From positions 3,132 to 67,131 of the forward strand of contig PWZL01000102.1 of assembly GCA_003567475.1 (NCBI GenBank): a stretch of 64,000 nt of DNA, written 5' to 3'. The position numbers and the translations under genes were made by a program. Of this stretch, positions 1 to 64,000 are shown piece by piece (positions within the stretch are counted from its first letter, which is position 1; each line of letters begins with the position of its first letter). Source of the DNA: Gammaproteobacteria bacterium (GTDB taxonomy: Bacteria > Pseudomonadota > Gammaproteobacteria > Steroidobacterales > PWYM01). The notes below the pieces were generated by a model. That model made no database searches. It worked only from the letters and a program-made list of their open reading frames with translations, and was not told the DNA's origin.

Positions 1-867
1 ATCCCGCGCGGCTGCAGCGCGAGCATTGACCCGGCCGTTTTCAAGGATCAGCAGTCCCACCAGGAATGACACGGCAAGGCCGAGCGGCATGACCGCGGCG
101 ACGGCCGGTGTCACGAGGGAGGCCGCGAGTGCCGGGGTCGGCGTATGAGTCACCGCCAGCAACGTATTCATGGATGTCCGGATCACGCCTTCGCGGATCC
201 AGTCCTCTGGAATCCCGGTCGCCGGCGTACCCTGCTGGTAGAGGCGCTGGTCCCGCCAGGCGACCTCGACTGCATACCCCGGCGATTGGTCCTGGAGAAA
301 GCTTGCGAACATTGAGCGCGTATCCAACGCGGCGATGAGCGCCCCCCCACCCTCCTCGCTGCGAATCACCACCCTGATGCGCTGCCCGTCGCCAACCGAC
401 TCCGGGCCCAGCATGGCTTCACCTGCGACACCCGCAATACCCCGACCCAGTCGCTCGAGCTCTGCAGATGACGCAGGCCGATTCAGCTCCGGGCGCTGAG
501 GAGTGGCCAGGAAGTGCCGATCAGTCGTCTCGTCGAGCCACAACAGCGCCGTCAACCCATCAAGCTGGGCAAATCCCCAACCCTGAAACGCTGACCACTC
601 GTCGACCGGCTCGGACGCGTTGGCAGCCCAGTAATCGTGGATCTCGCGCAGCCCCTGAAGCAGCAGGTCAAGCTGCTGCACGAGTCGGCTGCGCGTTGCG
701 TACGACTCGGCCTCGGTGATCAGGGTGATCTTCGAGCTGTCCGTATCACGCAGGACATTCCAGAGCTGGGTGGTCATAAAACCCAACAGAAGCGTCAGCG
801 CGCCCGCAATACACCAACGACCGATCAAGACTGCCCCCGCGGCTGACCAGACCGGCTCCGGAAACAC
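1..867 (-). CDS. Membrane sensor protein, N-terminal part (probably the sensor kinase partner of the adjacent sigma54 activator); runs off the window edge
   Basis: Absent from the ORF track because it is open to position 1. My minus-strand translation from GTG at 867 gives VFPEPVWSAAGAVLIGRWCIAGALTLLLGF (TM1). About 230 aa of soluble, periplasmic-looking sequence follows, then TPAVAAVMPLGLAVSFLVGLLILENG (TM2), with no stop. The gene is divergent from the NtrC-type regulator at 1089. The kinase core is not visible. Confidence 0.45.
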   Translation of the reverse strand, partial: MFPEPVWSAAGAVLIGRWCIAGALTLLLGFMTTQLWNVLRDTDSSKITLITEAESYATRSRLVQQLDLLLQGLREIHDYWAANASEPVDEWSAFQGWGFAQLDGLTALLWLDETTDRHFLATPQRPELNRPASSAELERLGRGIAGVAGEAMLGPESVGDGQRIRVVIRSEEGGGALIAALDTRSMFASFLQDQSPGYAVEVAWRDQRLYQQGTPATGIPEDWIREGVIRTSMNTLLAVTHTPTPALAASLVTPAVAAVMPLGLAVSFLVGLLILENGRVNARAAAARD

Positions 868-1088
868 GGTCTGGTGTTCGGCTCAAATGCACGATCATCA
901 TAGAGGAGGCGTAGCCCGACTGCAGCGGCACCGGATTGACCATTCACCACAACAACGGCCACCGAGAGGCTCGTTATCGGTCTCTCGGGGTCTGGGCTAT
1001 ACTGCACCAGAAAAAATGCTGCGACGTACGGCAATTGAGACAGCGTTGCCGTGGCGCGAGTTGGCAGTTGACGTAGGCGGTCAGGCGT

Positions 1089-2432
1089 ATGGTCGGCATT
1101 CTGTTCGTTGATGACGACCCGGACTTCACCGCGGCAGTCCGCCCGGTGCTGGAGCGTGACGGGTATGCCATTCATATCGCCCATTCGCTGGCACAAGCCA
1201 GAACGCTGCTGCAGCAACACTCTCCTCAGCTGATGTTCATCGATCTGCTGCTGCCCGACGGCAGCGGGCTTGAACTCGTATCCGAGGACGGCCCACGCAG
1301 CATCATCATCACTGGCCATCCCTCGATCGAATCTGCCATCCGGGCGGTACGCGGTGCGGTCGTGGATTACCTCGTGAAACCGGTAGACAGCAGACAGCTG
1401 CGCAAGACCATCCGCCGGGCGCTCGAGGGCGAAACCACGGATCCTGATGCCAAGCCTCCCGACGGCGACGAGACGTCGTCCACACCACTGCTGGTCGGCA
1501 AATCAGCGCCCATTATGGCGCTGCGTTCGCTGATTCGTGACTATGGCGAAACCGACGTCACCCTGCTGATCACCGGCGAGAGCGGCACCGGCAAGGAGTT
1601 GGTCGCTCAAGCGGTGCACGAGGTGCGCGGCCGCGAAAAACCGTTCGTGGCCCTCAACTGCGCGGCAATCCCTCAGGAACTGCTGGCCAGCGAATTGTTT
1701 GGCCACGAAAAAGGCAGTTTCACAGGGGCAATGAAGCGCCACAAAGGGCTGTTCGAGCGGGCGGGAGACGGGACGGTCTTCCTGGATGAAATCGGCGAAC
1801 TGCCACTGGCTCAGCAGGCAGCACTGCTGCGAGTGCTGGAAACCCAGACTGTCCAGAGAGTTGGCGCGGAACACGAGATCGAAGTCTCGCCGCGGGTGGT
1901 TGCCGCAACCAATAACGACCTGGCCCGGCAGATTCGCGAGGGCCATTTTCGCGAAGATCTGTTCTACCGTATCAACGTGTTGACGATTCATGTGCCGCCG
2001 TTACGCGAGCGCGAAGGCGACATTGAACGGCTGACCACACATTTCCTGGCGGAATATGCGGGGGAATACGGGAGCCCTGAGACGCTCGCCCCCGCGGCGA
2101 TGGAGCGGCTGACCGCTCACCAATGGCCAGGGAACGTTCGCGAGCTCAAACACACGCTGTTGCGTGCGGCGATTCTCAGTCGCGGCAAGACATGCATCGA
2201 TACGCTGCCGGAGGACTTCGACCGCCCGCCTGCCTGGACGCAGCCCGACAGCAGGCTGGCCGCCGGCATGTCAATTCGAGACGCCGAGCGCAGCCTGATC
2301 CAGACAACGCTCGAGCATTACGGGGGCAATCGCAAGAAAACCGCGGAGGCACTCGGCGTCAGCCTGAAGACTCTTTACAACCGACTGAAAGACTACGAGA
2401 CCCCAACGCCTGATGACGAGCATCGACGCTGA
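1089..2432 (+). CDS. Sigma54-dependent response regulator (NtrC family): receiver + AAA+ + Fis-type HTH
   Basis: Receiver domain with [11 protein letters not shown]. Walker A GESGTGKE. Sigma54-contact motif [14 protein letters not shown]-terminal [25 protein letters not shown]. Confidence 0.9.
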
Positions 2433-2462
2433 TCTCGATCCTCGCCCTATCTGAGCGGGCCG

Positions 2463-2630
2463 CTACAGAGGCGGCCTGCGGTGGCCAAGCAGGAAGGTCA
2501 CCACAGCGAGCACCAGACCGACCACGAACAGGATCCAGGCAATATTGACCGCCACCCCGGCGATGCCGGTGAGACCGAGCACCCCCGCAACCAGGGCGAC
2601 GATCAGAAAAGTCAGGGCAAGACCAAGCAT
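2463..2630 (-). CDS. DUF1328/UPF0391 small membrane protein
   Basis: [48 protein letters not shown] is the typical ~55-aa two-helix family. I chose the internal Met at 2630 over the ORF-track start at 2672. Confidence 0.65.
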
Positions 2631-2654
2631 GGCTTTCTCCTCAAGGCAGGGGGT

Positions 2655-2699
2655 CGGAAAACGAGGCGCCAACGGGCGACCTGTCGAGTCGCCCGTTGG
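2655..2699 (-). terminator. Rho-independent terminator downstream of the BON-domain gene
   Basis: Perfect 12-bp stem, CCAACGGGCGAC (2669-2680) paired with GTCGCCCGTTGG (2688-2699), with a 7-nt loop. On the minus strand a TTTT run follows it (AAAA at 2658-2661 on plus). Confidence 0.55.
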
Positions 2700-2758
2700 C
2701 GAGGCTTCAGCGGGTTCCGCAGTGACTGTGTGCGGACCCAGGGATACGCCGGGGTGTT

Positions 2759-3172
2759 TCAGTGACCGTCGCCACTGATGGCGTCACGCGCCTGATCGAT
2801 CGCGGTGGCAACACGCAGTGACGTTGCATCGACACGATCGACCCCATCGGTATCTTCAGCGATCTCGACGGCATGACTGACCTGTGACTGATCGTCCACC
2901 TCCCCGGACAGATAGACGACGTTGTCCTTGGTTTCGACCGAAATGTCGAACCCAGAGACTTCCTGGTCGGCCAGGAGCTGTGACTTCACCTTGGTGGTGA
3001 TCCAGCTGTCCGTCGCGACATCCCCAGCCGTACGCTCGTCATCGTTATTGTGGTCGTCCGCCTGCACAGGACTGAGGGCGAGCCCCGAAACCAGTGCGAT
3101 GGCGGGCAGGCTGGCGCCCAGCAGCCAGCGGTTCAGGGCGGGCGTTGATGGCGATTTCTGGGTGATTTTCAT
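2759..3172 (-). CDS. BON-domain periplasmic protein (OsmY-like)
   Basis: Signal peptide [24 protein letters not shown]-like segment [44 protein letters not shown]. Confidence 0.8.
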
Positions 3173-3275
3173 GGCATTCCTCCTGCGGGTTCATTGACCG
3201 GACGCTCGCCCAACGGACCAAGCCCGCGAGCGTAGGCAGCGCCCTCAAAGAGGAGATTGCACAATCCATGCCATG

Positions 3276-3300
3276 CGAAAGAGGCTTTGGAAACAGCCCC
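3276..3300 (-). terminator. Possible terminator hairpin after ogt
   Basis: Read on the minus strand: GGGGCU-GUUUCCAA-AGCCUC, a 6-bp stem with one G-U pair, followed by UUUCG. Weak. Confidence 0.3.
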
Positions 3301-3363
3301 TTGCACTCACAGTCAGCGGTAAGATTTACGTCCGTCAGTCAGGCTGGCCGAATCGTCCCCAGA

Positions 3364-3882
3364 TCACTGCACCGCTGCCCTCGAGGCCGTCTGGCTGAGC
3401 TGAAACGAGACACTTGCCGCCTCATGAGCCAACAGCCAGCGCTTCCTCTCCACCCCCCCGGCGTAGCCGGTGAGTGTGCCGTCCCGGCCAATCACACGAT
3501 GACAGGGCACCACAATGGCCAGTGGATTACGGGCATTCGCAGCGCCCACCGCCCGCTGGCCCCCGGCGAGGCCCAACCGCCGGGCGACCTCACCGTAACT
3601 GCAGGTTTCACCGTAGGGGATCGCCACGAGTGCGGACCAGACACGTCGCTGAAAGTCGGTGCCGCGCGGCGACAGGGGCAATTCGAACGCGCGACGCCTG
3701 CCATCGAAATACTCAGCGAGCTGCCGACAGACCAGCAGGGTCGTCTCATCGGGACAGGCAGAGGACTCTTCGCGCACCACGAAGTCGACCGACGTCACAC
3801 GGCCGTCGTTTGCGCGGATACGCAGCAGGCCGAGGCGCTCAGCCCCGGCGGGCAGAAAATAGTCCAGTGCAGCGGCCATCAT
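3364..3882 (-). CDS. ogt: Methylated-DNA--protein-cysteine methyltransferase
   Basis: Active-site motif [10 protein letters not shown] followed by [20 protein letters not shown]. Size about 170 aa. Confidence 0.9.
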
Positions 3883-4063
3883 CAGCTCCTCTTCAGCCCT
3901 CGATGTGCCCGAGCCTGTCAGGCCGGCGCCTGCCGGGTGACCGGGGGGGTTCGACCTGAACGCCCGGGCGATCTATGATCCTGTGGCGCCTCGACACACA
4001 TGCCGACGCGGTTTCCGCCAACACCCGGAAGTCCCTTTGCCAGTCGCCCGGAGGGTCCACAGC

Positions 4064-4282
4064 ATGACTACAGCACGGAACAGCAGGGCGCTACCCGCGG
4101 GTCGCCTGACGACTGCCGTGATCGTCGCCCTCGTCGGCACGCTCAACCTTGGGTATGCGGGCTGGCGGGTGTTTCAGGGACGGCCAGCGGACGCATCACT
4201 GCCCTTGGTGATCTCGGGCGTACTGTGTCTGGCTCTAGCCATGATACTCCTGATCCTGGCCAGGCAGCCGTCGCCACGCTAG
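4064..4282 (+). CDS. Small hypothetical two-helix membrane protein
   Basis: Two hydrophobic helices only: TTAVIVALVGTLNLGYAGW and LPLVISGVLCLALAMILLILA. Start chosen at the internal Met. No family recognised. Confidence 0.3.
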   Translation: MTTARNSRALPAGRLTTAVIVALVGTLNLGYAGWRVFQGRPADASLPLVISGVLCLALAMILLILARQPSPR

Positions 4283-4428
4283 TGCGCGAGACCGCGCGGT
4301 CCCGTCCGCTGCTGCCAGGGCTGGACCGGAATCGAGCTGCGAAAAGCCGAGCAGCCATACGCACTCTCCGACCTTGACGCCCGCGCCCCAGGCGCGACCA
4401 TGGGGAGGATCGCACAGGAGGACACGTC

Positions 4429-4896
4429 ATGGCACTGCAGCATTACCACAACATCCTGGTCCCGGTAGACGGCTCCGACAACGCGCTGCGAGCGCTCGAT
4501 TACGCGGCGAGTCTCGCGCAGGCCGCCAACCTGCAGATTCTGCTGCTGCATGTGGCCCAGATGGGGCCGGTGGAGATGATGAAGACGCTCGGCTACCCGG
4601 CGGCGGCAACAGACGCTGCGGCGAGACGAACGAAAGAGCAGGAAGAACTCCGCCGCGAGCTCGCCGAGCACGTGTTCCAGACGGCCCGCGAGCGCCTGCC
4701 CGTGGGCTTGGAGGTGCACCAGATGATGGTCGCCGGCGATCCGGCGCAGGTCATCCTGCAGCAGGTCGACAAGCTCGGTAACGCGGTGATCGTCATGGGC
4801 AACCGGGGCCTCTCCGAGGTCCGGGAACTGCTGATCGGTGGGGTGAGCAGCAAGGTACTGCACCACGCCTCCTGCCCGGTCACGATCATCCACTGA
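4429..4896 (+). CDS. Universal stress protein (UspA family)
   Basis: YHNILVPVDGSDNALRALDYA near the N-terminus. C-terminal VIVMGNRGLSEVRELLIGGVSSKVLHHASCPVTIIH. Confidence 0.85.
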   Translation: MALQHYHNILVPVDGSDNALRALDYAASLAQAANLQILLLHVAQMGPVEMMKTLGYPAAATDAAARRTKEQEELRRELAEHVFQTARERLPVGLEVHQMMVAGDPAQVILQQVDKLGNAVIVMGNRGLSEVRELLIGGVSSKVLHHASCPVTIIH

Positions 4897-4905
4897 GCCA
4901 CGCGG

Positions 4906-5352
4906 GTGCCCCAGGTCACGCTCCAGCCGGTCGTCTTCCGCTCCGCCGTGGACCACTGGTTCTACCTCGTCATCCTCGGCAGCGGCGCGATTGTCTTCGT
5001 GAGCGTGCTGCCCTTGCTGCACACCGGTGAGCCGGCCCAGTTGCTGATCGCGATGCTGGCCACCGCGCTCGGCCTGGGGCTGCCGCTGTGGCTGCTGGTC
5101 ACCACCCGCTACATCGTCGACGGCGCCGTGCTGGAAGTCCGCTCCGGACCTTTCCGCTGGCGGATCATCCGTCGGCAGATCACGGCGGTGCGCGCCAGCC
5201 GATCGATGATCTCCGCCCCCGCCCTGTCACTGAACCGGCTGGAAATCCGCTACGGCCATGGCCAGAGCCTGCTGGTCTCACCAGCCGACCGCGAGGGGTT
5301 TCTCCGGTGTCTCGGCTTCCCGTCCGGCCACACCGACGACGAGCCCCCCTAG
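4906..5352 (+). CDS. Membrane protein with bacterial PH-like domain
   Basis: Two N-terminal TM helices, then ...YIVDGAVLEVRSGPFRWRIIRRQITAV..LSLNRLEIRYG, which resembles bPH-type domains. GTG start 10 nt after the usp stop. Confidence 0.5.
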   Translation: MPQVTLQPVVFRSAVDHWFYLVILGSGAIVFVSVLPLLHTGEPAQLLIAMLATALGLGLPLWLLVTTRYIVDGAVLEVRSGPFRWRIIRRQITAVRASRSMISAPALSLNRLEIRYGHGQSLLVSPADREGFLRCLGFPSGHTDDEPP

Positions 5353-5411
5353 CACGCAGGCCCGACCCTGCCGCGGCAAGCCTCGAGCCAGTCACCGGAG
5401 AGCGCTGATCC

Positions 5412-5445
5412 CCGCCCGGCCGCGCCGCCGGACGGGGCCGGGCGG
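5412..5445. other. GC-rich 10-bp perfect inverted repeat in the intergenic region
   Basis: CCGCCCGGCC (5412-5421) and GGCCGGGCGG (5436-5445) with a 14-nt spacer, downstream of the gene ending at 5352. No T-run. Confidence 0.3.
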
Positions 5446-5524
5446 CGGGCTGCCATAAACGAGTCCCCTCTCGGACATCCAGACCATTGCCGTCAGCGAA
5501 TCAACGTGCGAGGCTCGAAAGACG

Positions 5525-6055
5525 ATGCGCAAGACGCTCAAGATTCTCCACTCGATCGGCGCCGCTGGCATCACCGGCGCCGTGCTCGTGCATCTCGTGC
5601 TGCTGGCCTTCCTGCCGGCCCCTGATGAGCTTGCCGCCTACGCGGCCCTGCGCGAAGGCATTGCCGGCGTCACCACCTGGGTCCTGCTGCCCTCGCTGAC
5701 GCTGATGCTGCTCTCGGGGCTGCTGGCCATCGCCGCGCATAACGCCTTCGGCAATTTCGCCTGGGTCTGGCTGAAATTCGCGCTGACGCTGTCGATATTC
5801 CAGCCCATCCTCATGTGGATCCATGGACCGGCCCATCGCGAGGCCGACGCGGCGCGGGCACTGCTCGCCGACCCGGCGGCGAACGTGGTCCTGGAAGGTG
5901 TCAGCGCAATCGAATGGGGGATGCTCTGGGTGACGCTCGCCACCTGTCTGGCCAACATCGTATTGGCGATCTGGCGGCCCCGCTGGCGTCGCGGGCATAC
6001 CGTGTCCCGGTCGTCCTCGGCCGTCACTAGGCGCGCCGCGTCCCCAGGTAACTGA
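5525..6055 (+). CDS. Integral membrane protein (four predicted helices, DUF2269-like)
   Basis: Hydrophobic pattern only: ILHSIGAAGITGAVLVHLVLLAF, VTTWVLLPSLTLMLLSGLLAIAA, WVWLKFALTLSIFQPILMWI, MLWVTLATCLANIVLAIW. Confidence 0.5.
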   Translation: MRKTLKILHSIGAAGITGAVLVHLVLLAFLPAPDELAAYAALREGIAGVTTWVLLPSLTLMLLSGLLAIAAHNAFGNFAWVWLKFALTLSIFQPILMWIHGPAHREADAARALLADPAANVVLEGVSAIEWGMLWVTLATCLANIVLAIWRPRWRRGHTVSRSSSAVTRRAASPGN

Positions 6056-6959
6056 GTGCGGCCGCTTCGAAGCGGTGCGGCTTGATCCCGAACAGCGCCC
6101 AGGCTTCACTGCCGTCACACACGTTGCCCGCCAGCAGCATTTCCAGCTGATCGCGGGTGATCGGAAACCACGGCTGGCCATCCAGTAGCGTGGCCACCGC
6201 GCGCACCGCCCAGACCGGTGCGGGCAGCATGAGTTTTCGCCGACCACAGGCCTGGGCAATGACCTGAATGATCGCGCGCCACTCAAGCGCGTCCGGGCCG
6301 CCGAGCGGAAAGATGCGCCCGCTGCTCTCCGGGGTCTCCAGTGCCTGCACGAAGGCACGGGTCACGTCCTCGATCGCCACCGGCGTGAGCTTGAAGCGCC
6401 CGGCCTGGACCGGCAGCAGGCCCTCATGGAACAGCGGTGCGGGAATGGGCATCTCGATCATTTCATCGCGCAGCTGGGTACAGAATTCCATTCGTCCTTT
6501 GGGATCACCGAAGATCACCGAAGGGCGGAATACGGTCCAGTCAAGTCCGCTCTCGGCGAGAGACTGCTCGGCGCGATACTTGGTCGTCTGGTAAGGGGTG
6601 CCCTCCGGGGCCGCGCCATTCGCGCTCATCAGCAGGAAGCGCCCGACACCGACCGATCTGGCCGCCTCAATCGCGCGCGCGCAGCCCTCGTAGTGCATGG
6701 CCTCGAACGTGACACCCTGAGCCGGGAATTCGCGCAGCAGGCCGATGTTGTAGATCGCGGCGTCGCAACCGGTCAGACACTCGGCCACGGCATCTTCCGA
6801 GCCGATCTCCCCCTGGACGACTTCGCTGACGTCGCGACGCGTCACCCGCGTCTCGCTGCCAGGACGCACGAGCAGACGAGGCGTGTGCCCTGCGGCGATC
6901 AAACCGTCGACCAGATGGCTGCCGACGAAGCCGGTGCCACCAAACATGGCGACCTTCAT
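6027..6959 (-). CDS. NAD(P)-binding SDR, complex I NDUFA9-like / NmrA-like family
   Basis: MKVAMFGGTGFVGSHLV Rossmann motif. GGGAGGA Shine-Dalgarno sequence before the Met at 6959. Length about 310 aa. Confidence 0.8.
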   Translation of the reverse strand: MKVAMFGGTGFVGSHLVDGLIAAGHTPRLLVRPGSETRVTRRDVSEVVQGEIGSEDAVAECLTGCDAAIYNIGLLREFPAQGVTFEAMHYEGCARAIEAARSVGVGRFLLMSANGAAPEGTPYQTTKYRAEQSLAESGLDWTVFRPSVIFGDPKGRMEFCTQLRDEMIEMPIPAPLFHEGLLPVQAGRFKLTPVAIEDVTRAFVQALETPESSGRIFPLGGPDALEWRAIIQVIAQACGRRKLMLPAPVWAVRAVATLLDGQPWFPITRDQLEMLLAGNVCDGSEAWALFGIKPHRFEAAALSYLGTRRA

Positions 6960-7050
6960 AGCGTCCTCCCGGGGCCTTGGCCCTTGTCTGTTCATCTGCC
7001 TTCACGCCTATCCCATCTTTACGGCGGACAGGACGCTCAGGATGCGTCGT

Positions 7051-7491
7051 TCAGCGCAGTCGGACTCGGGCACGCCGTGCAAACGCCTCCATCGTCTCGC
7101 GAAAGACATGCTGACAGAGCTTGTCAACCAGCCGGCTCAACAGCCGACCGCGCAAGGCGTATTCCACCTGGAACCGCACCTCCGTGCTGCGCTCGCCGAG
7201 CGCGTTGAATGTCCAGGTCTGATGCAGGCTGCGAAACGGGGCCTGGTGACCCTCGATGGTAATCTGGGTGGGACGCTCCAGCTGCGCACGGGTGTTGAAC
7301 CGCTGGCGGATGCCGAAACCGCCGAGCTCCTGCTCGACCAGCAACGACAGGCCGTCACGCTCAAGAATCCGCGCCGCCTGCCACCCGGGCAGGTACTCAG
7401 GGTAGCACTCGACATCGGCGACGAGGTCGAACACGTCGTCCCGCGGAAACGGCAGTGTCCGCCGCATGTCGAGGCGGCGCAACTCAGTCAT
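7051..7491 (-). CDS. SRPBCC/START protein of the RatA / Coq10 family
   Basis: VFDLVADVECYPEYLPGWQAARILE closely parallels E. coli RatA VNDVQSYPQFLPGCTGSRILE. Its start overlaps the upstream stop by 8 nt. Confidence 0.8.
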   Translation of the reverse strand: MTELRRLDMRRTLPFPRDDVFDLVADVECYPEYLPGWQAARILERDGLSLLVEQELGGFGIRQRFNTRAQLERPTQITIEGHQAPFRSLHQTWTFNALGERSTEVRFQVEYALRGRLLSRLVDKLCQHVFRETMEAFARRARVRLR

Positions 7492-8980
7492 CGGATCGGC
7501 CCACCGCGGGTGTGTTGGCAGCCTCTGATCCCGCATCTTCGGGCGTTACAGTGGCGCGCCGGGCCGCGTCTTCCGCATGGCGGGCGATGGCCTCGGTCAT
7601 GCGACTGAAGATCAGCCCGTGGAACGGCACCAGCGGATACCAGTACATCAGGCCCAGAGCACCGTGCGGATGCCAGTACGCGGTGGCGGTGATCCGCGTA
7701 CCTTCCTTGACCGGTACAAGCTCGAATTCAAGCACACCGGCGCCGGGCGCTTTCATACCAAAGCGCAGCGTGAGCCGGCGCTCCGGCTCGAGCCCGATCA
7801 CCTCCCAGGAGTCGATGGTGTCGCCGACACGCAGCGCCTGCGGATCACGACGCCCACGACTCAGACCGGGACCGCCGACAAACCAGTCGGCCAGCTCACG
7901 CAAGGTCCATAACAGATCCAGCGCGTAGTAGCGGTTCTTGCCGCCGATCGCCGTGACCACCTGCCACACAGCCCACGCCGGCGCACGGGCCACGGCACTG
8001 CCAGAGGCACGCTTGGCGTAGAAGGCATAGTCCTGCCGGTAGTCGCGATACATCAAGGCGCCTTCCGTCCAGCGTGCGGGCACGGCACCGCTGCGCTCCG
8101 CCTCGAGCGCAGCGACGACGGCCTGGCGGTAATCCAGCAGCGTTTGCGGGATGAGTTTGCGCAGCGCCTCGGGGTGAGCGGTGATGTCATGCGAGAGTCC
8201 TTCGATCAGCGCCCGTGCGACGGGCGTCGGTACGGCCGTCACCAGGCCGAGCCAGTAGGATGAAAAAGTGGGCGTGAGGACCGGTATGGGGATGATCCAC
8301 GGACGGCGGCCGACGAGCTCACCATAGACCTTCATGAGATCAGCATAGCTGAGCTCCTCCGGGCCAGCGACGTCATAGACCTGCCCTGCCGTCTCTGGAT
8401 GCTCGGGCACCCGCAGCAGATACTCCAGAAGATTGTCGAGCCCGATGGGAGGCGTGCGCGCTCGCACCCAGCGCGGCGTGAGCATGACCGGCAGCACGTT
8501 GACGAGATCGCGAATGACCTCGAAGGCTGCCGAGCCCGGTCCGACGATAATGCCGGCACGGATTTCCGTGACGGGGACGCCGCCGGCACGCAGCCGCTCG
8601 CCGGTCTGTGCCCGCGAGCGCAGGTGTTCGGAGTGCGCCTCGTCCGGCACCAGGCCGCCGAGATAGATGATGCGGCGAATACCCGCTGCCGCCGCAGCGG
8701 TCGCAAAATTCCCGGCGCATTCGAGATCGAGCTTGCCGAACTCGCGCCCAGCGCCCATCGAATGCACCAGGTAGTAGGCGATGTCGATACCCGCCAACGC
8801 GGCGGGCAGACTCTGCGGCGCGAGGGCGTCGGCGGCAACAGGCTCAACGCCCTCCCAGCCGGGTCGATCGACGAACGCCGCTGGATTGCGAGCGGCCGCG
8901 CGGACCTGGCGCCCGGCCGCGACCAGCCGCGGGACGAGTTGACTGCCGATGTAGCCACTGGCACCGAAAACGAGGTCCAT
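7484..8980 (-). CDS. SDR-family NAD(P)-binding protein fused to a DUF2867-like C-terminal domain
   Basis: MDLVFGASGYIGSQLV Rossmann N-terminus, with about 200 extra C-terminal residues. Start chosen at the internal Met (8980). Confidence 0.7.
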   Translation of the reverse strand: MDLVFGASGYIGSQLVPRLVAAGRQVRAAARNPAAFVDRPGWEGVEPVAADALAPQSLPAALAGIDIAYYLVHSMGAGREFGKLDLECAGNFATAAAAAGIRRIIYLGGLVPDEAHSEHLRSRAQTGERLRAGGVPVTEIRAGIIVGPGSAAFEVIRDLVNVLPVMLTPRWVRARTPPIGLDNLLEYLLRVPEHPETAGQVYDVAGPEELSYADLMKVYGELVGRRPWIIPIPVLTPTFSSYWLGLVTAVPTPVARALIEGLSHDITAHPEALRKLIPQTLLDYRQAVVAALEAERSGAVPARWTEGALMYRDYRQDYAFYAKRASGSAVARAPAWAVWQVVTAIGGKNRYYALDLLWTLRELADWFVGGPGLSRGRRDPQALRVGDTIDSWEVIGLEPERRLTLRFGMKAPGAGVLEFELVPVKEGTRITATAYWHPHGALGLMYWYPLVPFHGLIFSRMTEAIARHAEDAARRATVTPEDAGSEAANTPAVGRSDD

Positions 8981-8987
8981 GCGGTGG

Positions 8988-9524
8988 CTACCAGACCAGA
9001 TCGTCCGGCACTTCGTAGCCCTCGTAGCCGGGCACGACCGCGTCGGCGGGAGCTTCCGAGGCGTGCGCGTGGTCAACGACGATCAGTGCGGGATCGCGTT
9101 CGCGCAGGCGTGCGGCGGCGGCCTGCGGCAGCAGTTCATAGCCCCTGCCCAGGCGCACGATCACCAACGCCCCGCTCGCGAGCTGCGCGCGCTGAGCCGC
9201 GTCGACCAGAATGCGTTTGACGCGACCCTCGTGGGGAAAGGCGTAGTCGAGCTCGCCAGTCCGGGCGACCCGGTGCGCTTCAATCAACTGACGGGCCTGA
9301 TCGCGCCGCTCCTTGTGCCGGGCCGCGGCATTGCGCTCGGCTGCCAGGGCGCGATCGCGCGCAGTCTGTTCAGCGCGGCGCTTCGCGGCAGCCGCCATGG
9401 CAGCGGCGCCCGCAGGCACGGTTTTACCCTTGCGCTTCTTGGCCTGCTGCCGCGCGGTCTTCTGCACCTGATCCTTCTTGACCAGACCGGCCTTGAGTAG
9501 CTGTTCCTGCAGGGAGGTGGGCAT
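8988..9524 (-). CDS. DUF2058 (YaiL-like) protein
   Basis: N-terminus MPTSLQEQLLKAGLVKKDQVQKTARQQAKKRKGK and a lysine/arginine-rich central region typical of the family. Confidence 0.65.
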   Translation of the reverse strand: MPTSLQEQLLKAGLVKKDQVQKTARQQAKKRKGKTVPAGAAAMAAAAKRRAEQTARDRALAAERNAAARHKERRDQARQLIEAHRVARTGELDYAFPHEGRVKRILVDAAQRAQLASGALVIVRLGRGYELLPQAAAARLRERDPALIVVDHAHASEAPADAVVPGYEGYEVPDDLVW

Positions 9525-9558
9525 GACTGGGCTCCGCGAATCCTTCGGCACGGCCCCC

Positions 9559-11046
9559 ATGGTAACCCCGGGTCGGCCACACCGGCAGTCGCGACTGTTT
9601 CATAATGACCGGGTGTCTTCGTCCGGCCCACCTACCGCCACCGGTTTACCCGGCCCGCTCGCCGGCCTGCTGCGCATGCCGCCGGACCAGCCGGCGCTGG
9701 CCTGGCCGGGTGGGCGGCGCACTGCAGCAGCGCTTCTCGACGACATCAGTGTCCTCGCGGCGCGGGCTGCCACTCTGGGTGATGACGAGGCCGAGCCATT
9801 GGCCATCATCTCGGCCTCACGGCCACGGCTGGTCGCCGGCGTGCTGGCCGCGCTCGCACTGGGTCGTCCGGCGCTGCCGCTCGATCCGACGCGCGCCGAT
9901 CTGGCAGCCCTGCTGGCGACATGCGCGCCTGCTGGCGCACTGCGCGATGCTGACATCAGCCTGCCGGTGACCCTGCCGTCGGCCGAGCTCGCAACCGGGA
10001 CGACTGCTGCAACGACCGCCATCTGGCGCCAGACCCGCCGCTGGCCCATGGACTCCGGCGCAGCTGCCCTCCTGGTTCCGACCAGTGGCACTGGCGGCCC
10101 ACCGCGGATCGCCATGCTCACGGCCACGGCCCTGGAGGCTCATGTGGCTGCCAGCAGTCGTCTGCTCCCCCCGTTCAGCGCCGACGACCGCTGGCTGGTC
10201 TGCCTGCCCATGGCAAGCATCGGCGGCCTGGCGGCGATGTGGCGCGTGTATTCCCGGGGTGGTGCCTTGGCCGTACTCGAGAGCGGGTTCGACGCCTTCG
10301 GAGCACGGACGCTGATGGCCGAGGGGGCCAGCCATGTGTCGCTGGTGCCAGCGATGCTGGACGCCATCGCCGACGTCCAGGAGGTCGCCCCCCCGCGTGG
10401 CCTGCGCTGTCTGCTGACCGGCGGCGGCCCGCTGTCCGAGCCCCAGGCGGCCCGTGCCCGCGCCCTGGGCTGGCCGCTGTGGCAGGGCTGGGGCATGACC
10501 GAGAGCGCCTCGCACGTGGCTGCCGGACCGGTGGACGCGCACTGGACGCCAGGGGTGGTAGGCCGCCCGCTGCCGGGCGTGTCGGTGGACTCGGCGGGTC
10601 ACGACGGCCCACTGCGGATCGGCGGGCCGATGCTCATGTCAGGCTACGCCCGCCCGGGCCTGCGACCCGGAGATGGCCTCGATGCACAGGGCCGGTTCGT
10701 AACAGGCGACACCGGCGAATGGCTGCCGGATGGCCGACTTCGCATCCTCGGGCGAGCTGACGATGTCATTGTCACCGGTGGGGTCAACGTGCACCCCGAG
10801 GGGATCGAGGCGCGCTTCGCGCAGTGCCGCGGCGCAGGCGAGGTGGCGATCACCGCGCGACCGGACGCGCGCTGGGGGAGCGTACTGGTGGCGCTGTATA
10901 CCGGTCAGGCCACACCTGGGCAACTCGCCGCATGGGCCCGGGCGGAGCTGCCAGGCCACTGGCGGCCGCGCGAATTCAGGCGGGTCACGGCCCTGCCCCG
11001 CAACGCCATGGGCAAGTTGCGGCGCTCGGAACTGCCATGGCTGTGA
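9559..11046 (+). CDS. menE: o-Succinylbenzoate--CoA ligase (AMP-dependent synthetase)
   Basis: AMP-binding motifs LLVPTSGTGGPPRIAML, GWGMTESAS, GDTGEWLPDGRLRILGRADDVIVTGGVNV, and C-terminal LPRNAMGKLRR. Short MenE-like size and men-gene neighbourhood. Start uncertain (candidates 9559, 9613, 9676). Confidence 0.7.
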   Translation: MVTPGRPHRQSRLFHNDRVSSSGPPTATGLPGPLAGLLRMPPDQPALAWPGGRRTAAALLDDISVLAARAATLGDDEAEPLAIISASRPRLVAGVLAALALGRPALPLDPTRADLAALLATCAPAGALRDADISLPVTLPSAELATGTTAATTAIWRQTRRWPMDSGAAALLVPTSGTGGPPRIAMLTATALEAHVAASSRLLPPFSADDRWLVCLPMASIGGLAAMWRVYSRGGALAVLESGFDAFGARTLMAEGASHVSLVPAMLDAIADVQEVAPPRGLRCLLTGGGPLSEPQAARARALGWPLWQGWGMTESASHVAAGPVDAHWTPGVVGRPLPGVSVDSAGHDGPLRIGGPMLMSGYARPGLRPGDGLDAQGRFVTGDTGEWLPDGRLRILGRADDVIVTGGVNVHPEGIEARFAQCRGAGEVAITARPDARWGSVLVALYTGQATPGQLAAWARAELPGHWRPREFRRVTALPRNAMGKLRRSELPWL

Positions 11047-11135
11047 ATACCGCATAATGCGGACAGCGCTGCATCACTGACCGAACCCACGACCCTGGCG
11101 GCTGCCCCCCAACCGACGTCACGAGGAACCGAACA

Positions 11136-12020
11136 ATGAACACCCTTGATCGCCTGTGCCACGCCGCGATGCTGCTGGTGCTGAGCCTCGGCGCAGGCCA
11201 CGCCACGGCCGAGCCCGTCGATCTGCGCGACCAGCGACAACTGCTCGATGCCTTCGTCAAGACCACCGGCAATCTCGACGGCGAGGAGGTGGTGATCTAC
11301 GCGCAGAGCACGGTCTATGCGTTCGTGCCGGGCAGTCGCGGTCAGGCCCTGTTCGACCTCGAAGTCATCGGCGTTAAGCGCTATGAACGGATCGAGGGCG
11401 GCTGGCAGCGGGTGCAACGTGAAATCGCGCTGTACACCGATCGCGACACCGGTGAGGTGCTGGCGCACTGGGACAATCCATGGACGGGCGAACGGGTGCG
11501 CGTGATTCCGGTCCTCAACGATCCCGTCAACCGCCGCCACGTGATCGACGGCCAGGGCGGCGGCTGGGGCATCGGTTACATGGAATCCGGCGATGACATC
11601 ATGTTCTATCGCGAGATCCCCCTGCGCTATCCCAATCCGCTGTCGCCCCAGGCACACCCCAGGCATTCCACTGGCGAGTGGTACGAGGCCATGGAGCTGT
11701 TCAATCATTTCGTGCGGCGTGCCGATCTCGAGGATCCAACGCTGGCCTCGGCACCGTCGACCATCTCCTGGAGCCGGATCGGACCCTGGCTGCCCTGGAT
11801 GGAGATGGCCGATCACCCGGGCTGGCTGGTCTATCACGGCCGCGGTGTGAAGCTGGACGACGTCGCGGGGCTGCCGGCCCACATCCACGACCACATCGAG
11901 CGCCACTTTCCGCAATACCTGAGCGCGCCGGAGGCCTGGTCGGAACCGTCGGAGACCAGCTGGACGTTCTTCCGGAAGATCCTGGAAGGCGAGATCGACG
12001 GTGAAACCCTGCAGCCTTGA
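11136..12020 (+). CDS. Secreted DUF1838-like protein
   Basis: Signal peptide MLLVLSLGAGHATAEP. The body (FDLEVIGVKRYERIEGGW...ALYTDRDTGEVLAHWDNPWTGERV) resembles DUF1838. Assignment from memory only. Confidence 0.55.
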   Translation: MNTLDRLCHAAMLLVLSLGAGHATAEPVDLRDQRQLLDAFVKTTGNLDGEEVVIYAQSTVYAFVPGSRGQALFDLEVIGVKRYERIEGGWQRVQREIALYTDRDTGEVLAHWDNPWTGERVRVIPVLNDPVNRRHVIDGQGGGWGIGYMESGDDIMFYREIPLRYPNPLSPQAHPRHSTGEWYEAMELFNHFVRRADLEDPTLASAPSTISWSRIGPWLPWMEMADHPGWLVYHGRGVKLDDVAGLPAHIHDHIERHFPQYLSAPEAWSEPSETSWTFFRKILEGEIDGETLQP

Positions 12021-12025
12021 GGGGG

Positions 12026-12048
12026 GCGAGCTCGCGCGCGGAGCTCGC
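12026..12048. terminator. Hairpin between convergent genes (candidate bidirectional terminator)
   Basis: GCGAGCTC (12026-12033), loop GCGCGCG, GAGCTCGC (12041-12048). It sits between the stop at 12020 (+) and the menC stop at 12048-12050 (-). Confidence 0.4.
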
Positions 12049-13112
12049 TAGTCGACTGCCGGCTCGAATCCCAAGCCGGGGGCGTCGTGCAGCGCGATGA
12101 GCCCGCCCGCAGGCAGCGCGGGACCCAGCAGACGAGTCAGCCACCGCCCGGTGTCCAGGCCATGCGCCAGTCCTCGCCCGCCGCCCGCAGGCATCGCGGC
12201 GGCGAGATGGGCACAGGCCCAAAGACCGACTGCCGTCTCGAGAGTCGTACTCACCACGCTGGACACCGCCCGCTGCTCGGCCAGCCGCAGTGCCCGCAGC
12301 GGGCCGCCCAGCAGCATGGGTTTCAGGACCTGTCGGCGCACGGGCAGAGTCCGCGCGTCATCGCGGCGCGGCAGTGACTCGTCCAGAGCCAGCGGATAAT
12401 CGAGGTTCGCCTGCCAGCGCGCGAGGGTGGCATCGTCGGCAGCGGCGGCCGGTTCCTCCAGGGCATCGATCCCGTGCCCGCAGAGCTTCGGCAGCAGTCG
12501 TTCGGCCAGCACCACTGGCCAGCCGCCGTTGAGATCCAGGCGCAGTGCGCAGCTGCACGGGCCGCCTGCCAGGAGCCGCTCGAGCAGCGGCCATTCCTGT
12601 TCCGCTGTGGTCACCCCGAGCTTGAGCTTGGCCACCGGGTAGCCGGCCGCGGCCGCGGCGGCCAGGCGCCCGGCTGTCCCGGCATCCAATCCACCGATGG
12701 CGGCATTCACGGCCACCTCGGACCCGGCATCCTGGCGCAACCATCGATACAGTGGCATGCCCGCCTGCCGCGCCGACAGATCCAGCAGCGCGAACTCAAG
12801 CCCGCAGCGTGCTGCCGGTGCCGCTGCCAGCACGCCGGGTTCCTCGAGCCCCTGGAGTCGCTCCAGTGCCTCGGCAATGCTTAGCCCGACCAGCCGGTCA
12901 GCCGCCCATCCCAGGGCTGCGTCGATGTCGCCCGCCGTGCCGGTGCCGAACGCGGGCAGACACGCCGCCTCGCCCCAGCCCCGCCGCCCCTCGGTCGTCT
13001 CGATGCAGACCAGCCAGCCCTCACGCGTGCTCACCGCTCCGCCGCGGGCATCCTGCCAGGGCCGGGTCAAGGCGACGCTGTAACCGTGACGCCACAGCGC
13101 GGCGAGCCTCAC
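12048..13112 (-). CDS. menC: o-Succinylbenzoate synthase (enolase superfamily)
   Basis: REGWLVCIETTEGRRGWGEAACLP, KLKLG, LRLDLNGGW, ALEEP and LDES catalytic-residue pattern. GTG at 13112 forms a GTGA overlap with the menA stop. The upstream part of the 609-aa track ORF is a shadow frame over menA. Confidence 0.8.
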   Translation of the reverse strand: MRLAALWRHGYSVALTRPWQDARGGAVSTREGWLVCIETTEGRRGWGEAACLPAFGTGTAGDIDAALGWAADRLVGLSIAEALERLQGLEEPGVLAAAPAARCGLEFALLDLSARQAGMPLYRWLRQDAGSEVAVNAAIGGLDAGTAGRLAAAAAAGYPVAKLKLGVTTAEQEWPLLERLLAGGPCSCALRLDLNGGWPVVLAERLLPKLCGHGIDALEEPAAAADDATLARWQANLDYPLALDESLPRRDDARTLPVRRQVLKPMLLGGPLRALRLAEQRAVSSVVSTTLETAVGLWACAHLAAAMPAGGGRGLAHGLDTGRWLTRLLGPALPAGGLIALHDAPGLGFEPAVD

Positions 13113-13993
13113 AGCGACCAACCGATCGAGAACAGCACCGCATGCAGCAGCAGCAGCTGCCCGGTGGTGGCCAGGGTGCGATTGAGCGCAGCGGCGTCGT
13201 GCGCGGCGAACACCCGCCGGAGGGCCGGGATCGCCGCCAGCGGCATCAGCAGCGTCAGCGCGATGGCCGGCCCGGCGCGATCCGCGGCGAGAAAGACCAG
13301 TGGCAGCGCGGCCGCGGCCAGCAGCGTGACGCAATACTGCCAACGGGCGAAACGGGCGCCGAAGCGCACGGCGAGGGTCCGTTTTTCCGCCTGGGCGTCG
13401 GTATCGATGTCGCGCAGGTTGTTGACCGTCAGGATCGCGACCGACACCAGCCCCGGGCCAAGGCCGGCCAGCAGCACCCAGCCATCGATCGTCAAGGCCT
13501 GCACGTAATACGTCCCCCCCACCGCCACTGGCCCGAAAAACACCAGCACGAACAGATCGCCCAGCCCCTTGTAGGCGAGCGGCCAGGGGCCCCCGGTATA
13601 GAGCACGCCACTGGCGATCGAGAGCAGCCCCACGACCAGAATGGGCCAGCCGCCCCGCCAGACCAGATAGGCCCCGACCAGCACGGCCAGCGCGAAGGCG
13701 ATCACCGCGGCGCGACGCATCGCCGCAGGGCTGATCAGGCCGGACTGCACCATGCGCCTGGGTCCGGTGCGTGCGGCCGTGTCGGCGCCCTTGAGGAAAT
13801 CGAAGTAGTCGTTCGCGAAGTTGGTGCCGACCTGGATGAGCAACGCACCGATCAGGGCCGCGACGGCCGCCGGCCAATACGCGAGTCCCGCCGACACCGC
13901 CATGACCGTCCCGACGAGCACCGGCGCCAGCGCGGCAGGCAGGGTTTTCGGCCGTGCCGCGAGCAGCCAGAGCGTCACCGGAGAGGCGCTCAT
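13109..13993 (-). CDS. menA: 1,4-Dihydroxy-2-naphthoate polyprenyltransferase
   Basis: UbiA-type polytopic protein. LLAARPKTLPAA N-terminus as in E. coli MenA. NFANDYFDFLKGAD and NNLRDIDTDAQAEKRTLAV aspartate-rich motifs. Alternative start at 14026. Confidence 0.85.
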   Translation of the reverse strand: MSASPVTLWLLAARPKTLPAALAPVLVGTVMAVSAGLAYWPAAVAALIGALLIQVGTNFANDYFDFLKGADTAARTGPRRMVQSGLISPAAMRRAAVIAFALAVLVGAYLVWRGGWPILVVGLLSIASGVLYTGGPWPLAYKGLGDLFVLVFFGPVAVGGTYYVQALTIDGWVLLAGLGPGLVSVAILTVNNLRDIDTDAQAEKRTLAVRFGARFARWQYCVTLLAAAALPLVFLAADRAGPAIALTLLMPLAAIPALRRVFAAHDAAALNRTLATTGQLLLLHAVLFSIGWSL

Positions 13994-14044
13994 CGGCACA
14001 GTCTCGCGACCGCGGCGGCCGGGCACGCGCTCAGGGCCGAAGGC

Positions 14045-14878
14045 TCAGGGCTGGCGGCGGAAGCGGCTGAAGTCGGGCTTGCGCTTCTCGACGTAGGCAT
14101 TGCGTCCTTCCTGACCTTCCTCGGTCATGTAGAACAGCATGGTGGCATTGCCGGCGAGCTCCTGCAGGCCCGCCTGGCCGTCACAGTCGGCGTTCAGGGC
14201 GGCCTTCAGGCAGCGAAGGGCCATGGGTGAGTTGGCCAGGATCTCCTGGCACCAACGCACGGTCTCGGCCTCAAGGCGATCCAGGGGCACGACGGTGTTC
14301 ACCAGGCCCATGTCCAGCGCCTGTTGCGCGTCATACTGACGGCAGAGAAACCAGATCTCACGAGCTTTCTTCTGGCCGACGATGCGTGCCATGTAGCTCG
14401 CGCCATAGCCCCCGTCAAAGGAGCCGACGCGCGGACCGGTCTGGCCGAACCGGGCGTTCTCGGCGGCGATGGTGAGATCGCACATCAGGTGCAGCACGTG
14501 GCCACCGCCGATGGCATAGCCGGCCACCATGGCGATGACCGGCTTCGGGCAGGTGCGGATCTGGCGCTGGAAATCGAGCACGTTCAGGCGCATCACGTCG
14601 CCGTCGTCCCGATAGCCCGCGTCACCGCGGATACGCTGATCACCACCGGAGCAGAAGGCGAGCTCACCCTCCCCGGTGAGAATCACCACGCCGATGTCCG
14701 GATCTTCGCGGGCATCGGCCAGTGCCGCGATCATCTCGCGAACCGTCAGCGGCCGGAACGCATTGCGCACCGCCGGTCGGTTGATGGTGATCCGGGCGAT
14801 CCCCTGGGCGCCGTCTTCGCCCTTATCGTAGCGGATGTCATGGTAGTCGCCGGCGCTGCTCCAGCCGTAATCGCTCAT
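14045..14878 (-). CDS. menB: 1,4-Dihydroxy-2-naphthoyl-CoA synthase
   Basis: Crotonase fold with [27 protein letters not shown] and [17 protein letters not shown] overlap with the menH stop. Confidence 0.95.
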
Positions 14879-15678
14879 GTGCCCTGATGCCGTCCCTGTG
14901 AGAAAAACGCCTGCAGGCAGGCGGCGACCGCCGCGCCCTGCTCCAGGTGGACATTATGCCCGGCACCAGGAATCACGCGCACCTCCAGCCCGGCTCGACG
15001 CGCAGCCATCTGTGTCGCGATCTCGCGGAACTTGGCATCGTGTTCACCGACGATCGCGGCCGCGGGCAGAGACAGCGACGACAGCGCCGACCACAACGAA
15101 GGCTGGCTGCCGGTCCCCATCCCCCGTAGCGAGGCGGCCAGCCCTGCTGCCGATTGACGCTGTCGACGCGCCAGCAGTGCGGCGAACCCGGAGTGACTGC
15201 GCAGGCTCTGAAACAGCGGCTGCGCGTACCAGTCCGTGACGAACGCCGGCGTGCCCTCGGCCTCCAGGCGGACGGCCAAGGCCTCGTCACGTTGCCGCCG
15301 GGACGCCCGCGCGCAGTCATCGGCCAGCCCGGGCGAGGCGGACTCCAATGCCACCGCCTGGAAACGCTCCGGATAATGCACCGCCAGGTACAGCGCCAGC
15401 CGCCCACCCATGGAATAGCCGTACAGCAATGCAGGACCCCGGACGCGGTCCGCCAGCCACGCCACCAGCATCGATGCACACCCGGCCATGGTGAAGGCTT
15501 CAGCCGGCAGCTGGCTCTGGCCGTGGCCAGGCAGGTCCGGGGCCAGCAGATGGAAACGCTCAGCCAGTGCGGGCATCAGGCCCGCAAAATCCTCGCCAGT
15601 GCCAAGAAACCCATGCAGACAGACCAGCGGCGGCCGTGCCGGATCGCCCGCCGTTCGCAAGTGGAATCCCGTCCTCAT
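14875..15678 (-). CDS. menH: SHCHC synthase (alpha/beta hydrolase)
   Basis: [14 protein letters not shown] and nucleophile elbow [10 protein letters not shown]. Positioned between menD and menB. Confidence 0.8.
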
Positions 15679-15688
15679 CTATCGCTCG

Positions 15689-17476
15689 TCATGCCCCGGG
15701 CGCGGCATCACAGCCCACCGCGGCGGCACAGTGCGCCAGCAGTTCGCGATGACGGTGCAGATTGGCGGTCCGGTCGCTGCGCACTTCGATCACCGTGGAG
15801 GCCTCCGACGCCAGCGCCTCGGCCAGCGCGGCGCGGAACGCCGCGCGGGTGGCCGGCGCGCTGCAGGCGAGGCCGAAACCGCGGGCAAGCTCGGCCAGCG
15901 CCAACCCGTGCGGCGTGCCGAAACAGCGCTCGAAGGGGTCGCCGATGTCGGCGACCGGCAGGAAGGAGAAGATGCCCCCGCCATCGTTGTTCAGCAGCAC
16001 CACGGTCACCGCAGGCCGCTGCCGGACCAGCAGGGCCAGGGCGTTGAGATCGTGCAGGAAGGCGAGATCACCGCAGACCAGCACCACCCGGCGTCCGCTG
16101 CCGGTGGCGACCCCGCAGGCCGTGGCCAGGGTGCCGTCGATCCCGCTCGCGCCGCGATTGCTGTAGACCGGGACGCAGGCACCGTCCGCGCCAGCGAACA
16201 TGTCCATGTCGCGGACGGGCATGCTCGCAGCGAGACACAAGACAGCATCCGCGGGCAGACCGCGCGAAACCAGCCGGCAGGCCGCGGGTTCATCAAGCGC
16301 TCCCGGCCCGTCCAGCGCCGCCGCCACGGCCGACCCCAGCCGCGCATCGGCGGCCAGCAGGCGGTGGTGCCAGGCCGAGATCTTCACGGCCGGCGAAGCG
16401 GGCCGTGGCGAAGCGTCGGTCGCCGACGCAGGCACCAGCGCTGCGGCCAGCGTGGCCACCGAGACCTGGAGACGAAGCGTGACGCGGTGCGCGGGGTCGA
16501 GGCGCCGGGGATCATCGGCGACCCGCAGCAGCGGCACGCGCCAGGTCGCGATTCGGCCCAGCAGCCGTTTCGAGACCAGTTCGCCCCCCAGGTGCAGGAT
16601 CGCATCCGGGGTCTCGAGCCCCTCGGCATCGGCCGCGAGCAGCAGGTCGTAGTGGCGCAGCCATGACGCCTTCACCCGGCTGGCCCGCAGACCGGAGGTG
16701 ATGTCGGCACACACCGGCCAGCCGAGCCCAGCGGCCAGCTGTTCGGCGGCCACGCGCTCGGCGTCGTCGCGCAGCCGACCGATGACCATGAGACCGCGCT
16801 GCACCCCCTCGAGCGCCTGCCGGAACGCCTGCAGCGCGTCCGCGGAAAGCGCATGCGCCGGTGGCTGGTAGTCGGTATAGGGCTTGTCTGGTGTCGGCCA
16901 GAGCGGCGGCGGCGTGGCCGTGGGCGCCCCGGCCGCGATCAGCGGTTCCCGGAACGGCACGTTGATCTGGACGGGACCCGGCAGGGGATGGCGGCCACAA
17001 TAGACGGCCCGGTCCAGCGTGGTCAGCAGCGCCTCCGCCGGATAGTCCTCGGCGGGGACCGGCAGGTCGACACTGAAGCGGGCGTGGCTGCCGAACAGTC
17101 CCACCTGGTCGATGGTCTGATTGGCGCCGGTGTCGCGGAGCTCGGGCGGGCGGTCCGCAGTGAGCAGCAGCAGCGGGACACCAGCCATCGCGGCCTCGAC
17201 GACCGCCGGGTACAGATTGGCGACTGCACTGCCGGAGGTACAGATCACCGCCACGGTGGCGCCGCTGCCGCGGGCCAGCCCGAGCGCATGGAACGCCAGG
17301 GCGCGCTCGTCGAAGTGCACCGTACAGGCCAGCGCGGGATGGCCGGCAGCGGCGAGGGTCAGGGGTGTCGAACGCGATCCGGGGGCAAGACAGACGTGGC
17401 GAACACCGAGCCGGACCAGTTCTTCAATGATCAGGACGGCCCAGCGGCCGTTCAGCGCTGCCGTGGCCGCACTCAT
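15689..17476 (-). CDS. menD: SEPHCHC synthase (ThDP-dependent)
   Basis: N-terminus NGRWAVLIIEELVRLGVRHVCLAPGSRSTPL. ThDP motif GDLAFLHDLNALALL...VVLLNNDGGGIF. ATGA overlap with the menF stop. Confidence 0.95.
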   Translation of the reverse strand: MSAATAALNGRWAVLIIEELVRLGVRHVCLAPGSRSTPLTLAAAGHPALACTVHFDERALAFHALGLARGSGATVAVICTSGSAVANLYPAVVEAAMAGVPLLLLTADRPPELRDTGANQTIDQVGLFGSHARFSVDLPVPAEDYPAEALLTTLDRAVYCGRHPLPGPVQINVPFREPLIAAGAPTATPPPLWPTPDKPYTDYQPPAHALSADALQAFRQALEGVQRGLMVIGRLRDDAERVAAEQLAAGLGWPVCADITSGLRASRVKASWLRHYDLLLAADAEGLETPDAILHLGGELVSKRLLGRIATWRVPLLRVADDPRRLDPAHRVTLRLQVSVATLAAALVPASATDASPRPASPAVKISAWHHRLLAADARLGSAVAAALDGPGALDEPAACRLVSRGLPADAVLCLAASMPVRDMDMFAGADGACVPVYSNRGASGIDGTLATACGVATGSGRRVVLVCGDLAFLHDLNALALLVRQRPAVTVVLLNNDGGGIFSFLPVADIGDPFERCFGTPHGLALAELARGFGLACSAPATRAAFRAALAEALASEASTVIEVRSDRTANLHRHRELLAHCAAAVGCDAAPGA

Positions 17477-18876
17477 TCATCGGTCCAGGCGGCGCGCAGG
17501 CTGACCATCTTGCTCTCGAGCTCCCGCCATTCCATCGCGGCATCCGAGCCCTGGACGATCCCGGCACCGACGTACAGCGCGAGCTCGCGGTCATGCAGCA
17601 GACCGGAGCGGATGCCCACGGCGAACTCACTCTCCTCGGCGCCGACGTAACCGACCGGCCCGGCATACCAGCCACGATCGAAGGGCTCCAGAGCGGCGAT
17701 CCGGCGCAGGGCCTGAGGCGGTGGATCGCCGGCCACCGCCGGCGTGGGATGCAGACTGTCGAGCAGCGCGGCATCGCTCACACCGGGCTCCAGATCCCCG
17801 CTGAGGCCCACGTGGAGATGCTGGACATGCGGCAGGCCCAGGACCTGCAGCGCCTTGGCCTCGGTCGCGCCCGCCGTGAGCGGGGCAAGCCGGTTCTCGA
17901 GGTAACGCACCACACAGGCATGCTCGCGCCCATCCTTGCCGCAGTTGAGCAGTTCCGCCCGCAGCGCGTCATCCTCCGCCCCGGTGGCGCCGCGGGCGCG
18001 GGTGCCCGCCAGGGCCTCGGTCCCGAAGTGACGGCCACGGCGGTGAAACAACCGCTCGGGGCTCGCCCCGAGAAAAGCCGTGTCGCCACCCGGATTGAAG
18101 TAGAAGTGGAAACATGGACCGCTGCGCCGGGTCAGCGCGGCCAGCAGCGCAAGCGCCTCCGGGCGCTCGGCGAACACCATCTCGGTCCGCCGGGCCAGCA
18201 CCAGCTTGCACAGCTCGCCCCGGCCCAGGCTGTCCGTGACCTCGCGGACCAGGCTGGTCCATACACCACGCGAGGGAAGATCCTGATGTCGCGCCGGAGG
18301 GGCGACCGCCGGCAGCGGCTCGATGTCGCAGACCAGCCCGCCGAGCTCCTCGAGCAGCCGGGCGCGCGAATCGCGTCCAGGGAAGGCATTGCAGGCGAAG
18401 CGGATGCGTCCGCCCTCGCGCACCAGTTCGAACCGCGGCAGCGCCAGCCAGCCGAGCCCGAAAGGTTGCCACTCCGCCGAGACCTCGGCCGCGGCATCGA
18501 ACCGGAAGCCGCCGTAGTACCGGACCCCAGGCGAAGCATCCTGCAGACGCGAGGCCGTGCGCTCCACCAGCTCGGCGGGCGTCATGCCCGGGACCAGCGC
18601 CAGCCGATCGGCCAGCCCGACGCCCGCCACGCCCCGCCGCTGCTCGCGATCCGCCCAGTAGAGTCGCGGCAGCGTGTGCTGGGCAGCCAGCCAGGGCATG
18701 GGCTCGAGCCCATCCGCAGCCACCTCGAGACGCAGCATGGGGCCAAGCCGCGAAGCCGCATACTGCTCGCCGAACGCCTCGGCGATGCGCGCGGCCATGC
18801 GTGCATAGACCCGCATGGCCAACCGCGCCATGCGGTCGGCCGACTGCCCCGGCAGACGGTCAGTTCTGGCGTTCAC
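17473..18876 (-). CDS. menF: Isochorismate synthase
   Basis: Chorismate-binding C-terminus LHPTPAVAGDPP...EPFDRGWYAGPVGYV...EFAVGIRSGL. First gene of the men operon. Confidence 0.9.
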   Translation of the reverse strand: MNARTDRLPGQSADRMARLAMRVYARMAARIAEAFGEQYAASRLGPMLRLEVAADGLEPMPWLAAQHTLPRLYWADREQRRGVAGVGLADRLALVPGMTPAELVERTASRLQDASPGVRYYGGFRFDAAAEVSAEWQPFGLGWLALPRFELVREGGRIRFACNAFPGRDSRARLLEELGGLVCDIEPLPAVAPPARHQDLPSRGVWTSLVREVTDSLGRGELCKLVLARRTEMVFAERPEALALLAALTRRSGPCFHFYFNPGGDTAFLGASPERLFHRRGRHFGTEALAGTRARGATGAEDDALRAELLNCGKDGREHACVVRYLENRLAPLTAGATEAKALQVLGLPHVQHLHVGLSGDLEPGVSDAALLDSLHPTPAVAGDPPPQALRRIAALEPFDRGWYAGPVGYVGAEESEFAVGIRSGLLHDRELALYVGAGIVQGSDAAMEWRELESKMVSLRAAWTDE

Positions 18877-19016
18877 GCGTCGTACCCCCCCCGATACCGT
18901 GCAAGGCGTCTGCCTGGCAAGCGGCGACGCCTGTTGTTGTTCCGGGGATTCTACCCGGCGTCCCGTGCCGATCCATGCCTGCCTGGCTGTCCCTTCCCCC
19001 TGGCGCCCTGAGGGCG

Positions 19017-19511
19017 CTAGGGGGCGGTGCGCTCTGCGTCGTAACGCGCACCGGACGCGGCCCAGGCGCGCAGCGTGGCGTAGTCGTCCGAGTCACGGTC
19101 GAACACCGGACCGGCCGGGTGGCCTTCGCCCACACTCACCGCCAGCAGCACGCTGGCAGCAGGATCATCGGTATCCACCAAGTCGTGCGCCGTCGCGAAA
19201 TCACGGGCTGCATCGCCATAGACGGGGAACCCACTGCCAGGGTTACGGCCGCCGTCATGACAGCCCTGACAGCGCGCCACCAGCAGGCTGTGAACCTCGG
19301 GATCGAACACCACCTCAGCGTCAGCTTCCTCGTCTGACGCCGCTGCCGTCGCCGGCTCTGCGGCTCCTCCAGCCCGCTGTTCGCGGTCGGCCGGCGCCAG
19401 CTCGGCGCGGGCCATCAGATCGTGTCGCCGGGCCTCTTCATCCTGCGGACCACCACAAGCCGCCAGCGGGATGAGCAGCACGAGCGCGATTGCAAGACAA
19501 GGTAGCCGCAT
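19017..19511 (-). CDS. Lipoprotein with a single c-type haem motif (PSCyt1-like monohaem cytochrome)
   Basis: Lipobox LLIPLAAC-GG. One CxxCH motif in VHSLLVARCQGCHDGG. GGGAGGA Shine-Dalgarno sequence 7 nt before the ATG at 19511. Confidence 0.6.
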   Translation of the reverse strand: MRLPCLAIALVLLIPLAACGGPQDEEARRHDLMARAELAPADREQRAGGAAEPATAAASDEEADAEVVFDPEVHSLLVARCQGCHDGGRNPGSGFPVYGDAARDFATAHDLVDTDDPAASVLLAVSVGEGHPAGPVFDRDSDDYATLRAWAASGARYDAERTAP

Positions 19512-19524
19512 GAGGCGTTCCTCC

Positions 19525-19722
19525 CTACAGGGCGCCGGTGTGGCGCAGTTCACGCAGCACCGTCCAGACAAAGACCAGCGTGCCAGCGAGCACCAGCGTG
19601 ACACCGATCGCCGCGAAGATGATGAAACTGATCGGTGACCAGACCAGGCTGGTCAACAGCTGCACCGTGAGGCCCGCGATACACAGCATCAGCGCGATGC
19701 GCACTGCCCGCAGCGTACTCAT
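19525..19722 (-). CDS. Small two-helix membrane protein
   Basis: MSTLRAVRIALMLCIAGLTVQLLTSLVWSPISFIIFAAIGVTLVLAGTLVFVW. Its ATG at 19722 forms an ATGA overlap with the NapC/NirT stop. Packed between two cytochrome genes. Confidence 0.45.
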   Translation of the reverse strand: MSTLRAVRIALMLCIAGLTVQLLTSLVWSPISFIIFAAIGVTLVLAGTLVFVWTVLRELRHTGAL

Positions 19723-20327
19723 CGCGCCACCGCCTGCCAGAATCGCCCGGCGTGCACGGCGTCGAGGTCGTGACTGCTGCTGTGGCAATCCAGACACGAG
19801 CGGTCGTCGCGGACCATTTCCGCGGCAAACCTGACGTGCACCTCGACCTCCAGATAGCCACGGGAGTCATCGTGACAGTGCAGGCAGTTGGCGTTCGGAT
19901 AGGGGGCATAGAGTTCGATCGGATCCGACGCCTCGCCAAAGTAATGCACCAGTAGATGGTTCAGTCCGTGCAGCTTGGTGCGCACGTCGCCGAACATGGC
20001 GTAATCCTTGTGACATACGTAGCAGGCGTAGTCACGATCGACCAGGCGGTCCTGGAAGTGCACGGCAACCAGCGACTCACCATCGACGAACAGGCTCTGG
20101 CCATACGGGGTCATCTCGTGGCAGCTGAGACAGAAGGAGGTCTGACTTGAGTTGACCACGCCGGCGGTCAGTCCGCCAACCGAGACCGCCAACGGCAGCA
20201 CACCGATGCCCGCCAGCAGCACAAGCTTCCCGACCGTGCTGGCCAACAGCCGCTCCGCGCCCGCGAGCAGCACCACCGCCAGGCCGATGCACAGCGCGAC
20301 TGCGGTGATGACGAAAACCGTATTCAT
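19719..20327 (-). CDS. NapC/NirT-family membrane tetrahaem cytochrome c (quinol dehydrogenase type)
   Basis: Four CxxCH motifs (CLSCH, CYVCH, CLHCH, CLDCH) after N-terminal hydrophobic helices. About 200 aa. Confidence 0.85.
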   Translation of the reverse strand: MNTVFVITAVALCIGLAVVLLAGAERLLASTVGKLVLLAGIGVLPLAVSVGGLTAGVVNSSQTSFCLSCHEMTPYGQSLFVDGESLVAVHFQDRLVDRDYACYVCHKDYAMFGDVRTKLHGLNHLLVHYFGEASDPIELYAPYPNANCLHCHDDSRGYLEVEVHVRFAAEMVRDDRSCLDCHSSSHDLDAVHAGRFWQAVAR

Positions 20328-20382
20328 GTCGCCACCTTAGCGGCAGGGTCGAGACGACTCCATCAGTAATCACCGCTATCCT

Positions 20383-21894
20383 GTGAACATGATGCGCCGA
20401 ACTGTCAGGCCCCGGTCCGCCGCCGACTGCACGCTGCTGCTCGACCAGGGATCCCACGCCTGTCGTGCGCTGATCGCGGATGCCCACGGCCGCCTGCTCG
20501 GCCGCTGTCTGGTCCCGGTCGGCACCCATGCGGACGGCGTGAGGGTCGAACAGTCGCCCGACGAGCTTGTCGAGGCGATGCACCAGGCCATGACCGGCGT
20601 GTTGACCGAGAGCGGCGTCCGCGCCTCACGGCTCGCCGCGGCCGGCCTTGCCACGCAACGGTCCAGCATCGCCTGCTGGCGGCGCAGCGACGGCGCGGCA
20701 CTCTCGCCGATCCTGTCGTGGCAGGACCGCCGTGCGGCGGAGTGGCTCGCCACCCTCGCTCCGGACCCTGGCATGCTGCGCAGCGTCACCGGCCTCGTGC
20801 CGAGCGCCCATTACGGGGCCAGCAAACTGCGTTGGTGCCTGGACCAGCTGCCCGAAGTGCGCGCTGCGCTGGCGCAGGGAGACCTCTGCATGGGGCCGAT
20901 CGCGAGTTTTCTGCTGGCCCGACTGCTGGCCGGGCATCCCTGCAAGGTGGACCCCGTGAACGCCGCGCGCACCCTGCTCTGGGATCTCGGGCGCGGGGAC
21001 TGGTCGGCGCCGCTGCTGGCGCTGTTCGGGATTCCCCGGACGGCCCTGCCGACCACCGTGCCCAGTCGCCACCTGTTCGGCACCCTGCAGCTGGCGGGTG
21101 CGACCGTGCCGCTCACCGTATGTACCGGTGACCAGTCGGCGGCCCTGTTCGCCCACGGCCAGCCCCGGTCAGACAGTCACTACGTGAACATCGGCACGGG
21201 CGCGTTCGTGCAACGTCCAGCCAGCGCCACGTCGGCGGCTGCGCCGCCAGGGCTGCTCAGAAGCGTGACCTGGGAGGACGAGTCCGGTCGACTGGAGGTG
21301 CTGGAGGGCACGGTCAACGGCGCCGGCGCGGCACTTGACTGGCTCGCCGCCGCCCGCAACACCGAGACCGCCCGGCTGATCGCCAACGCCGAGACCTGGT
21401 TGCGGCAGGACACCCCTCCCCCGTTGTTCATCAATGGCGTCGGGGGGCTGGGTGCACCGCACTGGGCCCCGCACTGTCCGATCCTGTTCGAGGGCGCCAC
21501 CGACAGCGAGGACGCCGACGCCAGCGACGCAGCCTGCACGGTCGCGGTGCTCGAGAGCATCGTCTTCCTGCTGCTGGAGAATATGGACGTGATCGCGGAC
21601 ACGCTCGGCCCGGCGGCGCGGATCGTCGTCAGCGGCGGCCTTTCCCGGCTGGACGGACTGTGTCAGCGGCTGGCGGACCTGGCAGGGCTCCCCGTCGAGC
21701 GTCCGGCAGAGACCGAGGCCACGGCGGCGGGCCTGACTTACCTGCTGACCGGCGCTTCCTGCCCGCGGAGCGCACCTGACGCGCGCTTCGCGCCGCGTCC
21801 GGCAGCAGCGCTCGTGGCACGGCGGGCGCGCTTTCGCGCGCGCCTGGCCAGCCACCTGGGCCTGAACCCCCCGGCTCAACCCTCGTCGCGGTAA
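20383..21894 (+). CDS. FGGY-family carbohydrate kinase
   Basis: LLLDQGSHACRALI N-terminal actin-fold motif. CTGDQSAALF. C-terminal VVSGGLSRLDGLCQRLADL. Start could be ATG at 20389 or 20392. Confidence 0.8.
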   Translation: MNMMRRTVRPRSAADCTLLLDQGSHACRALIADAHGRLLGRCLVPVGTHADGVRVEQSPDELVEAMHQAMTGVLTESGVRASRLAAAGLATQRSSIACWRRSDGAALSPILSWQDRRAAEWLATLAPDPGMLRSVTGLVPSAHYGASKLRWCLDQLPEVRAALAQGDLCMGPIASFLLARLLAGHPCKVDPVNAARTLLWDLGRGDWSAPLLALFGIPRTALPTTVPSRHLFGTLQLAGATVPLTVCTGDQSAALFAHGQPRSDSHYVNIGTGAFVQRPASATSAAAPPGLLRSVTWEDESGRLEVLEGTVNGAGAALDWLAAARNTETARLIANAETWLRQDTPPPLFINGVGGLGAPHWAPHCPILFEGATDSEDADASDAACTVAVLESIVFLLLENMDVIADTLGPAARIVVSGGLSRLDGLCQRLADLAGLPVERPAETEATAAGLTYLLTGASCPRSAPDARFAPRPAAALVARRARFRARLASHLGLNPPAQPSSR

Positions 21895-22811
21895 CGTCTG
21901 AGCCAGATCGCCAGCGTCACGAAGCCCGCCGCGACCAGCAACCCCAGCCACAACCCGGGGGCAGTGAGCAGTCCCGGCAGGTCGATCAGCGCGATCAGTC
22001 GATCCGTGGCAACAGCCTGCACCTCACCGTCCCCGTCGACCTGCATCAGGCTCTTGATGTCGGGACGGAACGCCACGCGAAAGACCCCGATCACCCGGTC
22101 GGCGACGAGGCTGTACAGGGTGGTCGTGCCGAAGGCAAGCAGCTCCAGCTGACCACCAATCACCAGCGGCAGGGTGGCCCACAACAGAGGCGCCTTGCGG
22201 GCCCACGCTGAAGCCAGCAGCAGCCAGCCGATCAGCGGCGCACACCACAACGCCGCAGCACACATGAAGTACACGGCGAGCGTCCACAGACTCAGCAAGG
22301 GGGCCGGCCGCCATACCAGCGACCAGGCGTCCCCCTCGGCACCCCAGACCATCAGGGTGGCCATCAGCAGGGTGAGGACCTGGGTGAGCGCAATGAACAC
22401 CACCGTCACCAGCGGAATCACCACCAGCGCCATACACAGCTTCGACAGCACCGTGGCCAGATCAGTCACCGGCAACGATTTCCAGAACAGGATGCTGCGA
22501 TCGCGACGTTCCGAGTACAGGGCATCGACGGCGTAAAACAGGATGACGATGACCATCGTCAGCAGGAACAGGGGCACCACACCGGTCAACAGCAGGGTCA
22601 GCGATGCCTCGCGCCGTTCAGGCGACATCAGGCCCAGGCCCTGCACCAGATACAGCCCGGCGCCGTCCCGGCTGAGGCCGCGGCCCTGCACCAGCCCGGC
22701 CAGCATCAGCAGCGTGGTGAGACCGGCAACAATGGCGGGGGCAAGCACGATGGCGCGGTGCTCCCAGGTTTCCCGCCGCAGCAGCATGACGAAAGCCATG
22801 ATCGCGTTCAT
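21876..22811 (-). CDS. ABC-2-type transporter permease
   Basis: Polytopic (about 6 helices). ATGA-coupled to the upstream ATPase gene. Confidence 0.65.
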   Translation of the reverse strand: MNAIMAFVMLLRRETWEHRAIVLAPAIVAGLTTLLMLAGLVQGRGLSRDGAGLYLVQGLGLMSPERREASLTLLLTGVVPLFLLTMVIVILFYAVDALYSERRDRSILFWKSLPVTDLATVLSKLCMALVVIPLVTVVFIALTQVLTLLMATLMVWGAEGDAWSLVWRPAPLLSLWTLAVYFMCAAALWCAPLIGWLLLASAWARKAPLLWATLPLVIGGQLELLAFGTTTLYSLVADRVIGVFRVAFRPDIKSLMQVDGDGEVQAVATDRLIALIDLPGLLTAPGLWLGLLVAAGFVTLAIWLRRYRDEG

Positions 22812-23665
22812 TTGCGCGACCCTCCCACCTTGGCGACGAACAGGTCGCTGATCGAGGGGGTGCGCAGCTCACCGAGCGGGGCCAGCCGGTCGTGCGGAAC
22901 GTCCTCGAAGATCAGGGCGTGACGCCCGAAGCTCTCCGCCTCGCTCAGCGGCCCCAGAGCGCGAGCCGCCTCGAGATGTTCGCGGCGGGCGAGCAGCTGG
23001 CAGTAGCGCTCACCGAGCGTATCCATGGGCTCGGCCAGCACGGCGCGACCGTGATCGATGAACACCACGTCGGTGAGGATGTACTCGATCTCCTCCACCT
23101 GGTGGGTGGTCACCAGAATGGTGCGGTGGTCGTCGAAGTAGTCATTCAGCAGCGTCGTGTAGAAGGCCTTGCGAAACAGGATGTCCAGCCCGAGCGTGGG
23201 CTCGTCGAGCACCAGCAGCCGGGCATCGATGGCCATGATCAGGGCAAGATGCAGTTGCGTGATCATCCCCTTGGACAGGGTCTTGATCCGCGCGCGTGCC
23301 GGGATTTCGGTCGTCGCCAGAAACCCCTCGGCACGCTCGCGCCGGAACCGCGGATGAACGGCGGCGACGTAATCCAGGGCCTGATTGACCCGCAGCCAGC
23401 GCGGCAGCACCGCAACATCGGCAATGAAACAGACATCCTGCATCAGCCGCTGGCGCTGACGGACGGGGTCCAACCCCAGGACGCGGAGCTCACCTTCGTA
23501 GGCGGTCAGCCCCAGCAGGGCCTTGAGCGCCGTGGTCTTGCCGGCACCGTTCGGACCGATCAGGCCAAAAATACGACCCTCGCCGACCGACAGATCAAAA
23601 CCATCCAGCGCCCGCTTGCGCCCGTAGCGCTTCACCAGCCCGCGGGCATGCACGAGCTCGTTCAC
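22808..23665 (-). CDS. ABC transporter ATP-binding protein
   Basis: Walker A GPNGAGKTT, signature LSKGM, Walker B LLVLDEPT. GTG at 23665 forms a GTGA overlap with the GntR stop. Confidence 0.9.
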   Translation of the reverse strand: MNELVHARGLVKRYGRKRALDGFDLSVGEGRIFGLIGPNGAGKTTALKALLGLTAYEGELRVLGLDPVRQRQRLMQDVCFIADVAVLPRWLRVNQALDYVAAVHPRFRRERAEGFLATTEIPARARIKTLSKGMITQLHLALIMAIDARLLVLDEPTLGLDILFRKAFYTTLLNDYFDDHRTILVTTHQVEEIEYILTDVVFIDHGRAVLAEPMDTLGERYCQLLARREHLEAARALGPLSEAESFGRHALIFEDVPHDRLAPLGELRTPSISDLFVAKVGGSRK

Positions 23666-24030
23666 TTGGTATTCTCCTCTTCGATGGCGACCAGCAGGCT
23701 TGCGGCATCCAGACCCAGTCGCTCGATGGTGGCCACCACCTGGGGCCATTCCTCGGCAAGAAACCGCTCGCGCTCGGCGCTCAGCAGACGCTGGCGCGCC
23801 CCCTCGATGACGAACATGCCGCGGCCACGACGTTTCTCGACCAGGCCTTCGTCGACCAGCTCCTGGTAGCCCTTCAGCACCGTGAGCGGGTTGACGCGGT
23901 ATTCAGCGGCGACATTGCGCACCGATGGCAGTGCGTCGCCCTCGCTGAGCACGCCTTCCAGCAGCATGGCGACTACCCTGTCGCGCAGCTGCCGGTAGAT
24001 CGGCTGTTGGTCATTCCAGTCGGGGTCCAT
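23662..24030 (-). CDS. GntR-family transcriptional regulator, YtrA-like (short C-terminal domain)
   Basis: QPIYRQLRDRVVAMLLEGVLSEGDALPSVRNVAAEYRVNPLTVLKGYQELVDEGLVEKRRGRGMFV winged helix. Only about 50 aa follow it. Confidence 0.9.
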   Translation of the reverse strand: MDPDWNDQQPIYRQLRDRVVAMLLEGVLSEGDALPSVRNVAAEYRVNPLTVLKGYQELVDEGLVEKRRGRGMFVIEGARQRLLSAERERFLAEEWPQVVATIERLGLDAASLLVAIEEENTK

Positions 24031-24066
24031 CCGTCACCTTGTCCTTTGCTCGCAGCGGCGCGAGGG

Positions 24067-24483
24067 TCAGAGCGTGACCCGGCTGGTCGCAGCGCCGGGC
24101 AGCGGCACAGGGCCCAGGCGCCGGCTGTCGGGCGCGGCCACCACAATGTCACGCTCTGGCAAGATTACCGCACTGGCGAGACTGTCAGACGGCGCAATGC
24201 CGTTGAGGTGCCCGGCGCTGGCCAGCAGGAAACCCGTAAGCTCATGGGTGACCACGCCTGTCGCCGTCACCGCCGCCATCGGTTCAGCCGGGAGCCGGGC
24301 CAGGGTTTCGGCGCGCAGCGCGGCGTATTCAGCGGCCACTTCGGCTGGCGAGGCGTGGGCCGCGAAGATCTCGGCACCGTGCGCGGCGCCACCCGTAACG
24401 ACCACCAGGGTCGCCGCCGCCAGCGCGGCAGACAGCGGGGCACGCAGGGCGCGGGGGAGCAGCGAAAAGGTGCGGGTGTTCAT
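24067..24483 (-). CDS. Secreted hypothetical protein (first gene of the GntR/ABC operon)
   Basis: Signal peptide ALAAATLVVVTGGAAHGAE. AGGAG Shine-Dalgarno sequence 6 nt before the ATG. No family recognised. Confidence 0.5.
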   Translation of the reverse strand: MNTRTFSLLPRALRAPLSAALAAATLVVVTGGAAHGAEIFAAHASPAEVAAEYAALRAETLARLPAEPMAAVTATGVVTHELTGFLLASAGHLNGIAPSDSLASAVILPERDIVVAAPDSRRLGPVPLPGAATSRVTL

Positions 24484-24528
24484 GTCGGTCTCCTGTCATC
24501 AGTTAGTGCGATCGTGTGTATCTGAACT

Positions 24529-24552
24529 GGTGTTGTAGTCAACTATAACACC
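24529..24552. promoter_or_regulatory. Imperfect palindrome, candidate YtrA/GntR operator
   Basis: GGTGTTGTAGT-CA-ACTATAACACC: 11-bp arms with one mismatch, about 46 bp upstream of the operon's first start codon, in a locally AT-rich stretch. Confidence 0.4.
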
Positions 24553-24696
24553 AAAACCGCAGATTGCAAGGGGCGCGTGCGAAAAATCCTGCCGCGGGTC
24601 CGGGCGTGGCCCGCGAGCCGCGCCGGCCGGGTGCTACAATCCGCGCCGGTCGCGCAGGCGCGCGACACCGGCTCACGCTCTGCAAGGAAAGACGAC

Positions 24697-25674
24697 ATGA
24701 AGAAACCCGTCCGAGTCGCCATTACCGGCGCCGCCGGCCAGATCGGCTACCAGCTGGCCTTCCGCATCGCCTCCGGTCAGATGCTGGGCGCCGACCAGCC
24801 GGTGATCCTGCAGCTCCTCGAGATCACGCCGGCCTTGGGTGCCCTGTCCGGCGTCGCCATGGAACTCGATGACTGCGCCTTCCCGACCCTGGCCGGCCTG
24901 GTGCTCTCCGACGACCCCGAGATCGCGTTCGCGGATGCCGACGTCGCGCTGCTGGTCGGTGCCAAGCCGCGCGGACCGGGCATGGAACGCAAAGACCTGC
25001 TGACCGAGAACGCCAAGATCTTCTCCGCGCAGGGCAAGGCCCTGAACGCCAAGGCCAGCCGCGACGTGCGGGTGCTGGTGGTCGGCAACCCGGCCAACAC
25101 CAACGCCCTGATCGCCCGCGAGAATGCGCCGGATATCGATCCGCGGAACTTCACTGCCATGACACGGCTCGACCACAACCGCGCGCTGGCTCAGCTGGCA
25201 GCGAAGACCGGCAGTCATGCGCAGGACATCCGCCGGTTGACGATCTGGGGCAACCACTCGGCCACGCAGTACCCCGACATCTCGCAGGCCACCGTGGCCG
25301 GCAAGCCGGCCGCCAGCCTGGTCGCCGAGGAGTGGTACCGCAACGAGTTCATCCCCACCGTGCAGCAGCGCGGCGCCGCCATCATCAAGGCGCGCGGCGC
25401 CTCATCGGCGGCTTCCGCGGCCTCGGCGGCGATCGACCATATCCATGATTGGGTGCTTGGCACGCCGGACGGCGACTGGGTGAGCATGGCGGTGGCCTCC
25501 GACGGCAGCTACGGGATTGGCGAGGGCGTGGTCTACTCCTATCCGGTGATCTGCCGGGACGGCGGCTACGAGATCGTGCAGGGCCTGGAGGTCGACGAGT
25601 TCAGCCGCACCAAACTGGATGCCACCGACGCCGAGCTCCGCGAGGAACGCGAGGGCGTCGCCCACCTGCTGTAA
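24697..25674 (+). CDS. mdh: Malate dehydrogenase
   Basis: [33 protein letters not shown]. Start at the internal Met (24697). Confidence 0.95.
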
Positions 25675-25682
25675 GCCCACCA

Positions 25683-25717
25683 CCGCCTGCAGACACCCCA
25701 AGGTGTCCTGCAGGCGG
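25683..25717 (+). terminator. Strong hairpin after mdh
   Basis: CCGCCTGCAGACACC (25683-25697), loop CCAA, GGTGTCCTGCAGGCGG (25702-25717): 15 bp with one bulged C. No clear T-run. Confidence 0.5.
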
Positions 25718-25784
25718 TCAGTCGGGATGCTTGACCCGCGGTCCTGGCGTACACTCACGCCAACTGAATTCCGCGGGGAATCCC

Positions 25785-28310
25785 ATGCTTGACAGTCTGT
25801 TCTGGCTGTTCACCTTCATTGTCGTCGCAACCACCCTGGCGTACCGCCGGGTTGACCTGCGCTCCGCGACCATCGTCCTCGGCGCGACCCTGCTGGCCTA
25901 CACCGTGTTCGGTTCGGGCGCTGTGCTCTGGATCCTGGCGCTCTGGGTGCTGTTCGGCGGAATGGTCTTTCTCAACTTCGAGGATCAGCGGCGCGAGCAC
26001 GTGACGCGGCGGCTGCTGGAGATCTACCGGCGCATGCTGCCGCAGATGTCGCGCACCGAGCGCGAGGCGCTGGAGGCCGGCACGGTCTGGTGGGAAGGCG
26101 AACTGTTCTCGGGTAACCCGCGTTGGGAAAAACTGGTCGACCAGCCGGCCGCTCGCCTCACCGAGGAGGAACAGGCCTTCATCGATGGACCGGTAGAAGA
26201 GGTCTGCCGCATGGTCGACGACTGGCAGGTCACTCACGAGCTCGCCGATCTGCCGAAAGAGGTCTGGGACTACCTCATCGACAAGCGCTTCTTCGCGATG
26301 ATCATTCCGAAGAAATACGGCGGACTCGAATTCTCTGCGCTGGCCAACGCCATGGTGCTCGCCAAACTCGCCAGCCGCAGCATGGTGCTTGGCTCGACGG
26401 TTGGGGTGCCGAACTCGCTCGGTCCCGCGGAACTGCTGCTGCACTATGGGACCGATGCCCAGAAAGACCGCTATCTGCCGCGCCTGGCGAGCGGTGAGGA
26501 AATTCCCTGTTTCGCGCTGACCTCCGTGCGCGTCGGCTCGGACGCCACCGCGATCACCGACACCGGGGTTGTCTGCCGTGGCGACTGGCAGGGCGAGGAC
26601 ACCATCGGCATCCGGCTGAACTGGGACAAGCGCTACATCACGCTGGCACCGGTGGCCACGGTCATCGGGCTGGCCTTCAAGCTCTACGATCCCGATCACC
26701 TGATTGGCGACAGCGACGAATACGGCATCACCGCGGCCCTCGTGCCGGCGAAGACGCCGGGGGTCACCATCGGTCGCCGGCACTTCCCCCTCAATGTCCC
26801 GTTTCAAAATGGCCCGACTCAGGGCCATGACGTGTTCGTCCCTCTCGATGCCATCATCGGCGGGCCGAAGATGGCCGGCCAGGGCTGGAAGATGCTGGTC
26901 GAGCAGTTGTCCGTGGGCCGCGCCATCACGCTGCCGGCTTCAGCCATGGGTGGGGCCCGCGCCGCGGTCTACGCCTCGGGAGCCTATTCGCGCATCCGCC
27001 GCCAGTTCGGCCTGCCGGTCGGCAAGTTCCACGGCGTGGGCGAGGCGATCGCCAGAATGGCGGGGATGACCTACATCATGAACGCCAACACCGAGGTCAC
27101 CGCCGGCGCCATCGACCGTGGTGAGAAACCCGCCGTGCCCTCGGCGATCCTCAAATACCACAACACTGAAATGGGCCGCCTGGTCGCTAACGACGCCATG
27201 GACGTCCACGGTGGCAAGGGCATCATGATGGGGCCGAAAAACTATCTGGGACGGGGCTACCAGGGGGTGCCGATCGGGATCACCGTCGAGGGTGCGAATA
27301 TCCTGACGCGCTGTCTGATCATCTTTGGCCAGGGCGCGATCCGCTGCCACCCCTGGGTATTCGACGAGATGCAGGCAGCCGCCAATCCCGACACGACGCA
27401 GGGCCTGGTGGACTTCGATCGCGCCTTGTTCGGCCACATCGGCTACGCCATCAGCAACGCCGCACGCTCGCTGGTGATGGCCCTGACCGTCGCACGCTTC
27501 GCTGATGTTCCGGCGCACGGCCCCGTGCGCCGTTACTACCAGCACATCACCCGATACAGTGCCTCCTTCGCGCTCACCGCCGATGCCGCAATGCTGACCC
27601 TCGGCGGCGCGTTGAAACGCAAGGAACTCCTCTCCGCGCGTCTCGGCGACGTGCTGGCGAGCATCTACATGGCCTCCATGGTGCTCAAGCACTATGACAA
27701 TCAGGGCCGGCGCGCGGCCGATCTGCCGCTGGTTGAGTGGGCCTGTCGCCACCTGCTCTACCGGGCGCAGGAACAGCTGCACGGCTTCCTGCGTAACTTC
27801 CCGGTGCGCTGGGTCGCCTGGATCCTGCGGGTGCTGGTGTTCCCGCGCGGACGGACCTATTCCTCCCCGGCCGACGAGCTGGGTCAGGACATCGTCGAGC
27901 TGATGATCAGCCCGAGCGAGACGCGCGAGCGCCTGTGCTCGGGCATCTACAGCACGGTCGAGCCCGGCAATCCGCTCGGCCTGCTGCAGGAAGCCCTCGA
28001 ATTGGCCTATTCGGTCCGCGATCTCGAACGCAAGGTCTTCGATGCGATCCGCGACGGTCGGATCACCGCCGAGGAGGTGCCCTCGCAGATCGACCAGGCC
28101 GAACGTCTCGGCGTGTTGACGGCCGATGAGGCGGCGCGGGTCCGCGAGTTCGACCACAAGGTGCTGGAACTGATCGGGGTAGACGACTTCCCGCACGACG
28201 CGCTCGGCACCCGTCCCGCCAGTCGGCCGGGACCGCCACATGCAGCGGATCAACCCTCAGCGGTCGAGCGTGCCGCCGCACGACAGGGCGCCGCGGGCAG
28301 CCTGCACTGA
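25785..28310 (+). CDS. fadE: Large membrane-anchored acyl-CoA dehydrogenase
   Basis: N-terminal TM region plus MLPQMSRTEREALEAGTVWWEGELFSGNPRW, which parallels E. coli FadE [23 protein letters not shown]. About 840 aa. The track ORF start at 25449 lies inside mdh and was rejected. Confidence 0.9.
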   Translation: MLDSLFWLFTFIVVATTLAYRRVDLRSATIVLGATLLAYTVFGSGAVLWILALWVLFGGMVFLNFEDQRREHVTRRLLEIYRRMLPQMSRTEREALEAGTVWWEGELFSGNPRWEKLVDQPAARLTEEEQAFIDGPVEEVCRMVDDWQVTHELADLPKEVWDYLIDKRFFAMIIPKKYGGLEFSALANAMVLAKLASRSMVLGSTVGVPNSLGPAELLLHYGTDAQKDRYLPRLASGEEIPCFALTSVRVGSDATAITDTGVVCRGDWQGEDTIGIRLNWDKRYITLAPVATVIGLAFKLYDPDHLIGDSDEYGITAALVPAKTPGVTIGRRHFPLNVPFQNGPTQGHDVFVPLDAIIGGPKMAGQGWKMLVEQLSVGRAITLPASAMGGARAAVYASGAYSRIRRQFGLPVGKFHGVGEAIARMAGMTYIMNANTEVTAGAIDRGEKPAVPSAILKYHNTEMGRLVANDAMDVHGGKGIMMGPKNYLGRGYQGVPIGITVEGANILTRCLIIFGQGAIRCHPWVFDEMQAAANPDTTQGLVDFDRALFGHIGYAISNAARSLVMALTVARFADVPAHGPVRRYYQHITRYSASFALTADAAMLTLGGALKRKELLSARLGDVLASIYMASMVLKHYDNQGRRAADLPLVEWACRHLLYRAQEQLHGFLRNFPVRWVAWILRVLVFPRGRTYSSPADELGQDIVELMISPSETRERLCSGIYSTVEPGNPLGLLQEALELAYSVRDLERKVFDAIRDGRITAEEVPSQIDQAERLGVLTADEAARVREFDHKVLELIGVDDFPHDALGTRPASRPGPPHAADQPSAVERAAARQGAAGSLH

Positions 28311-28356
28311 GGCTGCCATCGTGGTCGCGTCCGAGGCCCAGACCCCGGCGCCGGCG

Positions 28357-29652
28357 ATGCCGCTGCAACCCGTGCTTGAAGTCGAGCTGGCATCGACCAC
28401 GGCACCGATGGACGAGGACAGCCTTCAAGACTACCTGGATACCCTGCTGGCCTGTCCCGAGGTCCTGTCCATCCGGCGCTATCGCCTCGTCGGCCCGCCG
28501 TCCGAGGACACAGCCGACGGCGTAGCCGGCGATGCCCTCGGCGGCGCCATGGACGGCGAGTCGGCCGCCGCCACGGTCGGGCAGTCCCTGCTGCGCCTGG
28601 TGCTGACCGATCAGGCACTCTCGGACAACAGCGCGCTGGCGCGCGCGCTGATCGAGGCCGAACACACCCTGAGGCGGCATCGGGGCGACGGGGTCACGGT
28701 CAAGACGCGCTGGCTGTCAGGCGATGCACCGCCGCGCACCGGTGCACCGCGACACTGTCGTAACTGCGAGGCCCCGATCACCGGACAGTACTGCTGGCAG
28801 TGCGGCCAGCGGGTGCGCGAGCGCATGATCACCATGGCCGAGCTGGTCGGTGGCCTGACCACCGATCTGTTCCAGCTCGAATCACGGCTGTGGCGCAGCG
28901 TTCGCCCGTTGCTCCTCAGCCCCGGTCGACTGACCGCCGACTATCTGGCGGGCCGCCAGGCACGCCATATGCCGCCGTTTCGCATGTATCTGGTGCTGTC
29001 ACTGGCGTTTTTCCTGCTGGTGACCCTCGGCTACAGCGGCTCGCCCGTGCGTATGAACGTGGATGACACGCTCGTGGCCGAAACCCTCCGTGGTCAACCG
29101 TGGGGCGACCGCCAGGACCGGCGCGCGTTCGCTGACGAGAACTGCCGCTTCGAGGACGAGACACTCATCGGACCGGACTGGCTGCTGGCCTACCTCACCC
29201 CTGAGCTGCTGCGAGAGCGCTGTCTGCGCATCGTCGAACGCCCGGAGGAGTACGGACGACGGGTCCTCGACGCCCTCCCCGTCGCGCTGCTGCTCGCGCT
29301 GCCTGCCTTGGCACTGGTCATGCAGGTCCTGAATGCGTTCAGTCGCCGCTACTACGTCGAACACCTGCTGTTCTTCGTGCACTACCACAGCTTCCTGTTC
29401 CTGTTCGTCATGCTGGTCCTCGGGATGTCTCGCCTGCTGGGACTGCTGTCGATCCCGGCCTGGGTGAGCGGTGTCGGGCTGTTCGCGGCCTGGCTCTATG
29501 CCCTCTATTACCCTTACCGCGCGATGCGGCGAGTCTATGGAAACGGACGGGCCCTGGCGCTGGTCAAATACGTGCTGCTGCTGATGACCTACCTGCTGCT
29601 GCTGAGCCTGATGACGGTCGGCACATTGAGCTATACGGCGCTGAGTTTATGA
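28357..29652 (+). CDS. DUF3667 zinc-ribbon membrane protein with an extra ~150-aa N-terminal region
   Basis: CRNCEAPITGQYCWQCGQ zinc ribbon followed by ...LLSPGRLTADYLAGRQARHMPPFRMYLVLSLAFF and several TM helices. Start uncertain: 28240 would overlap fadE. Confidence 0.65.
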   Translation: MPLQPVLEVELASTTAPMDEDSLQDYLDTLLACPEVLSIRRYRLVGPPSEDTADGVAGDALGGAMDGESAAATVGQSLLRLVLTDQALSDNSALARALIEAEHTLRRHRGDGVTVKTRWLSGDAPPRTGAPRHCRNCEAPITGQYCWQCGQRVRERMITMAELVGGLTTDLFQLESRLWRSVRPLLLSPGRLTADYLAGRQARHMPPFRMYLVLSLAFFLLVTLGYSGSPVRMNVDDTLVAETLRGQPWGDRQDRRAFADENCRFEDETLIGPDWLLAYLTPELLRERCLRIVERPEEYGRRVLDALPVALLLALPALALVMQVLNAFSRRYYVEHLLFFVHYHSFLFLFVMLVLGMSRLLGLLSIPAWVSGVGLFAAWLYALYYPYRAMRRVYGNGRALALVKYVLLLMTYLLLLSLMTVGTLSYTALSL

Positions 29653-30803
29653 ACGGCGAGCGCTGCATCCTGCACGTCGACATGGATGCCTTCTATGCGA
29701 GTATCGAGCAACGCGATGATCCCGAACTCCGCGGCCGCCCGGTCGCCGTCGGCGGCACGGGCCAACGAGGCGTCGTGGCGGCCGCCAGCTACGAAGCCAG
29801 ACGCTACGGTGTGCGCTCGGCGATGCCGGTGGGCGAAGCGCTCCGGCGCTGCCCCGAACTCGTCCGGGTGCCGCCGCGCATGGCGCTCTATCGACAGGTG
29901 TCGGTGCAGATTTTTGAGATCTTTTCGCGCTATACCCCCGAGATCGAGGGGCTGTCACTCGACGAAGCCTTTCTGGACGTGACCGCAAGCCTCGCACTGT
30001 TCGGCTCGCCGCTGATGTTGGCCAAGCGACTCAAGACCGACATTCACCGGGAGACGGGATTGACCGCCTCGGTGGGGATCGCACCCAACAAACTGGTGGC
30101 CAAGATCGCCTCGGACCTGGAGAAACCTGATGGTCTGTGCGAAGTGACACGGCAGCGGCTTCACGCGGTGCTCGATCCGCTGCCGGTTGCCGTGTTGCCC
30201 GGATTGGGACCTCGCAGTCAACCCGGGCTGGCGCGGCTGGGCATTCGTACCCTCGGACAGTTGCGCAGCGCCGCTGCCGATCGCCTTCGCGCGGTCCTCG
30301 GTCGACAGACGGACGCACTGCAACGACGTGCCGCCGGCGAAGATGACCGACCTGTCGTGGTACACCGCGAAGAGAAGTCCATCAGCAGCGAAGAGACCTT
30401 CGATGAGGACCTGCCCCTCGGGCCGGCGCTGGAACGCCAGCTTGCCCGCCTGGCCGACCGCACCGCCAGCCGTCTCCGGAGCAAGCGCCTGCTTGCCGGC
30501 ACGGTCGTGCTCAAGATCCGCCGCGCCGACTTCACCACGAGCACCCGGCAACAGGGTCTAGGGGTACCCAGTTGCGAAACCGCCGTGATCAGTGCCACAG
30601 CACGAGCGCTGCTCAAGGCATGGGGTGCGGCGCAGCCTGCGGTTCGCGTTCGCCTGGTCGGCGTCGGCGTCACCGGACTCGTCGCCGCCAGTCAGCTCGG
30701 GCTCTTCGGCGAGAGCTCGAGCGGGCAGGTCGACGCAGCGACCGACAGCATCCGCGAGCGCTTTGGCACAGCGGCGCTGACCCGGGCCCGGACACTCCGG
30801 TGA
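29649..30803 (+). CDS. dinB: DNA polymerase IV
   Basis: ILHVDMDAFYASIEQRDDPELRGRPVAVGG and SLDEAFLDVT. The ATG at 29649 forms an ATGA overlap with the upstream stop. Confidence 0.95.
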   Translation: MNGERCILHVDMDAFYASIEQRDDPELRGRPVAVGGTGQRGVVAAASYEARRYGVRSAMPVGEALRRCPELVRVPPRMALYRQVSVQIFEIFSRYTPEIEGLSLDEAFLDVTASLALFGSPLMLAKRLKTDIHRETGLTASVGIAPNKLVAKIASDLEKPDGLCEVTRQRLHAVLDPLPVAVLPGLGPRSQPGLARLGIRTLGQLRSAAADRLRAVLGRQTDALQRRAAGEDDRPVVVHREEKSISSEETFDEDLPLGPALERQLARLADRTASRLRSKRLLAGTVVLKIRRADFTTSTRQQGLGVPSCETAVISATARALLKAWGAAQPAVRVRLVGVGVTGLVAASQLGLFGESSSGQVDAATDSIRERFGTAALTRARTLR

Positions 30804-30872
30804 CCCCCGCACCGGCGCCACGACAGGTTCCGGTTTGGGGCGACGCGGCCGCATGCTAATGTAACGCTCAAC

Positions 30873-32498
30873 ATGTACTTACAGTTCTTCGGGCTCAACG
30901 AGAAGCCGTTCGCGATCACCCCGGATCCGCGCTACCTCTACATGAGTGCGCGGCATGCGGACGCGCTCGCGCACCTGCTCTATGGCATCTCCGAGAGCGG
31001 CGGCTTCATCCAGCTCACCGGCGAGATCGGCACCGGCAAGACCACGCTGGTCCGGAGCATGCTGGAACAGACGCCGGAAAACGCCGACATTGCATTGATC
31101 CTGAATTCGCAGGTGACGGCCATCGAGTTCCTGCAGGGGATCGGCGACGAACTCGGTATCGCGCCGCCCGAGGCTCCCGGCAGCACCAAGGCGCTGGTCG
31201 ATGCGCTGAACACCCATCTGCTGGCGGCCCACGCCCGCGGGCGGCGCACGGTACTGGTGGTCGACGAGGCTCAGAATCTGCGCCCGGAGGTCCTCGAACA
31301 GGTCCGGCTGCTGACCAATCTCGAGACGGCGCGGCACAAACTGCTCCAGATCATCCTCATCGGGCAACCGGAACTCCGCGAATTGCTCGACCGCCACGAT
31401 CTTCGCCAGTTGGCCCAGCGGATCACCGGACGCTATCACCTCGAACCGCTCGATCGAGACGACACCACGCGCTACGTGGACCATCGGCTCAGGGTAGCCG
31501 GGGCGCCGACCCAATTGTTCACGCCAGCCGGCTTGCGTGAGCTCTATACGCGCTCGGGCGGGGTGCCGCGCCTGATCAATATCCTCGCCGATCGGGCGCT
31601 GCTGGGCGCCTACAGCCGGGAGTTGCCCCAGGTCGACGGGCGTCTGGTCCGGGAAGCGGCACGTGAGGTCTTCGACCGCGACAGCCGCCGCAGCCCACGC
31701 CGCTGGCTCGCCGCCCCTGCCGCGCTGGCAATCATCCTGGCAACGGCGGCCGCGTGGCAGCTGCTGGACCGTCCCGCGGCCCTGGATGAGGCGCCAAACG
31801 CAGACACCATCCACCCTATCCGGCTCGCCGGGATGGCCCCGGCCGCCGCGCCGGTACCGCCGCCCGGCGTCGATCTCGTCACGCTCGAGCAACTGCTGTC
31901 GCTCGGGATGGACACCAGCACCGACGGGGCGTTCGAGACGCTCTTCGGCCTCTGGAACACACCCTATCGCCGCGGCGAAGGCCTGGCCTGCGAACAGGCC
32001 GACCGGCACGGGCTCGCCTGCCTGTTCCAGCGGGGCTCGCTGAGCCACCTGATGAAACTAGGCCGGCCCTCGATTCTCAATCTCGTGGATGCCGATGGCG
32101 CGGCACACCAGATCGTACTGACCTCCGTGGATGGGGACGCGGCGGAAGTCGGCATCGACGGTGAACGCTTCTGGATCAGCGTGCCGGAACTCTCCGACTA
32201 CTGGTTCGGGGACTACCTGCTGCTGTGGCGGCCAGAGGGTGATCCGCGTCAGACCCTTCGCGTCGGGATGCGGGACCCCCGGGTGGTCTGGCTGCGCGCG
32301 GCGCTGGCGCAACTGACCGGTGAACCGCTGCCCCCCGCGGATTCCCCGCTGTTCGATGAATCGGTCGAGGCGCGCGTGCGCGACTATCAGCGCAGCCGTC
32401 GACTGGCGGTTGACGGGCTGGTCGGTCCCAGAACGCTCATCATCCTGCAGAGCGAACTCGACGACGGGCCTTCACCGCGACTGGCCGGAGGCGGCTGA
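30873..32498 (+). CDS. exeA: ExeA/GspA-type AAA ATPase with C-terminal peptidoglycan-binding domain
   Basis: MYLQFFGLNEKPFAITPDPRYLY N-terminus. Walker A GEIGTGKTT. Walker B VLVVDEAQNL. C-terminal VRDYQRSRRLAVDGLVGPRTL (PG_binding_1-like). Confidence 0.85.
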   Translation: MYLQFFGLNEKPFAITPDPRYLYMSARHADALAHLLYGISESGGFIQLTGEIGTGKTTLVRSMLEQTPENADIALILNSQVTAIEFLQGIGDELGIAPPEAPGSTKALVDALNTHLLAAHARGRRTVLVVDEAQNLRPEVLEQVRLLTNLETARHKLLQIILIGQPELRELLDRHDLRQLAQRITGRYHLEPLDRDDTTRYVDHRLRVAGAPTQLFTPAGLRELYTRSGGVPRLINILADRALLGAYSRELPQVDGRLVREAAREVFDRDSRRSPRRWLAAPAALAIILATAAAWQLLDRPAALDEAPNADTIHPIRLAGMAPAAAPVPPPGVDLVTLEQLLSLGMDTSTDGAFETLFGLWNTPYRRGEGLACEQADRHGLACLFQRGSLSHLMKLGRPSILNLVDADGAAHQIVLTSVDGDAAEVGIDGERFWISVPELSDYWFGDYLLLWRPEGDPRQTLRVGMRDPRVVWLRAALAQLTGEPLPPADSPLFDESVEARVRDYQRSRRLAVDGLVGPRTLIILQSELDDGPSPRLAGGG

Positions 32499-32499
32499 G

Positions 32500-33168
32500 A
32501 TGTCCATCATCCTCGACGCCCTGCGCAAGTCCGACAACGAACGCCGCCGACAGGAACGCCCGAGCATCAGCCAACTGCCGCCGGTCACGGCCGGTACGGC
32601 GATGCCGGGCTGGGTCTTCACGATACTTGGCGTCCTGGCAACCCTGGTTGTCGTCCTGGCCGTCGCGTTCTGGCACTTCGCGGGCTCGGCCGGCGGCCGG
32701 ATGCCGACAGCTGCGCACCAGGCAGCGGATCAGACCAACGACTCCGGGGCGCGGGCAGGCCTGGAGCAGCGCCAGGAGCAGGCCCCGGCGGCGGCGGCGC
32801 GCCCACTCGCGCGCGAGATTCCGCCTGCACCGACCACCGACACCCCGCGGCCAGGAGAACAGGCTGCGCCCACCGCCGCGCCCCCATCTTCACCAGCACC
32901 CGCCGGCACCACGGTCACGCCACCGGCGGCGACATCCGATCTGCCCTCATTCGACGAATTGATGGCCAGAGGGGAGCTCAGCGTGCCGGGTCTGCACATG
33001 GACCTGCACGTCTACGCCACCGATCCGGCCCAGCGGTTCGTCTTCATCAACGGGCAACGGCTGCGTCACGGCGATGAGTTCGCGGGCGGCGTGCGCATTG
33101 TGGAGATCCTCGCCGACGGCGTCATCCTGCAGCACGACGGCAGACGCTTCGTGCTGCCGCGTGACTGA
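32500..33168 (+). CDS. gspB: GspB/ExeB-like general secretion accessory protein
   Basis: MSIILDALRKSDNERRR N-terminus typical of GspB. One TM helix and a Pro/Ala-rich linker. The ATG at 32500 lies one nt after the exeA stop. Confidence 0.6.
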   Translation: MSIILDALRKSDNERRRQERPSISQLPPVTAGTAMPGWVFTILGVLATLVVVLAVAFWHFAGSAGGRMPTAAHQAADQTNDSGARAGLEQRQEQAPAAAARPLAREIPPAPTTDTPRPGEQAAPTAAPPSSPAPAGTTVTPPAATSDLPSFDELMARGELSVPGLHMDLHVYATDPAQRFVFINGQRLRHGDEFAGGVRIVEILADGVILQHDGRRFVLPRD

Positions 33169-33208
33169 GCCCGTCAACGCCGCCAACGGCCGACTCACCT
33201 GACGATGG

Positions 33209-35104
33209 ATGACCATGAGCACAACCGCAGACTCTCTCGATCTCGAAGACTTTGGCGCCCGACAGGTGGGCGCAATTGCCTATCTGGATGGTGCACGACT
33301 CCGCCGTGCGCTGCGCGCCGGGATCGCACGCCTGATGGCCGGGCAGGAGCATCTCAACAAGATCAACGTGTTTCCGATCCCCGACGGCGACACCGGAACC
33401 AACATGGCGCTGACCATGCACTCGGTGCTGCAGGCGCTGGAGACCTGCAGGGAAAGCCATGCAGGCCGCACGCTGAGCACCATTGCCGATGCGGCGCTCG
33501 ATGGCGCACGCGGAAATTCGGGTGCCATTCTTGCGCAGTTCTTCCAGGGCCTCTCGGACGCAACCGTCGACCTGTCGCGATTGCGTCCGAGCGACTTCTC
33601 CGCGGCGGTGGCCACCGGCGCGCAGTATGCGCGCGAGGCACTGTCTGAACCTCGCGAGGGCACCGTCCTCTCGGTGCTGGGCGATTTCGCCCACGAAATG
33701 CAGGAACGGGTTGGCGACGGCGCCCGCGACTTCGGCGAACTGCTGGGCCGCGGCCTCGAGCGTGCGCGCGACTCGCTCGCCCGGACGCCCGAGCGGCTGG
33801 AGGCTCTGCGTCGCGCTGGCGTCGTCGACGCCGGAGCCGAAGGCTTTGTGCTGCTGCTGGCCGGGATGCACCGCTTCCTGACCGCCGGCTCACTGCGTGA
33901 GCGGCCCGAGCCGCCGGCGGCCGTGCTGCTCGCCAGCGAAGAGGAACTGGCCATCGATCATGGCGAGGAGACTCACCGCTACTGCACGGAATGCATGGTC
34001 ACCGGCGAGGACATCGACCGGCGCCGGCTACGCGAGGAACTGGCGCGACTCGGCAGCAGTCTGGTGCTCGCCGGCACCCACGCGAAGTGCAAGATCCATA
34101 TCCATGTCGATGAACCTCAGGCGGTGTTCAGGCTTGCCGAACAGTTCGGCGTAGTCTCTGGAGAAAAGGCCGACGACATGTTTCGCCAGCAGGCCAGCGC
34201 CCATCACCGGTCGGGCCAGCGCGTGGCGGTCATCACCGACTCCGCTGCGGACATTCCCGACGAGGAGTTCGAACGCCTGAACCTGCAAATGGTGCCGGTG
34301 CGGGTGATGTTCGGAGACCGGAGTTATCTCGACAAGATCAGCCTGTCGAACGCCGAGTTCTTCCGGGAGCTCACCACCAATCCCAACCATCCGACCACCT
34401 CGCAGCCGGCCCCTGGCGATTTCCGCAGACTCTACGGATTTCTCGCTTCGCATTATGAACACGTGGTGTCGATCAACCTGAGCACACGCGTCAGCGGTAC
34501 CTTGCAGGCTGCGAAATCCGCGGCCAGTCGTGTGGAGCCGCGGGGTCGCGTCACGGTGGTCGACTCGCGGAACGTCTCGTTGGGTCAGGGACTGGTGGTG
34601 ATGCATGCGGCACGGTGCGCCCAGGCCGGCATGGACGCCAGCGCCGTGGTCCGCGAGGCCGAGCGGGTCGCCGGCGAGACCTTCTCCTTCGGGCTATTGC
34701 GCAACCTTGATTACGCGGTACGGGGTGGACGGGTGCCGCGTTCGCGTAAAGTCGTCGCCGATCTCCTGCGGATCACTCCGGTGCTGTCGACGACACCAGA
34801 GGGCATGGTGGTGGCCAACGGTGTCATCCTGGGGCGGCGTCACGCACTACCGAAGTTCGTCGACTATATCCTCAAGCGCATCGATACATCGCGCCCCTGG
34901 CGGGTCTCGGTGGGCGATGCCCAGGATCCGGAGGGGGCCGAATTCCTCGCCGACGCGCTGGCGCAACGGCTGCCGAAGCTCGCAACACTTTATCGTGCTC
35001 CCCTCGGCACGGCCTTTGGCGTTCACGGCGGGCCAGGCACACTGGTCGTCTCGCTGCAGGCGGCGGATGGCGACCCGGCGATGCTGGATCCAAGGCATGC
35101 CTGA
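33209..35104 (+). CDS. Dak2 (DhaL/FakA-like) domain fused to a DegV (FakB-like) fatty-acid-binding domain
   Basis: N-terminal FPIPDGDTGTNM and GARGNSGAILAQF (Dak2). Middle HRYCTECMV...SLVLAGTHAKCKIHIHVDEP (YloV/FakA-type). C-terminal VAVITDSAADIPDE...PTTSQPAPGDF...NLSTRVSGTLQAA (DegV signatures). Confidence 0.8.
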   Translation: MTMSTTADSLDLEDFGARQVGAIAYLDGARLRRALRAGIARLMAGQEHLNKINVFPIPDGDTGTNMALTMHSVLQALETCRESHAGRTLSTIADAALDGARGNSGAILAQFFQGLSDATVDLSRLRPSDFSAAVATGAQYAREALSEPREGTVLSVLGDFAHEMQERVGDGARDFGELLGRGLERARDSLARTPERLEALRRAGVVDAGAEGFVLLLAGMHRFLTAGSLRERPEPPAAVLLASEEELAIDHGEETHRYCTECMVTGEDIDRRRLREELARLGSSLVLAGTHAKCKIHIHVDEPQAVFRLAEQFGVVSGEKADDMFRQQASAHHRSGQRVAVITDSAADIPDEEFERLNLQMVPVRVMFGDRSYLDKISLSNAEFFRELTTNPNHPTTSQPAPGDFRRLYGFLASHYEHVVSINLSTRVSGTLQAAKSAASRVEPRGRVTVVDSRNVSLGQGLVVMHAARCAQAGMDASAVVREAERVAGETFSFGLLRNLDYAVRGGRVPRSRKVVADLLRITPVLSTTPEGMVVANGVILGRRHALPKFVDYILKRIDTSRPWRVSVGDAQDPEGAEFLADALAQRLPKLATLYRAPLGTAFGVHGGPGTLVVSLQAADGDPAMLDPRHA

Positions 35105-35161
35105 AGCCCTCTCTCGGGAGTCGAGGGTGTCCGGCAGTCGAACACTCGGCAGGCCAACGAC

Positions 35162-35482
35162 ATGGACGCCCTGATCGCCAACCTCTGGATCATCGCGCTG
35201 GCCGGTCTGATCGTCACCGGCGTCGCGCTCCAGCGGCGTTTTGCCTCACTGCGCCGCTTGATCGCGGACCATCATGGGGAGCTGGCCAGCGAACTCGGGG
35301 GCAGGCCCGGTGCACCACCGGCGATTCCCGACGTTTTGCAATGGCTGATCGCAGGGCGCTGGTTGCAGGTGGAGGATCCGCTGCTGAGAGCCTACGGGGC
35401 AACCTGCCTGCGTCTTCTTAAGCTCTGCCTGGCGTGGCTGGTGGGGCTGCTCGCGGCTGCCCTGCTCACCAGCGGCATCTAG
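35162..35482 (+). CDS. Hypothetical membrane protein
   Basis: N- and C-terminal hydrophobic helices only. No family recognised. Confidence 0.35.
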   Translation: MDALIANLWIIALAGLIVTGVALQRRFASLRRLIADHHGELASELGGRPGAPPAIPDVLQWLIAGRWLQVEDPLLRAYGATCLRLLKLCLAWLVGLLAAALLTSGI

Positions 35483-35542
35483 CCCGCGACTGGGATACCA
35501 TCAACGCTCTCGCGGGTTGCGGACATCGCGCCCATATCGGTC

Positions 35543-36205
35543 ATGGAGGCCCATCGCATGAATCTGCTCGCCAGCCTGAGTCGCCTCGCCAAAGCGCGGC
35601 GCGATCGTCGCCGACGGCCCGAGGTGAACGATTTCGTCCTGGCGGCGGCGGCCCTCGGACACGGTGACATCGCTATCGACTGCGGGGCGAATGTCGGGCT
35701 GTATACGGCAAAGATGGCGGCCAACGGCGCACGGGTCTTCGCCTTCGAACCAGACCCCGCAGCGCATGCGCGATTGTTGCAGGCGACAGGCGATTTGCCG
35801 AATGTCACCGTCTACCAGGCCGCGGTCACCACGCGGCCTGGCCCGGTCAAGCTCTATCTGCACAAGTGGGCCGAGCAGGATCCCGTGTACTGGTCCACCG
35901 GCTCATCGTTGCTGGAGAGCAAGAACAACATCCGAACAGACCGCTACGTCGAGGTCGAGGGGATGGTGCTGGCCGATTTCATCGAGTCGCTCGATGGCCC
36001 GGTCAGACTGCTCAAGATGGACATTGAGGGGGCGGAGGTGGAAGTGCTCAATCAGCTTCTCGACCGCGGCCTGCACACGCGCATCGAGGCTGCGTTCGTC
36101 GAGGTACACGACCGACGAGTGGCGGCACTTCGCGAACCGACGCAAAGACTGCGCGAGCGCCTGGATCAGCTGCAGGCAAGCCAGTTCCGGCTCGACTGGC
36201 GCTGA
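35543..36205 (+). CDS. FkbM-family methyltransferase
   Basis: AIDCGANVGLYT SAM-binding motif, VFAFEPDP, LLKMDIEGAEVEVL. Confidence 0.8.
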   Translation: MEAHRMNLLASLSRLAKARRDRRRRPEVNDFVLAAAALGHGDIAIDCGANVGLYTAKMAANGARVFAFEPDPAAHARLLQATGDLPNVTVYQAAVTTRPGPVKLYLHKWAEQDPVYWSTGSSLLESKNNIRTDRYVEVEGMVLADFIESLDGPVRLLKMDIEGAEVEVLNQLLDRGLHTRIEAAFVEVHDRRVAALREPTQRLRERLDQLQASQFRLDWR

Positions 36206-36218
36206 GCCGGGGGCACTG

Positions 36219-37217
36219 TCACTTCAGCTCGTCTCTGGTGCGCACCGCTGCGAGCGCCTCGGGTTCTCGCAGCCGCATCTGCGACTCGCGAATACGCGCC
36301 CGCAACCGGGTGTTGAATTCGCTGCCTGTGTAGCGTCCCTTGGAGAGGTGCCGGATGCGCACCACACCGGGAATCGGCAGGCCCACACCCTTGCTGCGGA
36401 CCAACCAACGGTAGGCCCCATCCTCATGCGCCTTGGTCCAGACGGGCGATGGTGCCTGGTAGAGCGGGATGGCCCGGCAATAGCCCACTGCCCGGCAGAT
36501 ATCCCCATGGGCAATCTGTAACGGTCCGGTAGCGTGCTTGCGGGGACGCACCTGCAGAGGCATATCGCCGATGGCGAGGACTGCCGGCGCGTTGCGACCT
36601 GCGGCCAGCAGTGGCGCATCGTCCGGTAGCAGCGGGGTACAGTGTTCTTCGAGGGGATAGACCAGCGCATCGCGGCGCCCCTGCAGCGCTGCCGCGAGCG
36701 TATCCAGACAGCCGGCCTCGAACAGCACGTCGCAATCCGTGAACCAGACCCAGTCCGCCGTCGAGGCAAGCGCCGCGGCATTGCGGCCGATCCCCCGTCG
36801 AAACAGCTGCTCTGGCGGAAACTCACGCCACTGCCAGGTGACATTCTCCACCTCGAGCGAGGCGAAATACTCGAGCACGCGGACAGTCTCGACATCACTG
36901 TCGGAATACAGCACCGTCATCGTGACGGCACACTCACGCGGCGGATGGCGCACCAGGGAACTCAGCTGGTACACCAGAAGGTGCGAGTAATTCCAGCAGT
37001 GGGACACAATTTCCACGGCAAGCCGACCCGTCCGGGCGGACCTGGCCTCGACGGCCGGCAAATCGGGTTCTATCCAGCGGGCCGGGACAAGGCCTTTGGC
37101 CATCATCCGCCACGCAGCGAGCCGGATGGCGCCAAGAATGCCGTTGGTTCCGTTCCTCATCCCGGACACTCGCCGCGTGTAAACGATGATCGGCAAGTAT
37201 GGCCGTCGACATGTCAC
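36219..37217 (-). CDS. Glycosyltransferase-like protein (GT-A fold, family-2-like)
   Basis: VEIVSHCWNYSHLL..., an acidic DxD-like WVWFTDCDVLF, overall GT2-like layout. Family assignment is tentative. Start is GTG 37217 or ATG 37160. Confidence 0.45.
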   Translation of the reverse strand: MTCRRPYLPIIVYTRRVSGMRNGTNGILGAIRLAAWRMMAKGLVPARWIEPDLPAVEARSARTGRLAVEIVSHCWNYSHLLVYQLSSLVRHPPRECAVTMTVLYSDSDVETVRVLEYFASLEVENVTWQWREFPPEQLFRRGIGRNAAALASTADWVWFTDCDVLFEAGCLDTLAAALQGRRDALVYPLEEHCTPLLPDDAPLLAAGRNAPAVLAIGDMPLQVRPRKHATGPLQIAHGDICRAVGYCRAIPLYQAPSPVWTKAHEDGAYRWLVRSKGVGLPIPGVVRIRHLSKGRYTGSEFNTRLRARIRESQMRLREPEALAAVRTRDELK

Positions 37218-37252
37218 GTAAATGTCGTGTAAACATGAAATGGATGTGAAAC
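37217..37252. promoter_or_regulatory. 11-bp-phased direct repeats in the divergent promoter region (candidate OmpR-family binding site)
   Basis: GTAAAT (37218) and GTAAAC (37229). TGAAAT (37236) and TGAAAC (37247). Each pair is 11 bp apart. AT-rich, immediately upstream of the response-regulator gene. Confidence 0.3.
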
Positions 37253-37276
37253 GAGGAGGCCCGCGACCGCGCCGCC

Positions 37277-37951
37277 ATGCAGATCCTGATCATCGAAGAC
37301 AACCGCGACCTGGCCACCAACCTCGTGGAGTACCTTGACGCCTGCGGGCACACGGTCGATGCCGCCATGGATGGCCCGTCGGGGCTGAAGCTGGCGCTGT
37401 CGGGCGACTTCGATGCCATCGTGCTCGATCTGGGTCTGCCACGCCTGGGCGGCACCCAGCTGTGCGAGCAGCTGCGCGCTGCCGGGCGGGCTACCCCGAT
37501 CATCATGTTGACCGGCCGTGCGGAACTGGACGACCGGATCCTGGGCCTTGAGATCGGCGCGGATGACTATCTGGTCAAGCCTGTGGCCTTGCGTGAGCTC
37601 GAGGCCCGCCTGCGCGCTCACGTGCGCCGGGCGCGAGGGGGCCTGGACGAGGGTATTCTGACGGTGGCAGACCTCGAGCTGGATGAACGCTGCGTGCGGG
37701 TCACGCGGGCAGGACAGCCGATCGTCCTCGCAAGACTCGATTTCGAGCTCTTGCGGCTGTTGATGCGGGCTTCCCCGGCGGTAGTCACCCGGACACGGCT
37801 GGAGCGCGAGCTTTGGGGCGACCAGCCCCCGCGCAGCGATGCCCTGCGCAACCACATCCACATTCTGCGGCGTCTGATCGACCGACCGTTCCCCCGGCCG
37901 CTGCTGCAGACTGTCCACGGCACCGGTTATCGCCTGGCCGCACCGGAATGA
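37277..37951 (+). CDS. OmpR-family response regulator
   Basis: MQILIIEDNRDL, DAIVLDLGLP, winged-helix C-terminus ...LLQTVHGTGYRL. Confidence 0.9.
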   Translation: MQILIIEDNRDLATNLVEYLDACGHTVDAAMDGPSGLKLALSGDFDAIVLDLGLPRLGGTQLCEQLRAAGRATPIIMLTGRAELDDRILGLEIGADDYLVKPVALRELEARLRAHVRRARGGLDEGILTVADLELDERCVRVTRAGQPIVLARLDFELLRLLMRASPAVVTRTRLERELWGDQPPRSDALRNHIHILRRLIDRPFPRPLLQTVHGTGYRLAAPE

Positions 37952-39252
37952 CGCGCTACCGTGACAGCCTGCGATTCCGGATTCTCCTGTCGTTCGTCGC
38001 CGTCGGCGCGATCCTGGGCCCACTGGTCGCCGGCAGTCTGCTCTGGATCACCCATCAGCTTGAAGAGCGCGCGGTGCTGCGAATGACCACCGAGCGCCTC
38101 GGTGCGGTCGTCCGCGACCCTGCCGCCTATCAGCTCGAGCTCAGGGGCAGCCCTCCGGGAGTGCAGGTCCTGGTCAGCCCGGAGGCCGCCGGGATGACCG
38201 ACGACATGCTGGCGCTGGCAGACGGCACCCACGAATACCATAGCGACCAGGGTGCGTGGGTGATCGCTCTGGAGAGCCGGGCGGGCACACGCTACGCGGT
38301 GCTGGCGGATATCACCGCGCTGGATAAACGTGAAGATCTCATCCTGACGACTGTGGCGGCAGGCACGGCGCTCGCGATCGTGATCGCCTCTTGGCTCGGC
38401 TTTTACATGTCCCGGCGGCTGCTCGCGCCCTTGCAGCGCCTGTCGCAGTGGGCGGAGCATGCGAGCGGCTCCCGCACCCCCCGCCCCCCCGTCGAGGGCC
38501 TCGCCCGGGACGAGGTCGGTACCCTGGGACATGCGCTGGATCAATATGCGCGCCTGATGCACGAAAGCCTGGCCAGAGAGCGGGAGTTCTCCGCCAATGT
38601 CAGCCATGAACTGCGGACCCCGATCACGATCATCCAGAACGCCGCCGAGCTGATAGAACTGGACCCGGGCGTCTCGACCAAGACCCGAAACGCCGCGACC
38701 CGGATCGTCTCGGCCACGCGCCGACTGGCCGATACCATCACCGTACTCATGACGCTGGCCAGGGACCCTGCAGACCGGCGCACCGATGAGCAGGTCGATG
38801 TGGCCACGCTGGTCGCCAGAAGCGTGGACGAGCTCACCGACGCGCAGGTGGAGGCCGCACCACTGGTCCGCTGCCGGATTCAGGCAACACCGACCGTGAT
38901 AGCGCCACCGGTGGTGGTGACGGCAATTGCCCAGAACCTCGTGCGCAACGCGCTGGAACACGCCGGCGCGAGCAGGATAGAGGTGACCGTGTACGCAGAC
39001 CGCCTCGAGGTCCGGGACGACGGCGTCGGCATCGAGACCGATGAGCTCCCACGAATCCTCGAGCGCGGCGTCCGGGGCAGCATGGCAGCGGGCGACGGCA
39101 GCGGACTGGGTTTGGCCCTCGTCAACCACCTGTGTCTCCGCAATGGCTGGCGGCTCACCCTCAAGAGCCGGACGCCGGGCGGCACCCAGGTTGCGTGGCA
39201 CTTCGAGGAGACGAGGGCACGCAGCCGCCGCCGCGCCGAGTTCAGGCGCTGA
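37948..39252 (+). CDS. Sensor histidine kinase
   Basis: ATGA overlap with the regulator stop. Two TM helices. H-box FSANVSHELRTPIT. ATP-binding domain with RDDGVGIE and GSGLGLALV. Confidence 0.9.
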   Translation: MTRYRDSLRFRILLSFVAVGAILGPLVAGSLLWITHQLEERAVLRMTTERLGAVVRDPAAYQLELRGSPPGVQVLVSPEAAGMTDDMLALADGTHEYHSDQGAWVIALESRAGTRYAVLADITALDKREDLILTTVAAGTALAIVIASWLGFYMSRRLLAPLQRLSQWAEHASGSRTPRPPVEGLARDEVGTLGHALDQYARLMHESLAREREFSANVSHELRTPITIIQNAAELIELDPGVSTKTRNAATRIVSATRRLADTITVLMTLARDPADRRTDEQVDVATLVARSVDELTDAQVEAAPLVRCRIQATPTVIAPPVVVTAIAQNLVRNALEHAGASRIEVTVYADRLEVRDDGVGIETDELPRILERGVRGSMAAGDGSGLGLALVNHLCLRNGWRLTLKSRTPGGTQVAWHFEETRARSRRRAEFRR

Positions 39253-39586
39253 AAAAATCCGCGCGCGGCCGACCCTCCGGGTCGTAGACCGGCTCGGCGT
39301 GGTCAATGCGGTATTTCTGTGTCACGGCCGAAACGATCCCGGCCCCGTGCAGGTGCGCCAGCATCTGCTGGTAGGGCTCAGCCGTGAAGTGATAGGCGAG
39401 ATCGGCCTCCGAGGCCCACTCCTCGAACACGTGAATCCGCCCGGGCTCACTGAGATCCGCCGTCCAGGCATACGCCATACAGCCCGGTTCGGCACGGGCC
39501 GCCTCGATCAGCGGCCGAGCCTCCAGCAGGGTCTGCTCACGCGCCTCGGGGGCGACATCGACGGTGCCGGCAATGATGATGGCCAT
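39242..39586 (-). CDS. Antibiotic-biosynthesis-monooxygenase (ABM/Dabb) domain protein
   Basis: MAIIIAGTVDVAPEAREQTLLEARPLIEAARAEPGCMAYAW...IHVFEEWASEADLAYHF, the typical ABM pattern. Confidence 0.65.
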   Translation of the reverse strand: MAIIIAGTVDVAPEAREQTLLEARPLIEAARAEPGCMAYAWTADLSEPGRIHVFEEWASEADLAYHFTAEPYQQMLAHLHGAGIVSAVTQKYRIDHAEPVYDPEGRPRADFFSA

Positions 39587-39597
39587 CCTTCTCTCCC

Positions 39598-39984
39598 CTA
39601 GAGTTCCTGGATGATGCGATAGCTTCGCCGGGCGATCTTCCAACCCTCGGCGGTGCGACGATACTCGTCGTCATAGCGTCCGAACAGCTCGCGGCGGCGA
39701 CCGTCGGTATCGACCAGCGTCTCGCGCACCCAGACCCGTGCGGAGGCGGCGTCGCCCACGACCTCGATCGGGCCGGGCTGGCACATGAAGCCGACGAACG
39801 CGAAGCCGGCCATGGCCTGCTGCCAGGCGGCGACAATGGCCGTACGCCCCTCGATCAGGGTCCCCATCAGGTCCCAGCGGGCGTCCTCATGCCAATTGGC
39901 CTGCCAAGCCTCCGCATCACGCCGGAAGACGGCATCCGCGTAGGCCTCGATGAGTGCGCGGATGGCGCGGGAATCGCTGTTCAT
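39598..39984 (-). CDS. NTF2-like / SnoaL-like protein
   Basis: IRALIEAYADAVFRRDAEAWQANWHEDARWDL... and C-terminal YRRTAEGWKIARR, typical of the SnoaL_4/NTF2 fold. Confidence 0.65.
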   Translation of the reverse strand: MNSDSRAIRALIEAYADAVFRRDAEAWQANWHEDARWDLMGTLIEGRTAIVAAWQQAMAGFAFVGFMCQPGPIEVVGDAASARVWVRETLVDTDGRRRELFGRYDDEYRRTAEGWKIARRSYRIIQEL

Positions 39985-40346
39985 GGCGATACTTTACCTC
40001 CAAAAGGTCGCCAACGGGCGGATGCTGCGCCGGTCGCCAAGCCTGTCGCCGTGCGCACCGCGTCGGAACCCAGGCACCCCGGCGACGGTGCCGGCCCGCC
40101 GACCCTGCCAGGCCACGGTAAGTTCGTTACCGCACCGAATCCGTCCGTTCCTGCGTGCGAGCTTCGAGCCTGCCGGTTGCACACTTGCCGGTTGGCGGGG
40201 GAGACATCGGCGTCTTAAGGTGGTGGCCAGCAGATGAAGCACCTTGTCGTCATTCATGACTCCGGTCCACCCGCGATCACGCCCGACTTCACGTCGCGCC
40301 GCCAGCCAGACGAGCCTCATCACAGCGTCCTGTTGCGAGGACGCCC

Positions 40347-40934
40347 ATGAACAAAATCGTCGAAAGCGTTCACACCCGCCATCTGAGCCTGTTGACACTG
40401 ATTCGTGAAGATCATGTTCGGCACCACTGCGACTGGACCCGCCCCGGTTTCCGCGCCCTGGCGGTGTATCGGTTTGGCGTCTGGCGTATGCGGATCAGGA
40501 GCAGGGCATTGCGCGCCCCGCTGAGTTTCCTGTATCGCCGACTGTTCATCCGGATACGGAACCGCTATGGCATCGAAGTCCCGTTCTCTGCGCAGCTGGG
40601 TCGCAGGGTCACCCTTGAACACTCTCACTCCATCGTGATCCATGGCAACAGCGTCATCGGTAACGATTGCTACATCCGCCAGGGATGCACGCTGGGAAAC
40701 AAGTCGCTCGACGCACCGTTCGACGCACCGATTGTCGGTGATCGAGTCAATCTGGGGGCCGGGGCAAAACTTCTTGGGAAGGTGATCGTCGGAGACGATG
40801 CGACGATCGGTGCCAACGCGGTAGTGGTTAAGCACGTGCCTGCGGGTGCGGTGGCCATCGGAATTCCCGCGCGCATCCTCAGCAAGGTCGCGCTCGCATC
40901 GGCTGCAACGGACATCCGCCAGTCAATGGCCTGA
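40347..40934 (+). CDS. Serine O-acetyltransferase-like hexapeptide-repeat acyltransferase
   Basis: N-terminal GFRALAVYRFGVW. Left-handed beta-helix repeats IHGNSVIGNDCYIRQGCTLG...VGDRVNLGAGAKLLGKVIVGDDATIGANAVV. Confidence 0.8.
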   Translation: MNKIVESVHTRHLSLLTLIREDHVRHHCDWTRPGFRALAVYRFGVWRMRIRSRALRAPLSFLYRRLFIRIRNRYGIEVPFSAQLGRRVTLEHSHSIVIHGNSVIGNDCYIRQGCTLGNKSLDAPFDAPIVGDRVNLGAGAKLLGKVIVGDDATIGANAVVVKHVPAGAVAIGIPARILSKVALASAATDIRQSMA

Positions 40935-41013
40935 ACAGCGGATGCGGGAGACGCTCCTGCGTCCTGTCCGCGCCTGGGGCGACGGCCTTGCGACGCCACT
41001 GACGCCGCGGCAC

Positions 41014-41904
41014 TCAGCTGCGAATGCCCCGGCCCTTGGTCAGCAGCCACATGTTCGCCAGAAACAGCGCGACGAGCAGGCCCAGGATGAGTGCGTAAGC
41101 CACCCCGATGGGAATGTCCGACACCCCCAGTACGCCGTAGCGGAACGCGTTGACCATGTACAGGATCGGGTTGGCCATCGCTGCAGCCTGCCAGGGGGGT
41201 GCCAACAGGGAGATCGAGAAGAACACCCCGCCCAGGTAAGTCAGCGGCGTGAGTACGAAGGTCGGCACGATGGAGATGTCGTCGAAGGTCTTGGCGAAGA
41301 TCGCGTTGAGCAGGCCGGCCAGCGAGAACACCGCGGCCACCAGCACCACCACGGAGAGCGTGATCAGCGGATGCTCGACGCTGATACGCGTAAACAGCAA
41401 CGCCACCACCGTCACCAGCACGCCGACGGCCAGCCCGCGGAAAATCCCGCCAATCATGTAGCCGACCACGATGGTCGCTGTGGACAACGGCGAGACCAGC
41501 AGTTCCTCGAGATACAGCTGCAGCTTGGCACTGAAGAACGACGAGACCACGTTCGAGAACGAATTGGTGATCACCGCCATCATGATCAGGCCCGGCGCGA
41601 TATAGGTGATGTAGGGCAGGCCGTCCATCTCGCCGATGCGCCGGCCGATCAGGCTGCCGAAAATCACGAAATACAGCGTCATGGTGATCGCTGGCGGCAC
41701 GATGGTCTGCACCCAGATGCGCGTCACGCGCCGGATCTCCCGGCGCATGATGGTCCGCAGGCCGACCAGGTTGACCGCCAGCAGACTCTGCATCGGTGCC
41801 GGCCCGGTCACGCACCCGAACTCGTCGGTCCGCGCGGACTGCTGCGCGGCCTCGATCTCCGACTGCGGCGCGTCGCTGTCGAGCTCTCCGCGGCCGACCG
41901 TCAT
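41014..41904 (-). CDS. ABC-2 transporter permease (YadH-like)
   Basis: LRTIMRREIRRVTRIWVQTIVPP and six helices. The ATG at 41904 is ATGA-coupled to the ATPase stop. Alternative start at 41793. Confidence 0.8.
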   Translation of the reverse strand: MTVGRGELDSDAPQSEIEAAQQSARTDEFGCVTGPAPMQSLLAVNLVGLRTIMRREIRRVTRIWVQTIVPPAITMTLYFVIFGSLIGRRIGEMDGLPYITYIAPGLIMMAVITNSFSNVVSSFFSAKLQLYLEELLVSPLSTATIVVGYMIGGIFRGLAVGVLVTVVALLFTRISVEHPLITLSVVVLVAAVFSLAGLLNAIFAKTFDDISIVPTFVLTPLTYLGGVFFSISLLAPPWQAAAMANPILYMVNAFRYGVLGVSDIPIGVAYALILGLLVALFLANMWLLTKGRGIRS

Positions 41905-42833
41905 GGACGGGTCTCAGAGGCGCCAGCGCGCTCGGTCAGGCGCAGGAAGAGCTCTTCCAGACGATTCGCCTTGTTACGTATGCTGTGGACGATCATGCCT
42001 TGCTCGCTCAGCAGGGCGAACAGCCGGTTGACGTTCTGCTCGCGCGAGACTTCGACCTCAATCTCATGTTCGTTACGCAGCCGCACCGGGTAGCCGTCCA
42101 GCACCGGCGCGGCCTCGACCGTCTGTTCGAGTGACAGGATAAAGGTCTCGTACTGCAGCTTGCGCAGGACGCGGGACATGCGATCGTGTTCCACGATAGT
42201 GCCGTGGTCGATGATGGCCACGTTCCGACAGAGGCTCTCGGCCTCTTCGAGATAGTGGGTGGTCAGGATGATGGTCACCCCGGCATCGTTGATCGCCCGC
42301 ATGAACTCCCACATGGAGCGGCGGATCTCGATGTCCACCCCCGCGGTGGGCTCATCGAGAATCAGCAGCCGCGGCTCATGCATCAGGGCCCGGGCGATCA
42401 TCAGCCGTCGCTTCATGCCCCCGGACAGGTTCCTGGCGATGTCATGGCGACGGTCCCAGAGATGCAGCGCCTTGAGATATCTCTCAGCCCGCTGGCGCGC
42501 AAGCCGGGGCCGCACCCCGTAATACCCCGCCTGGTGAATGACGATGTCGATCAGCTTCTCGAACATCGCCAGATTGACTTCCTGCGGCACCACGCCGATA
42601 CAGGCCTTGGCGGCCTCGCGCTGGCGATCCATGTCGCGATCGAACACGACCACCCTGCCGGCGGTCTTGTTGACCAGCGAGGTGATGATGCCAATGGTGG
42701 TGGTCTTGCCTGCGCCATTGGGACCGAGCAGCGCGAAGAAGTCCCCCTCCTCGACGACCAGATCGATGCCGCGCAGGGCCTGCACGCCATTCGGGTAGGT
42801 CTTGCGCAGGTGTTCTAGTCGCAATGCGTCCAT
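41901..42833 (-). CDS. ABC transporter ATP-binding protein (YadG-like)
   Basis: Walker A GPNGAGKTT, signature LSGGMKRR, Walker B LLILDEPTAG. Start at the internal Met (42833). Confidence 0.9.
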   Translation of the reverse strand: MDALRLEHLRKTYPNGVQALRGIDLVVEEGDFFALLGPNGAGKTTTIGIITSLVNKTAGRVVVFDRDMDRQREAAKACIGVVPQEVNLAMFEKLIDIVIHQAGYYGVRPRLARQRAERYLKALHLWDRRHDIARNLSGGMKRRLMIARALMHEPRLLILDEPTAGVDIEIRRSMWEFMRAINDAGVTIILTTHYLEEAESLCRNVAIIDHGTIVEHDRMSRVLRKLQYETFILSLEQTVEAAPVLDGYPVRLRNEHEIEVEVSREQNVNRLFALLSEQGMIVHSIRNKANRLEELFLRLTERAGASETRP

Positions 42834-42940
42834 GGCTGCCGGGGATATCCTGAAATGGCCTCGCGCAGGCGACTTCCGCCACCGCAAGCGGCGGGCCGGC
42901 GCCGCTGCACGACCAGGCAGGCATTGTAACGCTGCGGACC

Positions 42941-43528
42941 TCAGACATGCTGTTCGGCACTCGCGAGGTACACGGCGGTGCAGAGGGTCAGCCGTAAACC
43001 CTCCCGGTCTCCGCTGGCGGCGCAGTCCGCGATCCGCTCCCAGAACAGGCCGCGACGGAGAAAGCGCAGGCGCAGGGCCTCGGCGGCGGGTACCGCCAGC
43101 GCCGGCAGCGCGGAAAGCGGCAACTCGGCCAGCCAGGCCAGTTCCCGCGGCGTGAGCCCGAAGCCGAGACGCGCCCAGTCCGGCGCCGTGCGCAGCATAT
43201 GCCAGGCGGTGAGCAGTGCACTGACCGTGAAGGCCATCCGCGCATCCTGAGTTTCCACCGCCAGCCAGGCGTCCGCAGCCGCCCGATCACCGACGCCACC
43301 AGGCTCCAGGCGAAGCCGGAACAGCGCGACCGGTGCATTTGCCAGCTGCTCCCGCGCGCAGGGACCCAGCGCTTTCAGGGCGCGGCCTGGAGCGCCCTCC
43401 AGACCAATCCGACGGAACGCCGGCCGGGCATCCCCGGACTGCGCCAACGGACCGATGATCCGCAGGAAAAGCCGGTTGAGCTCGGCGAACTGAACCATGG
43501 GTGACGGGTCCGACAGGGTCCCTCGCAT
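42941..43528 (-). CDS. Hypothetical protein with two tandem FlhD-like segments (tentative)
   Basis: AGGAGG Shine-Dalgarno sequence 5 nt before the ATG at 43528. Segment 1 is FAELNRLFLRII..AFRRIGLEGAPGRALKALGPCAREQLANAPVALFRLRL. Segment 2 is WARLGFGLTPRELAWLAELPLSALPALAVPAAEALRLRF. Both resemble E. coli FlhD [37 protein letters not shown] by eye. Confidence 0.5.
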   Translation of the reverse strand: MRGTLSDPSPMVQFAELNRLFLRIIGPLAQSGDARPAFRRIGLEGAPGRALKALGPCAREQLANAPVALFRLRLEPGGVGDRAAADAWLAVETQDARMAFTVSALLTAWHMLRTAPDWARLGFGLTPRELAWLAELPLSALPALAVPAAEALRLRFLRRGLFWERIADCAASGDREGLRLTLCTAVYLASAEQHV

Positions 43529-43661
43529 AACGCCTCCTGTCCGTATAGCGGTCGTTTTTTTGACCTTATCCGGCAAATATGGTTATTTTTTTTCATCCAG
43601 GGGGTCTAGTAGAGTATCTATGCTTTTTGGCTATAAGTAGAAGCGCGAGCGGGGAGGGCCC
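43529..43661. promoter_or_regulatory. AT-rich divergent control region
   Basis: GTCGTTTTTTTGACC, GGTTATTTTTTTTCATCC and CTATAAGTAG within an otherwise GC-rich window. Lies between two divergent start codons, each with a good Shine-Dalgarno sequence. Confidence 0.45.
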
Positions 43662-44276
43662 ATGCGCAGTACCGACGACCGCTACCGGAGTGACCAGGCA
43701 CGACATGATCTGGCATTGCGCCTGATCGCCCACGAGGCGCGCACGGGCACGATCCGCCAACTTACCGGCCTGTCCGACGATCGCATCCGCCGCCTCTTTG
43801 GCAGCTATTTCAAGCACCAGCCAGGCAATGCCGTGCGCCGACGCCGCGGCCGCACACCCTCACAGGTCTCGATGTTCCTGAAGACGCCCCGCCATCGCCG
43901 CCACGCGGCGTCGCTGGCCGCCGCCTTCGTGGCCGGGGGCTTGTTCGATCCGGAAACGCGCGCGGTCTGTGGCGACTGCAAACTGGATACGGGGGAACGG
44001 CTGTGCCTGGCCTATGAGCGTTATCTCGCGCTGCATGGCGGCAAGGACGGCGCGCTGTTGACCATCGAGTGGGCCTGGGCGCTGCTCGGCAGCCTCCAGG
44101 CGGGGGACGAGCTCGCGCTGGACGTCTGCGAACAGTGCGATGTGCATTATGTGCGTGACCTGCTCAGCATCGAGGCACAGCAGTGCCCGAGCTGCCTGGT
44201 GATGCCGAATGGCCGCTGCCGGAAATCACGGGATCACGCCCACACCGGGCACACCCTCGGCGCGGGCTTCGCCTGA
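43662..44276 (+). CDS. FlhC-family transcriptional regulator-like protein (Cys4 zinc site conserved)
   Basis: Collinear by eye with E. coli FlhC. ARHDLALRLIAHEARTGTIRQLTGLSDDRIRRLF against [42 protein letters not shown] against KAYRLYL. TIEWAWALL against LTRAWTLV. CEQC-x15-CPSC matches the FlhC zinc ligands. GGGGAGGG Shine-Dalgarno sequence. Confidence 0.75.
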   Translation: MRSTDDRYRSDQARHDLALRLIAHEARTGTIRQLTGLSDDRIRRLFGSYFKHQPGNAVRRRRGRTPSQVSMFLKTPRHRRHAASLAAAFVAGGLFDPETRAVCGDCKLDTGERLCLAYERYLALHGGKDGALLTIEWAWALLGSLQAGDELALDVCEQCDVHYVRDLLSIEAQQCPSCLVMPNGRCRKSRDHAHTGHTLGAGFA

Positions 44277-44295
44277 CCCGACCCCGGCTCAGGCG

Positions 44296-44321
44296 CTGCC
44301 AGCAAACGGCGGGCGTTTTTT
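44296..44321 (+). terminator. Possible terminator after the FlhC-like gene
   Basis: Weak stem around GCC..AAACG GCGGG CGTTT, followed by TTTTTT (44316-44321). Confidence 0.25.
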
Positions 44322-44364
44322 GCCATACTGCGGCGCCTGACCTGCGCCCCACCGAGGAGCCGCC

Positions 44365-44865
44365 ATGAGCACCGCTGCCCCCCCCCGTTTCGCCACGGCA
44401 GACCTCTACGACGAGTTTGCCGAAGAACTCGAGGTCGCCGATCCCCTGTTCCGCCACTTCGGCGGCCGTCGCCGGTTCTGCGGACCGATCCGCACGGTCT
44501 CGACCCTCGAGGACAATACCCAGGTGCGCCGCCTGCTGGAGACGCCGGGTGAGGGACATGTGCTGGTCGTGGACGGTGTCGGTTCGCTGCGGGTTGCGCT
44601 GGTTGGCGACCAGCTGGGTCGACTTGCGATCGACAACCACTGGGCCGGCCTGCTGGTGCACGGCTGTGTGCGCGACAGCGCCGCGCTCGCGGAGATGCCC
44701 ATCGGGGTGCTGGCACTGGCCACCAACCCCGCCCGGAGCCGCAAGCAGAATCAAGGCCAGGTCGACGTGCCGCTGCGCTTTGCGGGGGCCAGCTTTGTGC
44801 CCGGCCACTGGCTGTACGCCGACGACGATGGCGTGGTGCTCTGCGAACGCCGGCTCGTCGACTGA
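44365..44865 (+). CDS. rraA: RraA-family protein (RNase E regulator / HMG-CHA aldolase fold)
   Basis: ATADLYDEF, GEGHVLVVDGVGSLRVALVGDQL, GLLVHGCVRDS. Confidence 0.9.
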   Translation: MSTAAPPRFATADLYDEFAEELEVADPLFRHFGGRRRFCGPIRTVSTLEDNTQVRRLLETPGEGHVLVVDGVGSLRVALVGDQLGRLAIDNHWAGLLVHGCVRDSAALAEMPIGVLALATNPARSRKQNQGQVDVPLRFAGASFVPGHWLYADDDGVVLCERRLVD

Positions 44866-45802
44866 GATGGCCTACGGCGCCGAAGTCGCCAACCACTTTG
44901 GTGGACCGTGGCTCGACCGCGCCAGTCGGCTGCGCCAGGACCCTGCCTGGCTGAGCGCCGCGATCGGCGCGCAGGACACCCTGTTCGTGCCCGTGCACGC
45001 CGAACGCTGCCTGATCGCAAGCCTCGAGGCGCCGCGGGCGCGATTCCTGACGCGCGCCCAGCTCACGGAACTCGACCCGGCGATCGACCCGGCAGACGCG
45101 GTGTTCCTGGGCCTGCACGAGGCGCGCGCCGTATTCGCCCTCGCGTTGGCGCGGACTCCTGACCCACTGGACGGCGAATTCGTCGACCTCTGGCAGGTCG
45201 GCCAGCGCCTTGCGCCCGCCGAGGCGGCCATTCTGGCCTATGCCAAGGCGATGGTGGGCTGGCGCAGCCGCCATCGGTACTGCAGCGAAACCGGCGCGCC
45301 GCTGGCCGCGACGACCGGCGGACATGTCCTGGCTGCACCCGACGGTCGCAGACTGTTTCCGCGGGTGGATCCGGCGATCATCGTGCTGGTCAGCGACGGT
45401 GACCGCTGTCTGCTCGGCCGCCAGGCGAAATGGCCACCCGGCCGCTACTCGACCATCGCCGGTTTCGTCGAGCCCGGTGAGAGCCTCGAGGACGCGGTCG
45501 CGCGCGAGGTCGAAGAGGAAACCGACGTGCGCATCCGCGACCCGCGCTATCACAGCTCCCAGCCGTGGCCGTTCCCCTCGTCGCTGATGCTGGGCTTCCA
45601 CGCCGAAGCCGCCACCACGGCGATTCATCTGAACGACGGCGAACTTGCCGATGCACGATGGTTCAGCCGCCAGGACATTGCCGATGGCGACGTCCGACTG
45701 CCGCCGGCACTGTCGATCTCCCGTCGCCTGATCGCCACCTGGTTCGACCGTTGGGACGGGCCATCGCTGACCACGGTGCTGGGCGCGCGCGCAGCCGGGT
45801 AG
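44866..45802 (+). CDS. nudC: NADH pyrophosphatase (Nudix)
   Basis: Nudix box GFVEPGESLEDAVAREVEEETDV and NudC signature SQPWPFPSS. The ATG lies immediately after the rraA stop. Confidence 0.85.
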
Positions 45803-45839
45803 TAAGGTTGATGGGAACCGAGGCATCCCGGGAGACCGC

Positions 45840-47309
45840 GTGTTGAACCAACCGGTGGTCATTCCACTGTGGCTCGCGCTGATCTTCGGCGCAATTGCGC
45901 TGTGGCTGCTGGTGTCCCGGCTGCTGTTGCCGACGGCGCGCTGGTATTTTCGACGCCAGGCCAACCAGCTGATCGACAGCGTCAACCGCAGCCTGAATCT
46001 GCAGATCCCACCCCTGTCGCTGACCCGGCGCCAGGTGCTCATCGACCGGCTGGTCTACGATCCGCGAATTGCCCGCACGGTCGCAGAGCACTGTGAAACC
46101 ACCGGAGAACCCCGGAAGGTGGCGATGGACCGGGTCGAGCGGTACGCCCGCGAGATCGTCCCGGCCTTCAACGCCTACGTGTATTTCCGCTTTGGCGGCT
46201 GGCTGGCGCGAAAACTCGTGCGCGCGCTGTATCGCGTGCGGCTGGGATTTCTGGACGAGCAGGCCATCACCAGCGTCGGGGAGGATGCCAGCCTGGTGCT
46301 CGTCGTCAACCACCGCAGCAACATGGACTACGTGCTGGTCGCCTACCTGGCCATGACCCGTACAGTGCTGTCCTATGCAGTCGGCGAGTGGGCGCGGGTC
46401 TGGCCCCTGCAGCAGATCATCCGTTCCGTCGGCGCCTATTTCGTGCGCCGCGGCTCCGGCAATCCACTGTACCGGCGCGTGCTCGAACGCTATGTGCAGA
46501 TGGCCGTGGAAGGCGGCGTCACGCAGGTGGTCTTCCCGGAGGGTGGCCTGAGTCGAGATGGGGCCCTGCGCGAACCGCGGGTCGGACTCATCGACTACAT
46601 GCTGCGCGATTTCGATCCACGGGGACAACGCGACATCGTCTTCCTGCCGATCGCGATCAATTATGACCGGGTGCTCGAGGATCGCACGCTGATCGGCGAA
46701 CTCCAGCCCGGCGCGCCACGGCGCAGCGGCTGGGCTGCCATTCGCAAGGCGAGCGCTTTCCTGCTCCACAACCTGCGGCTCGGACTGCGCAAACGCTGGT
46801 ATCGCTACGGCTATGCGTGTGCAAACTTCGGCCGGCCGGTCTCGCTGCGCGCCTACCTGGCGGAGCGAGACTGGGACCCTCGCGACTTGCAGGCCCCGGG
46901 CCGGGCGACGCGACTGGTCGAACTCGCCGAGCATCTCATGCGCGAGGTGGGCATGCTGATGCCCGTATTGCCGGTCAGCCTGATTGCCACGCTGTTCGAC
47001 GAACATCCCGACGAAACTTTCAGCGTGGAGGAGATTCGGGCGGCCGCACGGGAGCGCCAGCAGACCCTGATGAGCCGCAACGCCCAAGTCTATCTACCCC
47101 GGCAAAGCGACGACTACGCCATCGATGTGGGCCTGCGGATGCTCCGGCTGCGGCGGATCGTGCTCGAAGACGCGGGCCATTACCATGCCAACCCGGAGGA
47201 GGCGAAACTGATCGCCTACTACGCCAACGCCATCTCGCACCTGCGCGACGCGCAGCCCGAGCCCGAGACGCCCGCGCGCACGGTCGATCAGCATCGCGTC
47301 GCGGGCTGA
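45840..47309 (+). CDS. PlsB/PlsC-superfamily glycerolipid acyltransferase
   Basis: HX4D motif VVNHRSNMDYVL, FPEGGLSRDG motif, N-terminal TM helix. GTG start. Confidence 0.75.
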   Translation: MLNQPVVIPLWLALIFGAIALWLLVSRLLLPTARWYFRRQANQLIDSVNRSLNLQIPPLSLTRRQVLIDRLVYDPRIARTVAEHCETTGEPRKVAMDRVERYAREIVPAFNAYVYFRFGGWLARKLVRALYRVRLGFLDEQAITSVGEDASLVLVVNHRSNMDYVLVAYLAMTRTVLSYAVGEWARVWPLQQIIRSVGAYFVRRGSGNPLYRRVLERYVQMAVEGGVTQVVFPEGGLSRDGALREPRVGLIDYMLRDFDPRGQRDIVFLPIAINYDRVLEDRTLIGELQPGAPRRSGWAAIRKASAFLLHNLRLGLRKRWYRYGYACANFGRPVSLRAYLAERDWDPRDLQAPGRATRLVELAEHLMREVGMLMPVLPVSLIATLFDEHPDETFSVEEIRAAARERQQTLMSRNAQVYLPRQSDDYAIDVGLRMLRLRRIVLEDAGHYHANPEEAKLIAYYANAISHLRDAQPEPETPARTVDQHRVAG

Positions 47310-47355
47310 AGGCAGGCCAGCCCGGTCGGCGTTCCGAGGCCCCTATAATGGGCGC

Positions 47356-48138
47356 ATGTGCCTGATCGCTTTCGCCTGGCAATGCCATCCCCGTTTTCCG
47401 CTGGTCCTCGCCGCCAATCGCGACGAATTCCACTCGCGACCCACCGAGGCGGTGCACCGCTGGTCCGCACCGGCAGGTCTCGTCGCCGGACGCGACCTCG
47501 AGGCCGGCGGCACCTGGTTGGGCGCGGGTCCGGGCGGCCGGATCGCGGCACTGACCAACGTACGCGAACCGGCATCGGGTCGGTCCGCAGCCCCGCCTTC
47601 GCGCGGTGAACTGCCGGTCGCGTTTCTCGCGGACAGCCGCTCACCCGCCGCCTTCGTCCATGACCTGGCTGACACGGCGGCCACGTACCGGGGCTTCAAT
47701 CTGTTGCTGGTCACCGGCGATGCGCTGCTCCTGACATCCAATCGCGGCACAGGACCGGTGGCGCCCGGCCCGGGCATCCATGCCGTCAGCAATGCCCCGC
47801 CGGGGGTCGACTGGCCCAAGACGCGCCGGGCCCGTCAGATCCTGGGCCATGGCCTGGCGGACAATGGCGATACGCTGGAGGGCCTGATCGAGGCGGCTTT
47901 CGCACTGCTCGCCGACCCGGCGCCAGCGGACGATCGCGAGCTGCCCGAGACCGGACTGACCGCTGCGCGCGAGCGCCTGCTGTCCGCCATTTTCGTCATC
48001 GGGAGCAACTACGGGACGCGCTGTTCCACGGTCCTGGTGGTCGACCGCGAGGGCACGCTGCACTGGCATGAACGGCGGTTCGGCCCCGACGCCCGACCCG
48101 CGGGCAGCAGTCGGCTGCAACTGGCCTACGGGCGCTGA
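47356..48138 (+). CDS. NRDE-family protein (DUF833 / TANGO2-like)
   Basis: MCLIAFAW N-terminal Cys and ANRDEF motif. Confidence 0.8.
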   Translation: MCLIAFAWQCHPRFPLVLAANRDEFHSRPTEAVHRWSAPAGLVAGRDLEAGGTWLGAGPGGRIAALTNVREPASGRSAAPPSRGELPVAFLADSRSPAAFVHDLADTAATYRGFNLLLVTGDALLLTSNRGTGPVAPGPGIHAVSNAPPGVDWPKTRRARQILGHGLADNGDTLEGLIEAAFALLADPAPADDRELPETGLTAARERLLSAIFVIGSNYGTRCSTVLVVDREGTLHWHERRFGPDARPAGSSRLQLAYGR

Positions 48139-48141
48139 TCG

Positions 48142-50067
48142 ATGGCCTTGACCCACCCCATGCTGGGGCACGGCAGCTGGCCCTCCCCGATCTCGCCGGC
48201 CATGGTCGCGCGCGCAGGCCTGCGCCTCTCCGCGCCACGGGTCCAGGGCCAGCGTACGCTGTGGCTCGAGGGGCGTCCGGCTGAGCAGGGCCGCGGGGTG
48301 GTGGTGGCTGCGGAGCCCGACGGCCAACGGCGTGACCTCATCCCCTCCGGATACAGCGTGCGCAGCGCCGTCAACGAGTACGGGGGCGGCGCCTGGACCG
48401 TGCAGGGCGCGTGCCTGTGGTTCGTGAACGCAACCGACCATTCGATTTATGTCATCGACAGTGGCCCGCCTGCGCGGTTATGCGGTGGAGAGGGAGACGA
48501 TTTCGCCGACCTCGTCCCCGACCCGGTCCATGCTCGGCTGCTCGCCGTGCACGAACGCCAGGACGAGGCCGGTGTCCACCAGCGGCTGGTTGCGGTGAGC
48601 CTGGCGGGCGGCGATATGACCGTGCTCGCCAAGGGTGAGGATTTCTACTCGAATCCCTGTCCGTCGGCCGACGGCAGGCAGCTCGCCTGGCTGAGCTGGA
48701 ACAGCCCTGACATGCCGTGGGACGCGACCCGACTGTGGCTGGCCGAGGTGGATGGCGCTGGGCGTACCGGACATCCGCGAGTGGTCGCCGGCGGCGACAA
48801 TGAGTCGGTGTTTCAGCCGCAGTGGGGTCCCGATGGCCGACTCTATTTCATCAGCGATCGCGACGGCTGGTGGCAGCTCTACCGCCTCGACGGCCAGACG
48901 GTCGAGCCCGTCTACCGCCCGCGGGCCGAGCTCGGGTTGCCGCAATGGGTGTTCGGCATGTCCACCTACGGGTTCGCCGACCGGGCGAGCGTGCTGTGCT
49001 CGGTATGCCGGGACGGCTTCTGGCAGGTCGAACGGATTTACCTCGCCACCGGACGCAGTGAAGTGATCGCCGGTGACTGGGTGTCCATCGACCACCTCTC
49101 GGCGCGTCCAGGCGAGGGCGCCACCTGGCTGGCCGCCTCGCCGACCCGCGGAAACGCCGTGCTGCGCTGGCGCGATGGCACCGTCCGGGCACTTCGGCGG
49201 ACAGGCATCGACGAACTGGCTCCGGAGCACGTCTCTGCCGCGCGCCCGGTCAGCTTCCCGACCGGCGACGGCGACACCGCGCACGGCCTGTACTATCCCC
49301 CGGTCAACCCGAGCGTGACCGCGCCCGCCGGCGAGCGCCCGCCCCTGCTGGTGCGTTGCCATGGTGGCCCGACGGGCGCGGCAGACCCCGGCTTCGATGC
49401 GCGAATCCAGTTCTGGACCAGCCGCGGCTTCGCAGTCCTCGATGTGAACTACCGCGGGAGCACCGGTTTCGGCCGGGACTACCGGCGCAAACTTTACGGT
49501 CACTGGGGAGTCTCAGACACCGAGGACTGCTGCCGGGGCGCGCAGTGGCTGGCCCAGCAAGGGCTCGCCGATCCGCGGCGGCTGCTGATCTCGGGCTCGA
49601 GCGCCGGCGGTTTCACGGTACTCTGCGCCCTCACGTTCCACGAGACCTTCGCCGCCGGGGCAAGCTACTATGGGGTCGCCGACCTGGAGTCACTGTTCGC
49701 CATCACCCACCGCTTCGAGGCGGGCTATGACCGCGCACTGGTCGGCAACGGCGAGCACAGGCACGCGCTGATGCGCGCCCGCTCGCCACTGCATCACGCC
49801 AGCCGACTGCGTCGCCCGGTGATGTTCTTCCAGGGGTTGCGGGATCGCGTCGTCCCGCCTGAGCAGTCCCGTCGCATGGCCGACGCCCTGCGTGCGCAGG
49901 GCGTGCCGGTCAGCCTCATGACCTTCGCGGAGGAAGGCCACGGTTTTCGCCAGGCGGAGACGCTGTCGCGCTGCATCGCCGCCGAATACAGCTTCTATGC
50001 GCGGATTCTCGGTCTGGCCCCGGCGGATCCGCTGCCGCCGCTGGCGATCGACAACCTGCCGCGCTGA
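48142..50067 (+). CDS. S9-family serine peptidase (prolyl oligopeptidase/DPP type)
   Basis: Beta-propeller-like N-terminal half. Catalytic GSSAGG. C-terminal ...FFQGLRDRVVPP...EEGHGF. Confidence 0.85.
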   Translation: MALTHPMLGHGSWPSPISPAMVARAGLRLSAPRVQGQRTLWLEGRPAEQGRGVVVAAEPDGQRRDLIPSGYSVRSAVNEYGGGAWTVQGACLWFVNATDHSIYVIDSGPPARLCGGEGDDFADLVPDPVHARLLAVHERQDEAGVHQRLVAVSLAGGDMTVLAKGEDFYSNPCPSADGRQLAWLSWNSPDMPWDATRLWLAEVDGAGRTGHPRVVAGGDNESVFQPQWGPDGRLYFISDRDGWWQLYRLDGQTVEPVYRPRAELGLPQWVFGMSTYGFADRASVLCSVCRDGFWQVERIYLATGRSEVIAGDWVSIDHLSARPGEGATWLAASPTRGNAVLRWRDGTVRALRRTGIDELAPEHVSAARPVSFPTGDGDTAHGLYYPPVNPSVTAPAGERPPLLVRCHGGPTGAADPGFDARIQFWTSRGFAVLDVNYRGSTGFGRDYRRKLYGHWGVSDTEDCCRGAQWLAQQGLADPRRLLISGSSAGGFTVLCALTFHETFAAGASYYGVADLESLFAITHRFEAGYDRALVGNGEHRHALMRARSPLHHASRLRRPVMFFQGLRDRVVPPEQSRRMADALRAQGVPVSLMTFAEEGHGFRQAETLSRCIAAEYSFYARILGLAPADPLPPLAIDNLPR

Positions 50068-50076
50068 GTCCGTTCG

Positions 50077-51870
50077 ATGTCACCCACAGCATTCAGACCA
50101 GCCGCCGAACACGATGCCTCGCCCCTCGCGCGCCAGCGACGCCTCCCCCTGGCCCCGCTGGTGCTGCTGGCACTCGCTCTGTTCTCACTCGGTGCGGATG
50201 CCAGTATTCGGGTACAGCTGACAGGCGTGGAAGGCGAAGCCGCCGCCAACGTGCGGGCCTGGCTGGACCTTGTCCGATTCGCCGAACGCGAGGATCTGTC
50301 GGAGACCGCTGTCCGACGCCTGCACGATCGCGCCCCGCGCCAGATCCGCCAGGCGCTGCGGCCTTTCGGCTACTACGACGCCAGGGTGGTCTCACGCAGC
50401 CTCACTCGCGAAGGCAACCAGTGGATCGCGCGATTTGAGATTGCGCCAGGGGAACCGGTGCGGCTGAGCTCGGTACGCCTGGAGGTGATCGGCGAAGGGC
50501 GCGACCATCCGGGATTCAGGACACTGCTGGCTGAATCGCCGCTGGTTGAGGGCAGGCCGCTGCGCCACCCGGACTTCGATCAGCTGCGCGCCCGCCTGGA
50601 GCGAGCGGCAAACACCTACGGCTTCTTCGACCGCCGCTTCCCCGAGCGACGACTGGAAGTCGACCCTGCAGCGCTGTCGGCCAGCGCCGTGCTGGTGATG
50701 GACACCGGCCCGCGCTACCGCTTCGGCGAGGTGTCGATCGACCAGGACATCCTCAATGAGGCGCTGATCGACCGCCTGGTGTTCACCCGCGAGGGCGAGC
50801 CGTTCGACAACGAACGGCTGCTGCGAACGCAGTACGCGCTGACCGACAGCCAGTACTTCGCCAACGTGGTCGTCGAGACCGGCGAGCGGAATCAGGCGAC
50901 CCGCTCGGTTCCCGTGAACATCGAGACCGTGGCGTCGCGGCGCCAACGGATCCGGCTCGGCCTGGGTTACGGCACCGATACCCGGGCCCGCGGCAGCGTC
51001 GGCTGGGACTGGCGGCGTATCAACCGGCGCGGCCACCGTGCCAACATGCAATTGCAGCTCTCTCAGCCGCTCGCGGAGCTGACCACCCAGTACATCGTCC
51101 CTTTTGGCGATCCCTTGCGCGAGCGCCTGTCCTTTCGCAGCACCCTGGCGTCAGAAGATCTGGCGGACGTGCGCAGCCAGCGGGCAACCATTGGCGTCAA
51201 CCATCGACGCGTACTTGGCAACTGGCAGCGCAACCTGTTCGCCGATGTGGTGGATGAACGCACCCGCCTGCCCGACGGAGAACGCTTTGCCGACACCCTG
51301 GTGGTGCCGGGGATCGGCTTCGAACGCTTGATCGCTGACGATCCGCTGGTGCCGACCGAGGGCCATCGGTTGCGGGCCGAGCTGCGCGGCTCGCACGGGC
51401 TGCTGGCCGCCAAGACCGACTTTCTGCGTCTCAATGTAGGCGTGAGCCGCATCCTCTCGCCGAGCGACGACTGGCGCCTGGCGCTGCGCGCGGAGCTCGG
51501 ACTGGGGATCGTCGACGGCTTCGGTGAGCTCCCGGCATCCCAACGATTTTTCGCGGGGGGTGATCAGAGTGTGCGCGGCTACGGCTTCAACCGACTCGGT
51601 CCGACCGATGAAGAAGGCCGGAGCATAGGGGGTCGCCACCTGGTCTTCGGCAGCGTCGAGGTCCAGCGACGCATCAACGGCCCCTGGAACGTTGCCGCCT
51701 TTGTCGACAGCGGTGGCGCCCTGGACCGCCTCGATGACAGCCCGGCGGTCTCGGTCGGCCTGGGTCTGCACTACCTCACACCGATCGGCAGGATCCGCGT
51801 GGAAGTGGCCCAGTCGATCACCGAGAGCCGCTCACCCCGACTCCACATCAGCATCAGGCCGGACCTGTGA
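50077..51870 (+). CDS. tamA: Translocation and assembly module outer-membrane protein TamA (Omp85 family)
   Basis: POTRA-like N-terminus and Omp85 barrel with RFFAGGDQSVRGY. About 600 aa, directly followed by tamB. Confidence 0.85.
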   Translation: MSPTAFRPAAEHDASPLARQRRLPLAPLVLLALALFSLGADASIRVQLTGVEGEAAANVRAWLDLVRFAEREDLSETAVRRLHDRAPRQIRQALRPFGYYDARVVSRSLTREGNQWIARFEIAPGEPVRLSSVRLEVIGEGRDHPGFRTLLAESPLVEGRPLRHPDFDQLRARLERAANTYGFFDRRFPERRLEVDPAALSASAVLVMDTGPRYRFGEVSIDQDILNEALIDRLVFTREGEPFDNERLLRTQYALTDSQYFANVVVETGERNQATRSVPVNIETVASRRQRIRLGLGYGTDTRARGSVGWDWRRINRRGHRANMQLQLSQPLAELTTQYIVPFGDPLRERLSFRSTLASEDLADVRSQRATIGVNHRRVLGNWQRNLFADVVDERTRLPDGERFADTLVVPGIGFERLIADDPLVPTEGHRLRAELRGSHGLLAAKTDFLRLNVGVSRILSPSDDWRLALRAELGLGIVDGFGELPASQRFFAGGDQSVRGYGFNRLGPTDEEGRSIGGRHLVFGSVEVQRRINGPWNVAAFVDSGGALDRLDDSPAVSVGLGLHYLTPIGRIRVEVAQSITESRSPRLHISIRPDL

Positions 51871-54800
51871 TCCTCCTGCGCCGGTTACTTGTCTGGTCTC
51901 TGCCGGTGTTGCTGGTCGCTCTGAGCGCAGTGCTGGCCTGGCTGCTCAGCACCGAGGCGGGGCTGCGCTTCGCCGTGGCACGCCTCACCGCACTCGACGC
52001 GGTGCCCGTTCGAATCGAGTCCGCACAAGGGCGTCTCGCCGGGCCGCTCACGCTCGAAGGCCTGCGGGTGGAACTCGATGCCGTCGAAGTGGATATCCCC
52101 GCCCTGGCGCTGGACTGGCGACCCTGGCGGCTGCTGTATAGGCGCGAGATCCGCGTGCTGGCACTCGCCATCGAATCGCCTACGGTCACCCTGCGCGACG
52201 ACCACGATCCACCGCCGGCGCCCCTTCCTGACGAAGGTGAGGGCTGGCCGGCATCGGTTGAGCTGCCCGTGCGCGTCGAGCTCGACCAGCTGAGCGTGCG
52301 TGACGGTCGACTGTTCACGGGCGATACGCGCGTGCTCGAGGCGCTGTCGCTGGATCTCGCCGCCGGCTGGCGGGGCCAGCGGGTATCGCTGCGCGAACTG
52401 ACGCTCGAGCTGCGCAGTGGGGAGCTTTGGGCCCGGCTCGACGCCGAGGGCCGGCTTGCGACCGCGTTCGCCGACGCCCAGTCGCTGGACCTGAACTGGC
52501 AGCTTCAGCTCCCCGAGGCCACCCGGGCGCTCACGGGCACCACCCAACTGCGCGGCCCGCTCGCGGACCTGGCAGTCGAGCAGAGGTTCGACGGGCTGGT
52601 CGAAGGGCGGATGGCCGGCCAGTTCCAGGGCCTGCCGGACACCCCCGCGTGGTCACTGCAGCTGACCCTGGCACCGCTCGCCCCTGACGGGGGGCTTTGG
52701 CCGGAAACGCTGGACGGGACCCGCGCCGAACTGGTGTTGCGAGGCGAGGTGGCCCGCAGCCGGCTGCAGGGCTCGGTGGCCGTGCCGGGCTGGATCGCAG
52801 GTCCGATGGCTATCGATCTCATCGCCGGGTGGCAGGATGGGCTGGCGCGGGTCGAGACCGCACGCGTGGAGACCGCTGAAGGCGGCGTGCTGCGAGCCCG
52901 CGGCGAGGTGGCGCCTGGCGAGGCGCTTGCGGCGCGGCTGGTTCTGGAAGCCGACAATCTCGGCTGGCCGCTCGACGGCAGTCCGCGCCAGTTCGACCTC
53001 GAGCGGCTGGCCGTCGAGGCCCACGGCGCGGCTCAGGCCTACGATTTCACGCTGGCGGCGCGCGGGCATGCGGGCGAGCTGCCGTCAGTCGACCTGGCAG
53101 TGGAAGGTCGGCTGCGGGAGCGCACCCTCTGGCTCGATCGACTGGCGGCCGATGACGCAGAGGGCCAGGTGCGTCTGCGCGGCAACGCGCGGGCGCTGCT
53201 GGATGCGGATGCGCTGACCTGGACGGCGACCCTGGACGCCGCGGCGCAGCTGCCGGCGCAACCGCCGCTGACCCTCGACCTCGAAGCCCGCGGCGACGCC
53301 GGGCACGCGGAGTTCAGCCGGCTGCGGCTGTCCCTGCTGGATGGCAGCGCCGAGGGTGGCGGACGCGTGGCCTGGGCTGAAGGGGCGGATATGGATTTCA
53401 CCCTGGCCTTTCGCGAGATCGATCCCGGCAGCCACTACCCCGGCTGGTCCGGGCGGCTGGCGGCCGCGCTGGCGTTACGCGGCCAGCTCGGCGCAGACGC
53501 CGATCTGGTCGTTGAACTCACCCCCATCGAGGGCCGCCTGCGCAATCGCGATGTTGACGGCGAGGCTCGCATAGCGCTGCGCGGAGACACCTTGCGGATC
53601 GACACGCTGCGGTTGGCAGTCGGCGGCGCGCAGGTCACCGCCGGGGGTGAGCTTGGCGAGACCTTCGATCTCGGGTTCTCGCTGAATGCCGACAACCTCA
53701 ACGACCTGATGCCTGGCGCCGGCGGGCGGGTCGCACTGACCGGTCGGCTGGGGGGGTCACAGGATCTGCCCGCACTGGCGCTGGATCTCGAGGCGGCGGG
53801 CTTACGCTACGCGCAGTGGTTTCTCGGTACGCTCGCTGCAGACCTCGCGCTCGACCTTGACGACGCCAACCGTTCGACGGTGGCCATCCGGCTGACCGAA
53901 CTGCGCAGCGAGGAGACCCTCGTCGATGTCCTCAGCCTCGACGGCGCGGGGACACCGGGAAGTCATGGGGTCAATCTTGACGCCCGCCGCGGCGACTCGA
54001 GCCTGGTGCTGGAGATCGATGGCGGACTCGACCAGACCGCCGGCCAGTGGGCGGCGCGGCTGGACGACCTGACGCTGGTGCTGGCAGAAGAAATTGTCTG
54101 GGCACTCCAGACGCCCAGTGAGCTCGTGCTTGGCCGGAACGCCGGTCGGGTGGACACCACCTGTATGGACGGCACCCTTGGCCGGGTGTGTCTGGGCGGC
54201 GACTGGCGAGGCGGAGCCGCGTGGCGTGGCGAGCTCGGCGTCTCGGCACTGGACCTCGAAGGGCTCACCCGCTGGCTGGGCAACGGTCTGGTGGCCACGG
54301 GTAGGGTCGCGGGCAATATTGTCGTGGATGCCGACGAGGACGGGTTTGCCAGCCTGGGCGGCGGCCTGGCCGCGAACGATGGGGTACTGTTTCTTGCAGA
54401 ACGGCCTGATGAAGACCTGCTGGGCTGGGCCTCGGCCGCGGTATCGCTGCGCGGTGACCGCGAGGAGGCACGCGGCCGCGTGACCGTGGCACTGGCTGGC
54501 GATGACCTCGTCGAGGGCGAGTTCACCGTGGGCTGGAACGATCCGGACCTGCCGCTGCAGGCGAACCTCGCCGCGGAACTTGGGCAGCTCGCACTCGTTG
54601 CCGAGCTGCTGCCAGACCTCGCGGGGCTGGAGGGCAGCCTGTCAGCACGCATGGATATCGACGGTAGCCTGCGGGCACCGGTCGCCCGCGGCGAGCTGAG
54701 CTGGCGCGACGGGGCCGCGCAGGTCCCCGCGCTGGGGATCGCCCCGCGCGAGATCAACGCCCGGGTTGACCTGGCGCCCGATGATCTGCGCTTCGAGCTG

Positions 54801-55802
54801 AGCGCGCTGACCGGCGAGGGACGGCTTGAAAGCCAGGGTCAGTTCAGCTTCGTCGAAGGATTTGCGGGCATGGCCAGCCTGAGTGGCCGGGAACTCCTGA
54901 TGGTGGACCTGCCAGAGGCCCGGGTGCTCGCGAGCCCGGAGATCGGCCTGACCTTCCGGGACAACCATCTGCAGGTCAACGGTACGGTGGATATCCCGGT
55001 CGCACGCGTCACCGGGCTGGTTCAGGGCACCGGTGCGATCTCTGAAAGTCCGGACACGATGATCGTTGGCGAACGGGGCCGTGAGGCCGAACAGCTCACG
55101 GTCGGCTACGCCGTGCGGGTGAACGTCGGGCCGGAGGTCAGTCTCGACGTGGCCGGGTTGCGCGGGCGCGTGGAGGGCAGCCTGCTGGCGCTGCAGGGCG
55201 ACGATGGTGTGGCCACCGGACGAGGCGAGCTGCGGGTGGTGGACGGCAGCTTCGGCGCGTTCGGCCAGCGACTGACGATCGAACAGGGCCGTCTGCTGTT
55301 CACGGGCGGCGCGATCGATAACCCCGGACTCGATATCCGTGCGGTGCGGCAGGTGGACGACATCACGGCGGGCGCGCTGGTGCGCGGCACGCTGTCCGAA
55401 CCGGAGATCAGCGTGTTCTCCGATCCCCCCATGCCGCGGGCCGAGGCACTGTCCTACCTGACCATCGGCAAGAGCATCAACGAACTCGACAGCGGTGAGC
55501 AGGCCAGCCTCAACAGTGCCGCCAACTCGCTGGCCCTCTCGGGCGGCAATCTCCTGGCACGCGAGATCGGCGGGCGTCTGGGCTTCGACGAGGTCGGCGT
55601 TGCCGCCGGTGCAGAACCCGGCTCGGCATCTCTGGTGGTGGGCAAGTACCTCGGGCCGCGATTGTTCGTCAGCTACGGTGTCGGCCTGTTCGATGCGGTC
55701 AACGAACTGCGGTTACGCTACCGGCTCAGCAACCGCTGGACGCTCGAGGCCGCCTCGGGCGAGCAGTCATCGGCGGATGTGGTGTTTACCGTCGAACGCT
55801 GA
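51867..55802 (+). CDS. tamB: Translocation and assembly module protein TamB (DUF490)
   Basis: N-terminal anchor helix, about 1300 aa, C-terminal DUF490-like GKYLGPRLFVSYGVGLFDAVNELRLRYRLSNRWTLEA. GTGA overlap with the tamA stop. Confidence 0.85.
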   Translation: MILLRRLLVWSLPVLLVALSAVLAWLLSTEAGLRFAVARLTALDAVPVRIESAQGRLAGPLTLEGLRVELDAVEVDIPALALDWRPWRLLYRREIRVLALAIESPTVTLRDDHDPPPAPLPDEGEGWPASVELPVRVELDQLSVRDGRLFTGDTRVLEALSLDLAAGWRGQRVSLRELTLELRSGELWARLDAEGRLATAFADAQSLDLNWQLQLPEATRALTGTTQLRGPLADLAVEQRFDGLVEGRMAGQFQGLPDTPAWSLQLTLAPLAPDGGLWPETLDGTRAELVLRGEVARSRLQGSVAVPGWIAGPMAIDLIAGWQDGLARVETARVETAEGGVLRARGEVAPGEALAARLVLEADNLGWPLDGSPRQFDLERLAVEAHGAAQAYDFTLAARGHAGELPSVDLAVEGRLRERTLWLDRLAADDAEGQVRLRGNARALLDADALTWTATLDAAAQLPAQPPLTLDLEARGDAGHAEFSRLRLSLLDGSAEGGGRVAWAEGADMDFTLAFREIDPGSHYPGWSGRLAAALALRGQLGADADLVVELTPIEGRLRNRDVDGEARIALRGDTLRIDTLRLAVGGAQVTAGGELGETFDLGFSLNADNLNDLMPGAGGRVALTGRLGGSQDLPALALDLEAAGLRYAQWFLGTLAADLALDLDDANRSTVAIRLTELRSEETLVDVLSLDGAGTPGSHGVNLDARRGDSSLVLEIDGGLDQTAGQWAARLDDLTLVLAEEIVWALQTPSELVLGRNAGRVDTTCMDGTLGRVCLGGDWRGGAAWRGELGVSALDLEGLTRWLGNGLVATGRVAGNIVVDADEDGFASLGGGLAANDGVLFLAERPDEDLLGWASAAVSLRGDREEARGRVTVALAGDDLVEGEFTVGWNDPDLPLQANLAAELGQLALVAELLPDLAGLEGSLSARMDIDGSLRAPVARGELSWRDGAAQVPALGIAPREINARVDLAPDDLRFELSALTGEGRLESQGQFSFVEGFAGMASLSGRELLMVDLPEARVLASPEIGLTFRDNHLQVNGTVDIPVARVTGLVQGTGAISESPDTMIVGERGREAEQLTVGYAVRVNVGPEVSLDVAGLRGRVEGSLLALQGDDGVATGRGELRVVDGSFGAFGQRLTIEQGRLLFTGGAIDNPGLDIRAVRQVDDITAGALVRGTLSEPEISVFSDPPMPRAEALSYLTIGKSINELDSGEQASLNSAANSLALSGGNLLAREIGGRLGFDEVGVAAGAEPGSASLVVGKYLGPRLFVSYGVGLFDAVNELRLRYRLSNRWTLEAASGEQSSADVVFTVER

Positions 55803-55820
55803 ATCGCACCGGCGCCTTCC

Positions 55821-56315
55821 TCAATCGGCCCTTGGCCGGAACAGGAATAGCGGCTGACCCTCCGCCAGCAATTCCAGCCGGTCCTCGCGCAGCTGCCAGC
55901 CGTCGATGCGCGACAGGCCCTCCAGGTAGATCTGCTCCATCGCCATGGCCTCTGGTGGCCCGGCCATGCGGGTGCTTGCGAGCGCGCCGAAGGCCAGCTG
56001 TTGCGCACCGAGCTCGTAGGAACCCGTGAACCGGTTGACCCCGGCAAAGCCCGAGGCTTCGGCCGTCTCGGCATCCAGCGTCAGGGTCGGGCGTCTGGCC
56101 CCCGGGGGCAGCTCGAAGCCCGCGATGTGGATGATTTCCCAGGGATGCCGCTCCGGGACCTGGACCATGACCGAATCACCGACCGCAGGCAGAGACTGGA
56201 GGCCTGATGCGGGCGGCTCGGCGCCCGGGCGTGGCTCATCGGGGTCGGGCGCAGGCGAGCAGGCAGCCAGCATGAAGCTCATCAGCAGCATCAGTGCGAC
56301 AGATCGCGTGATCAC
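55821..56315 (-). CDS. META-domain lipoprotein (HslJ-like)
   Basis: Lipobox FMLAAC-S. META pattern ASGFAGVNRFTGSYELGAQQLAFGALASTRMAGPPEAMAMEQIYL. Confidence 0.7.
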   Translation of the reverse strand: MITRSVALMLLMSFMLAACSPAPDPDEPRPGAEPPASGLQSLPAVGDSVMVQVPERHPWEIIHIAGFELPPGARRPTLTLDAETAEASGFAGVNRFTGSYELGAQQLAFGALASTRMAGPPEAMAMEQIYLEGLSRIDGWQLREDRLELLAEGQPLFLFRPRAD

Positions 56316-56614
56316 GGGGCATCTCCATCTGTAGGCTGATCGGACGGGGGCTGGGCGTCGCTCACACCAAGGCGTTGCAGCGCATGCACCAGCGACACCA
56401 GGGCCAGCACCGCAATGGGCATCAGCACGCCCAGCATCCAGTGGCCGCCGAAAAGGCCGAAGGAACCGGCAAACGACAGCTCACGGGTGAGTATGACCCA
56501 GGCGAAAGCCGGGATACAGGCCAGCAGCACCAGCGCGGAGAGCCCGGCCTGATATCGCAGCGATTGCCGCGCGCGCTCGTCGACCGGCGCGTCGGGCTCG
56601 CGGGCGTCGCTCAT
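56312..56614 (-). CDS. Small hypothetical membrane protein
   Basis: Hydrophobic helices after MSDAREPDAPVDERARQS. GTGA-coupled to the META gene. Start chosen so as not to overlap the esterase gene. Confidence 0.4.
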   Translation of the reverse strand: MSDAREPDAPVDERARQSLRYQAGLSALVLLACIPAFAWVILTRELSFAGSFGLFGGHWMLGVLMPIAVLALVSLVHALQRLGVSDAQPPSDQPTDGDAP

Positions 56615-56621
56615 CGCCCCC

Positions 56622-57287
56622 TCAGCCCAGCACCCGGGCCAGCCAGTTGGCGATGGCGCGGACTTCTTCCAGGCACACCTGATGTCCCATCGGATAAGCC
56701 CGCCACTCGACGGCGTAGCCAAGCTGCTGGAGCAGGTCGCGCGAGTGTTCACCGAGCGACACATGCAGGACCGGGTCGGCCGACCCGTGGGCCATGAAGA
56801 CCGGCACGGCGGTGCTTCCGGACGCCCGTTCGTGCTGAAACGCCTGCTCCAGCGGCAGGTAGGTCGACAGTGCCATCACACCCGCCAGCGGCTCTCGCCG
56901 CCGCAGCCCGGCATACAGGGCGATCGCACCGCCCTGCGAGAAGCCGGCGAGCACGATCCGCTCAGCCGCGATCCCCCGAGCGATCTCGCGCGCGATCAGT
57001 GCCTCGACCTGGTCGGCACTCTGGCGAATGCCCACCTCGTCCTGCAGCGCGCGCCGGTCCAGCCCGGTGATGTCGTACCAGGCGCGCATGCGGTAACCCT
57101 GGTTCAGGGAGACCGGGCGTTCCGGCGCGTGCGGAAACACAAACCGCACCGCAAGCTGGAGACCGAGCTCGGGCACAATCGGCTCGAAATCGTGGCCGTC
57201 GGCACCCAGGCCATGCAGCCAGATCACCGCGCGCTCCGGCGACGGCCCGGTCTCGACCTCGACGGTCGGCAGCACTTCCGTGTCACT
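56622..57287 (-). CDS. Carboxylesterase/phospholipase-family alpha/beta hydrolase
   Basis: VIWLHGLGADGHDFEPI, nucleophile elbow GFSQGGAIAL, HGSADPVL, catalytic-His region YPMGHQV. Confidence 0.85.
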   Translation of the reverse strand, partial: SDTEVLPTVEVETGPSPERAVIWLHGLGADGHDFEPIVPELGLQLAVRFVFPHAPERPVSLNQGYRMRAWYDITGLDRRALQDEVGIRQSADQVEALIAREIARGIAAERIVLAGFSQGGAIALYAGLRRREPLAGVMALSTYLPLEQAFQHERASGSTAVPVFMAHGSADPVLHVSLGEHSRDLLQQLGYAVEWRAYPMGHQVCLEEVRAIANWLARVLG

Positions 57288-57373
57288 CATGTCCTGATCT
57301 CCTTGCTGACCGACGGGCTGACGCACATCGCAACCCGACGCGGCCGATGAGGCCGCGAGCGCAGCGATATTAA

Positions 57374-57430
57374 CGTGAATCAGGATTGCATACTCATGCG
57401 CATCAGTTTATTCTTATGCGCAATTATAGA
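57374..57430. promoter_or_regulatory. ARG-box-like operator repeats upstream of argR
   Basis: AT-rich. TGAAT-CAGG-ATTGCA (57376-57390). Two related 14-mers, TGCATACTCATGCG (57387-57400) and TTTATTCTTATGCG (57407-57420), lie exactly 20 bp apart. Confidence 0.35.
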
Positions 57431-57442
57431 GACTCTGCACCC

Positions 57443-57907
57443 ATGCCAGCCCAAGCCGAACACCAGGCCCGCCGCCGCGAGGCCATCGCCGCAATCATTG
57501 CCTCTCAGGCCGTCACCCGGCAGGCCGAACTCGTCGCTCTGTTGCAGGCCGCCGGAATCGAAGCGACGCAGTCCAGCGTCAGCCGGGATCTGCGTGACAT
57601 GGGCGTCATCAAGCAGAAAACCGGTTACGCCCTGCCACAGGCGAGCGCCGCGGCCGAAGCGGATTTCGATTCGGTGGCCGGTTTCGTGCGCGCGCTGCGC
57701 CCGGCGGGGCCGAACCTCACCATCGTGATCACGGCGGTGGGCGCCGCGCAGCGCGTGGCCCTGTCGCTCGATCGCAGCGGCTGGCCGGAGATCGCCGGCA
57801 CGCTTTCCGGCGACGACACGATCTTCGTGGCGACCGCCGACCGTGCCCGACAGAAACTGCTGCTGGCACGGCTCAACGCCGTGTTCGGCATTCGCCCCTC
57901 ACCCTGA
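57443..57907 (+). CDS. argR: Arginine repressor
   Basis: RREAIAAIIASQAVTRQAELVALLQAAGIEATQSSVSRDLRDMGVIK winged helix. C-terminal GTLSGDDTIFV oligomerisation/arginine-binding motif. Confidence 0.85.
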   Translation: MPAQAEHQARRREAIAAIIASQAVTRQAELVALLQAAGIEATQSSVSRDLRDMGVIKQKTGYALPQASAAAEADFDSVAGFVRALRPAGPNLTIVITAVGAAQRVALSLDRSGWPEIAGTLSGDDTIFVATADRARQKLLLARLNAVFGIRPSP

Positions 57908-57927
57908 CCTCGAAGGATTTGCGTTTC

Positions 57928-59142
57928 ATGGCCGACACCGACAGCCCTATCGTGCTCGCCTTCTCCGGCGGTCTCGACACCTCCATGTGTATCCCCTGGC
58001 TGGCCGAACGCCATCAGCGCCCGGTGGTCACCGTGACCGTCAATACCGGTGGCCTGGCTGCCGAAGACATCCGGCGGCTGGAGGAACGCTCACGCGCCCT
58101 CGGCGCCCGCAAGCATCTGCTGGTCGAGGCCCGCGAGGCCTTCTTCGACGAAGTGCTGCGCCACCTGATCTTCGGTAACGTCCGCCGTGGCCAGCTCTAC
58201 CCGCTGTGCGTCGGCGCCGAGCGCGGCATCCAGGCCTCCCGGCTGGCGCAGGCGGCACGCACACTGGGCTCCACTACGGTGGCCCACGGTTGCACCGCGG
58301 CCGGCAATGACCAGGTCCGCTTCGAAGTCGCGCTGAAGACGCTCGACCCCGCCCTCGAGATCCTCGCACCCGTGCGCGATGAGGGGTTTGTCCGCGTCGA
58401 GCAGGTCCGCTATCTGGAGGACCGCGGGCTACCGGTGCCGGCCAAGAGCTCAGCTTACTCCATCAACCGAGGTCTCTGGGGCGTGACCATTGGCGGCACC
58501 GAGACGCTGGATTCGCGCGAGAGTATCCCCGAAGACGCCTGGGTCCTCTCGGCAGGCGCCTTCGAGGCAAACCGCCCCCCCCGCCAGCTGGTCATCGGCT
58601 TCGAAGCCGGCATCCCGGTCAGCCTCGACGGTGAGCGCCTCACGCCCGTGGCGCTGATCGAGCGCCTTGAGCAGATTGGCGCGGACTACGCCATCGGTCG
58701 TGGCATCCATCTGGGTGACACCATCCTCGGCACCAAGGGCAGGGTGGCCTTCGAGGCCCCGGCCGCCGAGCTGCTGATCACCGCCCATCGCGAACTCGAG
58801 AAACTCGTGCTCTCCGCGCTGCAGCAACGCGTGAAAGAGCAGGTGGCGACGATCTACGGTGACCTGGTGCATGAGGGCAAGCAGCTCGACCTCGTGTGCG
58901 CGGATATCGAGGCCCTGCTCAGCTCCTCACAGCGCAGGGTGACGGGCGAGGCGCACCTGCTGCTGCGCCCGGGCGGGGTGTTTGTCGAAGGCGTGGTCTC
59001 GCCGCATTCGTTGCTCAAGGCCACCCGTGGCGTCTACGGCGAAGCCGCCGGCGAATGGACACCGGCCGACGCTCTGGGCTATTCGCGGGTGCTCAGCCTG
59101 CCCGGCATCCTGCAAACCCGCGCCGGCAGCCACCCCACATGA
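57928..59142 (+). CDS. argG: Argininosuccinate synthase
   Basis: IVLAFSGGLDTS ATP-binding motif, VAHGCTAAGNDQVRFE. AAGGA Shine-Dalgarno sequence 10 nt before the ATG at 57928. Confidence 0.95.
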   Translation: MADTDSPIVLAFSGGLDTSMCIPWLAERHQRPVVTVTVNTGGLAAEDIRRLEERSRALGARKHLLVEAREAFFDEVLRHLIFGNVRRGQLYPLCVGAERGIQASRLAQAARTLGSTTVAHGCTAAGNDQVRFEVALKTLDPALEILAPVRDEGFVRVEQVRYLEDRGLPVPAKSSAYSINRGLWGVTIGGTETLDSRESIPEDAWVLSAGAFEANRPPRQLVIGFEAGIPVSLDGERLTPVALIERLEQIGADYAIGRGIHLGDTILGTKGRVAFEAPAAELLITAHRELEKLVLSALQQRVKEQVATIYGDLVHEGKQLDLVCADIEALLSSSQRRVTGEAHLLLRPGGVFVEGVVSPHSLLKATRGVYGEAAGEWTPADALGYSRVLSLPGILQTRAGSHPT

Positions 59143-59162
59143 GCGCGCGGGAGGATTCCAGC

Positions 59163-60242
59163 ATGCGTACCGTCATCGTCGACAAGATCGCCTCGGTCGC
59201 CCATCACCTCAACCTCTCACGCGAAATACGCGTGAGTGACCGCATTCCCTGTGAAGAGGGGGTGCTGGTCGCCGTCGAGGTGCTGAACTCCAAGAGCACC
59301 TATAACACGCTCGAACTCACCAGCGGGCGGATGGCGAAGCTCCGCCGCGGTGATGTCATCGTCGGCGCGCTCGGCCACCGCAAGGCGTTGTTCGGGTATT
59401 CGGGACACCTGCCGACAACGCTTGTCCCCGGTGATGTCGTGCAGATTCTCAACCTTGGCGGGGTACTGGGTCTGTGCGATTCCGCCAACCCTGATTACGG
59501 CCGGCCGTTCGACTGCCGTGTGCTGGGCACCGTGCTGCATTTCCCCTACCTGGGCGAGCGTATCGGGGTGCCCGCGCGCATGGGCATCGGCAAGCTCGCC
59601 GAGGCGCCCCCGCTGGAGACACACGGCATTCCGATCGTGGCACTTGCCGGCACCAGCATGGACGCCGGCAAGACGGCGGCCGCCTCGGCGATCATCGGAC
59701 GCTTCCGCCACTACGGCCTGGTGGTCGACGGCTTCAAGGCCACGGGGGTGGCCTTGCGCCGCGACGTGCTGGCCATGGAGGATGCCGGCGCGCGCAATAC
59801 CCTGCTGTTCTCCGACTTCGGCATCGTCGCCACCACGGCGGCCAACGGCCCCGCCCTGACGCGCACCTTGCTCACCCGCCTGGCCGGCGAGAAACCTGAT
59901 GTCATCGTCTTCGAACTCGGCGACGGACTGCTCGGCGCCTATGGTGTCGATGCCATCCTGCGCGACCCGGCCATCCGCAAGGCCCTGACCTGCACGGTGC
60001 TCTGCGCCAACGACCCCGTGGCCGCCTGGGGCGGGGTGAAGCTGTTGCGTGAGGAGTTCGACATCGAGCCGGCGGTGGTCACCGGCCCGGCCACCGACAA
60101 CCAGGTGGGCATCGACATCATTCGCGATCGCCTCGGAGTCGCCGCCGTCAACGCGCTGGCCAATGGCGCGGAGCTCGGCGATCTCCTGCAGACACGGCTC
60201 GGCCTGCCGATCCGCCGCAGCAATGAGGAGGCATTGGCGTGA
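59163..60242 (+). CDS. Uncharacterised arg-operon protein: beta-rich N-domain + DUF1611/BioD-like P-loop-type domain
   Basis: GGGAGGA Shine-Dalgarno sequence 8 nt before the ATG at 59163. Its stop forms a GTGA overlap with the argC start. Motifs IVALAGTSMDAGKTAAA, GFKATGVAL and VIVFELGDGLLG resemble DUF1611 (GTDCxVGK..., ATGQTG, FVEGQG). Balanced composition, unlike the Arg-rich antisense frame. Confidence 0.8.
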   Translation: MRTVIVDKIASVAHHLNLSREIRVSDRIPCEEGVLVAVEVLNSKSTYNTLELTSGRMAKLRRGDVIVGALGHRKALFGYSGHLPTTLVPGDVVQILNLGGVLGLCDSANPDYGRPFDCRVLGTVLHFPYLGERIGVPARMGIGKLAEAPPLETHGIPIVALAGTSMDAGKTAAASAIIGRFRHYGLVVDGFKATGVALRRDVLAMEDAGARNTLLFSDFGIVATTAANGPALTRTLLTRLAGEKPDVIVFELGDGLLGAYGVDAILRDPAIRKALTCTVLCANDPVAAWGGVKLLREEFDIEPAVVTGPATDNQVGIDIIRDRLGVAAVNALANGAELGDLLQTRLGLPIRRSNEEALA

Positions 60243-61300
60243 ACGAGACCTGGCCCGTGACCGTCCTCGGTGCGACCGGCTATGTCGCCGGCGAGCTGTT
60301 GCGCCTGGTGGCCGGTCACCCCCATCTCGATCTCGCGGCGGCGGTCTCCGAGAGTCAGGCTGGCGCGCCGATTGCCGAGACTTTCGGCCACCTCGCACCG
60401 CTGTATCGCGACACGCGCTTCAGCGCGCCGGAGAGTCTTGCGGAACTGCTGGCGGTGGTGCCGCGCATGGCCGTGTTCTGCGCAGCGCCTCACGGGGCCG
60501 CGGCGACGATGATCGACCAGCTGCTGGCCACGGCCGCGCAGGTCGATACCGACGTTCGCCTGGTCGATGTGTCCGCCGACTTCCGCTTCCGCGACCCCGA
60601 GACCTACGCCGACATCTACGGCCACCCGCATGGTGCGCCCCACCGACTGGCGGAGTTCGCCAGCGGGCTGCCCGAGCACCTCGAGGGCGTGCCGGCGAGA
60701 CACATCGGCCACCCTGGATGCTTTGCCACCGCCATGCTGCTCGCCGCCGTGCCGCTGGTGAAGCTCGGGCTGGTCGAGGACGACCTGTTTGTCGCCGCCA
60801 TCACTGGGTCCACGGGCTCCGGGCGCACACCGCTGGCCACCACCCACCATCCCGTGCGCCACGCCAACCTGTATGCCTACTCACCACTGGGCCACCGGCA
60901 TGCACCGGAGGTCACCGGGCTGATCGAAGCGGTTACCGGTCATCGGCCCCGCCTGCACTTCGTGCCTCATTCGGGACCGTTTGCCCGGGGGATCCAGGCC
61001 ACGCTGCAGGCACGCCTGCGTGAACCCGTGCCCGTGAGCGAACTGCGCGATGCGCTGCGCCGCTTCTATGTGGCCTCGCCCTTTGTCAGCGTGGTCGAGG
61101 GGACGCCGAAACTGAAAGACGTGGTGGGCAGCAACTATGCCCAGCTCGGCGTCGCCACCGATGGCGACACCGTGGCCGTATTCTCGGTCATCGACAATCT
61201 GCTCAAGGGCGCCGCGGGCGGCAGTCTCCAGTGGCTGAATCGCATGCTGGGCTGGCCCGAACACACCGGCCTGACCGCGTCGGGTGCCGGCTGGACCTGA
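60239..61300 (+). CDS. argC: N-acetyl-gamma-glutamyl-phosphate reductase
   Basis: VTVLGATGYVAGELLRLV and active-site GHPGCFATA. Confidence 0.95.
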   Translation: MNETWPVTVLGATGYVAGELLRLVAGHPHLDLAAAVSESQAGAPIAETFGHLAPLYRDTRFSAPESLAELLAVVPRMAVFCAAPHGAAATMIDQLLATAAQVDTDVRLVDVSADFRFRDPETYADIYGHPHGAPHRLAEFASGLPEHLEGVPARHIGHPGCFATAMLLAAVPLVKLGLVEDDLFVAAITGSTGSGRTPLATTHHPVRHANLYAYSPLGHRHAPEVTGLIEAVTGHRPRLHFVPHSGPFARGIQATLQARLREPVPVSELRDALRRFYVASPFVSVVEGTPKLKDVVGSNYAQLGVATDGDTVAVFSVIDNLLKGAAGGSLQWLNRMLGWPEHTGLTASGAGWT

Positions 61301-61345
61301 GCCGCCCCACGCACGCCCGATCGACCGCCCGGAGACCCCACCGCC

Positions 61346-62506
61346 ATGCATGCCCTCACCGCCATCGCCCGCGAAGCCGAGCACCTGTTGCCGGTCTACG
61401 CTCAGCTCGACATCGAACCGGTCCGCGCCGAGGGCGTCTGGATCCACACGGCCGACGGGCGACAGATCCTGGATGTCTATGGCGGCCATGCCGTCACCGC
61501 CCTCGGCTACGGCCACCCGCGGCTGCTTGACACGCTGGCCCACCAGGCCGCAACGCTGCTGTTCCAGAGCAATGCGGTGGCGCTGGATGTCCGCGCCCGG
61601 GCCGCGCGCCGGCTTGCCGGATTCATGCCCGCCGGTCTCAGCCACGTCTTTTTCGTCAACTCCGGCGCCGAGGCCAACGAGAATGCCCTGCGCCTGGCCC
61701 TGAAGGCCACCGGCCGGCCGCGGGTCGTCGCGCTCGAACACGGCTTCCACGGCCGCACCGCCGCGGCGGCCGCGGCGACCTGGGGGGCGGAGAAGTGGTA
61801 TGGCTTCCCGCAGCGACCGTTCGAGCCGGTATTTGTCCCGCGGGATGACCCTGCAGCGCTGCGCGCGGCGGTCGACGAACGCACCGCCGCCGTGATCCTC
61901 GAGCCGGTGCAGGGTGTCGCCGGCGCCTATGACCTGCCCCTGGCGGTGCTGCGTGCAGCCCGGGAGGCCTGTGACTCGGCCGGCGCCTGGCTGATCAGCG
62001 ACGAGGTCCAGAGTGGCATGGGGCGCAGCGGCATGGCGCTGGCGATCAGCCGCGCCGGCGTCACGCCGGATGTCGCCACACTGGCCAAGTCGCTCGGCGG
62101 CGGCTTCCCGGTGGGCGCGCTGGTGACGCGGGCCGGCGTGGCCGACGGGCTGCAGGTCGGTGACCTCGGCACCACCTTCGGCGGCGGGCCGCTGGCCTGC
62201 GCCATCGTCGAGACGGTGCTCGCCGTGATCGAGGAGGCCGGCCTGCTCGCGCGGATCGGTGTGCTGGAACGCGTCATCCGCGAACACTGCCAGGTCGGTC
62301 CGGTGACCGCGGTGCAGGGCGCCGGCCTGCTGCTCGGCCTGCGCACCAGCCGACCCGCACGCGAAGTCAACCGCGAGCTCCTGGCCCGCAACATCCTGGC
62401 CGGTGGCAGCGCCGATCCGCACATCGTGCGGCTGCTGCCGCCCTACATTCTCGAAGAAGACCACGTCCTGCGGCTGGCCGCCGCCCTGGAGGAGATATCC
62501 GCATGA
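61346..62506 (+). CDS. argD: Acetylornithine aminotransferase (class III PLP enzyme)
   Basis: DVYGGHAVTALGYGHP, FFVNSGAEANENALRLA, ISDEVQSGMGRSG, TLAKSLGGGFPVGA (the Lys is the PLP site). Confidence 0.9.
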   Translation: MHALTAIAREAEHLLPVYAQLDIEPVRAEGVWIHTADGRQILDVYGGHAVTALGYGHPRLLDTLAHQAATLLFQSNAVALDVRARAARRLAGFMPAGLSHVFFVNSGAEANENALRLALKATGRPRVVALEHGFHGRTAAAAAATWGAEKWYGFPQRPFEPVFVPRDDPAALRAAVDERTAAVILEPVQGVAGAYDLPLAVLRAAREACDSAGAWLISDEVQSGMGRSGMALAISRAGVTPDVATLAKSLGGGFPVGALVTRAGVADGLQVGDLGTTFGGGPLACAIVETVLAVIEEAGLLARIGVLERVIREHCQVGPVTAVQGAGLLLGLRTSRPAREVNRELLARNILAGGSADPHIVRLLPPYILEEDHVLRLAAALEEISA

Positions 62507-63507
62507 AGCTGTTCAACGACCTCGCCGATTTCAGCGTCGAGGAGATCGACGATCTGCTGACACTCGCCCGCCGGCTCGACGAGCATCCCGAACCCCAGGC
62601 GCTGGCCGGTCGCGTGCTGGCGCTGCTGTTCCTGAACCCCTCGTTGCGCACCATGTCCTCCTTCCAGGCTGCCATGATCCGACTGGGGGGCAGCGCCTTC
62701 GTGATCTCCCCGGAGATGTCGATTCACGGTCTAGAGACCCGGCCGGGCATCGTGATGGACGGTGCCGCCGCAGAACATATTCGCGAGGCGGTCCCGGTCA
62801 TCGCCTCTTACGGCGACGCGATCGGCATTCGTGCCTTCGCTCAGCGCCAGCGCCTGGAGGATGACCTCGCAGACAGCGAATTCCAGACCTTCCGCTCGCT
62901 GATCGACAAGCCGATGATCAACATGGAGTCGGCCATCAACCATCCCTGCCAGGCGCTGGCCGACTGGAAGACCATGGACGAGCTCGGCGTGCCGCGCCAG
63001 GGCGGCAAGTTCGTGCTCTCCTGGGCCTATCACCCGAAGGCGTTGCCGCTGGCCGTACCGTCGGCCGTGGTGCACATGGCCTGCCAGCGGGGCATGGACG
63101 TGACAGTCCTGCGCCCCGAGGGTTTCGAGCTGCCCACGCCGATCATGGACAAGGCGCGCGCGGCCGCCGAGGCCAATGGCGGCAGCCTGCAGGAATCGGC
63201 CGACCGCCACGAGGCCATCGAGGGCGCCCACGTGGTGTACGCCAAGGAGTGGTCATCGACCCGGCACTACGGTGATCGCCTGGGCGACGAGAAGCTTCGT
63301 CGCGAACTGGTCGACTGGTGCATCGACGACCCTTGGTTCCAGCCGGCCCGCGAGGACTGCCGACTGATGCATTGCCTGCCGGTGCGCCGCGGCGTGGCGG
63401 TCAGTGACCGGGTGCTCGATGGCCCGCGCAGTGTGGTCATCCAGGAAGCCCGCAATCGCATGGTCGCGCAGATGGCAGTGGTATACCGCATGCTGCGCGG
63501 CAGCTGA
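62503..63507 (+). CDS. argF': N-acetylornithine (AOTCase-type) carbamoyltransferase
   Basis: Collinear with Xanthomonas AOTCase as I recall it: FLNPSLRTMSSF, GIVMDGAAAEHI, INMES..HPCQALAD, VLSWAYHPK, VVYAKEW, HCLPVRR. Lacks the canonical OTCase STRTR and DxxxSMG motifs. ATGA overlap with the argD stop. Confidence 0.8.
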   Translation: MKLFNDLADFSVEEIDDLLTLARRLDEHPEPQALAGRVLALLFLNPSLRTMSSFQAAMIRLGGSAFVISPEMSIHGLETRPGIVMDGAAAEHIREAVPVIASYGDAIGIRAFAQRQRLEDDLADSEFQTFRSLIDKPMINMESAINHPCQALADWKTMDELGVPRQGGKFVLSWAYHPKALPLAVPSAVVHMACQRGMDVTVLRPEGFELPTPIMDKARAAAEANGGSLQESADRHEAIEGAHVVYAKEWSSTRHYGDRLGDEKLRRELVDWCIDDPWFQPAREDCRLMHCLPVRRGVAVSDRVLDGPRSVVIQEARNRMVAQMAVVYRMLRGS

Positions 63508-63535
63508 GCAAAGCACCTACAGGGGACACCACAAG

Positions 63536-64000
63536 ATGAGAGACAATCAGGAACGCGCGATCGTCGTCAGCGCACTGAAACATGCGGCACCTTACATCCG
63601 CATGTACAAGGGCAAGGTCTTCGTGCTCAAGGCAGGCGGTGAGGTCTTCGCGACACCGGAGGACACCCACGCACTGATGACCCAGGTCGGGCTGCTGCAC
63701 CAGGTGGGCATCCGTGTGGTGCTGGTCCACGGTGGGGGCCCTCAGTCCACCGAGCTTGCGAAATCCCTCGGGCTGGCGACCCAGTTCGTCGAGGGTCGTC
63801 GGGTGACCGATCAGCCGGCGCTGGAAGTCGCCACCATGGTGCTGAACGGCCTGATCAATACGCGTATTCTGGCCGCCTGCCGCGATCTCGATGTGCCTGC
63901 AGTCGGCATCTCCGGGGTCGATGCCGGCCTCATCCGCGCGCATAAACGCCCGCCCGTGAAAGTCGAGGGCAACGAGGCACCGGTGGACTACGGTTTCGTC
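63536..64000 (+). CDS. argB: Acetylglutamate kinase, N-terminal part (runs off the window)
   Basis: My translation from ATG 63536: MRDNQERAIVVSALKHAAPYIRMYKGKVFVLKAGGEVF...VVLVHGGGPQ...GRRVTD, open to position 64000. Confidence 0.9.
   Translation, partial: MRDNQERAIVVSALKHAAPYIRMYKGKVFVLKAGGEVFATPEDTHALMTQVGLLHQVGIRVVLVHGGGPQSTELAKSLGLATQFVEGRRVTDQPALEVATMVLNGLINTRILAACRDLDVPAVGISGVDAGLIRAHKRPPVKVEGNEAPVDYGFV

Follow-up and report, generated by a model that had tools for sequence, protein, structure and literature searches.

A divergently encoded FlhC-like and tandem FlhD-like protein pair with a conserved housekeeping neighbourhood in Woeseiaceae and related Gammaproteobacteria

Introduction

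The described roles of FlhDC-type transcription factors are the switching of flagellar genes in enteric bacteria and beta-proteobacteria, and the transfer of resistance plasmids and integrative and conjugative elements (ICEs). In the flagellar system, the genes make up a flhDC operon (D then C) located beside motility genes, and the classical FlhD is a separate dimerising chain of 116 aa, found together with FlhC in the FlhD4C2 hexamer (PDB 2AVU, 8J56, 1G8E). The non-flagellar relatives described in the literature consulted are encoded on plasmids, ICEs or genomic islands (PMC4542580, PMC4605294, PMC7423338). The genes of AcaCD, SetCD and SgaCD constitute operons on conjugative or mobilisable elements, where their products activate transfer and excision genes. 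AcaC co-purifies with AcaD, which has a mass of 22.8 kDa (PMC4207636), and the two function in class II activation (PMC4207636, PMC4542580). Binding over the -35 region is common to the class II activators FlhDC, SetCD and AcaCD (PMC4542580), each of which controls many dispersed promoters (PMC4542580, PMC4207636). BisDC of ICEclc is one more heteromeric activator that bears an FlhDC name, and it is subject to autoregulation (PMC7423338).

The present analysis deals with a pair of FlhC-like and FlhD-like genes found in a 64-kb stretch of gammaproteobacterial DNA, which is referred to below as the window. It follows up a first-pass annotation of the open reading frames (ORFs) of this stretch, made from the sequence alone.

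Results

The gene pair and its intergenic region

The gene of the FlhC-like subunit (204 aa), delineated by the ORF listing and by profile matches, occupies positions 43662..44276 of the plus strand, and the gene of the tandem FlhD-like subunit (195 aa) is located at 42941..43528 of the minus strand, stop codon included. The two genes stand back to back, separated by a divergent intergenic region of 133 bp (43529..43661). This spacer is AT-rich, with a GC content of 47% against 62-72% in the window, contains both ribosome-binding sites and presumably carries both promoters. The 195-aa form of the FlhD-like protein begins with the ATG at 43528, just 5′ of which AGGAGG is found. The same start was chosen by the gene callers in six assemblies and is used by all homologues. 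The ORF lister had suggested a reading of 211 aa from the TTG at 43576, which is unlikely, since the ATG with its AGGAGG, the gene callers and the homologues all favour the shorter protein.

The FlhC-like subunit

The Pfam FlhC profile aligned with residues 15-190 of the 204-aa protein collinearly over profile positions 13-170 of 173, with an E-value of 1.9e-4 and a score of 21.7 bits, which is under the 27-bit cut-off. The NCBIfam profile of the FlhC equivalog, PRK12722, was matched with an E-value of 5e-5 and 23.1 bits, the cut-off being 216. A phmmer search of the PDB with the protein gave no match. At least 148 homologues were collected and 120 of them were used to build a family profile, which matched the solved FlhC chains 8j56_C (E-value 1.9e-11) and, almost over the full length, 2avu_E (E-value 5e-7). 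The full-length collinearity with FlhC, noted in the first-pass annotation, is thus borne out by the Pfam alignment and by the profile matches to the two structures.

The zinc-ribbon segment CEQC-x15-CPSC (44127..44195, plus strand), which had been singled out as containing four zinc-ligand cysteines, aligned with the cysteine region of 8j56_C. C156 and C159 are invariant among the 120 homologues, and the conservation of C175 and C178 is 90% or higher. The N-terminal segment HEART-TIR-TGLSDDRIR and the motif RRRG-SP are also almost invariant in the homologues of the C subunit. As judged from these comparisons, the homology to FlhC and the predicted zinc site are real, and the scores place the 204-aa protein outside the FlhC equivalog family.

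The tandem FlhD-like subunit

Taken singly, the 195-aa protein gave no match in sequence searches of Pfam, NCBIfam and the PDB, and a profile of 11 family members matched nothing. An exhaustive profile search collected 342 cluster representatives of approximately 190-240 aa with full-length matches to the FlhD-like protein. FlhD was reached by sequence search only with a family profile of 146 members, the N-terminal half of which matched the solved FlhD chains 8j56_A (E-value 3.6e-10), 5hxg_B (2e-5) and 1g8e_A (1e-4). Among these 146 proteins, 51 individually matched the Pfam FlhD family, the match falling in the N-terminal half of one checked member and in the C-terminal half of another.

The profiles of the N-terminal and C-terminal halves aligned with each other in hhalign with a probability of 84.7%, an E-value of 6.7e-6 and a score of 29.4, far above the reversed and 20 column-shuffled controls, which had scores of 7-15 and probabilities of at most 4.5%. 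FlhD of E. coli aligned with the N-terminal profile with a probability of 83.9% and with the C-terminal profile with a probability of 78.9%. The E. coli FlhD query is consistent with the PDB alignments obtained with the 146-member profile. Its alignment with the C-terminal half pairs MFRLGINEE...HFRF with ARLGFGLTPRE...RLRF free of gaps, which reproduces the equal length of the second copy and the FlhD segment noticed in the first-pass annotation. The N-terminal module, defined by profile matches and hhalign, comprises residues 1-89 (43262..43528, minus strand), and the C-terminal module, defined by the AlphaFold2 (AF2) fold and hhalign, comprises residues 90-195 (42944..43261, minus strand) and has two extra C-terminal helices.

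The AF2 model of the whole FlhD-like protein (pLDDT 87.6, pTM 0.85) has, in each half, a long helix, three shorter helices and a short strand, placed in the same order, and a Foldseek comparison with the PDB gave FlhD chains as the best fold matches. When the C-terminal half was modelled alone (pLDDT 93.1), the ten best PDB matches were all FlhD chains, with probabilities of 0.97-1.00 and TM-scores of 0.45-0.74, followed by matches with probabilities near 0.1. The Foldseek E-values of the FlhD matches were modest (0.1-2), as is expected of a helical domain of about 100 residues, while the probabilities were 0.9-1.0 and the ranking was unambiguous. Profile comparison and modelling together indicate that the D subunit consists of two FlhD modules fused in one chain. 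The covalent duplication of FlhD put forward in the first-pass annotation is supported by the alignment of the halves with each other and by FlhD matches of both of them: the N-terminal half by sequence profile, and the C-terminal half by hhalign and by fold. The high pTM of the model suggests that the two halves may be packed like the FlhD dimer.

Comparison with AcaCD and other described systems

AcaC and AcaD sequences were taken from the IncC plasmid pAR060302. AcaD of this plasmid has 202 aa (L093:14425-15033) and aligned with the D family profile over 163 columns across both halves (hhalign probability 81%, E-value 1.2e-5). The Pfam FlhD family was found in its C-terminal half (residues 106-179, 31.6 bits), and each half of AcaD separately matches an FlhD-like module in a search with the family HMM (whole-protein E-value 1.6e-7). 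The C-subunit profile aligned with AcaC with a hhalign probability of 92.6%. The similarity of AcaC and AcaD to the proteins of the window is visible in profile comparisons only.

The tandem FlhD had been considered a new architecture, and this does not hold: AcaD possesses the same layout of two modules. Because AcaD aligned over both halves, each of them matching the module, the long D subunit belongs to the AcaCD type, and the pair can be assigned by its sequences to the AcaCD/SetCD type rather than to the enteric FlhDC type. Like AcaCD, it would be a two-subunit factor of the FlhDC family, comprising a C subunit of about 185-205 aa with four cysteines and a D subunit of about 200 aa with two FlhD-like modules. 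The literature search, the coverage of which was incomplete and which is therefore weak evidence of absence, found neither a description of AcaD as an FlhD duplication or a tandem FlhD nor a description of a chromosomal FlhDC-like pair in Woeseiaceae.

Compared with FlhD4C2, the similarity includes the FlhC fold with the zinc cysteines and an FlhD fold in both D-subunit halves, and the differences begin with the D subunit, which has two fused modules in 195 aa in place of a separate 116-aa chain. The genes of the window are divergent and have no motility context, in contrast to the flhDC operon, and their products fall short of the curated Pfam and NCBIfam cut-offs. A likeness to BisDC can be seen in DUF2857, a domain reported in BisC, which was weakly matched by 10 of the 146 members of the D-like family; the window proteins themselves gave no match to it. 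BisDC differs in that BisD is a ParB-like protein without an FlhD domain and the system is ICE-borne.

Genes surrounding the pair

The FlhD-like gene is followed, after 107 bp and on the same strand, by the genes of a YadGH-type ABC exporter (41014..42833, minus strand), a candidate co-transcribed target. The exporter includes an ABC ATPase (41901..42833, minus strand) and an ABC-2 permease (41014..41904, minus strand), the latter matching NCBIfam PRK15066 with 380 bits, in agreement with the first-pass description of a co-directional YadGH-like exporter. On the other side, the FlhC-like gene is followed by co-directional genes (44365..48138, plus strand), namely rraA (44365..44865), nudC (44867..45802), a gene for a PlsB-like acyltransferase (45840..47309) and TANGO2 (47356..48138), all on the plus strand. 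Other genes of the window include men genes and those for malate dehydrogenase, FadE, DinB, arginine biosynthesis, a two-component system and TamA/TamB. A FakA/DegV-like protein is also encoded near the pair. The terminator-like site after the FlhC-like gene (44294..44312) was no better than shuffled sequences. A promoter scan gave one sigma-70-like match at 43560..43589 on the plus strand, weakly above shuffles, which was given no weight in the interpretation.

The context was checked using the gene calls within 10 kb on each side of the pair and 20 long ORFs elsewhere in the window. No integrase, transfer or flagellar genes were found among these ORFs, no tRNA was found in the window, and GC content is flat across it. 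The housekeeping, non-mobile character of the flanks proposed in the first-pass annotation is therefore upheld for the ORFs checked.

Distribution and synteny

Relatives of the pair were found in at least 581 species genomes in a scan of one genome per species. Synteny was counted in the best 80 of these genomes, nearly all of which are metagenome-assembled genomes (MAGs) labelled Woeseiaceae, Woeseia or Gammaproteobacteria. An FlhD-like ORF is located divergently upstream of the FlhC-like gene in 79 of the 80 loci, and in the remaining one the contig ends about 130 bp upstream of the FlhC-like gene; the divergent gene order first seen in the window is thus general among the best relatives.

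In the same 80 loci, the pair is adjoined by the ABC ATPase (77 loci), the permease (70), nudC (71) and TANGO2 (73). The rraA and PlsB-like neighbours are found only in close relatives (RraA in 6 and PlsB-like in 5 of the 80), and in distant relatives only nudC and TANGO2 remain beside the pair on the FlhC-like side. Loci in which the identity of the D subunit has dropped to about 31% still have this neighbourhood. One distant relative (L096) has the divergent pair with neither ABC genes nor nudC in the visible 6 kb. The median gap in related loci is 46 bp between the stop of the FlhD-like gene and the start of the ABC ATPase gene, and 23 bp between nudC and TANGO2; such short gaps fit two divergent operons.

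A tblastn search with both proteins against 72,556 plasmids gave no match, and neither a scan of viral contigs nor PHROGs contained relatives. It follows from these searches and from the checked ORFs of the window that the pair is not part of an integrative element beside transfer genes, the setting that would have made it an ordinary activator of the SetCD/AcaCD type. The pair is not located on a mobile element; it is chromosomal and apparently vertically inherited.

A candidate operator in the shared promoter region

An alignment of the 150 bp upstream of the FlhC-like start across related loci revealed strongly conserved AT-rich boxes. In 10.3 kb of the spacers of the pair, 68 copies of the palindrome CCATNTATGG were counted, versus two in 862 kb of the remaining locus DNA. 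Its position is fixed: 36 loci have it at -67 and 9 at -36, and in another clade there are two CCATNTATGG boxes 20 bp apart. Only a degenerate copy, GGCAAATATGGT, survives at the orthologous place in the window (43572..43583) and in its closest relatives; it departs from ACCATATATGGT at three positions and, judged within the window by itself, does not exceed chance expectation. The 64-kb window is not enriched in further copies of the palindrome (4 matches versus 4.85 expected).

If the TATAT-rich -36 box is taken as a guide to the transcription start, the Woeseiaceae consensus would put the -67 box about 40 bp upstream of this putative start. FlhDC, SetCD and AcaCD are reported to use this geometry in class II activation (PMC4542580). 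The conserved AT-rich boxes could also be promoter elements or the site of another factor. In related genomes, 6-13 kb of each were searched for the box. No box was found directly upstream of the ABC or nudC genes, so any control of the exporter and nudC would be exerted through the proposed operons.

Discussion

By sequence comparison, the pair belongs to the FlhDC family, broadly defined. It does not qualify as an equivalog of the flagellar FlhDC, because it lacks three features of the latter: the D-C operon, a single-module FlhD of about 116 aa and scores above the curated cut-offs. Neither is it a mobile-element activator like AcaCD or SetCD, because location on a mobile element was tested and not found: the AcaCD, SetCD and SgaCD genes are carried by conjugative or mobilisable elements, whereas the pair is divergent, chromosomal, flanked by housekeeping genes and devoid of plasmid relatives by tblastn. 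What looks new in comparison with the described systems is the chromosomal context, the divergent order and the palindrome CCATNTATGG conserved in the shared promoter of the orthologues.

The reading that we consider probable is that the pair is a heteromeric activator of the FlhDC family that regulates the divergent promoter of its own genes as well as the operon on each side. The D subunit would serve as a single-chain pseudo-dimer of FlhD modules, and it may combine with the C subunit into a D2C2 complex, the counterpart of the FlhD4C2 hexamer. The adjacency of the two genes in 79 of the 80 loci gives indirect support to a hetero-oligomer. With two D modules fused, such a complex needs both gene products in equal amounts; equal expression suffices, and this is what a shared divergent promoter would supply. 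The complex is predicted to bind the shared promoter region at its CCATNTATGG palindromes, and it would then govern two units, one comprising the FlhD-like gene and the YadGH-type exporter, and another comprising the FlhC-like gene, nudC, TANGO2 and their neighbours. By analogy with FlhDC, SetCD and AcaCD, the effect would probably be class II activation. The homology, the duplication, the synteny and the conservation of the box in the orthologues are observed, and from them we infer the formation of the complex, its binding to DNA, its targets and the sign of regulation.

The same genes might be a flagellar master regulator, that is, a divergent FlhDC activating class II flagellar operons elsewhere in the genome. 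The pair belongs to the right family, a master regulator may sit away from its targets, and most sediment Woeseiaceae MAGs have been reported with complete flagellar assembly genes (PMC12175321). The first-pass statement that there is no flagellar context is valid only for the window ORFs checked; many sediment Woeseiaceae are reported to carry flagellar genes (PMC12175321), and a flagellar role is accordingly unproven rather than refuted. Neither the window nor the gene tables of the related loci show a flagellar or chemotaxis gene beside the pair, and the tblastn survey of 80 loci showed the same housekeeping neighbours throughout. Moreover, the D subunit has the double layout of AcaD and not the 116-aa flagellar form, and the box is nearly confined to the promoter of the pair itself in the 6-13 kb searched per related genome. 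Polar-flagellated Gammaproteobacteria usually employ sigma-54 activators of the FleQ/FlrA type. It seems improbable that the pair is a flagellar regulator.

It could also be supposed that the pair is a global regulator with its main targets elsewhere, for example in envelope or lipid homeostasis, the box in its own promoter being autoregulatory only and the neighbours being conserved for another reason. Dispersed promoters are the rule for FlhDC, SetCD and AcaCD (PMC4542580, PMC4207636). The search of 6-13 kb per related genome gave no positive evidence of distant sites. An envelope theme is hinted at by the nearby PlsB-like, TamA/TamB and FakA/DegV-like proteins and the ABC-2 exporter, but the PlsB-like and RraA neighbours are those of the closest relatives only (5 and 6 of 80). 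Such a global role is rather unlikely. The mobile location of the described non-flagellar relatives on plasmids, ICEs or islands (PMC4542580, PMC4605294, PMC7423338), together with the AcaD layout of the D subunit, brings up the question of a domesticated remnant of an AcaCD/SetCD-type integrative or conjugative element that still senses or controls mobile elements. This origin is very hard to reconcile with a neighbourhood that is shared by no fewer than 77 of the 80 species-level genomes, even as the identity of the D subunit falls to about 31%, with a window in which neither a tRNA, a GC shift nor, among the ORFs checked, an integrase or transfer gene was found, and with the lack of plasmid and viral relatives in the searches made. 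Synteny conserved across hundreds of species makes a recent origin from a mobile element unlikely; any transfer that did occur was ancient, and today the genes behave like part of the core genome. We regard the remnant explanation as highly improbable.

A broader proposal can be made more tentatively, with somewhat less confidence than would be needed to prefer it to its negation. The pair may be a core-genome regulator of the FlhDC family with a single-chain FlhD pseudo-dimer, inherited vertically in Woeseiaceae and related sediment Gammaproteobacteria, which takes no part in flagellar function or DNA transfer and controls the exporter, nudC and TANGO2 as a conserved module via the palindromic operator. 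If this is true, it is the first chromosomal branch of the family that is connected neither with motility nor with mobile elements, and a candidate for the stock that supplied plasmids and ICEs with their AcaCD/SetCD-type activators.

With the fused double FlhD as a model, the length of the D subunits in AcaD-type activators can be explained simply, by one chain taking the place of the FlhD dimer. The stoichiometry expected in this case is 2:2 instead of 4:2, which may guide structural work on AcaCD and SetCD. The testable operator and the candidate target genes make the question open to experiment. Woeseiaceae are reported to be widespread in marine sediments, and a third, chromosomal branch in this family of bacteria would widen the known uses of the two-subunit FlhDC-type factor.

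Gene neighbourhood of the divergent pair

The window (24577..30803) and a locus of the distant relative GCA_004138485.1 (L007:1-6258) share, on the corresponding flank of the FlhC-like/D-like pair, genes for malate dehydrogenase, an acyl-CoA dehydrogenase of the FadE type and DinB, which indicates that synteny reaches well past the core module of the pair, the YadGH-type ABC exporter, nudC and TANGO2. The window also carries, at 9478..18876, genes for an AMP-binding enzyme, an enolase-superfamily protein, an enoyl-CoA hydratase-type protein, an alpha/beta hydrolase, a TPP enzyme and a chorismate-binding enzyme; this looks like an apparently ordinary menaquinone biosynthesis cluster.

In the related loci, the distance between the FlhC-like gene and nudC is bimodal, with a short class of about 5-150 bp and a long one of about 400-650 bp. 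The long class suggests that a small gene was inserted in one clade; in the lineage of the window this gene is rraA. A weak terminator-like hairpin that has a T-run is located shortly 3′ of the FlhC-like stop codon and ahead of rraA (44294..44312, + strand), and it scores no better than shuffled sequence.

A distant divergent pair of C-like and D-like genes (L096:3107-4691) has a CitMHS transporter gene and an M23 peptidase gene as neighbours. This contig, of 6 kb, contains neither the ABC exporter nor nudC, which leaves the pair itself as the constant core. In GCA_026225535.1 the FlhC-like ORF (L097:6509-7369, − strand; 254 bits) is absent from the gene calls, apparently because the adjacent D-like ORF was over-extended across it to 286 aa.

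Comparison of the D-like proteins with AcaD and DUF2857

The Pfam FlhD match in AcaD of the IncC plasmid pAR060302 (L093:14425-15033) is confined to residues 106-179, and each half of AcaD matches the FlhD-like module found in D-like proteins of the Woeseiaceae type. By these sequence matches AcaD, too, looks like a tandem FlhD protein; the publications consulted make no mention of such a make-up.

Of the 146 D-like proteins aligned, of which the product of L010:7249-7842 is an example, 10 weakly matched the Pfam family DUF2857 (best E-value 3.3e-5). DUF2857 has been reported in BisC of ICEclc, which is FlhC-like according to Phyre2 (PMC7423338). It is possible that the FlhD fold and DUF2857 are related.

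Follow-up and report, generated by a model that had tools for sequence, protein, structure and literature searches.

Known routes to N-acylglutamate

To our knowledge, all known N-acylglutamate synthases use acyl-CoA. Those compared here are ArgA (a kinase-like plus a GNAT domain), the short GNAT-type enzymes, the bifunctional ArgJ and the GNAT-type N-succinylglutamate synthase of Bacteroidetes. Many bacteria are without a recognizable enzyme for this step, the first of the arginine pathway. The closest described case is that of Steroidobacter denitrificans, which grows on minimal medium without a recognizable ArgA, is also without a recognizable ArgE, and for which ACG33_RS14135 has been predicted to be an alternative N-succinylglutamate synthase; homologs of ACG33_RS14135 never co-occur with the Pseudomonas-type ArgA (GapMind 2026 preprint, 10.1101/2024.10.14.618325). 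A Foldseek comparison of the Steroidobacter protein with DgcN (PDB 7XRJ) gave an E-value of 1.4e-7 and an rmsd of 5.6 Å, and DgcN is described there as a glutamate N-acetyltransferase that acts on D-glutamate (10.1101/2024.10.14.618325). The preliminary description of the locus studied here, in which a DUF1611 member, DgcN, was named as a glutamate N-acetyltransferase, was essentially right on this point.

The present locus lies in a 64-kb stretch of DNA (hereafter the window) from an uncultured gammaproteobacterial MAG. Its central gene, here called gene X, has homologs of 70–73% identity in Steroidobacteraceae that hold the same operon position, and we therefore infer that it is an ortholog of ACG33_RS14135. 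The idea that this family supplies the step-1 synthase is not new and has been published independently. The contribution of the present analysis lies in an independent confirmation, a wider survey and a sharper question of mechanism, together with the observation that X has an invariant GKT Walker A end and a BioD-type second Lys, both of which are changed in three solved DUF1611 sequences.

Gene X and the arginine cluster of the window

Gene X (59163..60242, plus strand, as are all features given below) encodes a protein of 359 aa that belongs to an unnamed family and is predicted to be an N-acyl-L-glutamate synthase, probably of the N-succinyl type. Its open reading frame runs from the ATG at 59163 to the TGA at 60240–60242. 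The argG stop codon (TGA, 59140–59142) is followed by a gap of 20 nt in which the Shine-Dalgarno sequence GGGAGGA of gene X is found (59149..59155, 7 nt 5' of the ATG), and the argC start codon (GTG, 60239–60241) overlaps the gene X stop codon as GTGA. These three features had been described before and were all confirmed on the sequence. The ORF listing also contains a longer, GTG-started reading frame that includes gene X and begins at 58896; because all 24 of the 24 aligned homologs start at the same Met, 59163 is taken as the real start. A search of a large protein database returned about 7,739 homologs at E≤1e-3, many of them 70–95% identical, which fall into 1,456 clusters at 50% identity and of which all (>7,700) are labeled "hypothetical protein." Gene X is thus a genuine, highly conserved gene and not a chance ORF, and it is one for which zero family models were matched in Pfam (E≤0.01) and NCBIfam.

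The cluster begins with the arginine repressor gene argR (57386..57907; Pfam Arg_repressor and Arg_repressor_C), whose product scores 100.6 bits against TIGR01529, under the model cutoff. It is followed by argG (57919..59142), which encodes argininosuccinate synthase (Pfam Arginosuc_synth and Arginosuc_syn_C; TIGR00032, 286 bits, cutoff 268). Downstream of gene X are argC (60239..61300; TIGR01850, 301 bits, cutoff 234), the N-acylornithine aminotransferase gene argD (61346..62506; Pfam Aminotran_3), the N-acylornithine carbamoyltransferase gene argF' (62503..63507; NF003384, 325 bits, cutoff 288) and the N-acylglutamate kinase gene argB (63536..64000; identified from its translation), which is cut short by the end of the window. 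The best NCBIfam matches of ArgD are acetylornithine/succinylornithine transaminase models, under their cutoffs. In a related locus (L008) the full-length argB ortholog has argH behind it and encodes a 311-aa protein with one kinase domain; the ArgB of this cluster is therefore monofunctional and cannot supply the synthase activity. The preliminary description had listed neither argA nor argJ in the window, and no ArgA, ArgJ, GNAT or M20 protein was found among 20 further suitably sized ORFs of the 64 kb, a non-exhaustive scan of a stretch that tells little about the genome as a whole.

Genomic context of gene X

The neighborhoods of 160 related loci from genomes and metagenomes were surveyed, with a five-sequence alignment used for a locus search. 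Gene X lies within arg clusters in essentially all of the 160 loci. Of the 124 loci where its position relative to argC could be tested, 122 (73/74 from genomes and 49/50 from metagenomes) have it directly in front of argC, while argG stands immediately 5' of it in 57/72 genome loci and 40/45 metagenome loci. The arrangement is kept even by homologs of 28–45% identity, so that conservation of the argG-X-argC order first seen in the window reaches well past close relatives. The smallest conserved unit is X-argC-argB.

At their most complete, the clusters have the order argG-X-argC-argD-argF'-argB-M20 deacylase-argH, so that eight steps are matched by eight genes. Only 0–192 bp separate the M20 gene from argH in these clusters, too little for another gene there, and X is therefore the sole gene left for step 1. 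Of the 25 metagenome loci whose downstream sequence extends for 7.5 kb or more, 13 contain an M20 deacylase gene in addition to gene X. When all ORFs of 80 genome loci were clustered, on the basis of crude ORF calling, no additional conserved neighbor came up as a candidate for a hidden synthase or deacylase. The gammaproteobacterial clusters, the relatives of the window included, are without an M20 deacylase as well as a recognized synthase; since the deacylase step is also missing there, the one-gene-one-gap argument does not lead to a unique assignment in these clusters. The cluster of one lineage (L091) also carries a 167-aa GNAT protein that resembles short N-acetylglutamate synthases (NF005840, 103 bits, below the cutoff of 154), and X is therefore not strictly the sole step-1 candidate everywhere.

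Fusions of X with an amino-acid-kinase domain of the ArgB/ArgA type (P0243) were found in four independent samples, and this layout mirrors the kinase-plus-acyltransferase arrangement of the classical ArgA. An apparent X-ArgC fusion (P0177) was discarded as evidence: ArgR and ArgG, as well as ArgF' and ArgB, are also merged on its contig, and it is therefore most likely an assembly frameshift artifact.

Distant homologs of gene X adjoin genes for RimK-type glutamate ligases and for an N-acyl-amino-acid deacylase of the AstE/AspA family. Such neighbors fit chemistry on N-acyl acidic amino acids.

Domain architecture and conserved residues

The AlphaFold model used was built from a diverse alignment of 57 sequences (pLDDT 96.6); a model built from 24 close homologs left the N-terminal 138 residues unmodeled (pLDDT <50) and was discarded. 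Residues 1 to ~135 (59163..59567) form an all-beta domain of ~11 strands in which S11, G33, R73, P84 and G100 are invariant. Profile searches of this domain against PDB sequences and Pfam returned nothing significant, the best matches being EF-G domain 2 (E=0.006) and GroES (E=0.7). The earlier remark that the beta-rich N-terminal part matches nothing known thus still stands.

Residues 156–359 (59628..60239) form a BioD-like P-loop domain of the SIMIBI class, a placement on which Foldseek, profile search and hhalign agree and which upholds the non-canonical P-loop proposed for the C-terminal half in the preliminary description. The top Foldseek matches in the PDB are dethiobiotin synthetases (3of5, E=4e-6, TM 0.55 normalized by target length), and SRP GTPases and HypB are also among the matches. 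In a search of PDB sequences, the X profile matched the BioD of Mycobacterium tuberculosis at E=1.5e-4, and hhalign aligned X to the BioD of Escherichia coli with E=1.8e-4 and a probability of 48%. The similarity is remote (TM 0.37–0.55, 14–18% identity), and X does not match the BioD family models (Pfam AAA_26 and NCBIfam BioD); AAA_26 is found below threshold in 7 of the 57 diverse homologs.

The three C-terminal motifs reported earlier are present. The extended Walker A motif GTSMDAGKT (residues 163–171, 59649..59675) aligns to the BioD loop GTDTEVGKT, FKATGVAL (residues 191–198) contains Lys192 (59736..59738), and VFELGDGLLG (residues 249–258) contains Glu251 (59913..59915). X has the BioD catalytic constellation of GxxxxxGKT, a second Lys and a Glu: K170, T171, K192 and E251 align to K15, T16, K37 and E115 of BioD, respectively, while the equivalent of Asp54 is uncertain. 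G169, K170, T171, K192 and E251 are invariant in the 57 diverse homologs, down to 26% identity.

Nature of the acyl group

The product was initially suggested to be N-acetylglutamate, and this part of the suggestion is probably to be replaced by N-succinylglutamate. By alignment to the AOTCase of Xanthomonas campestris and the chains of its E92A/S/V mutants, Ala90 of the window ArgF' (62770–62772) occupies the position of the Xanthomonas Glu92. The equivalent residue is Ala in 55/55 genome loci; among the metagenome loci, 19 have Ala, 11 Thr, four Val and two Ser. Glu was never found at this position in the window or the surveyed genome and metagenome loci. Because the co-encoded ArgF' carries a succinyl-type residue, succinyl is the most likely acyl group, and the pathway intermediates are, judging from this one residue, probably N-succinyl rather than N-acetyl compounds.

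Proposed function and alternative explanations

The best-supported reading of gene X remains the one first proposed, that it encodes the missing N-acylglutamate synthase. It draws on the position in arg clusters and on the independent prediction made for the Steroidobacter gene. Taken over all mechanisms, comparative genomics gives a probability of roughly 0.65–0.7 that X is the step-1 enzyme of the arginine pathway. X would protect the amino group of L-glutamate by acylation, and the product would then be processed by ArgB, ArgC, ArgD and ArgF'.

The mechanism is more tentative. That X performs step 1, probably with succinate, by ATP-dependent, BioD-like chemistry is put at somewhat under even odds, and the preference for ATP and a free acid over acyl-CoA, which comes from the active-site motifs, is the weaker part of the proposal. 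In BioD, ATP activates a carboxyl-type oxygen and an amine attacks, which is the chemistry that an amide-forming ligase needs. By analogy, the C-terminal domain of X would bind Mg-ATP, and Lys170, Thr171, Lys192 and Glu251 would be used to phosphorylate a carboxylate of succinate. The resulting acyl phosphate would be attacked by the alpha-amino group of glutamate, held probably by the novel N-terminal beta domain and possibly via the invariant Arg73, to yield N-succinyl-L-glutamate, ADP and phosphate. A formulation in which X is a CoA-independent, ATP-dependent synthetase that converts either succinate to an acyl phosphate or CO2 to a phosphorylated carbamate, with L-glutamate presented by the beta domain, is possible but doubtful. 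If true, step 1 of arginine synthesis would have an enzymatic solution of a new kind, and the succinate released at the pathway end could be re-used.

The preprint proposes, by analogy with DgcN, that the protein is an acyltransferase, i.e., a DgcN-like succinyl-CoA:L-glutamate N-acyltransferase whose P-loop would bind the phosphates of CoA without consumption of ATP (10.1101/2024.10.14.618325). We consider this rather unlikely for X, even though all of the genomic-context evidence applies to it equally and DgcN, the sole biochemically characterized glutamate N-acylator of this fold class, uses acetyl-CoA, which is a counterpoint to the use of ATP. The structural link to DgcN reported for the Steroidobacter protein has a counterpart in X, which matches the DUF1611 structure 2obn at E=1e-4, but 2obn ranks only 40th in Foldseek, so that DUF1611 is no closer to X than are BioD, the SRP GTPases or HypB. 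The DUF1611_C model (PF07755) is likewise found below threshold in 21 of the 57 homologs (best E=1.3e-5), although the matches inspected span the P-loop region only (~40 of 201 profile positions) and are outnumbered by sub-threshold matches to MobB (28) and CbiA (27). The layout of GTxxxxGK, ATG and ExGxG, which X has in common with DUF1611, is the general layout of BioD-like proteins. A motif query retrieved 7XRJ and the DUF1611 structures 2OBN and 2G0T; in these three sequences, Walker A ends in GKM or GKR rather than in the invariant GKT of X, and the counterpart of Lys192, itself the equivalent of BioD Lys37, is Arg in DgcN and Leu in 2OBN and 2G0T when the fragments are aligned by eye. 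The DUF1611 signatures GTDxxxGK(M/R)xT and F(L/R)ATGQTG differ from the GTSMDAGKT and FKATGVAL of X. A search for DUF1611 motifs in 2 Mb of retrieved DNA returned zero genes. DUF1611_N has a Rossmann-like fold, and X does not match its Pfam model (PF17396), its own N-terminal domain being all-beta in the AlphaFold model. X is therefore not a member of DUF1611, one of the two families to which the preliminary description had likened it, with no above-threshold Pfam match, an all-beta N-terminal domain and MobB and CbiA matches that are at least as frequent. Since X keeps the GKT and the second Lys, both changed in the three DUF1611 sequences, an ATP-dependent ligase is no less likely than a transferase that uses acyl-CoA.

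Two further explanations would take the synthesis of N-acylglutamate away from X or merge it with another step. X could be a nucleotide-dependent partner of ArgB and ArgC and not a synthase, for example a scaffold that channels the labile acyl-glutamyl phosphate, or a protein that serves in regulation or maturation. A physical partner would be equally in keeping with the X-argC-argB core and with the X-kinase fusion of one lineage. Switches and chaperones are common among SIMIBI-class P-loop proteins, SRP GTPases and HypB are among the Foldseek matches, and the L091 cluster has a separate GNAT protein that resembles a short N-acetylglutamate synthase. The conserved residues are, however, of the BioD type (equivalents of Lys37 and Glu115) and not the switch or dimerization motifs of MinD, G3E or SRP proteins, distant homologs are found next to glutamate ligases and a deacylase where argB and argC are absent, and neither the eight-gene clusters nor S. 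denitrificans would have a candidate left for step 1; this role is considered improbable. Even less probable is that X is an ArgJ-like recycler that transfers the succinyl group from N-succinylcitrulline (or N-succinylornithine) to glutamate and so covers the synthase and the deacylase steps. It would suit the gammaproteobacterial clusters that are without both genes and the lack of a recognizable ArgE in S. denitrificans, but the many other clusters that pair X with an M20 deacylase argue against it, as do the absence of similarity between X and ArgJ and the invariance of NTP-binding residues for which a group transfer has no need.

If X fills the gap at step 1, predictions of arginine auxotrophy would change for a large group of Gammaproteobacteria of soil, sediment and soda lakes and for other lineages, the family would merit a model of its own, and ArgF' proteins automatically named "N-acetylornithine carbamoyltransferase" would probably have to be renamed as succinyl-type enzymes. 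Should the chemistry depend on ATP and not on CoA, the enzyme mechanism would in addition be a new one for this step.

Comparison with known systems

ACG33_RS14135 resembles gene X most closely. It too is a hypothetical protein in an argR-argG-X-argC-argD-argF'-argB-argH cluster, has remote similarity to DgcN and neighbors an ArgF' that is likewise non-Glu at position 92; in the loci described here, X stands between argG (or argR) and argC, and position 92 of ArgF' is one of the non-Glu residues (A/P/S/V/T/I) that go with the predicted family. The difference lies in the source, gene X coming from the MAG of an uncultured organism, and in the mechanism, for which ATP-dependent, BioD-like chemistry fits the motifs of X at least as well. 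DUF1611 proteins belong to the same broad P-loop class, and their characterized member DgcN acylates the amino group of glutamate. DgcN acts on D-glutamate in a catabolic context, whereas X is predicted to act on L-glutamate in a biosynthetic one; X also differs from DUF1611 in its N-terminal fold and at the two active-site positions.

In both structure and profile comparisons BioD comes closest to X, which keeps its Walker A Lys and Thr, its K37 and its Mg-site E115. BioD is, however, a single domain of ~225 aa encoded in bio operons, while X is a protein of 359 aa with an extra domain of ~135 aa encoded in arg operons. With the known N-acylglutamate synthases, X has in common the proposed reaction and the position in the pathway, and the operon position of the GNAT-type N-succinylglutamate synthase of Bacteroidetes is analogous to its own. 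X differs from all of them in sequence and fold: searches of Pfam and NCBIfam revealed neither a GNAT (Acetyltransf_1) nor an ArgJ domain in X, and its predicted fold, an all-beta domain joined to a BioD-like P-loop domain, is a different one.

Gene X and its arginine biosynthesis clusters

Gene X, which lies between argG and argC, is predicted to make N-acyl-glutamate, with a probability of about 0.65–0.7. Inspection of the window sequence agreed with the preliminary description in that X starts with ATG at 59163 and stops with TGA at 60240–60242 (forward strand, 359 amino acids), that its stop overlaps the GTG start of argC (60239) as GTGA, and that the three quoted motifs are found at residues 163–171, 191–198 and 249–258. 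The argG stop (59140–59142) precedes X by 20 nt, and a Shine-Dalgarno sequence (GGGAGGA) is found 7 nt ahead of the ATG. A mechanical ORF listing gave a longer alternative frame with a GTG start at 58896; the start Met at 59163 was shared by 24/24 aligned homologues. X is flanked by argR, argG, argC, argD, argF' (i.e., the gene for N-acylornithine carbamoyltransferase) and the beginning of argB.

In a survey of 80 genome loci, argC was directly downstream of X in 73/74 testable loci (argC was frameshifted in the single exception) and argG was directly upstream in 57/72. The commonest layout was argR-argG-X-argC-argD-argF'-argB-argH, and about 15 loci contained X-argC-argB alone. The ArgB of these clusters (311 aa) was a simple kinase rather than a bifunctional synthase/kinase. 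In 80 further metagenome loci, which represent a distant X subfamily (about 40% identity to the window protein), argC followed X in 49/50 and argG preceded it in 40/45. Thirteen of the 25 metagenome loci with enough downstream sequence continued as argB-M20 deacylase-argH, with gaps of 0–192 bp between the M20 gene and argH. The M20-bearing clusters have 8 genes for the 8 steps from glutamate to arginine via N-acylated intermediates; X is their sole unaccounted gene, and acyl-glutamate formation is the sole step that lacks one. Still more remote homologues were found in argG-X-argF'-argH (28% identity) and in X-argC-kinase, there beside a convergent argD-like gene (32% identity).

Other genes were noticed around these clusters. 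A 234-aa ORF divergent from argR (56622–57326, reverse strand), homologues of which occur near the cluster in 21/80 genome loci, has no obvious tie to arginine synthesis. Two large ORFs of 597 and 1,311 aa in the same orientation (50077–55802), the latter with a signal-anchor-like hydrophobic segment at its start, lie shortly before the arg region and may encode a putative outer-membrane translocation/assembly pair. Two contigs of MAG MFD02242.bin.2.304 (L012 and L056) carried one X-argC-argB set apiece, with argC of L012 in three fragments. Possible explanations are cluster duplication with decay of one copy, a bin that mixes genomes, or misassembly.

The acyl group

The window ArgF' (62503–63507) passes the NCBIfam N-acetylornithine carbamoyltransferase model NF003384 (325 bits vs. 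a cutoff of 288). Its alignment with the Xanthomonas enzyme and the E92A, E92S and E92V mutant chains placed Ala90 (62770–62772) at position 92. The specificity of the enzyme changes to N-succinylornithine when Ala, Pro, Ser or Val takes the place of Glu92 (Shi et al., 2007, as cited in 10.1101/2024.10.14.618325). Position 92 was Ala in 55/55 genome loci and Ala (19), Thr (11), Val (4) or Ser (2) in metagenome loci, and Glu was found in none of the surveyed loci of either kind. Given these residues, the pathway probably uses N-succinyl intermediates, so that the product of X is probably succinylated instead of acetylated as originally suggested. The specificity-determining residue of the window ArgF' is of the succinyl type, and automatic annotation probably names the wrong acyl group for this entire set of proteins.

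Distribution of the X family and its published prediction

The X protein matched no Pfam or NCBIfam model and no PDB sequence. At least 7,739 of 8,000 candidates from a large protein collection were homologues. The best 120 of these 7,739 were 71–95% identical to X, were "hypothetical protein" wherever named, and had no precomputed Pfam domain. When 50%-identity representatives were searched exhaustively with HMMER, 1,456 clusters reached E ≤ 1e-3 and 208 reached E ≤ 1e-30; full-length members extended down to about 28% identity. Records from gammaproteobacterial MAGs include the very same protein as in the window, and MAGs labelled Gammaproteobacteria, Steroidobacteraceae, Woeseiaceae, Chromatiales and Nevskiaceae are its nearest genome relatives. 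The family is large, lacks a family model and is directly testable.

The idea that X is an N-acylglutamate synthase is not new; a prediction to this effect was published earlier. Steroidobacter denitrificans grows on minimal medium without a recognizable ArgA and also lacks ArgE; its arg cluster includes the hypothetical protein ACG33_RS14135 (UniProt A0A127FCT3), whose homologues are nearly always within arg operons, never occur together with Pseudomonas-type ArgA and adjoin ArgF' proteins with the succinyl-type residue (10.1101/2024.10.14.618325). For ACG33_RS14135, Foldseek gives a weak hit to DgcN (7XRJ), and the function is only predicted (10.1101/2024.10.14.618325). Given that X was the sole non-arg gene of the cluster in every Steroidobacteraceae locus fetched, with 70–73% identity to the window protein, X and ACG33_RS14135 almost certainly belong to the same family.

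Structure and relatives

An AlphaFold model built from a diverse 57-sequence alignment (pLDDT 96.6, pTM 0.93) consisted of an all-beta N-terminal domain (~1–135) and an alpha/beta P-loop domain (~156–359). The N-terminal domain had no significant sequence match (best EF-G domain 2, E = 0.006; GroES, E = 0.7), and Foldseek matches in PDB were confined to the C-terminal domain. Dethiobiotin synthetases (BioD) ranked at the top (E = 4e-6, TM 0.55 on target), followed by SRP GTPases and HypB. BioD also came first in a profile search of PDB sequences (E = 1.5e-4), and hhalign against E. coli BioD (E = 1.8e-4, probability 48%, 118 columns) paired K170/T171, K192 and E251 of X, which are invariant in 57/57 homologues, with K15/T16, K37 and E115. 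The preliminary assignment of X to DUF1611 did not hold, as the DUF1611 structure 2OBN ranked only 40 in Foldseek (E = 1e-4) and sub-threshold Pfam matches among homologues were spread over MobB (28), CbiA (27), DUF1611_C (21) and AAA_26 (7). This scatter marks generic SIMIBI-class kinship, not DUF1611 membership.

Three solved DUF1611 proteins were retrieved by motif query, and their P-loop fragments were aligned by eye: GTDCSVGKMYT...FRATGQTG in DgcN, GTDMAIGKMST...FLATGQTG in 2OBN and GTDCVVGKRTT...FLATGQTG in 2G0T, compared with GTSMDAGKT...FKATGVAL in X. In X, the Walker lysine is followed by the canonical Ser/Thr, and the lysine matching BioD K37 is retained; both positions are altered in 3/3 DUF1611 proteins. 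With a by-eye alignment of only three fragments, this contrast is a lead and not proof, but it argues for X binding and using a nucleotide triphosphate in the manner of BioD, rather than having a P-loop that solely holds CoA.

Alternative functions

The direction of the preliminary description, a non-orthologous synthase for the first step, largely stands, without its DUF1611 membership and acetyl product. If X makes N-acyl-glutamate, we tentatively regard it as an ATP-dependent ligase, with an acyl-CoA transferase somewhat less likely. Counting against X as the synthase is a low-GC metagenome contig (L091), whose full cluster contains X, an M20 deacylase and, between the deacylase and argH (16258–16761), a 167-aa GNAT whose resemblance, at sub-threshold scores, is to short N-acetylglutamate synthases and to the C-terminal domain of ArgH(A) fusions. 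ArgF' position 92 of L091 is Thr, and L091 is the sole surveyed locus with such a GNAT in the cluster.

Because neither a synthase nor a deacylase is found in the gammaproteobacterial clusters, it is conceivable that X is a recycling transacylase; against this, X often occurs together with the M20 deacylase in other clusters. X might also be an accessory NTPase for ArgB/ArgC, but step 1 would then have no gene, and the BioD-type catalytic residues would be unexplained.

Homologues outside arginine clusters, and fusions

On an archaeal contig (L173, 6984–10725; L174 is identical), among genes for ribosomal proteins S27e, S24e and S6e, Spt4 and eIF2-gamma, a 33%-identical homologue follows by 55 bp an AstE/AspA-family deacylase with weak matches to DoeB, aspartoacylase and succinylglutamate desuccinylase models. 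Two genes for RimK-family alpha-L-glutamate ligases are convergent with this homologue, with K+ transporter, Na+/H+ exchanger and MscS-like genes close by. The set looks like a distinct pathway for N-acyl acidic amino acids or glutamyl peptides, possibly serving an osmolyte. In a second, independent pairing outside any arg cluster, a 38%-identical homologue (P0165; L089, 267–2378) is divergent from a RimK-family glutamate ligase (TIGR00768, 225 bits).

An apparent X-ArgC fusion was not counted, as it is probably an assembly frameshift. Its contig (L086, 6309–13676) has merged ORFs for ArgR+ArgG, X+ArgC and ArgF'+ArgB, most likely a frameshift error of long-read assembly, and such "fusions" in protein databases should not be taken as domain fusions. 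In four independent metagenome samples, X is fused to an ArgB/ArgA-type amino-acid-kinase domain (626 aa; L081, 6817–9881, also L082–L084), and the fusion gene is divergent from an arginase gene (TIGR01229, 230 bits vs. a cutoff of 228). This fusion recalls the two-domain layout of classical ArgA.
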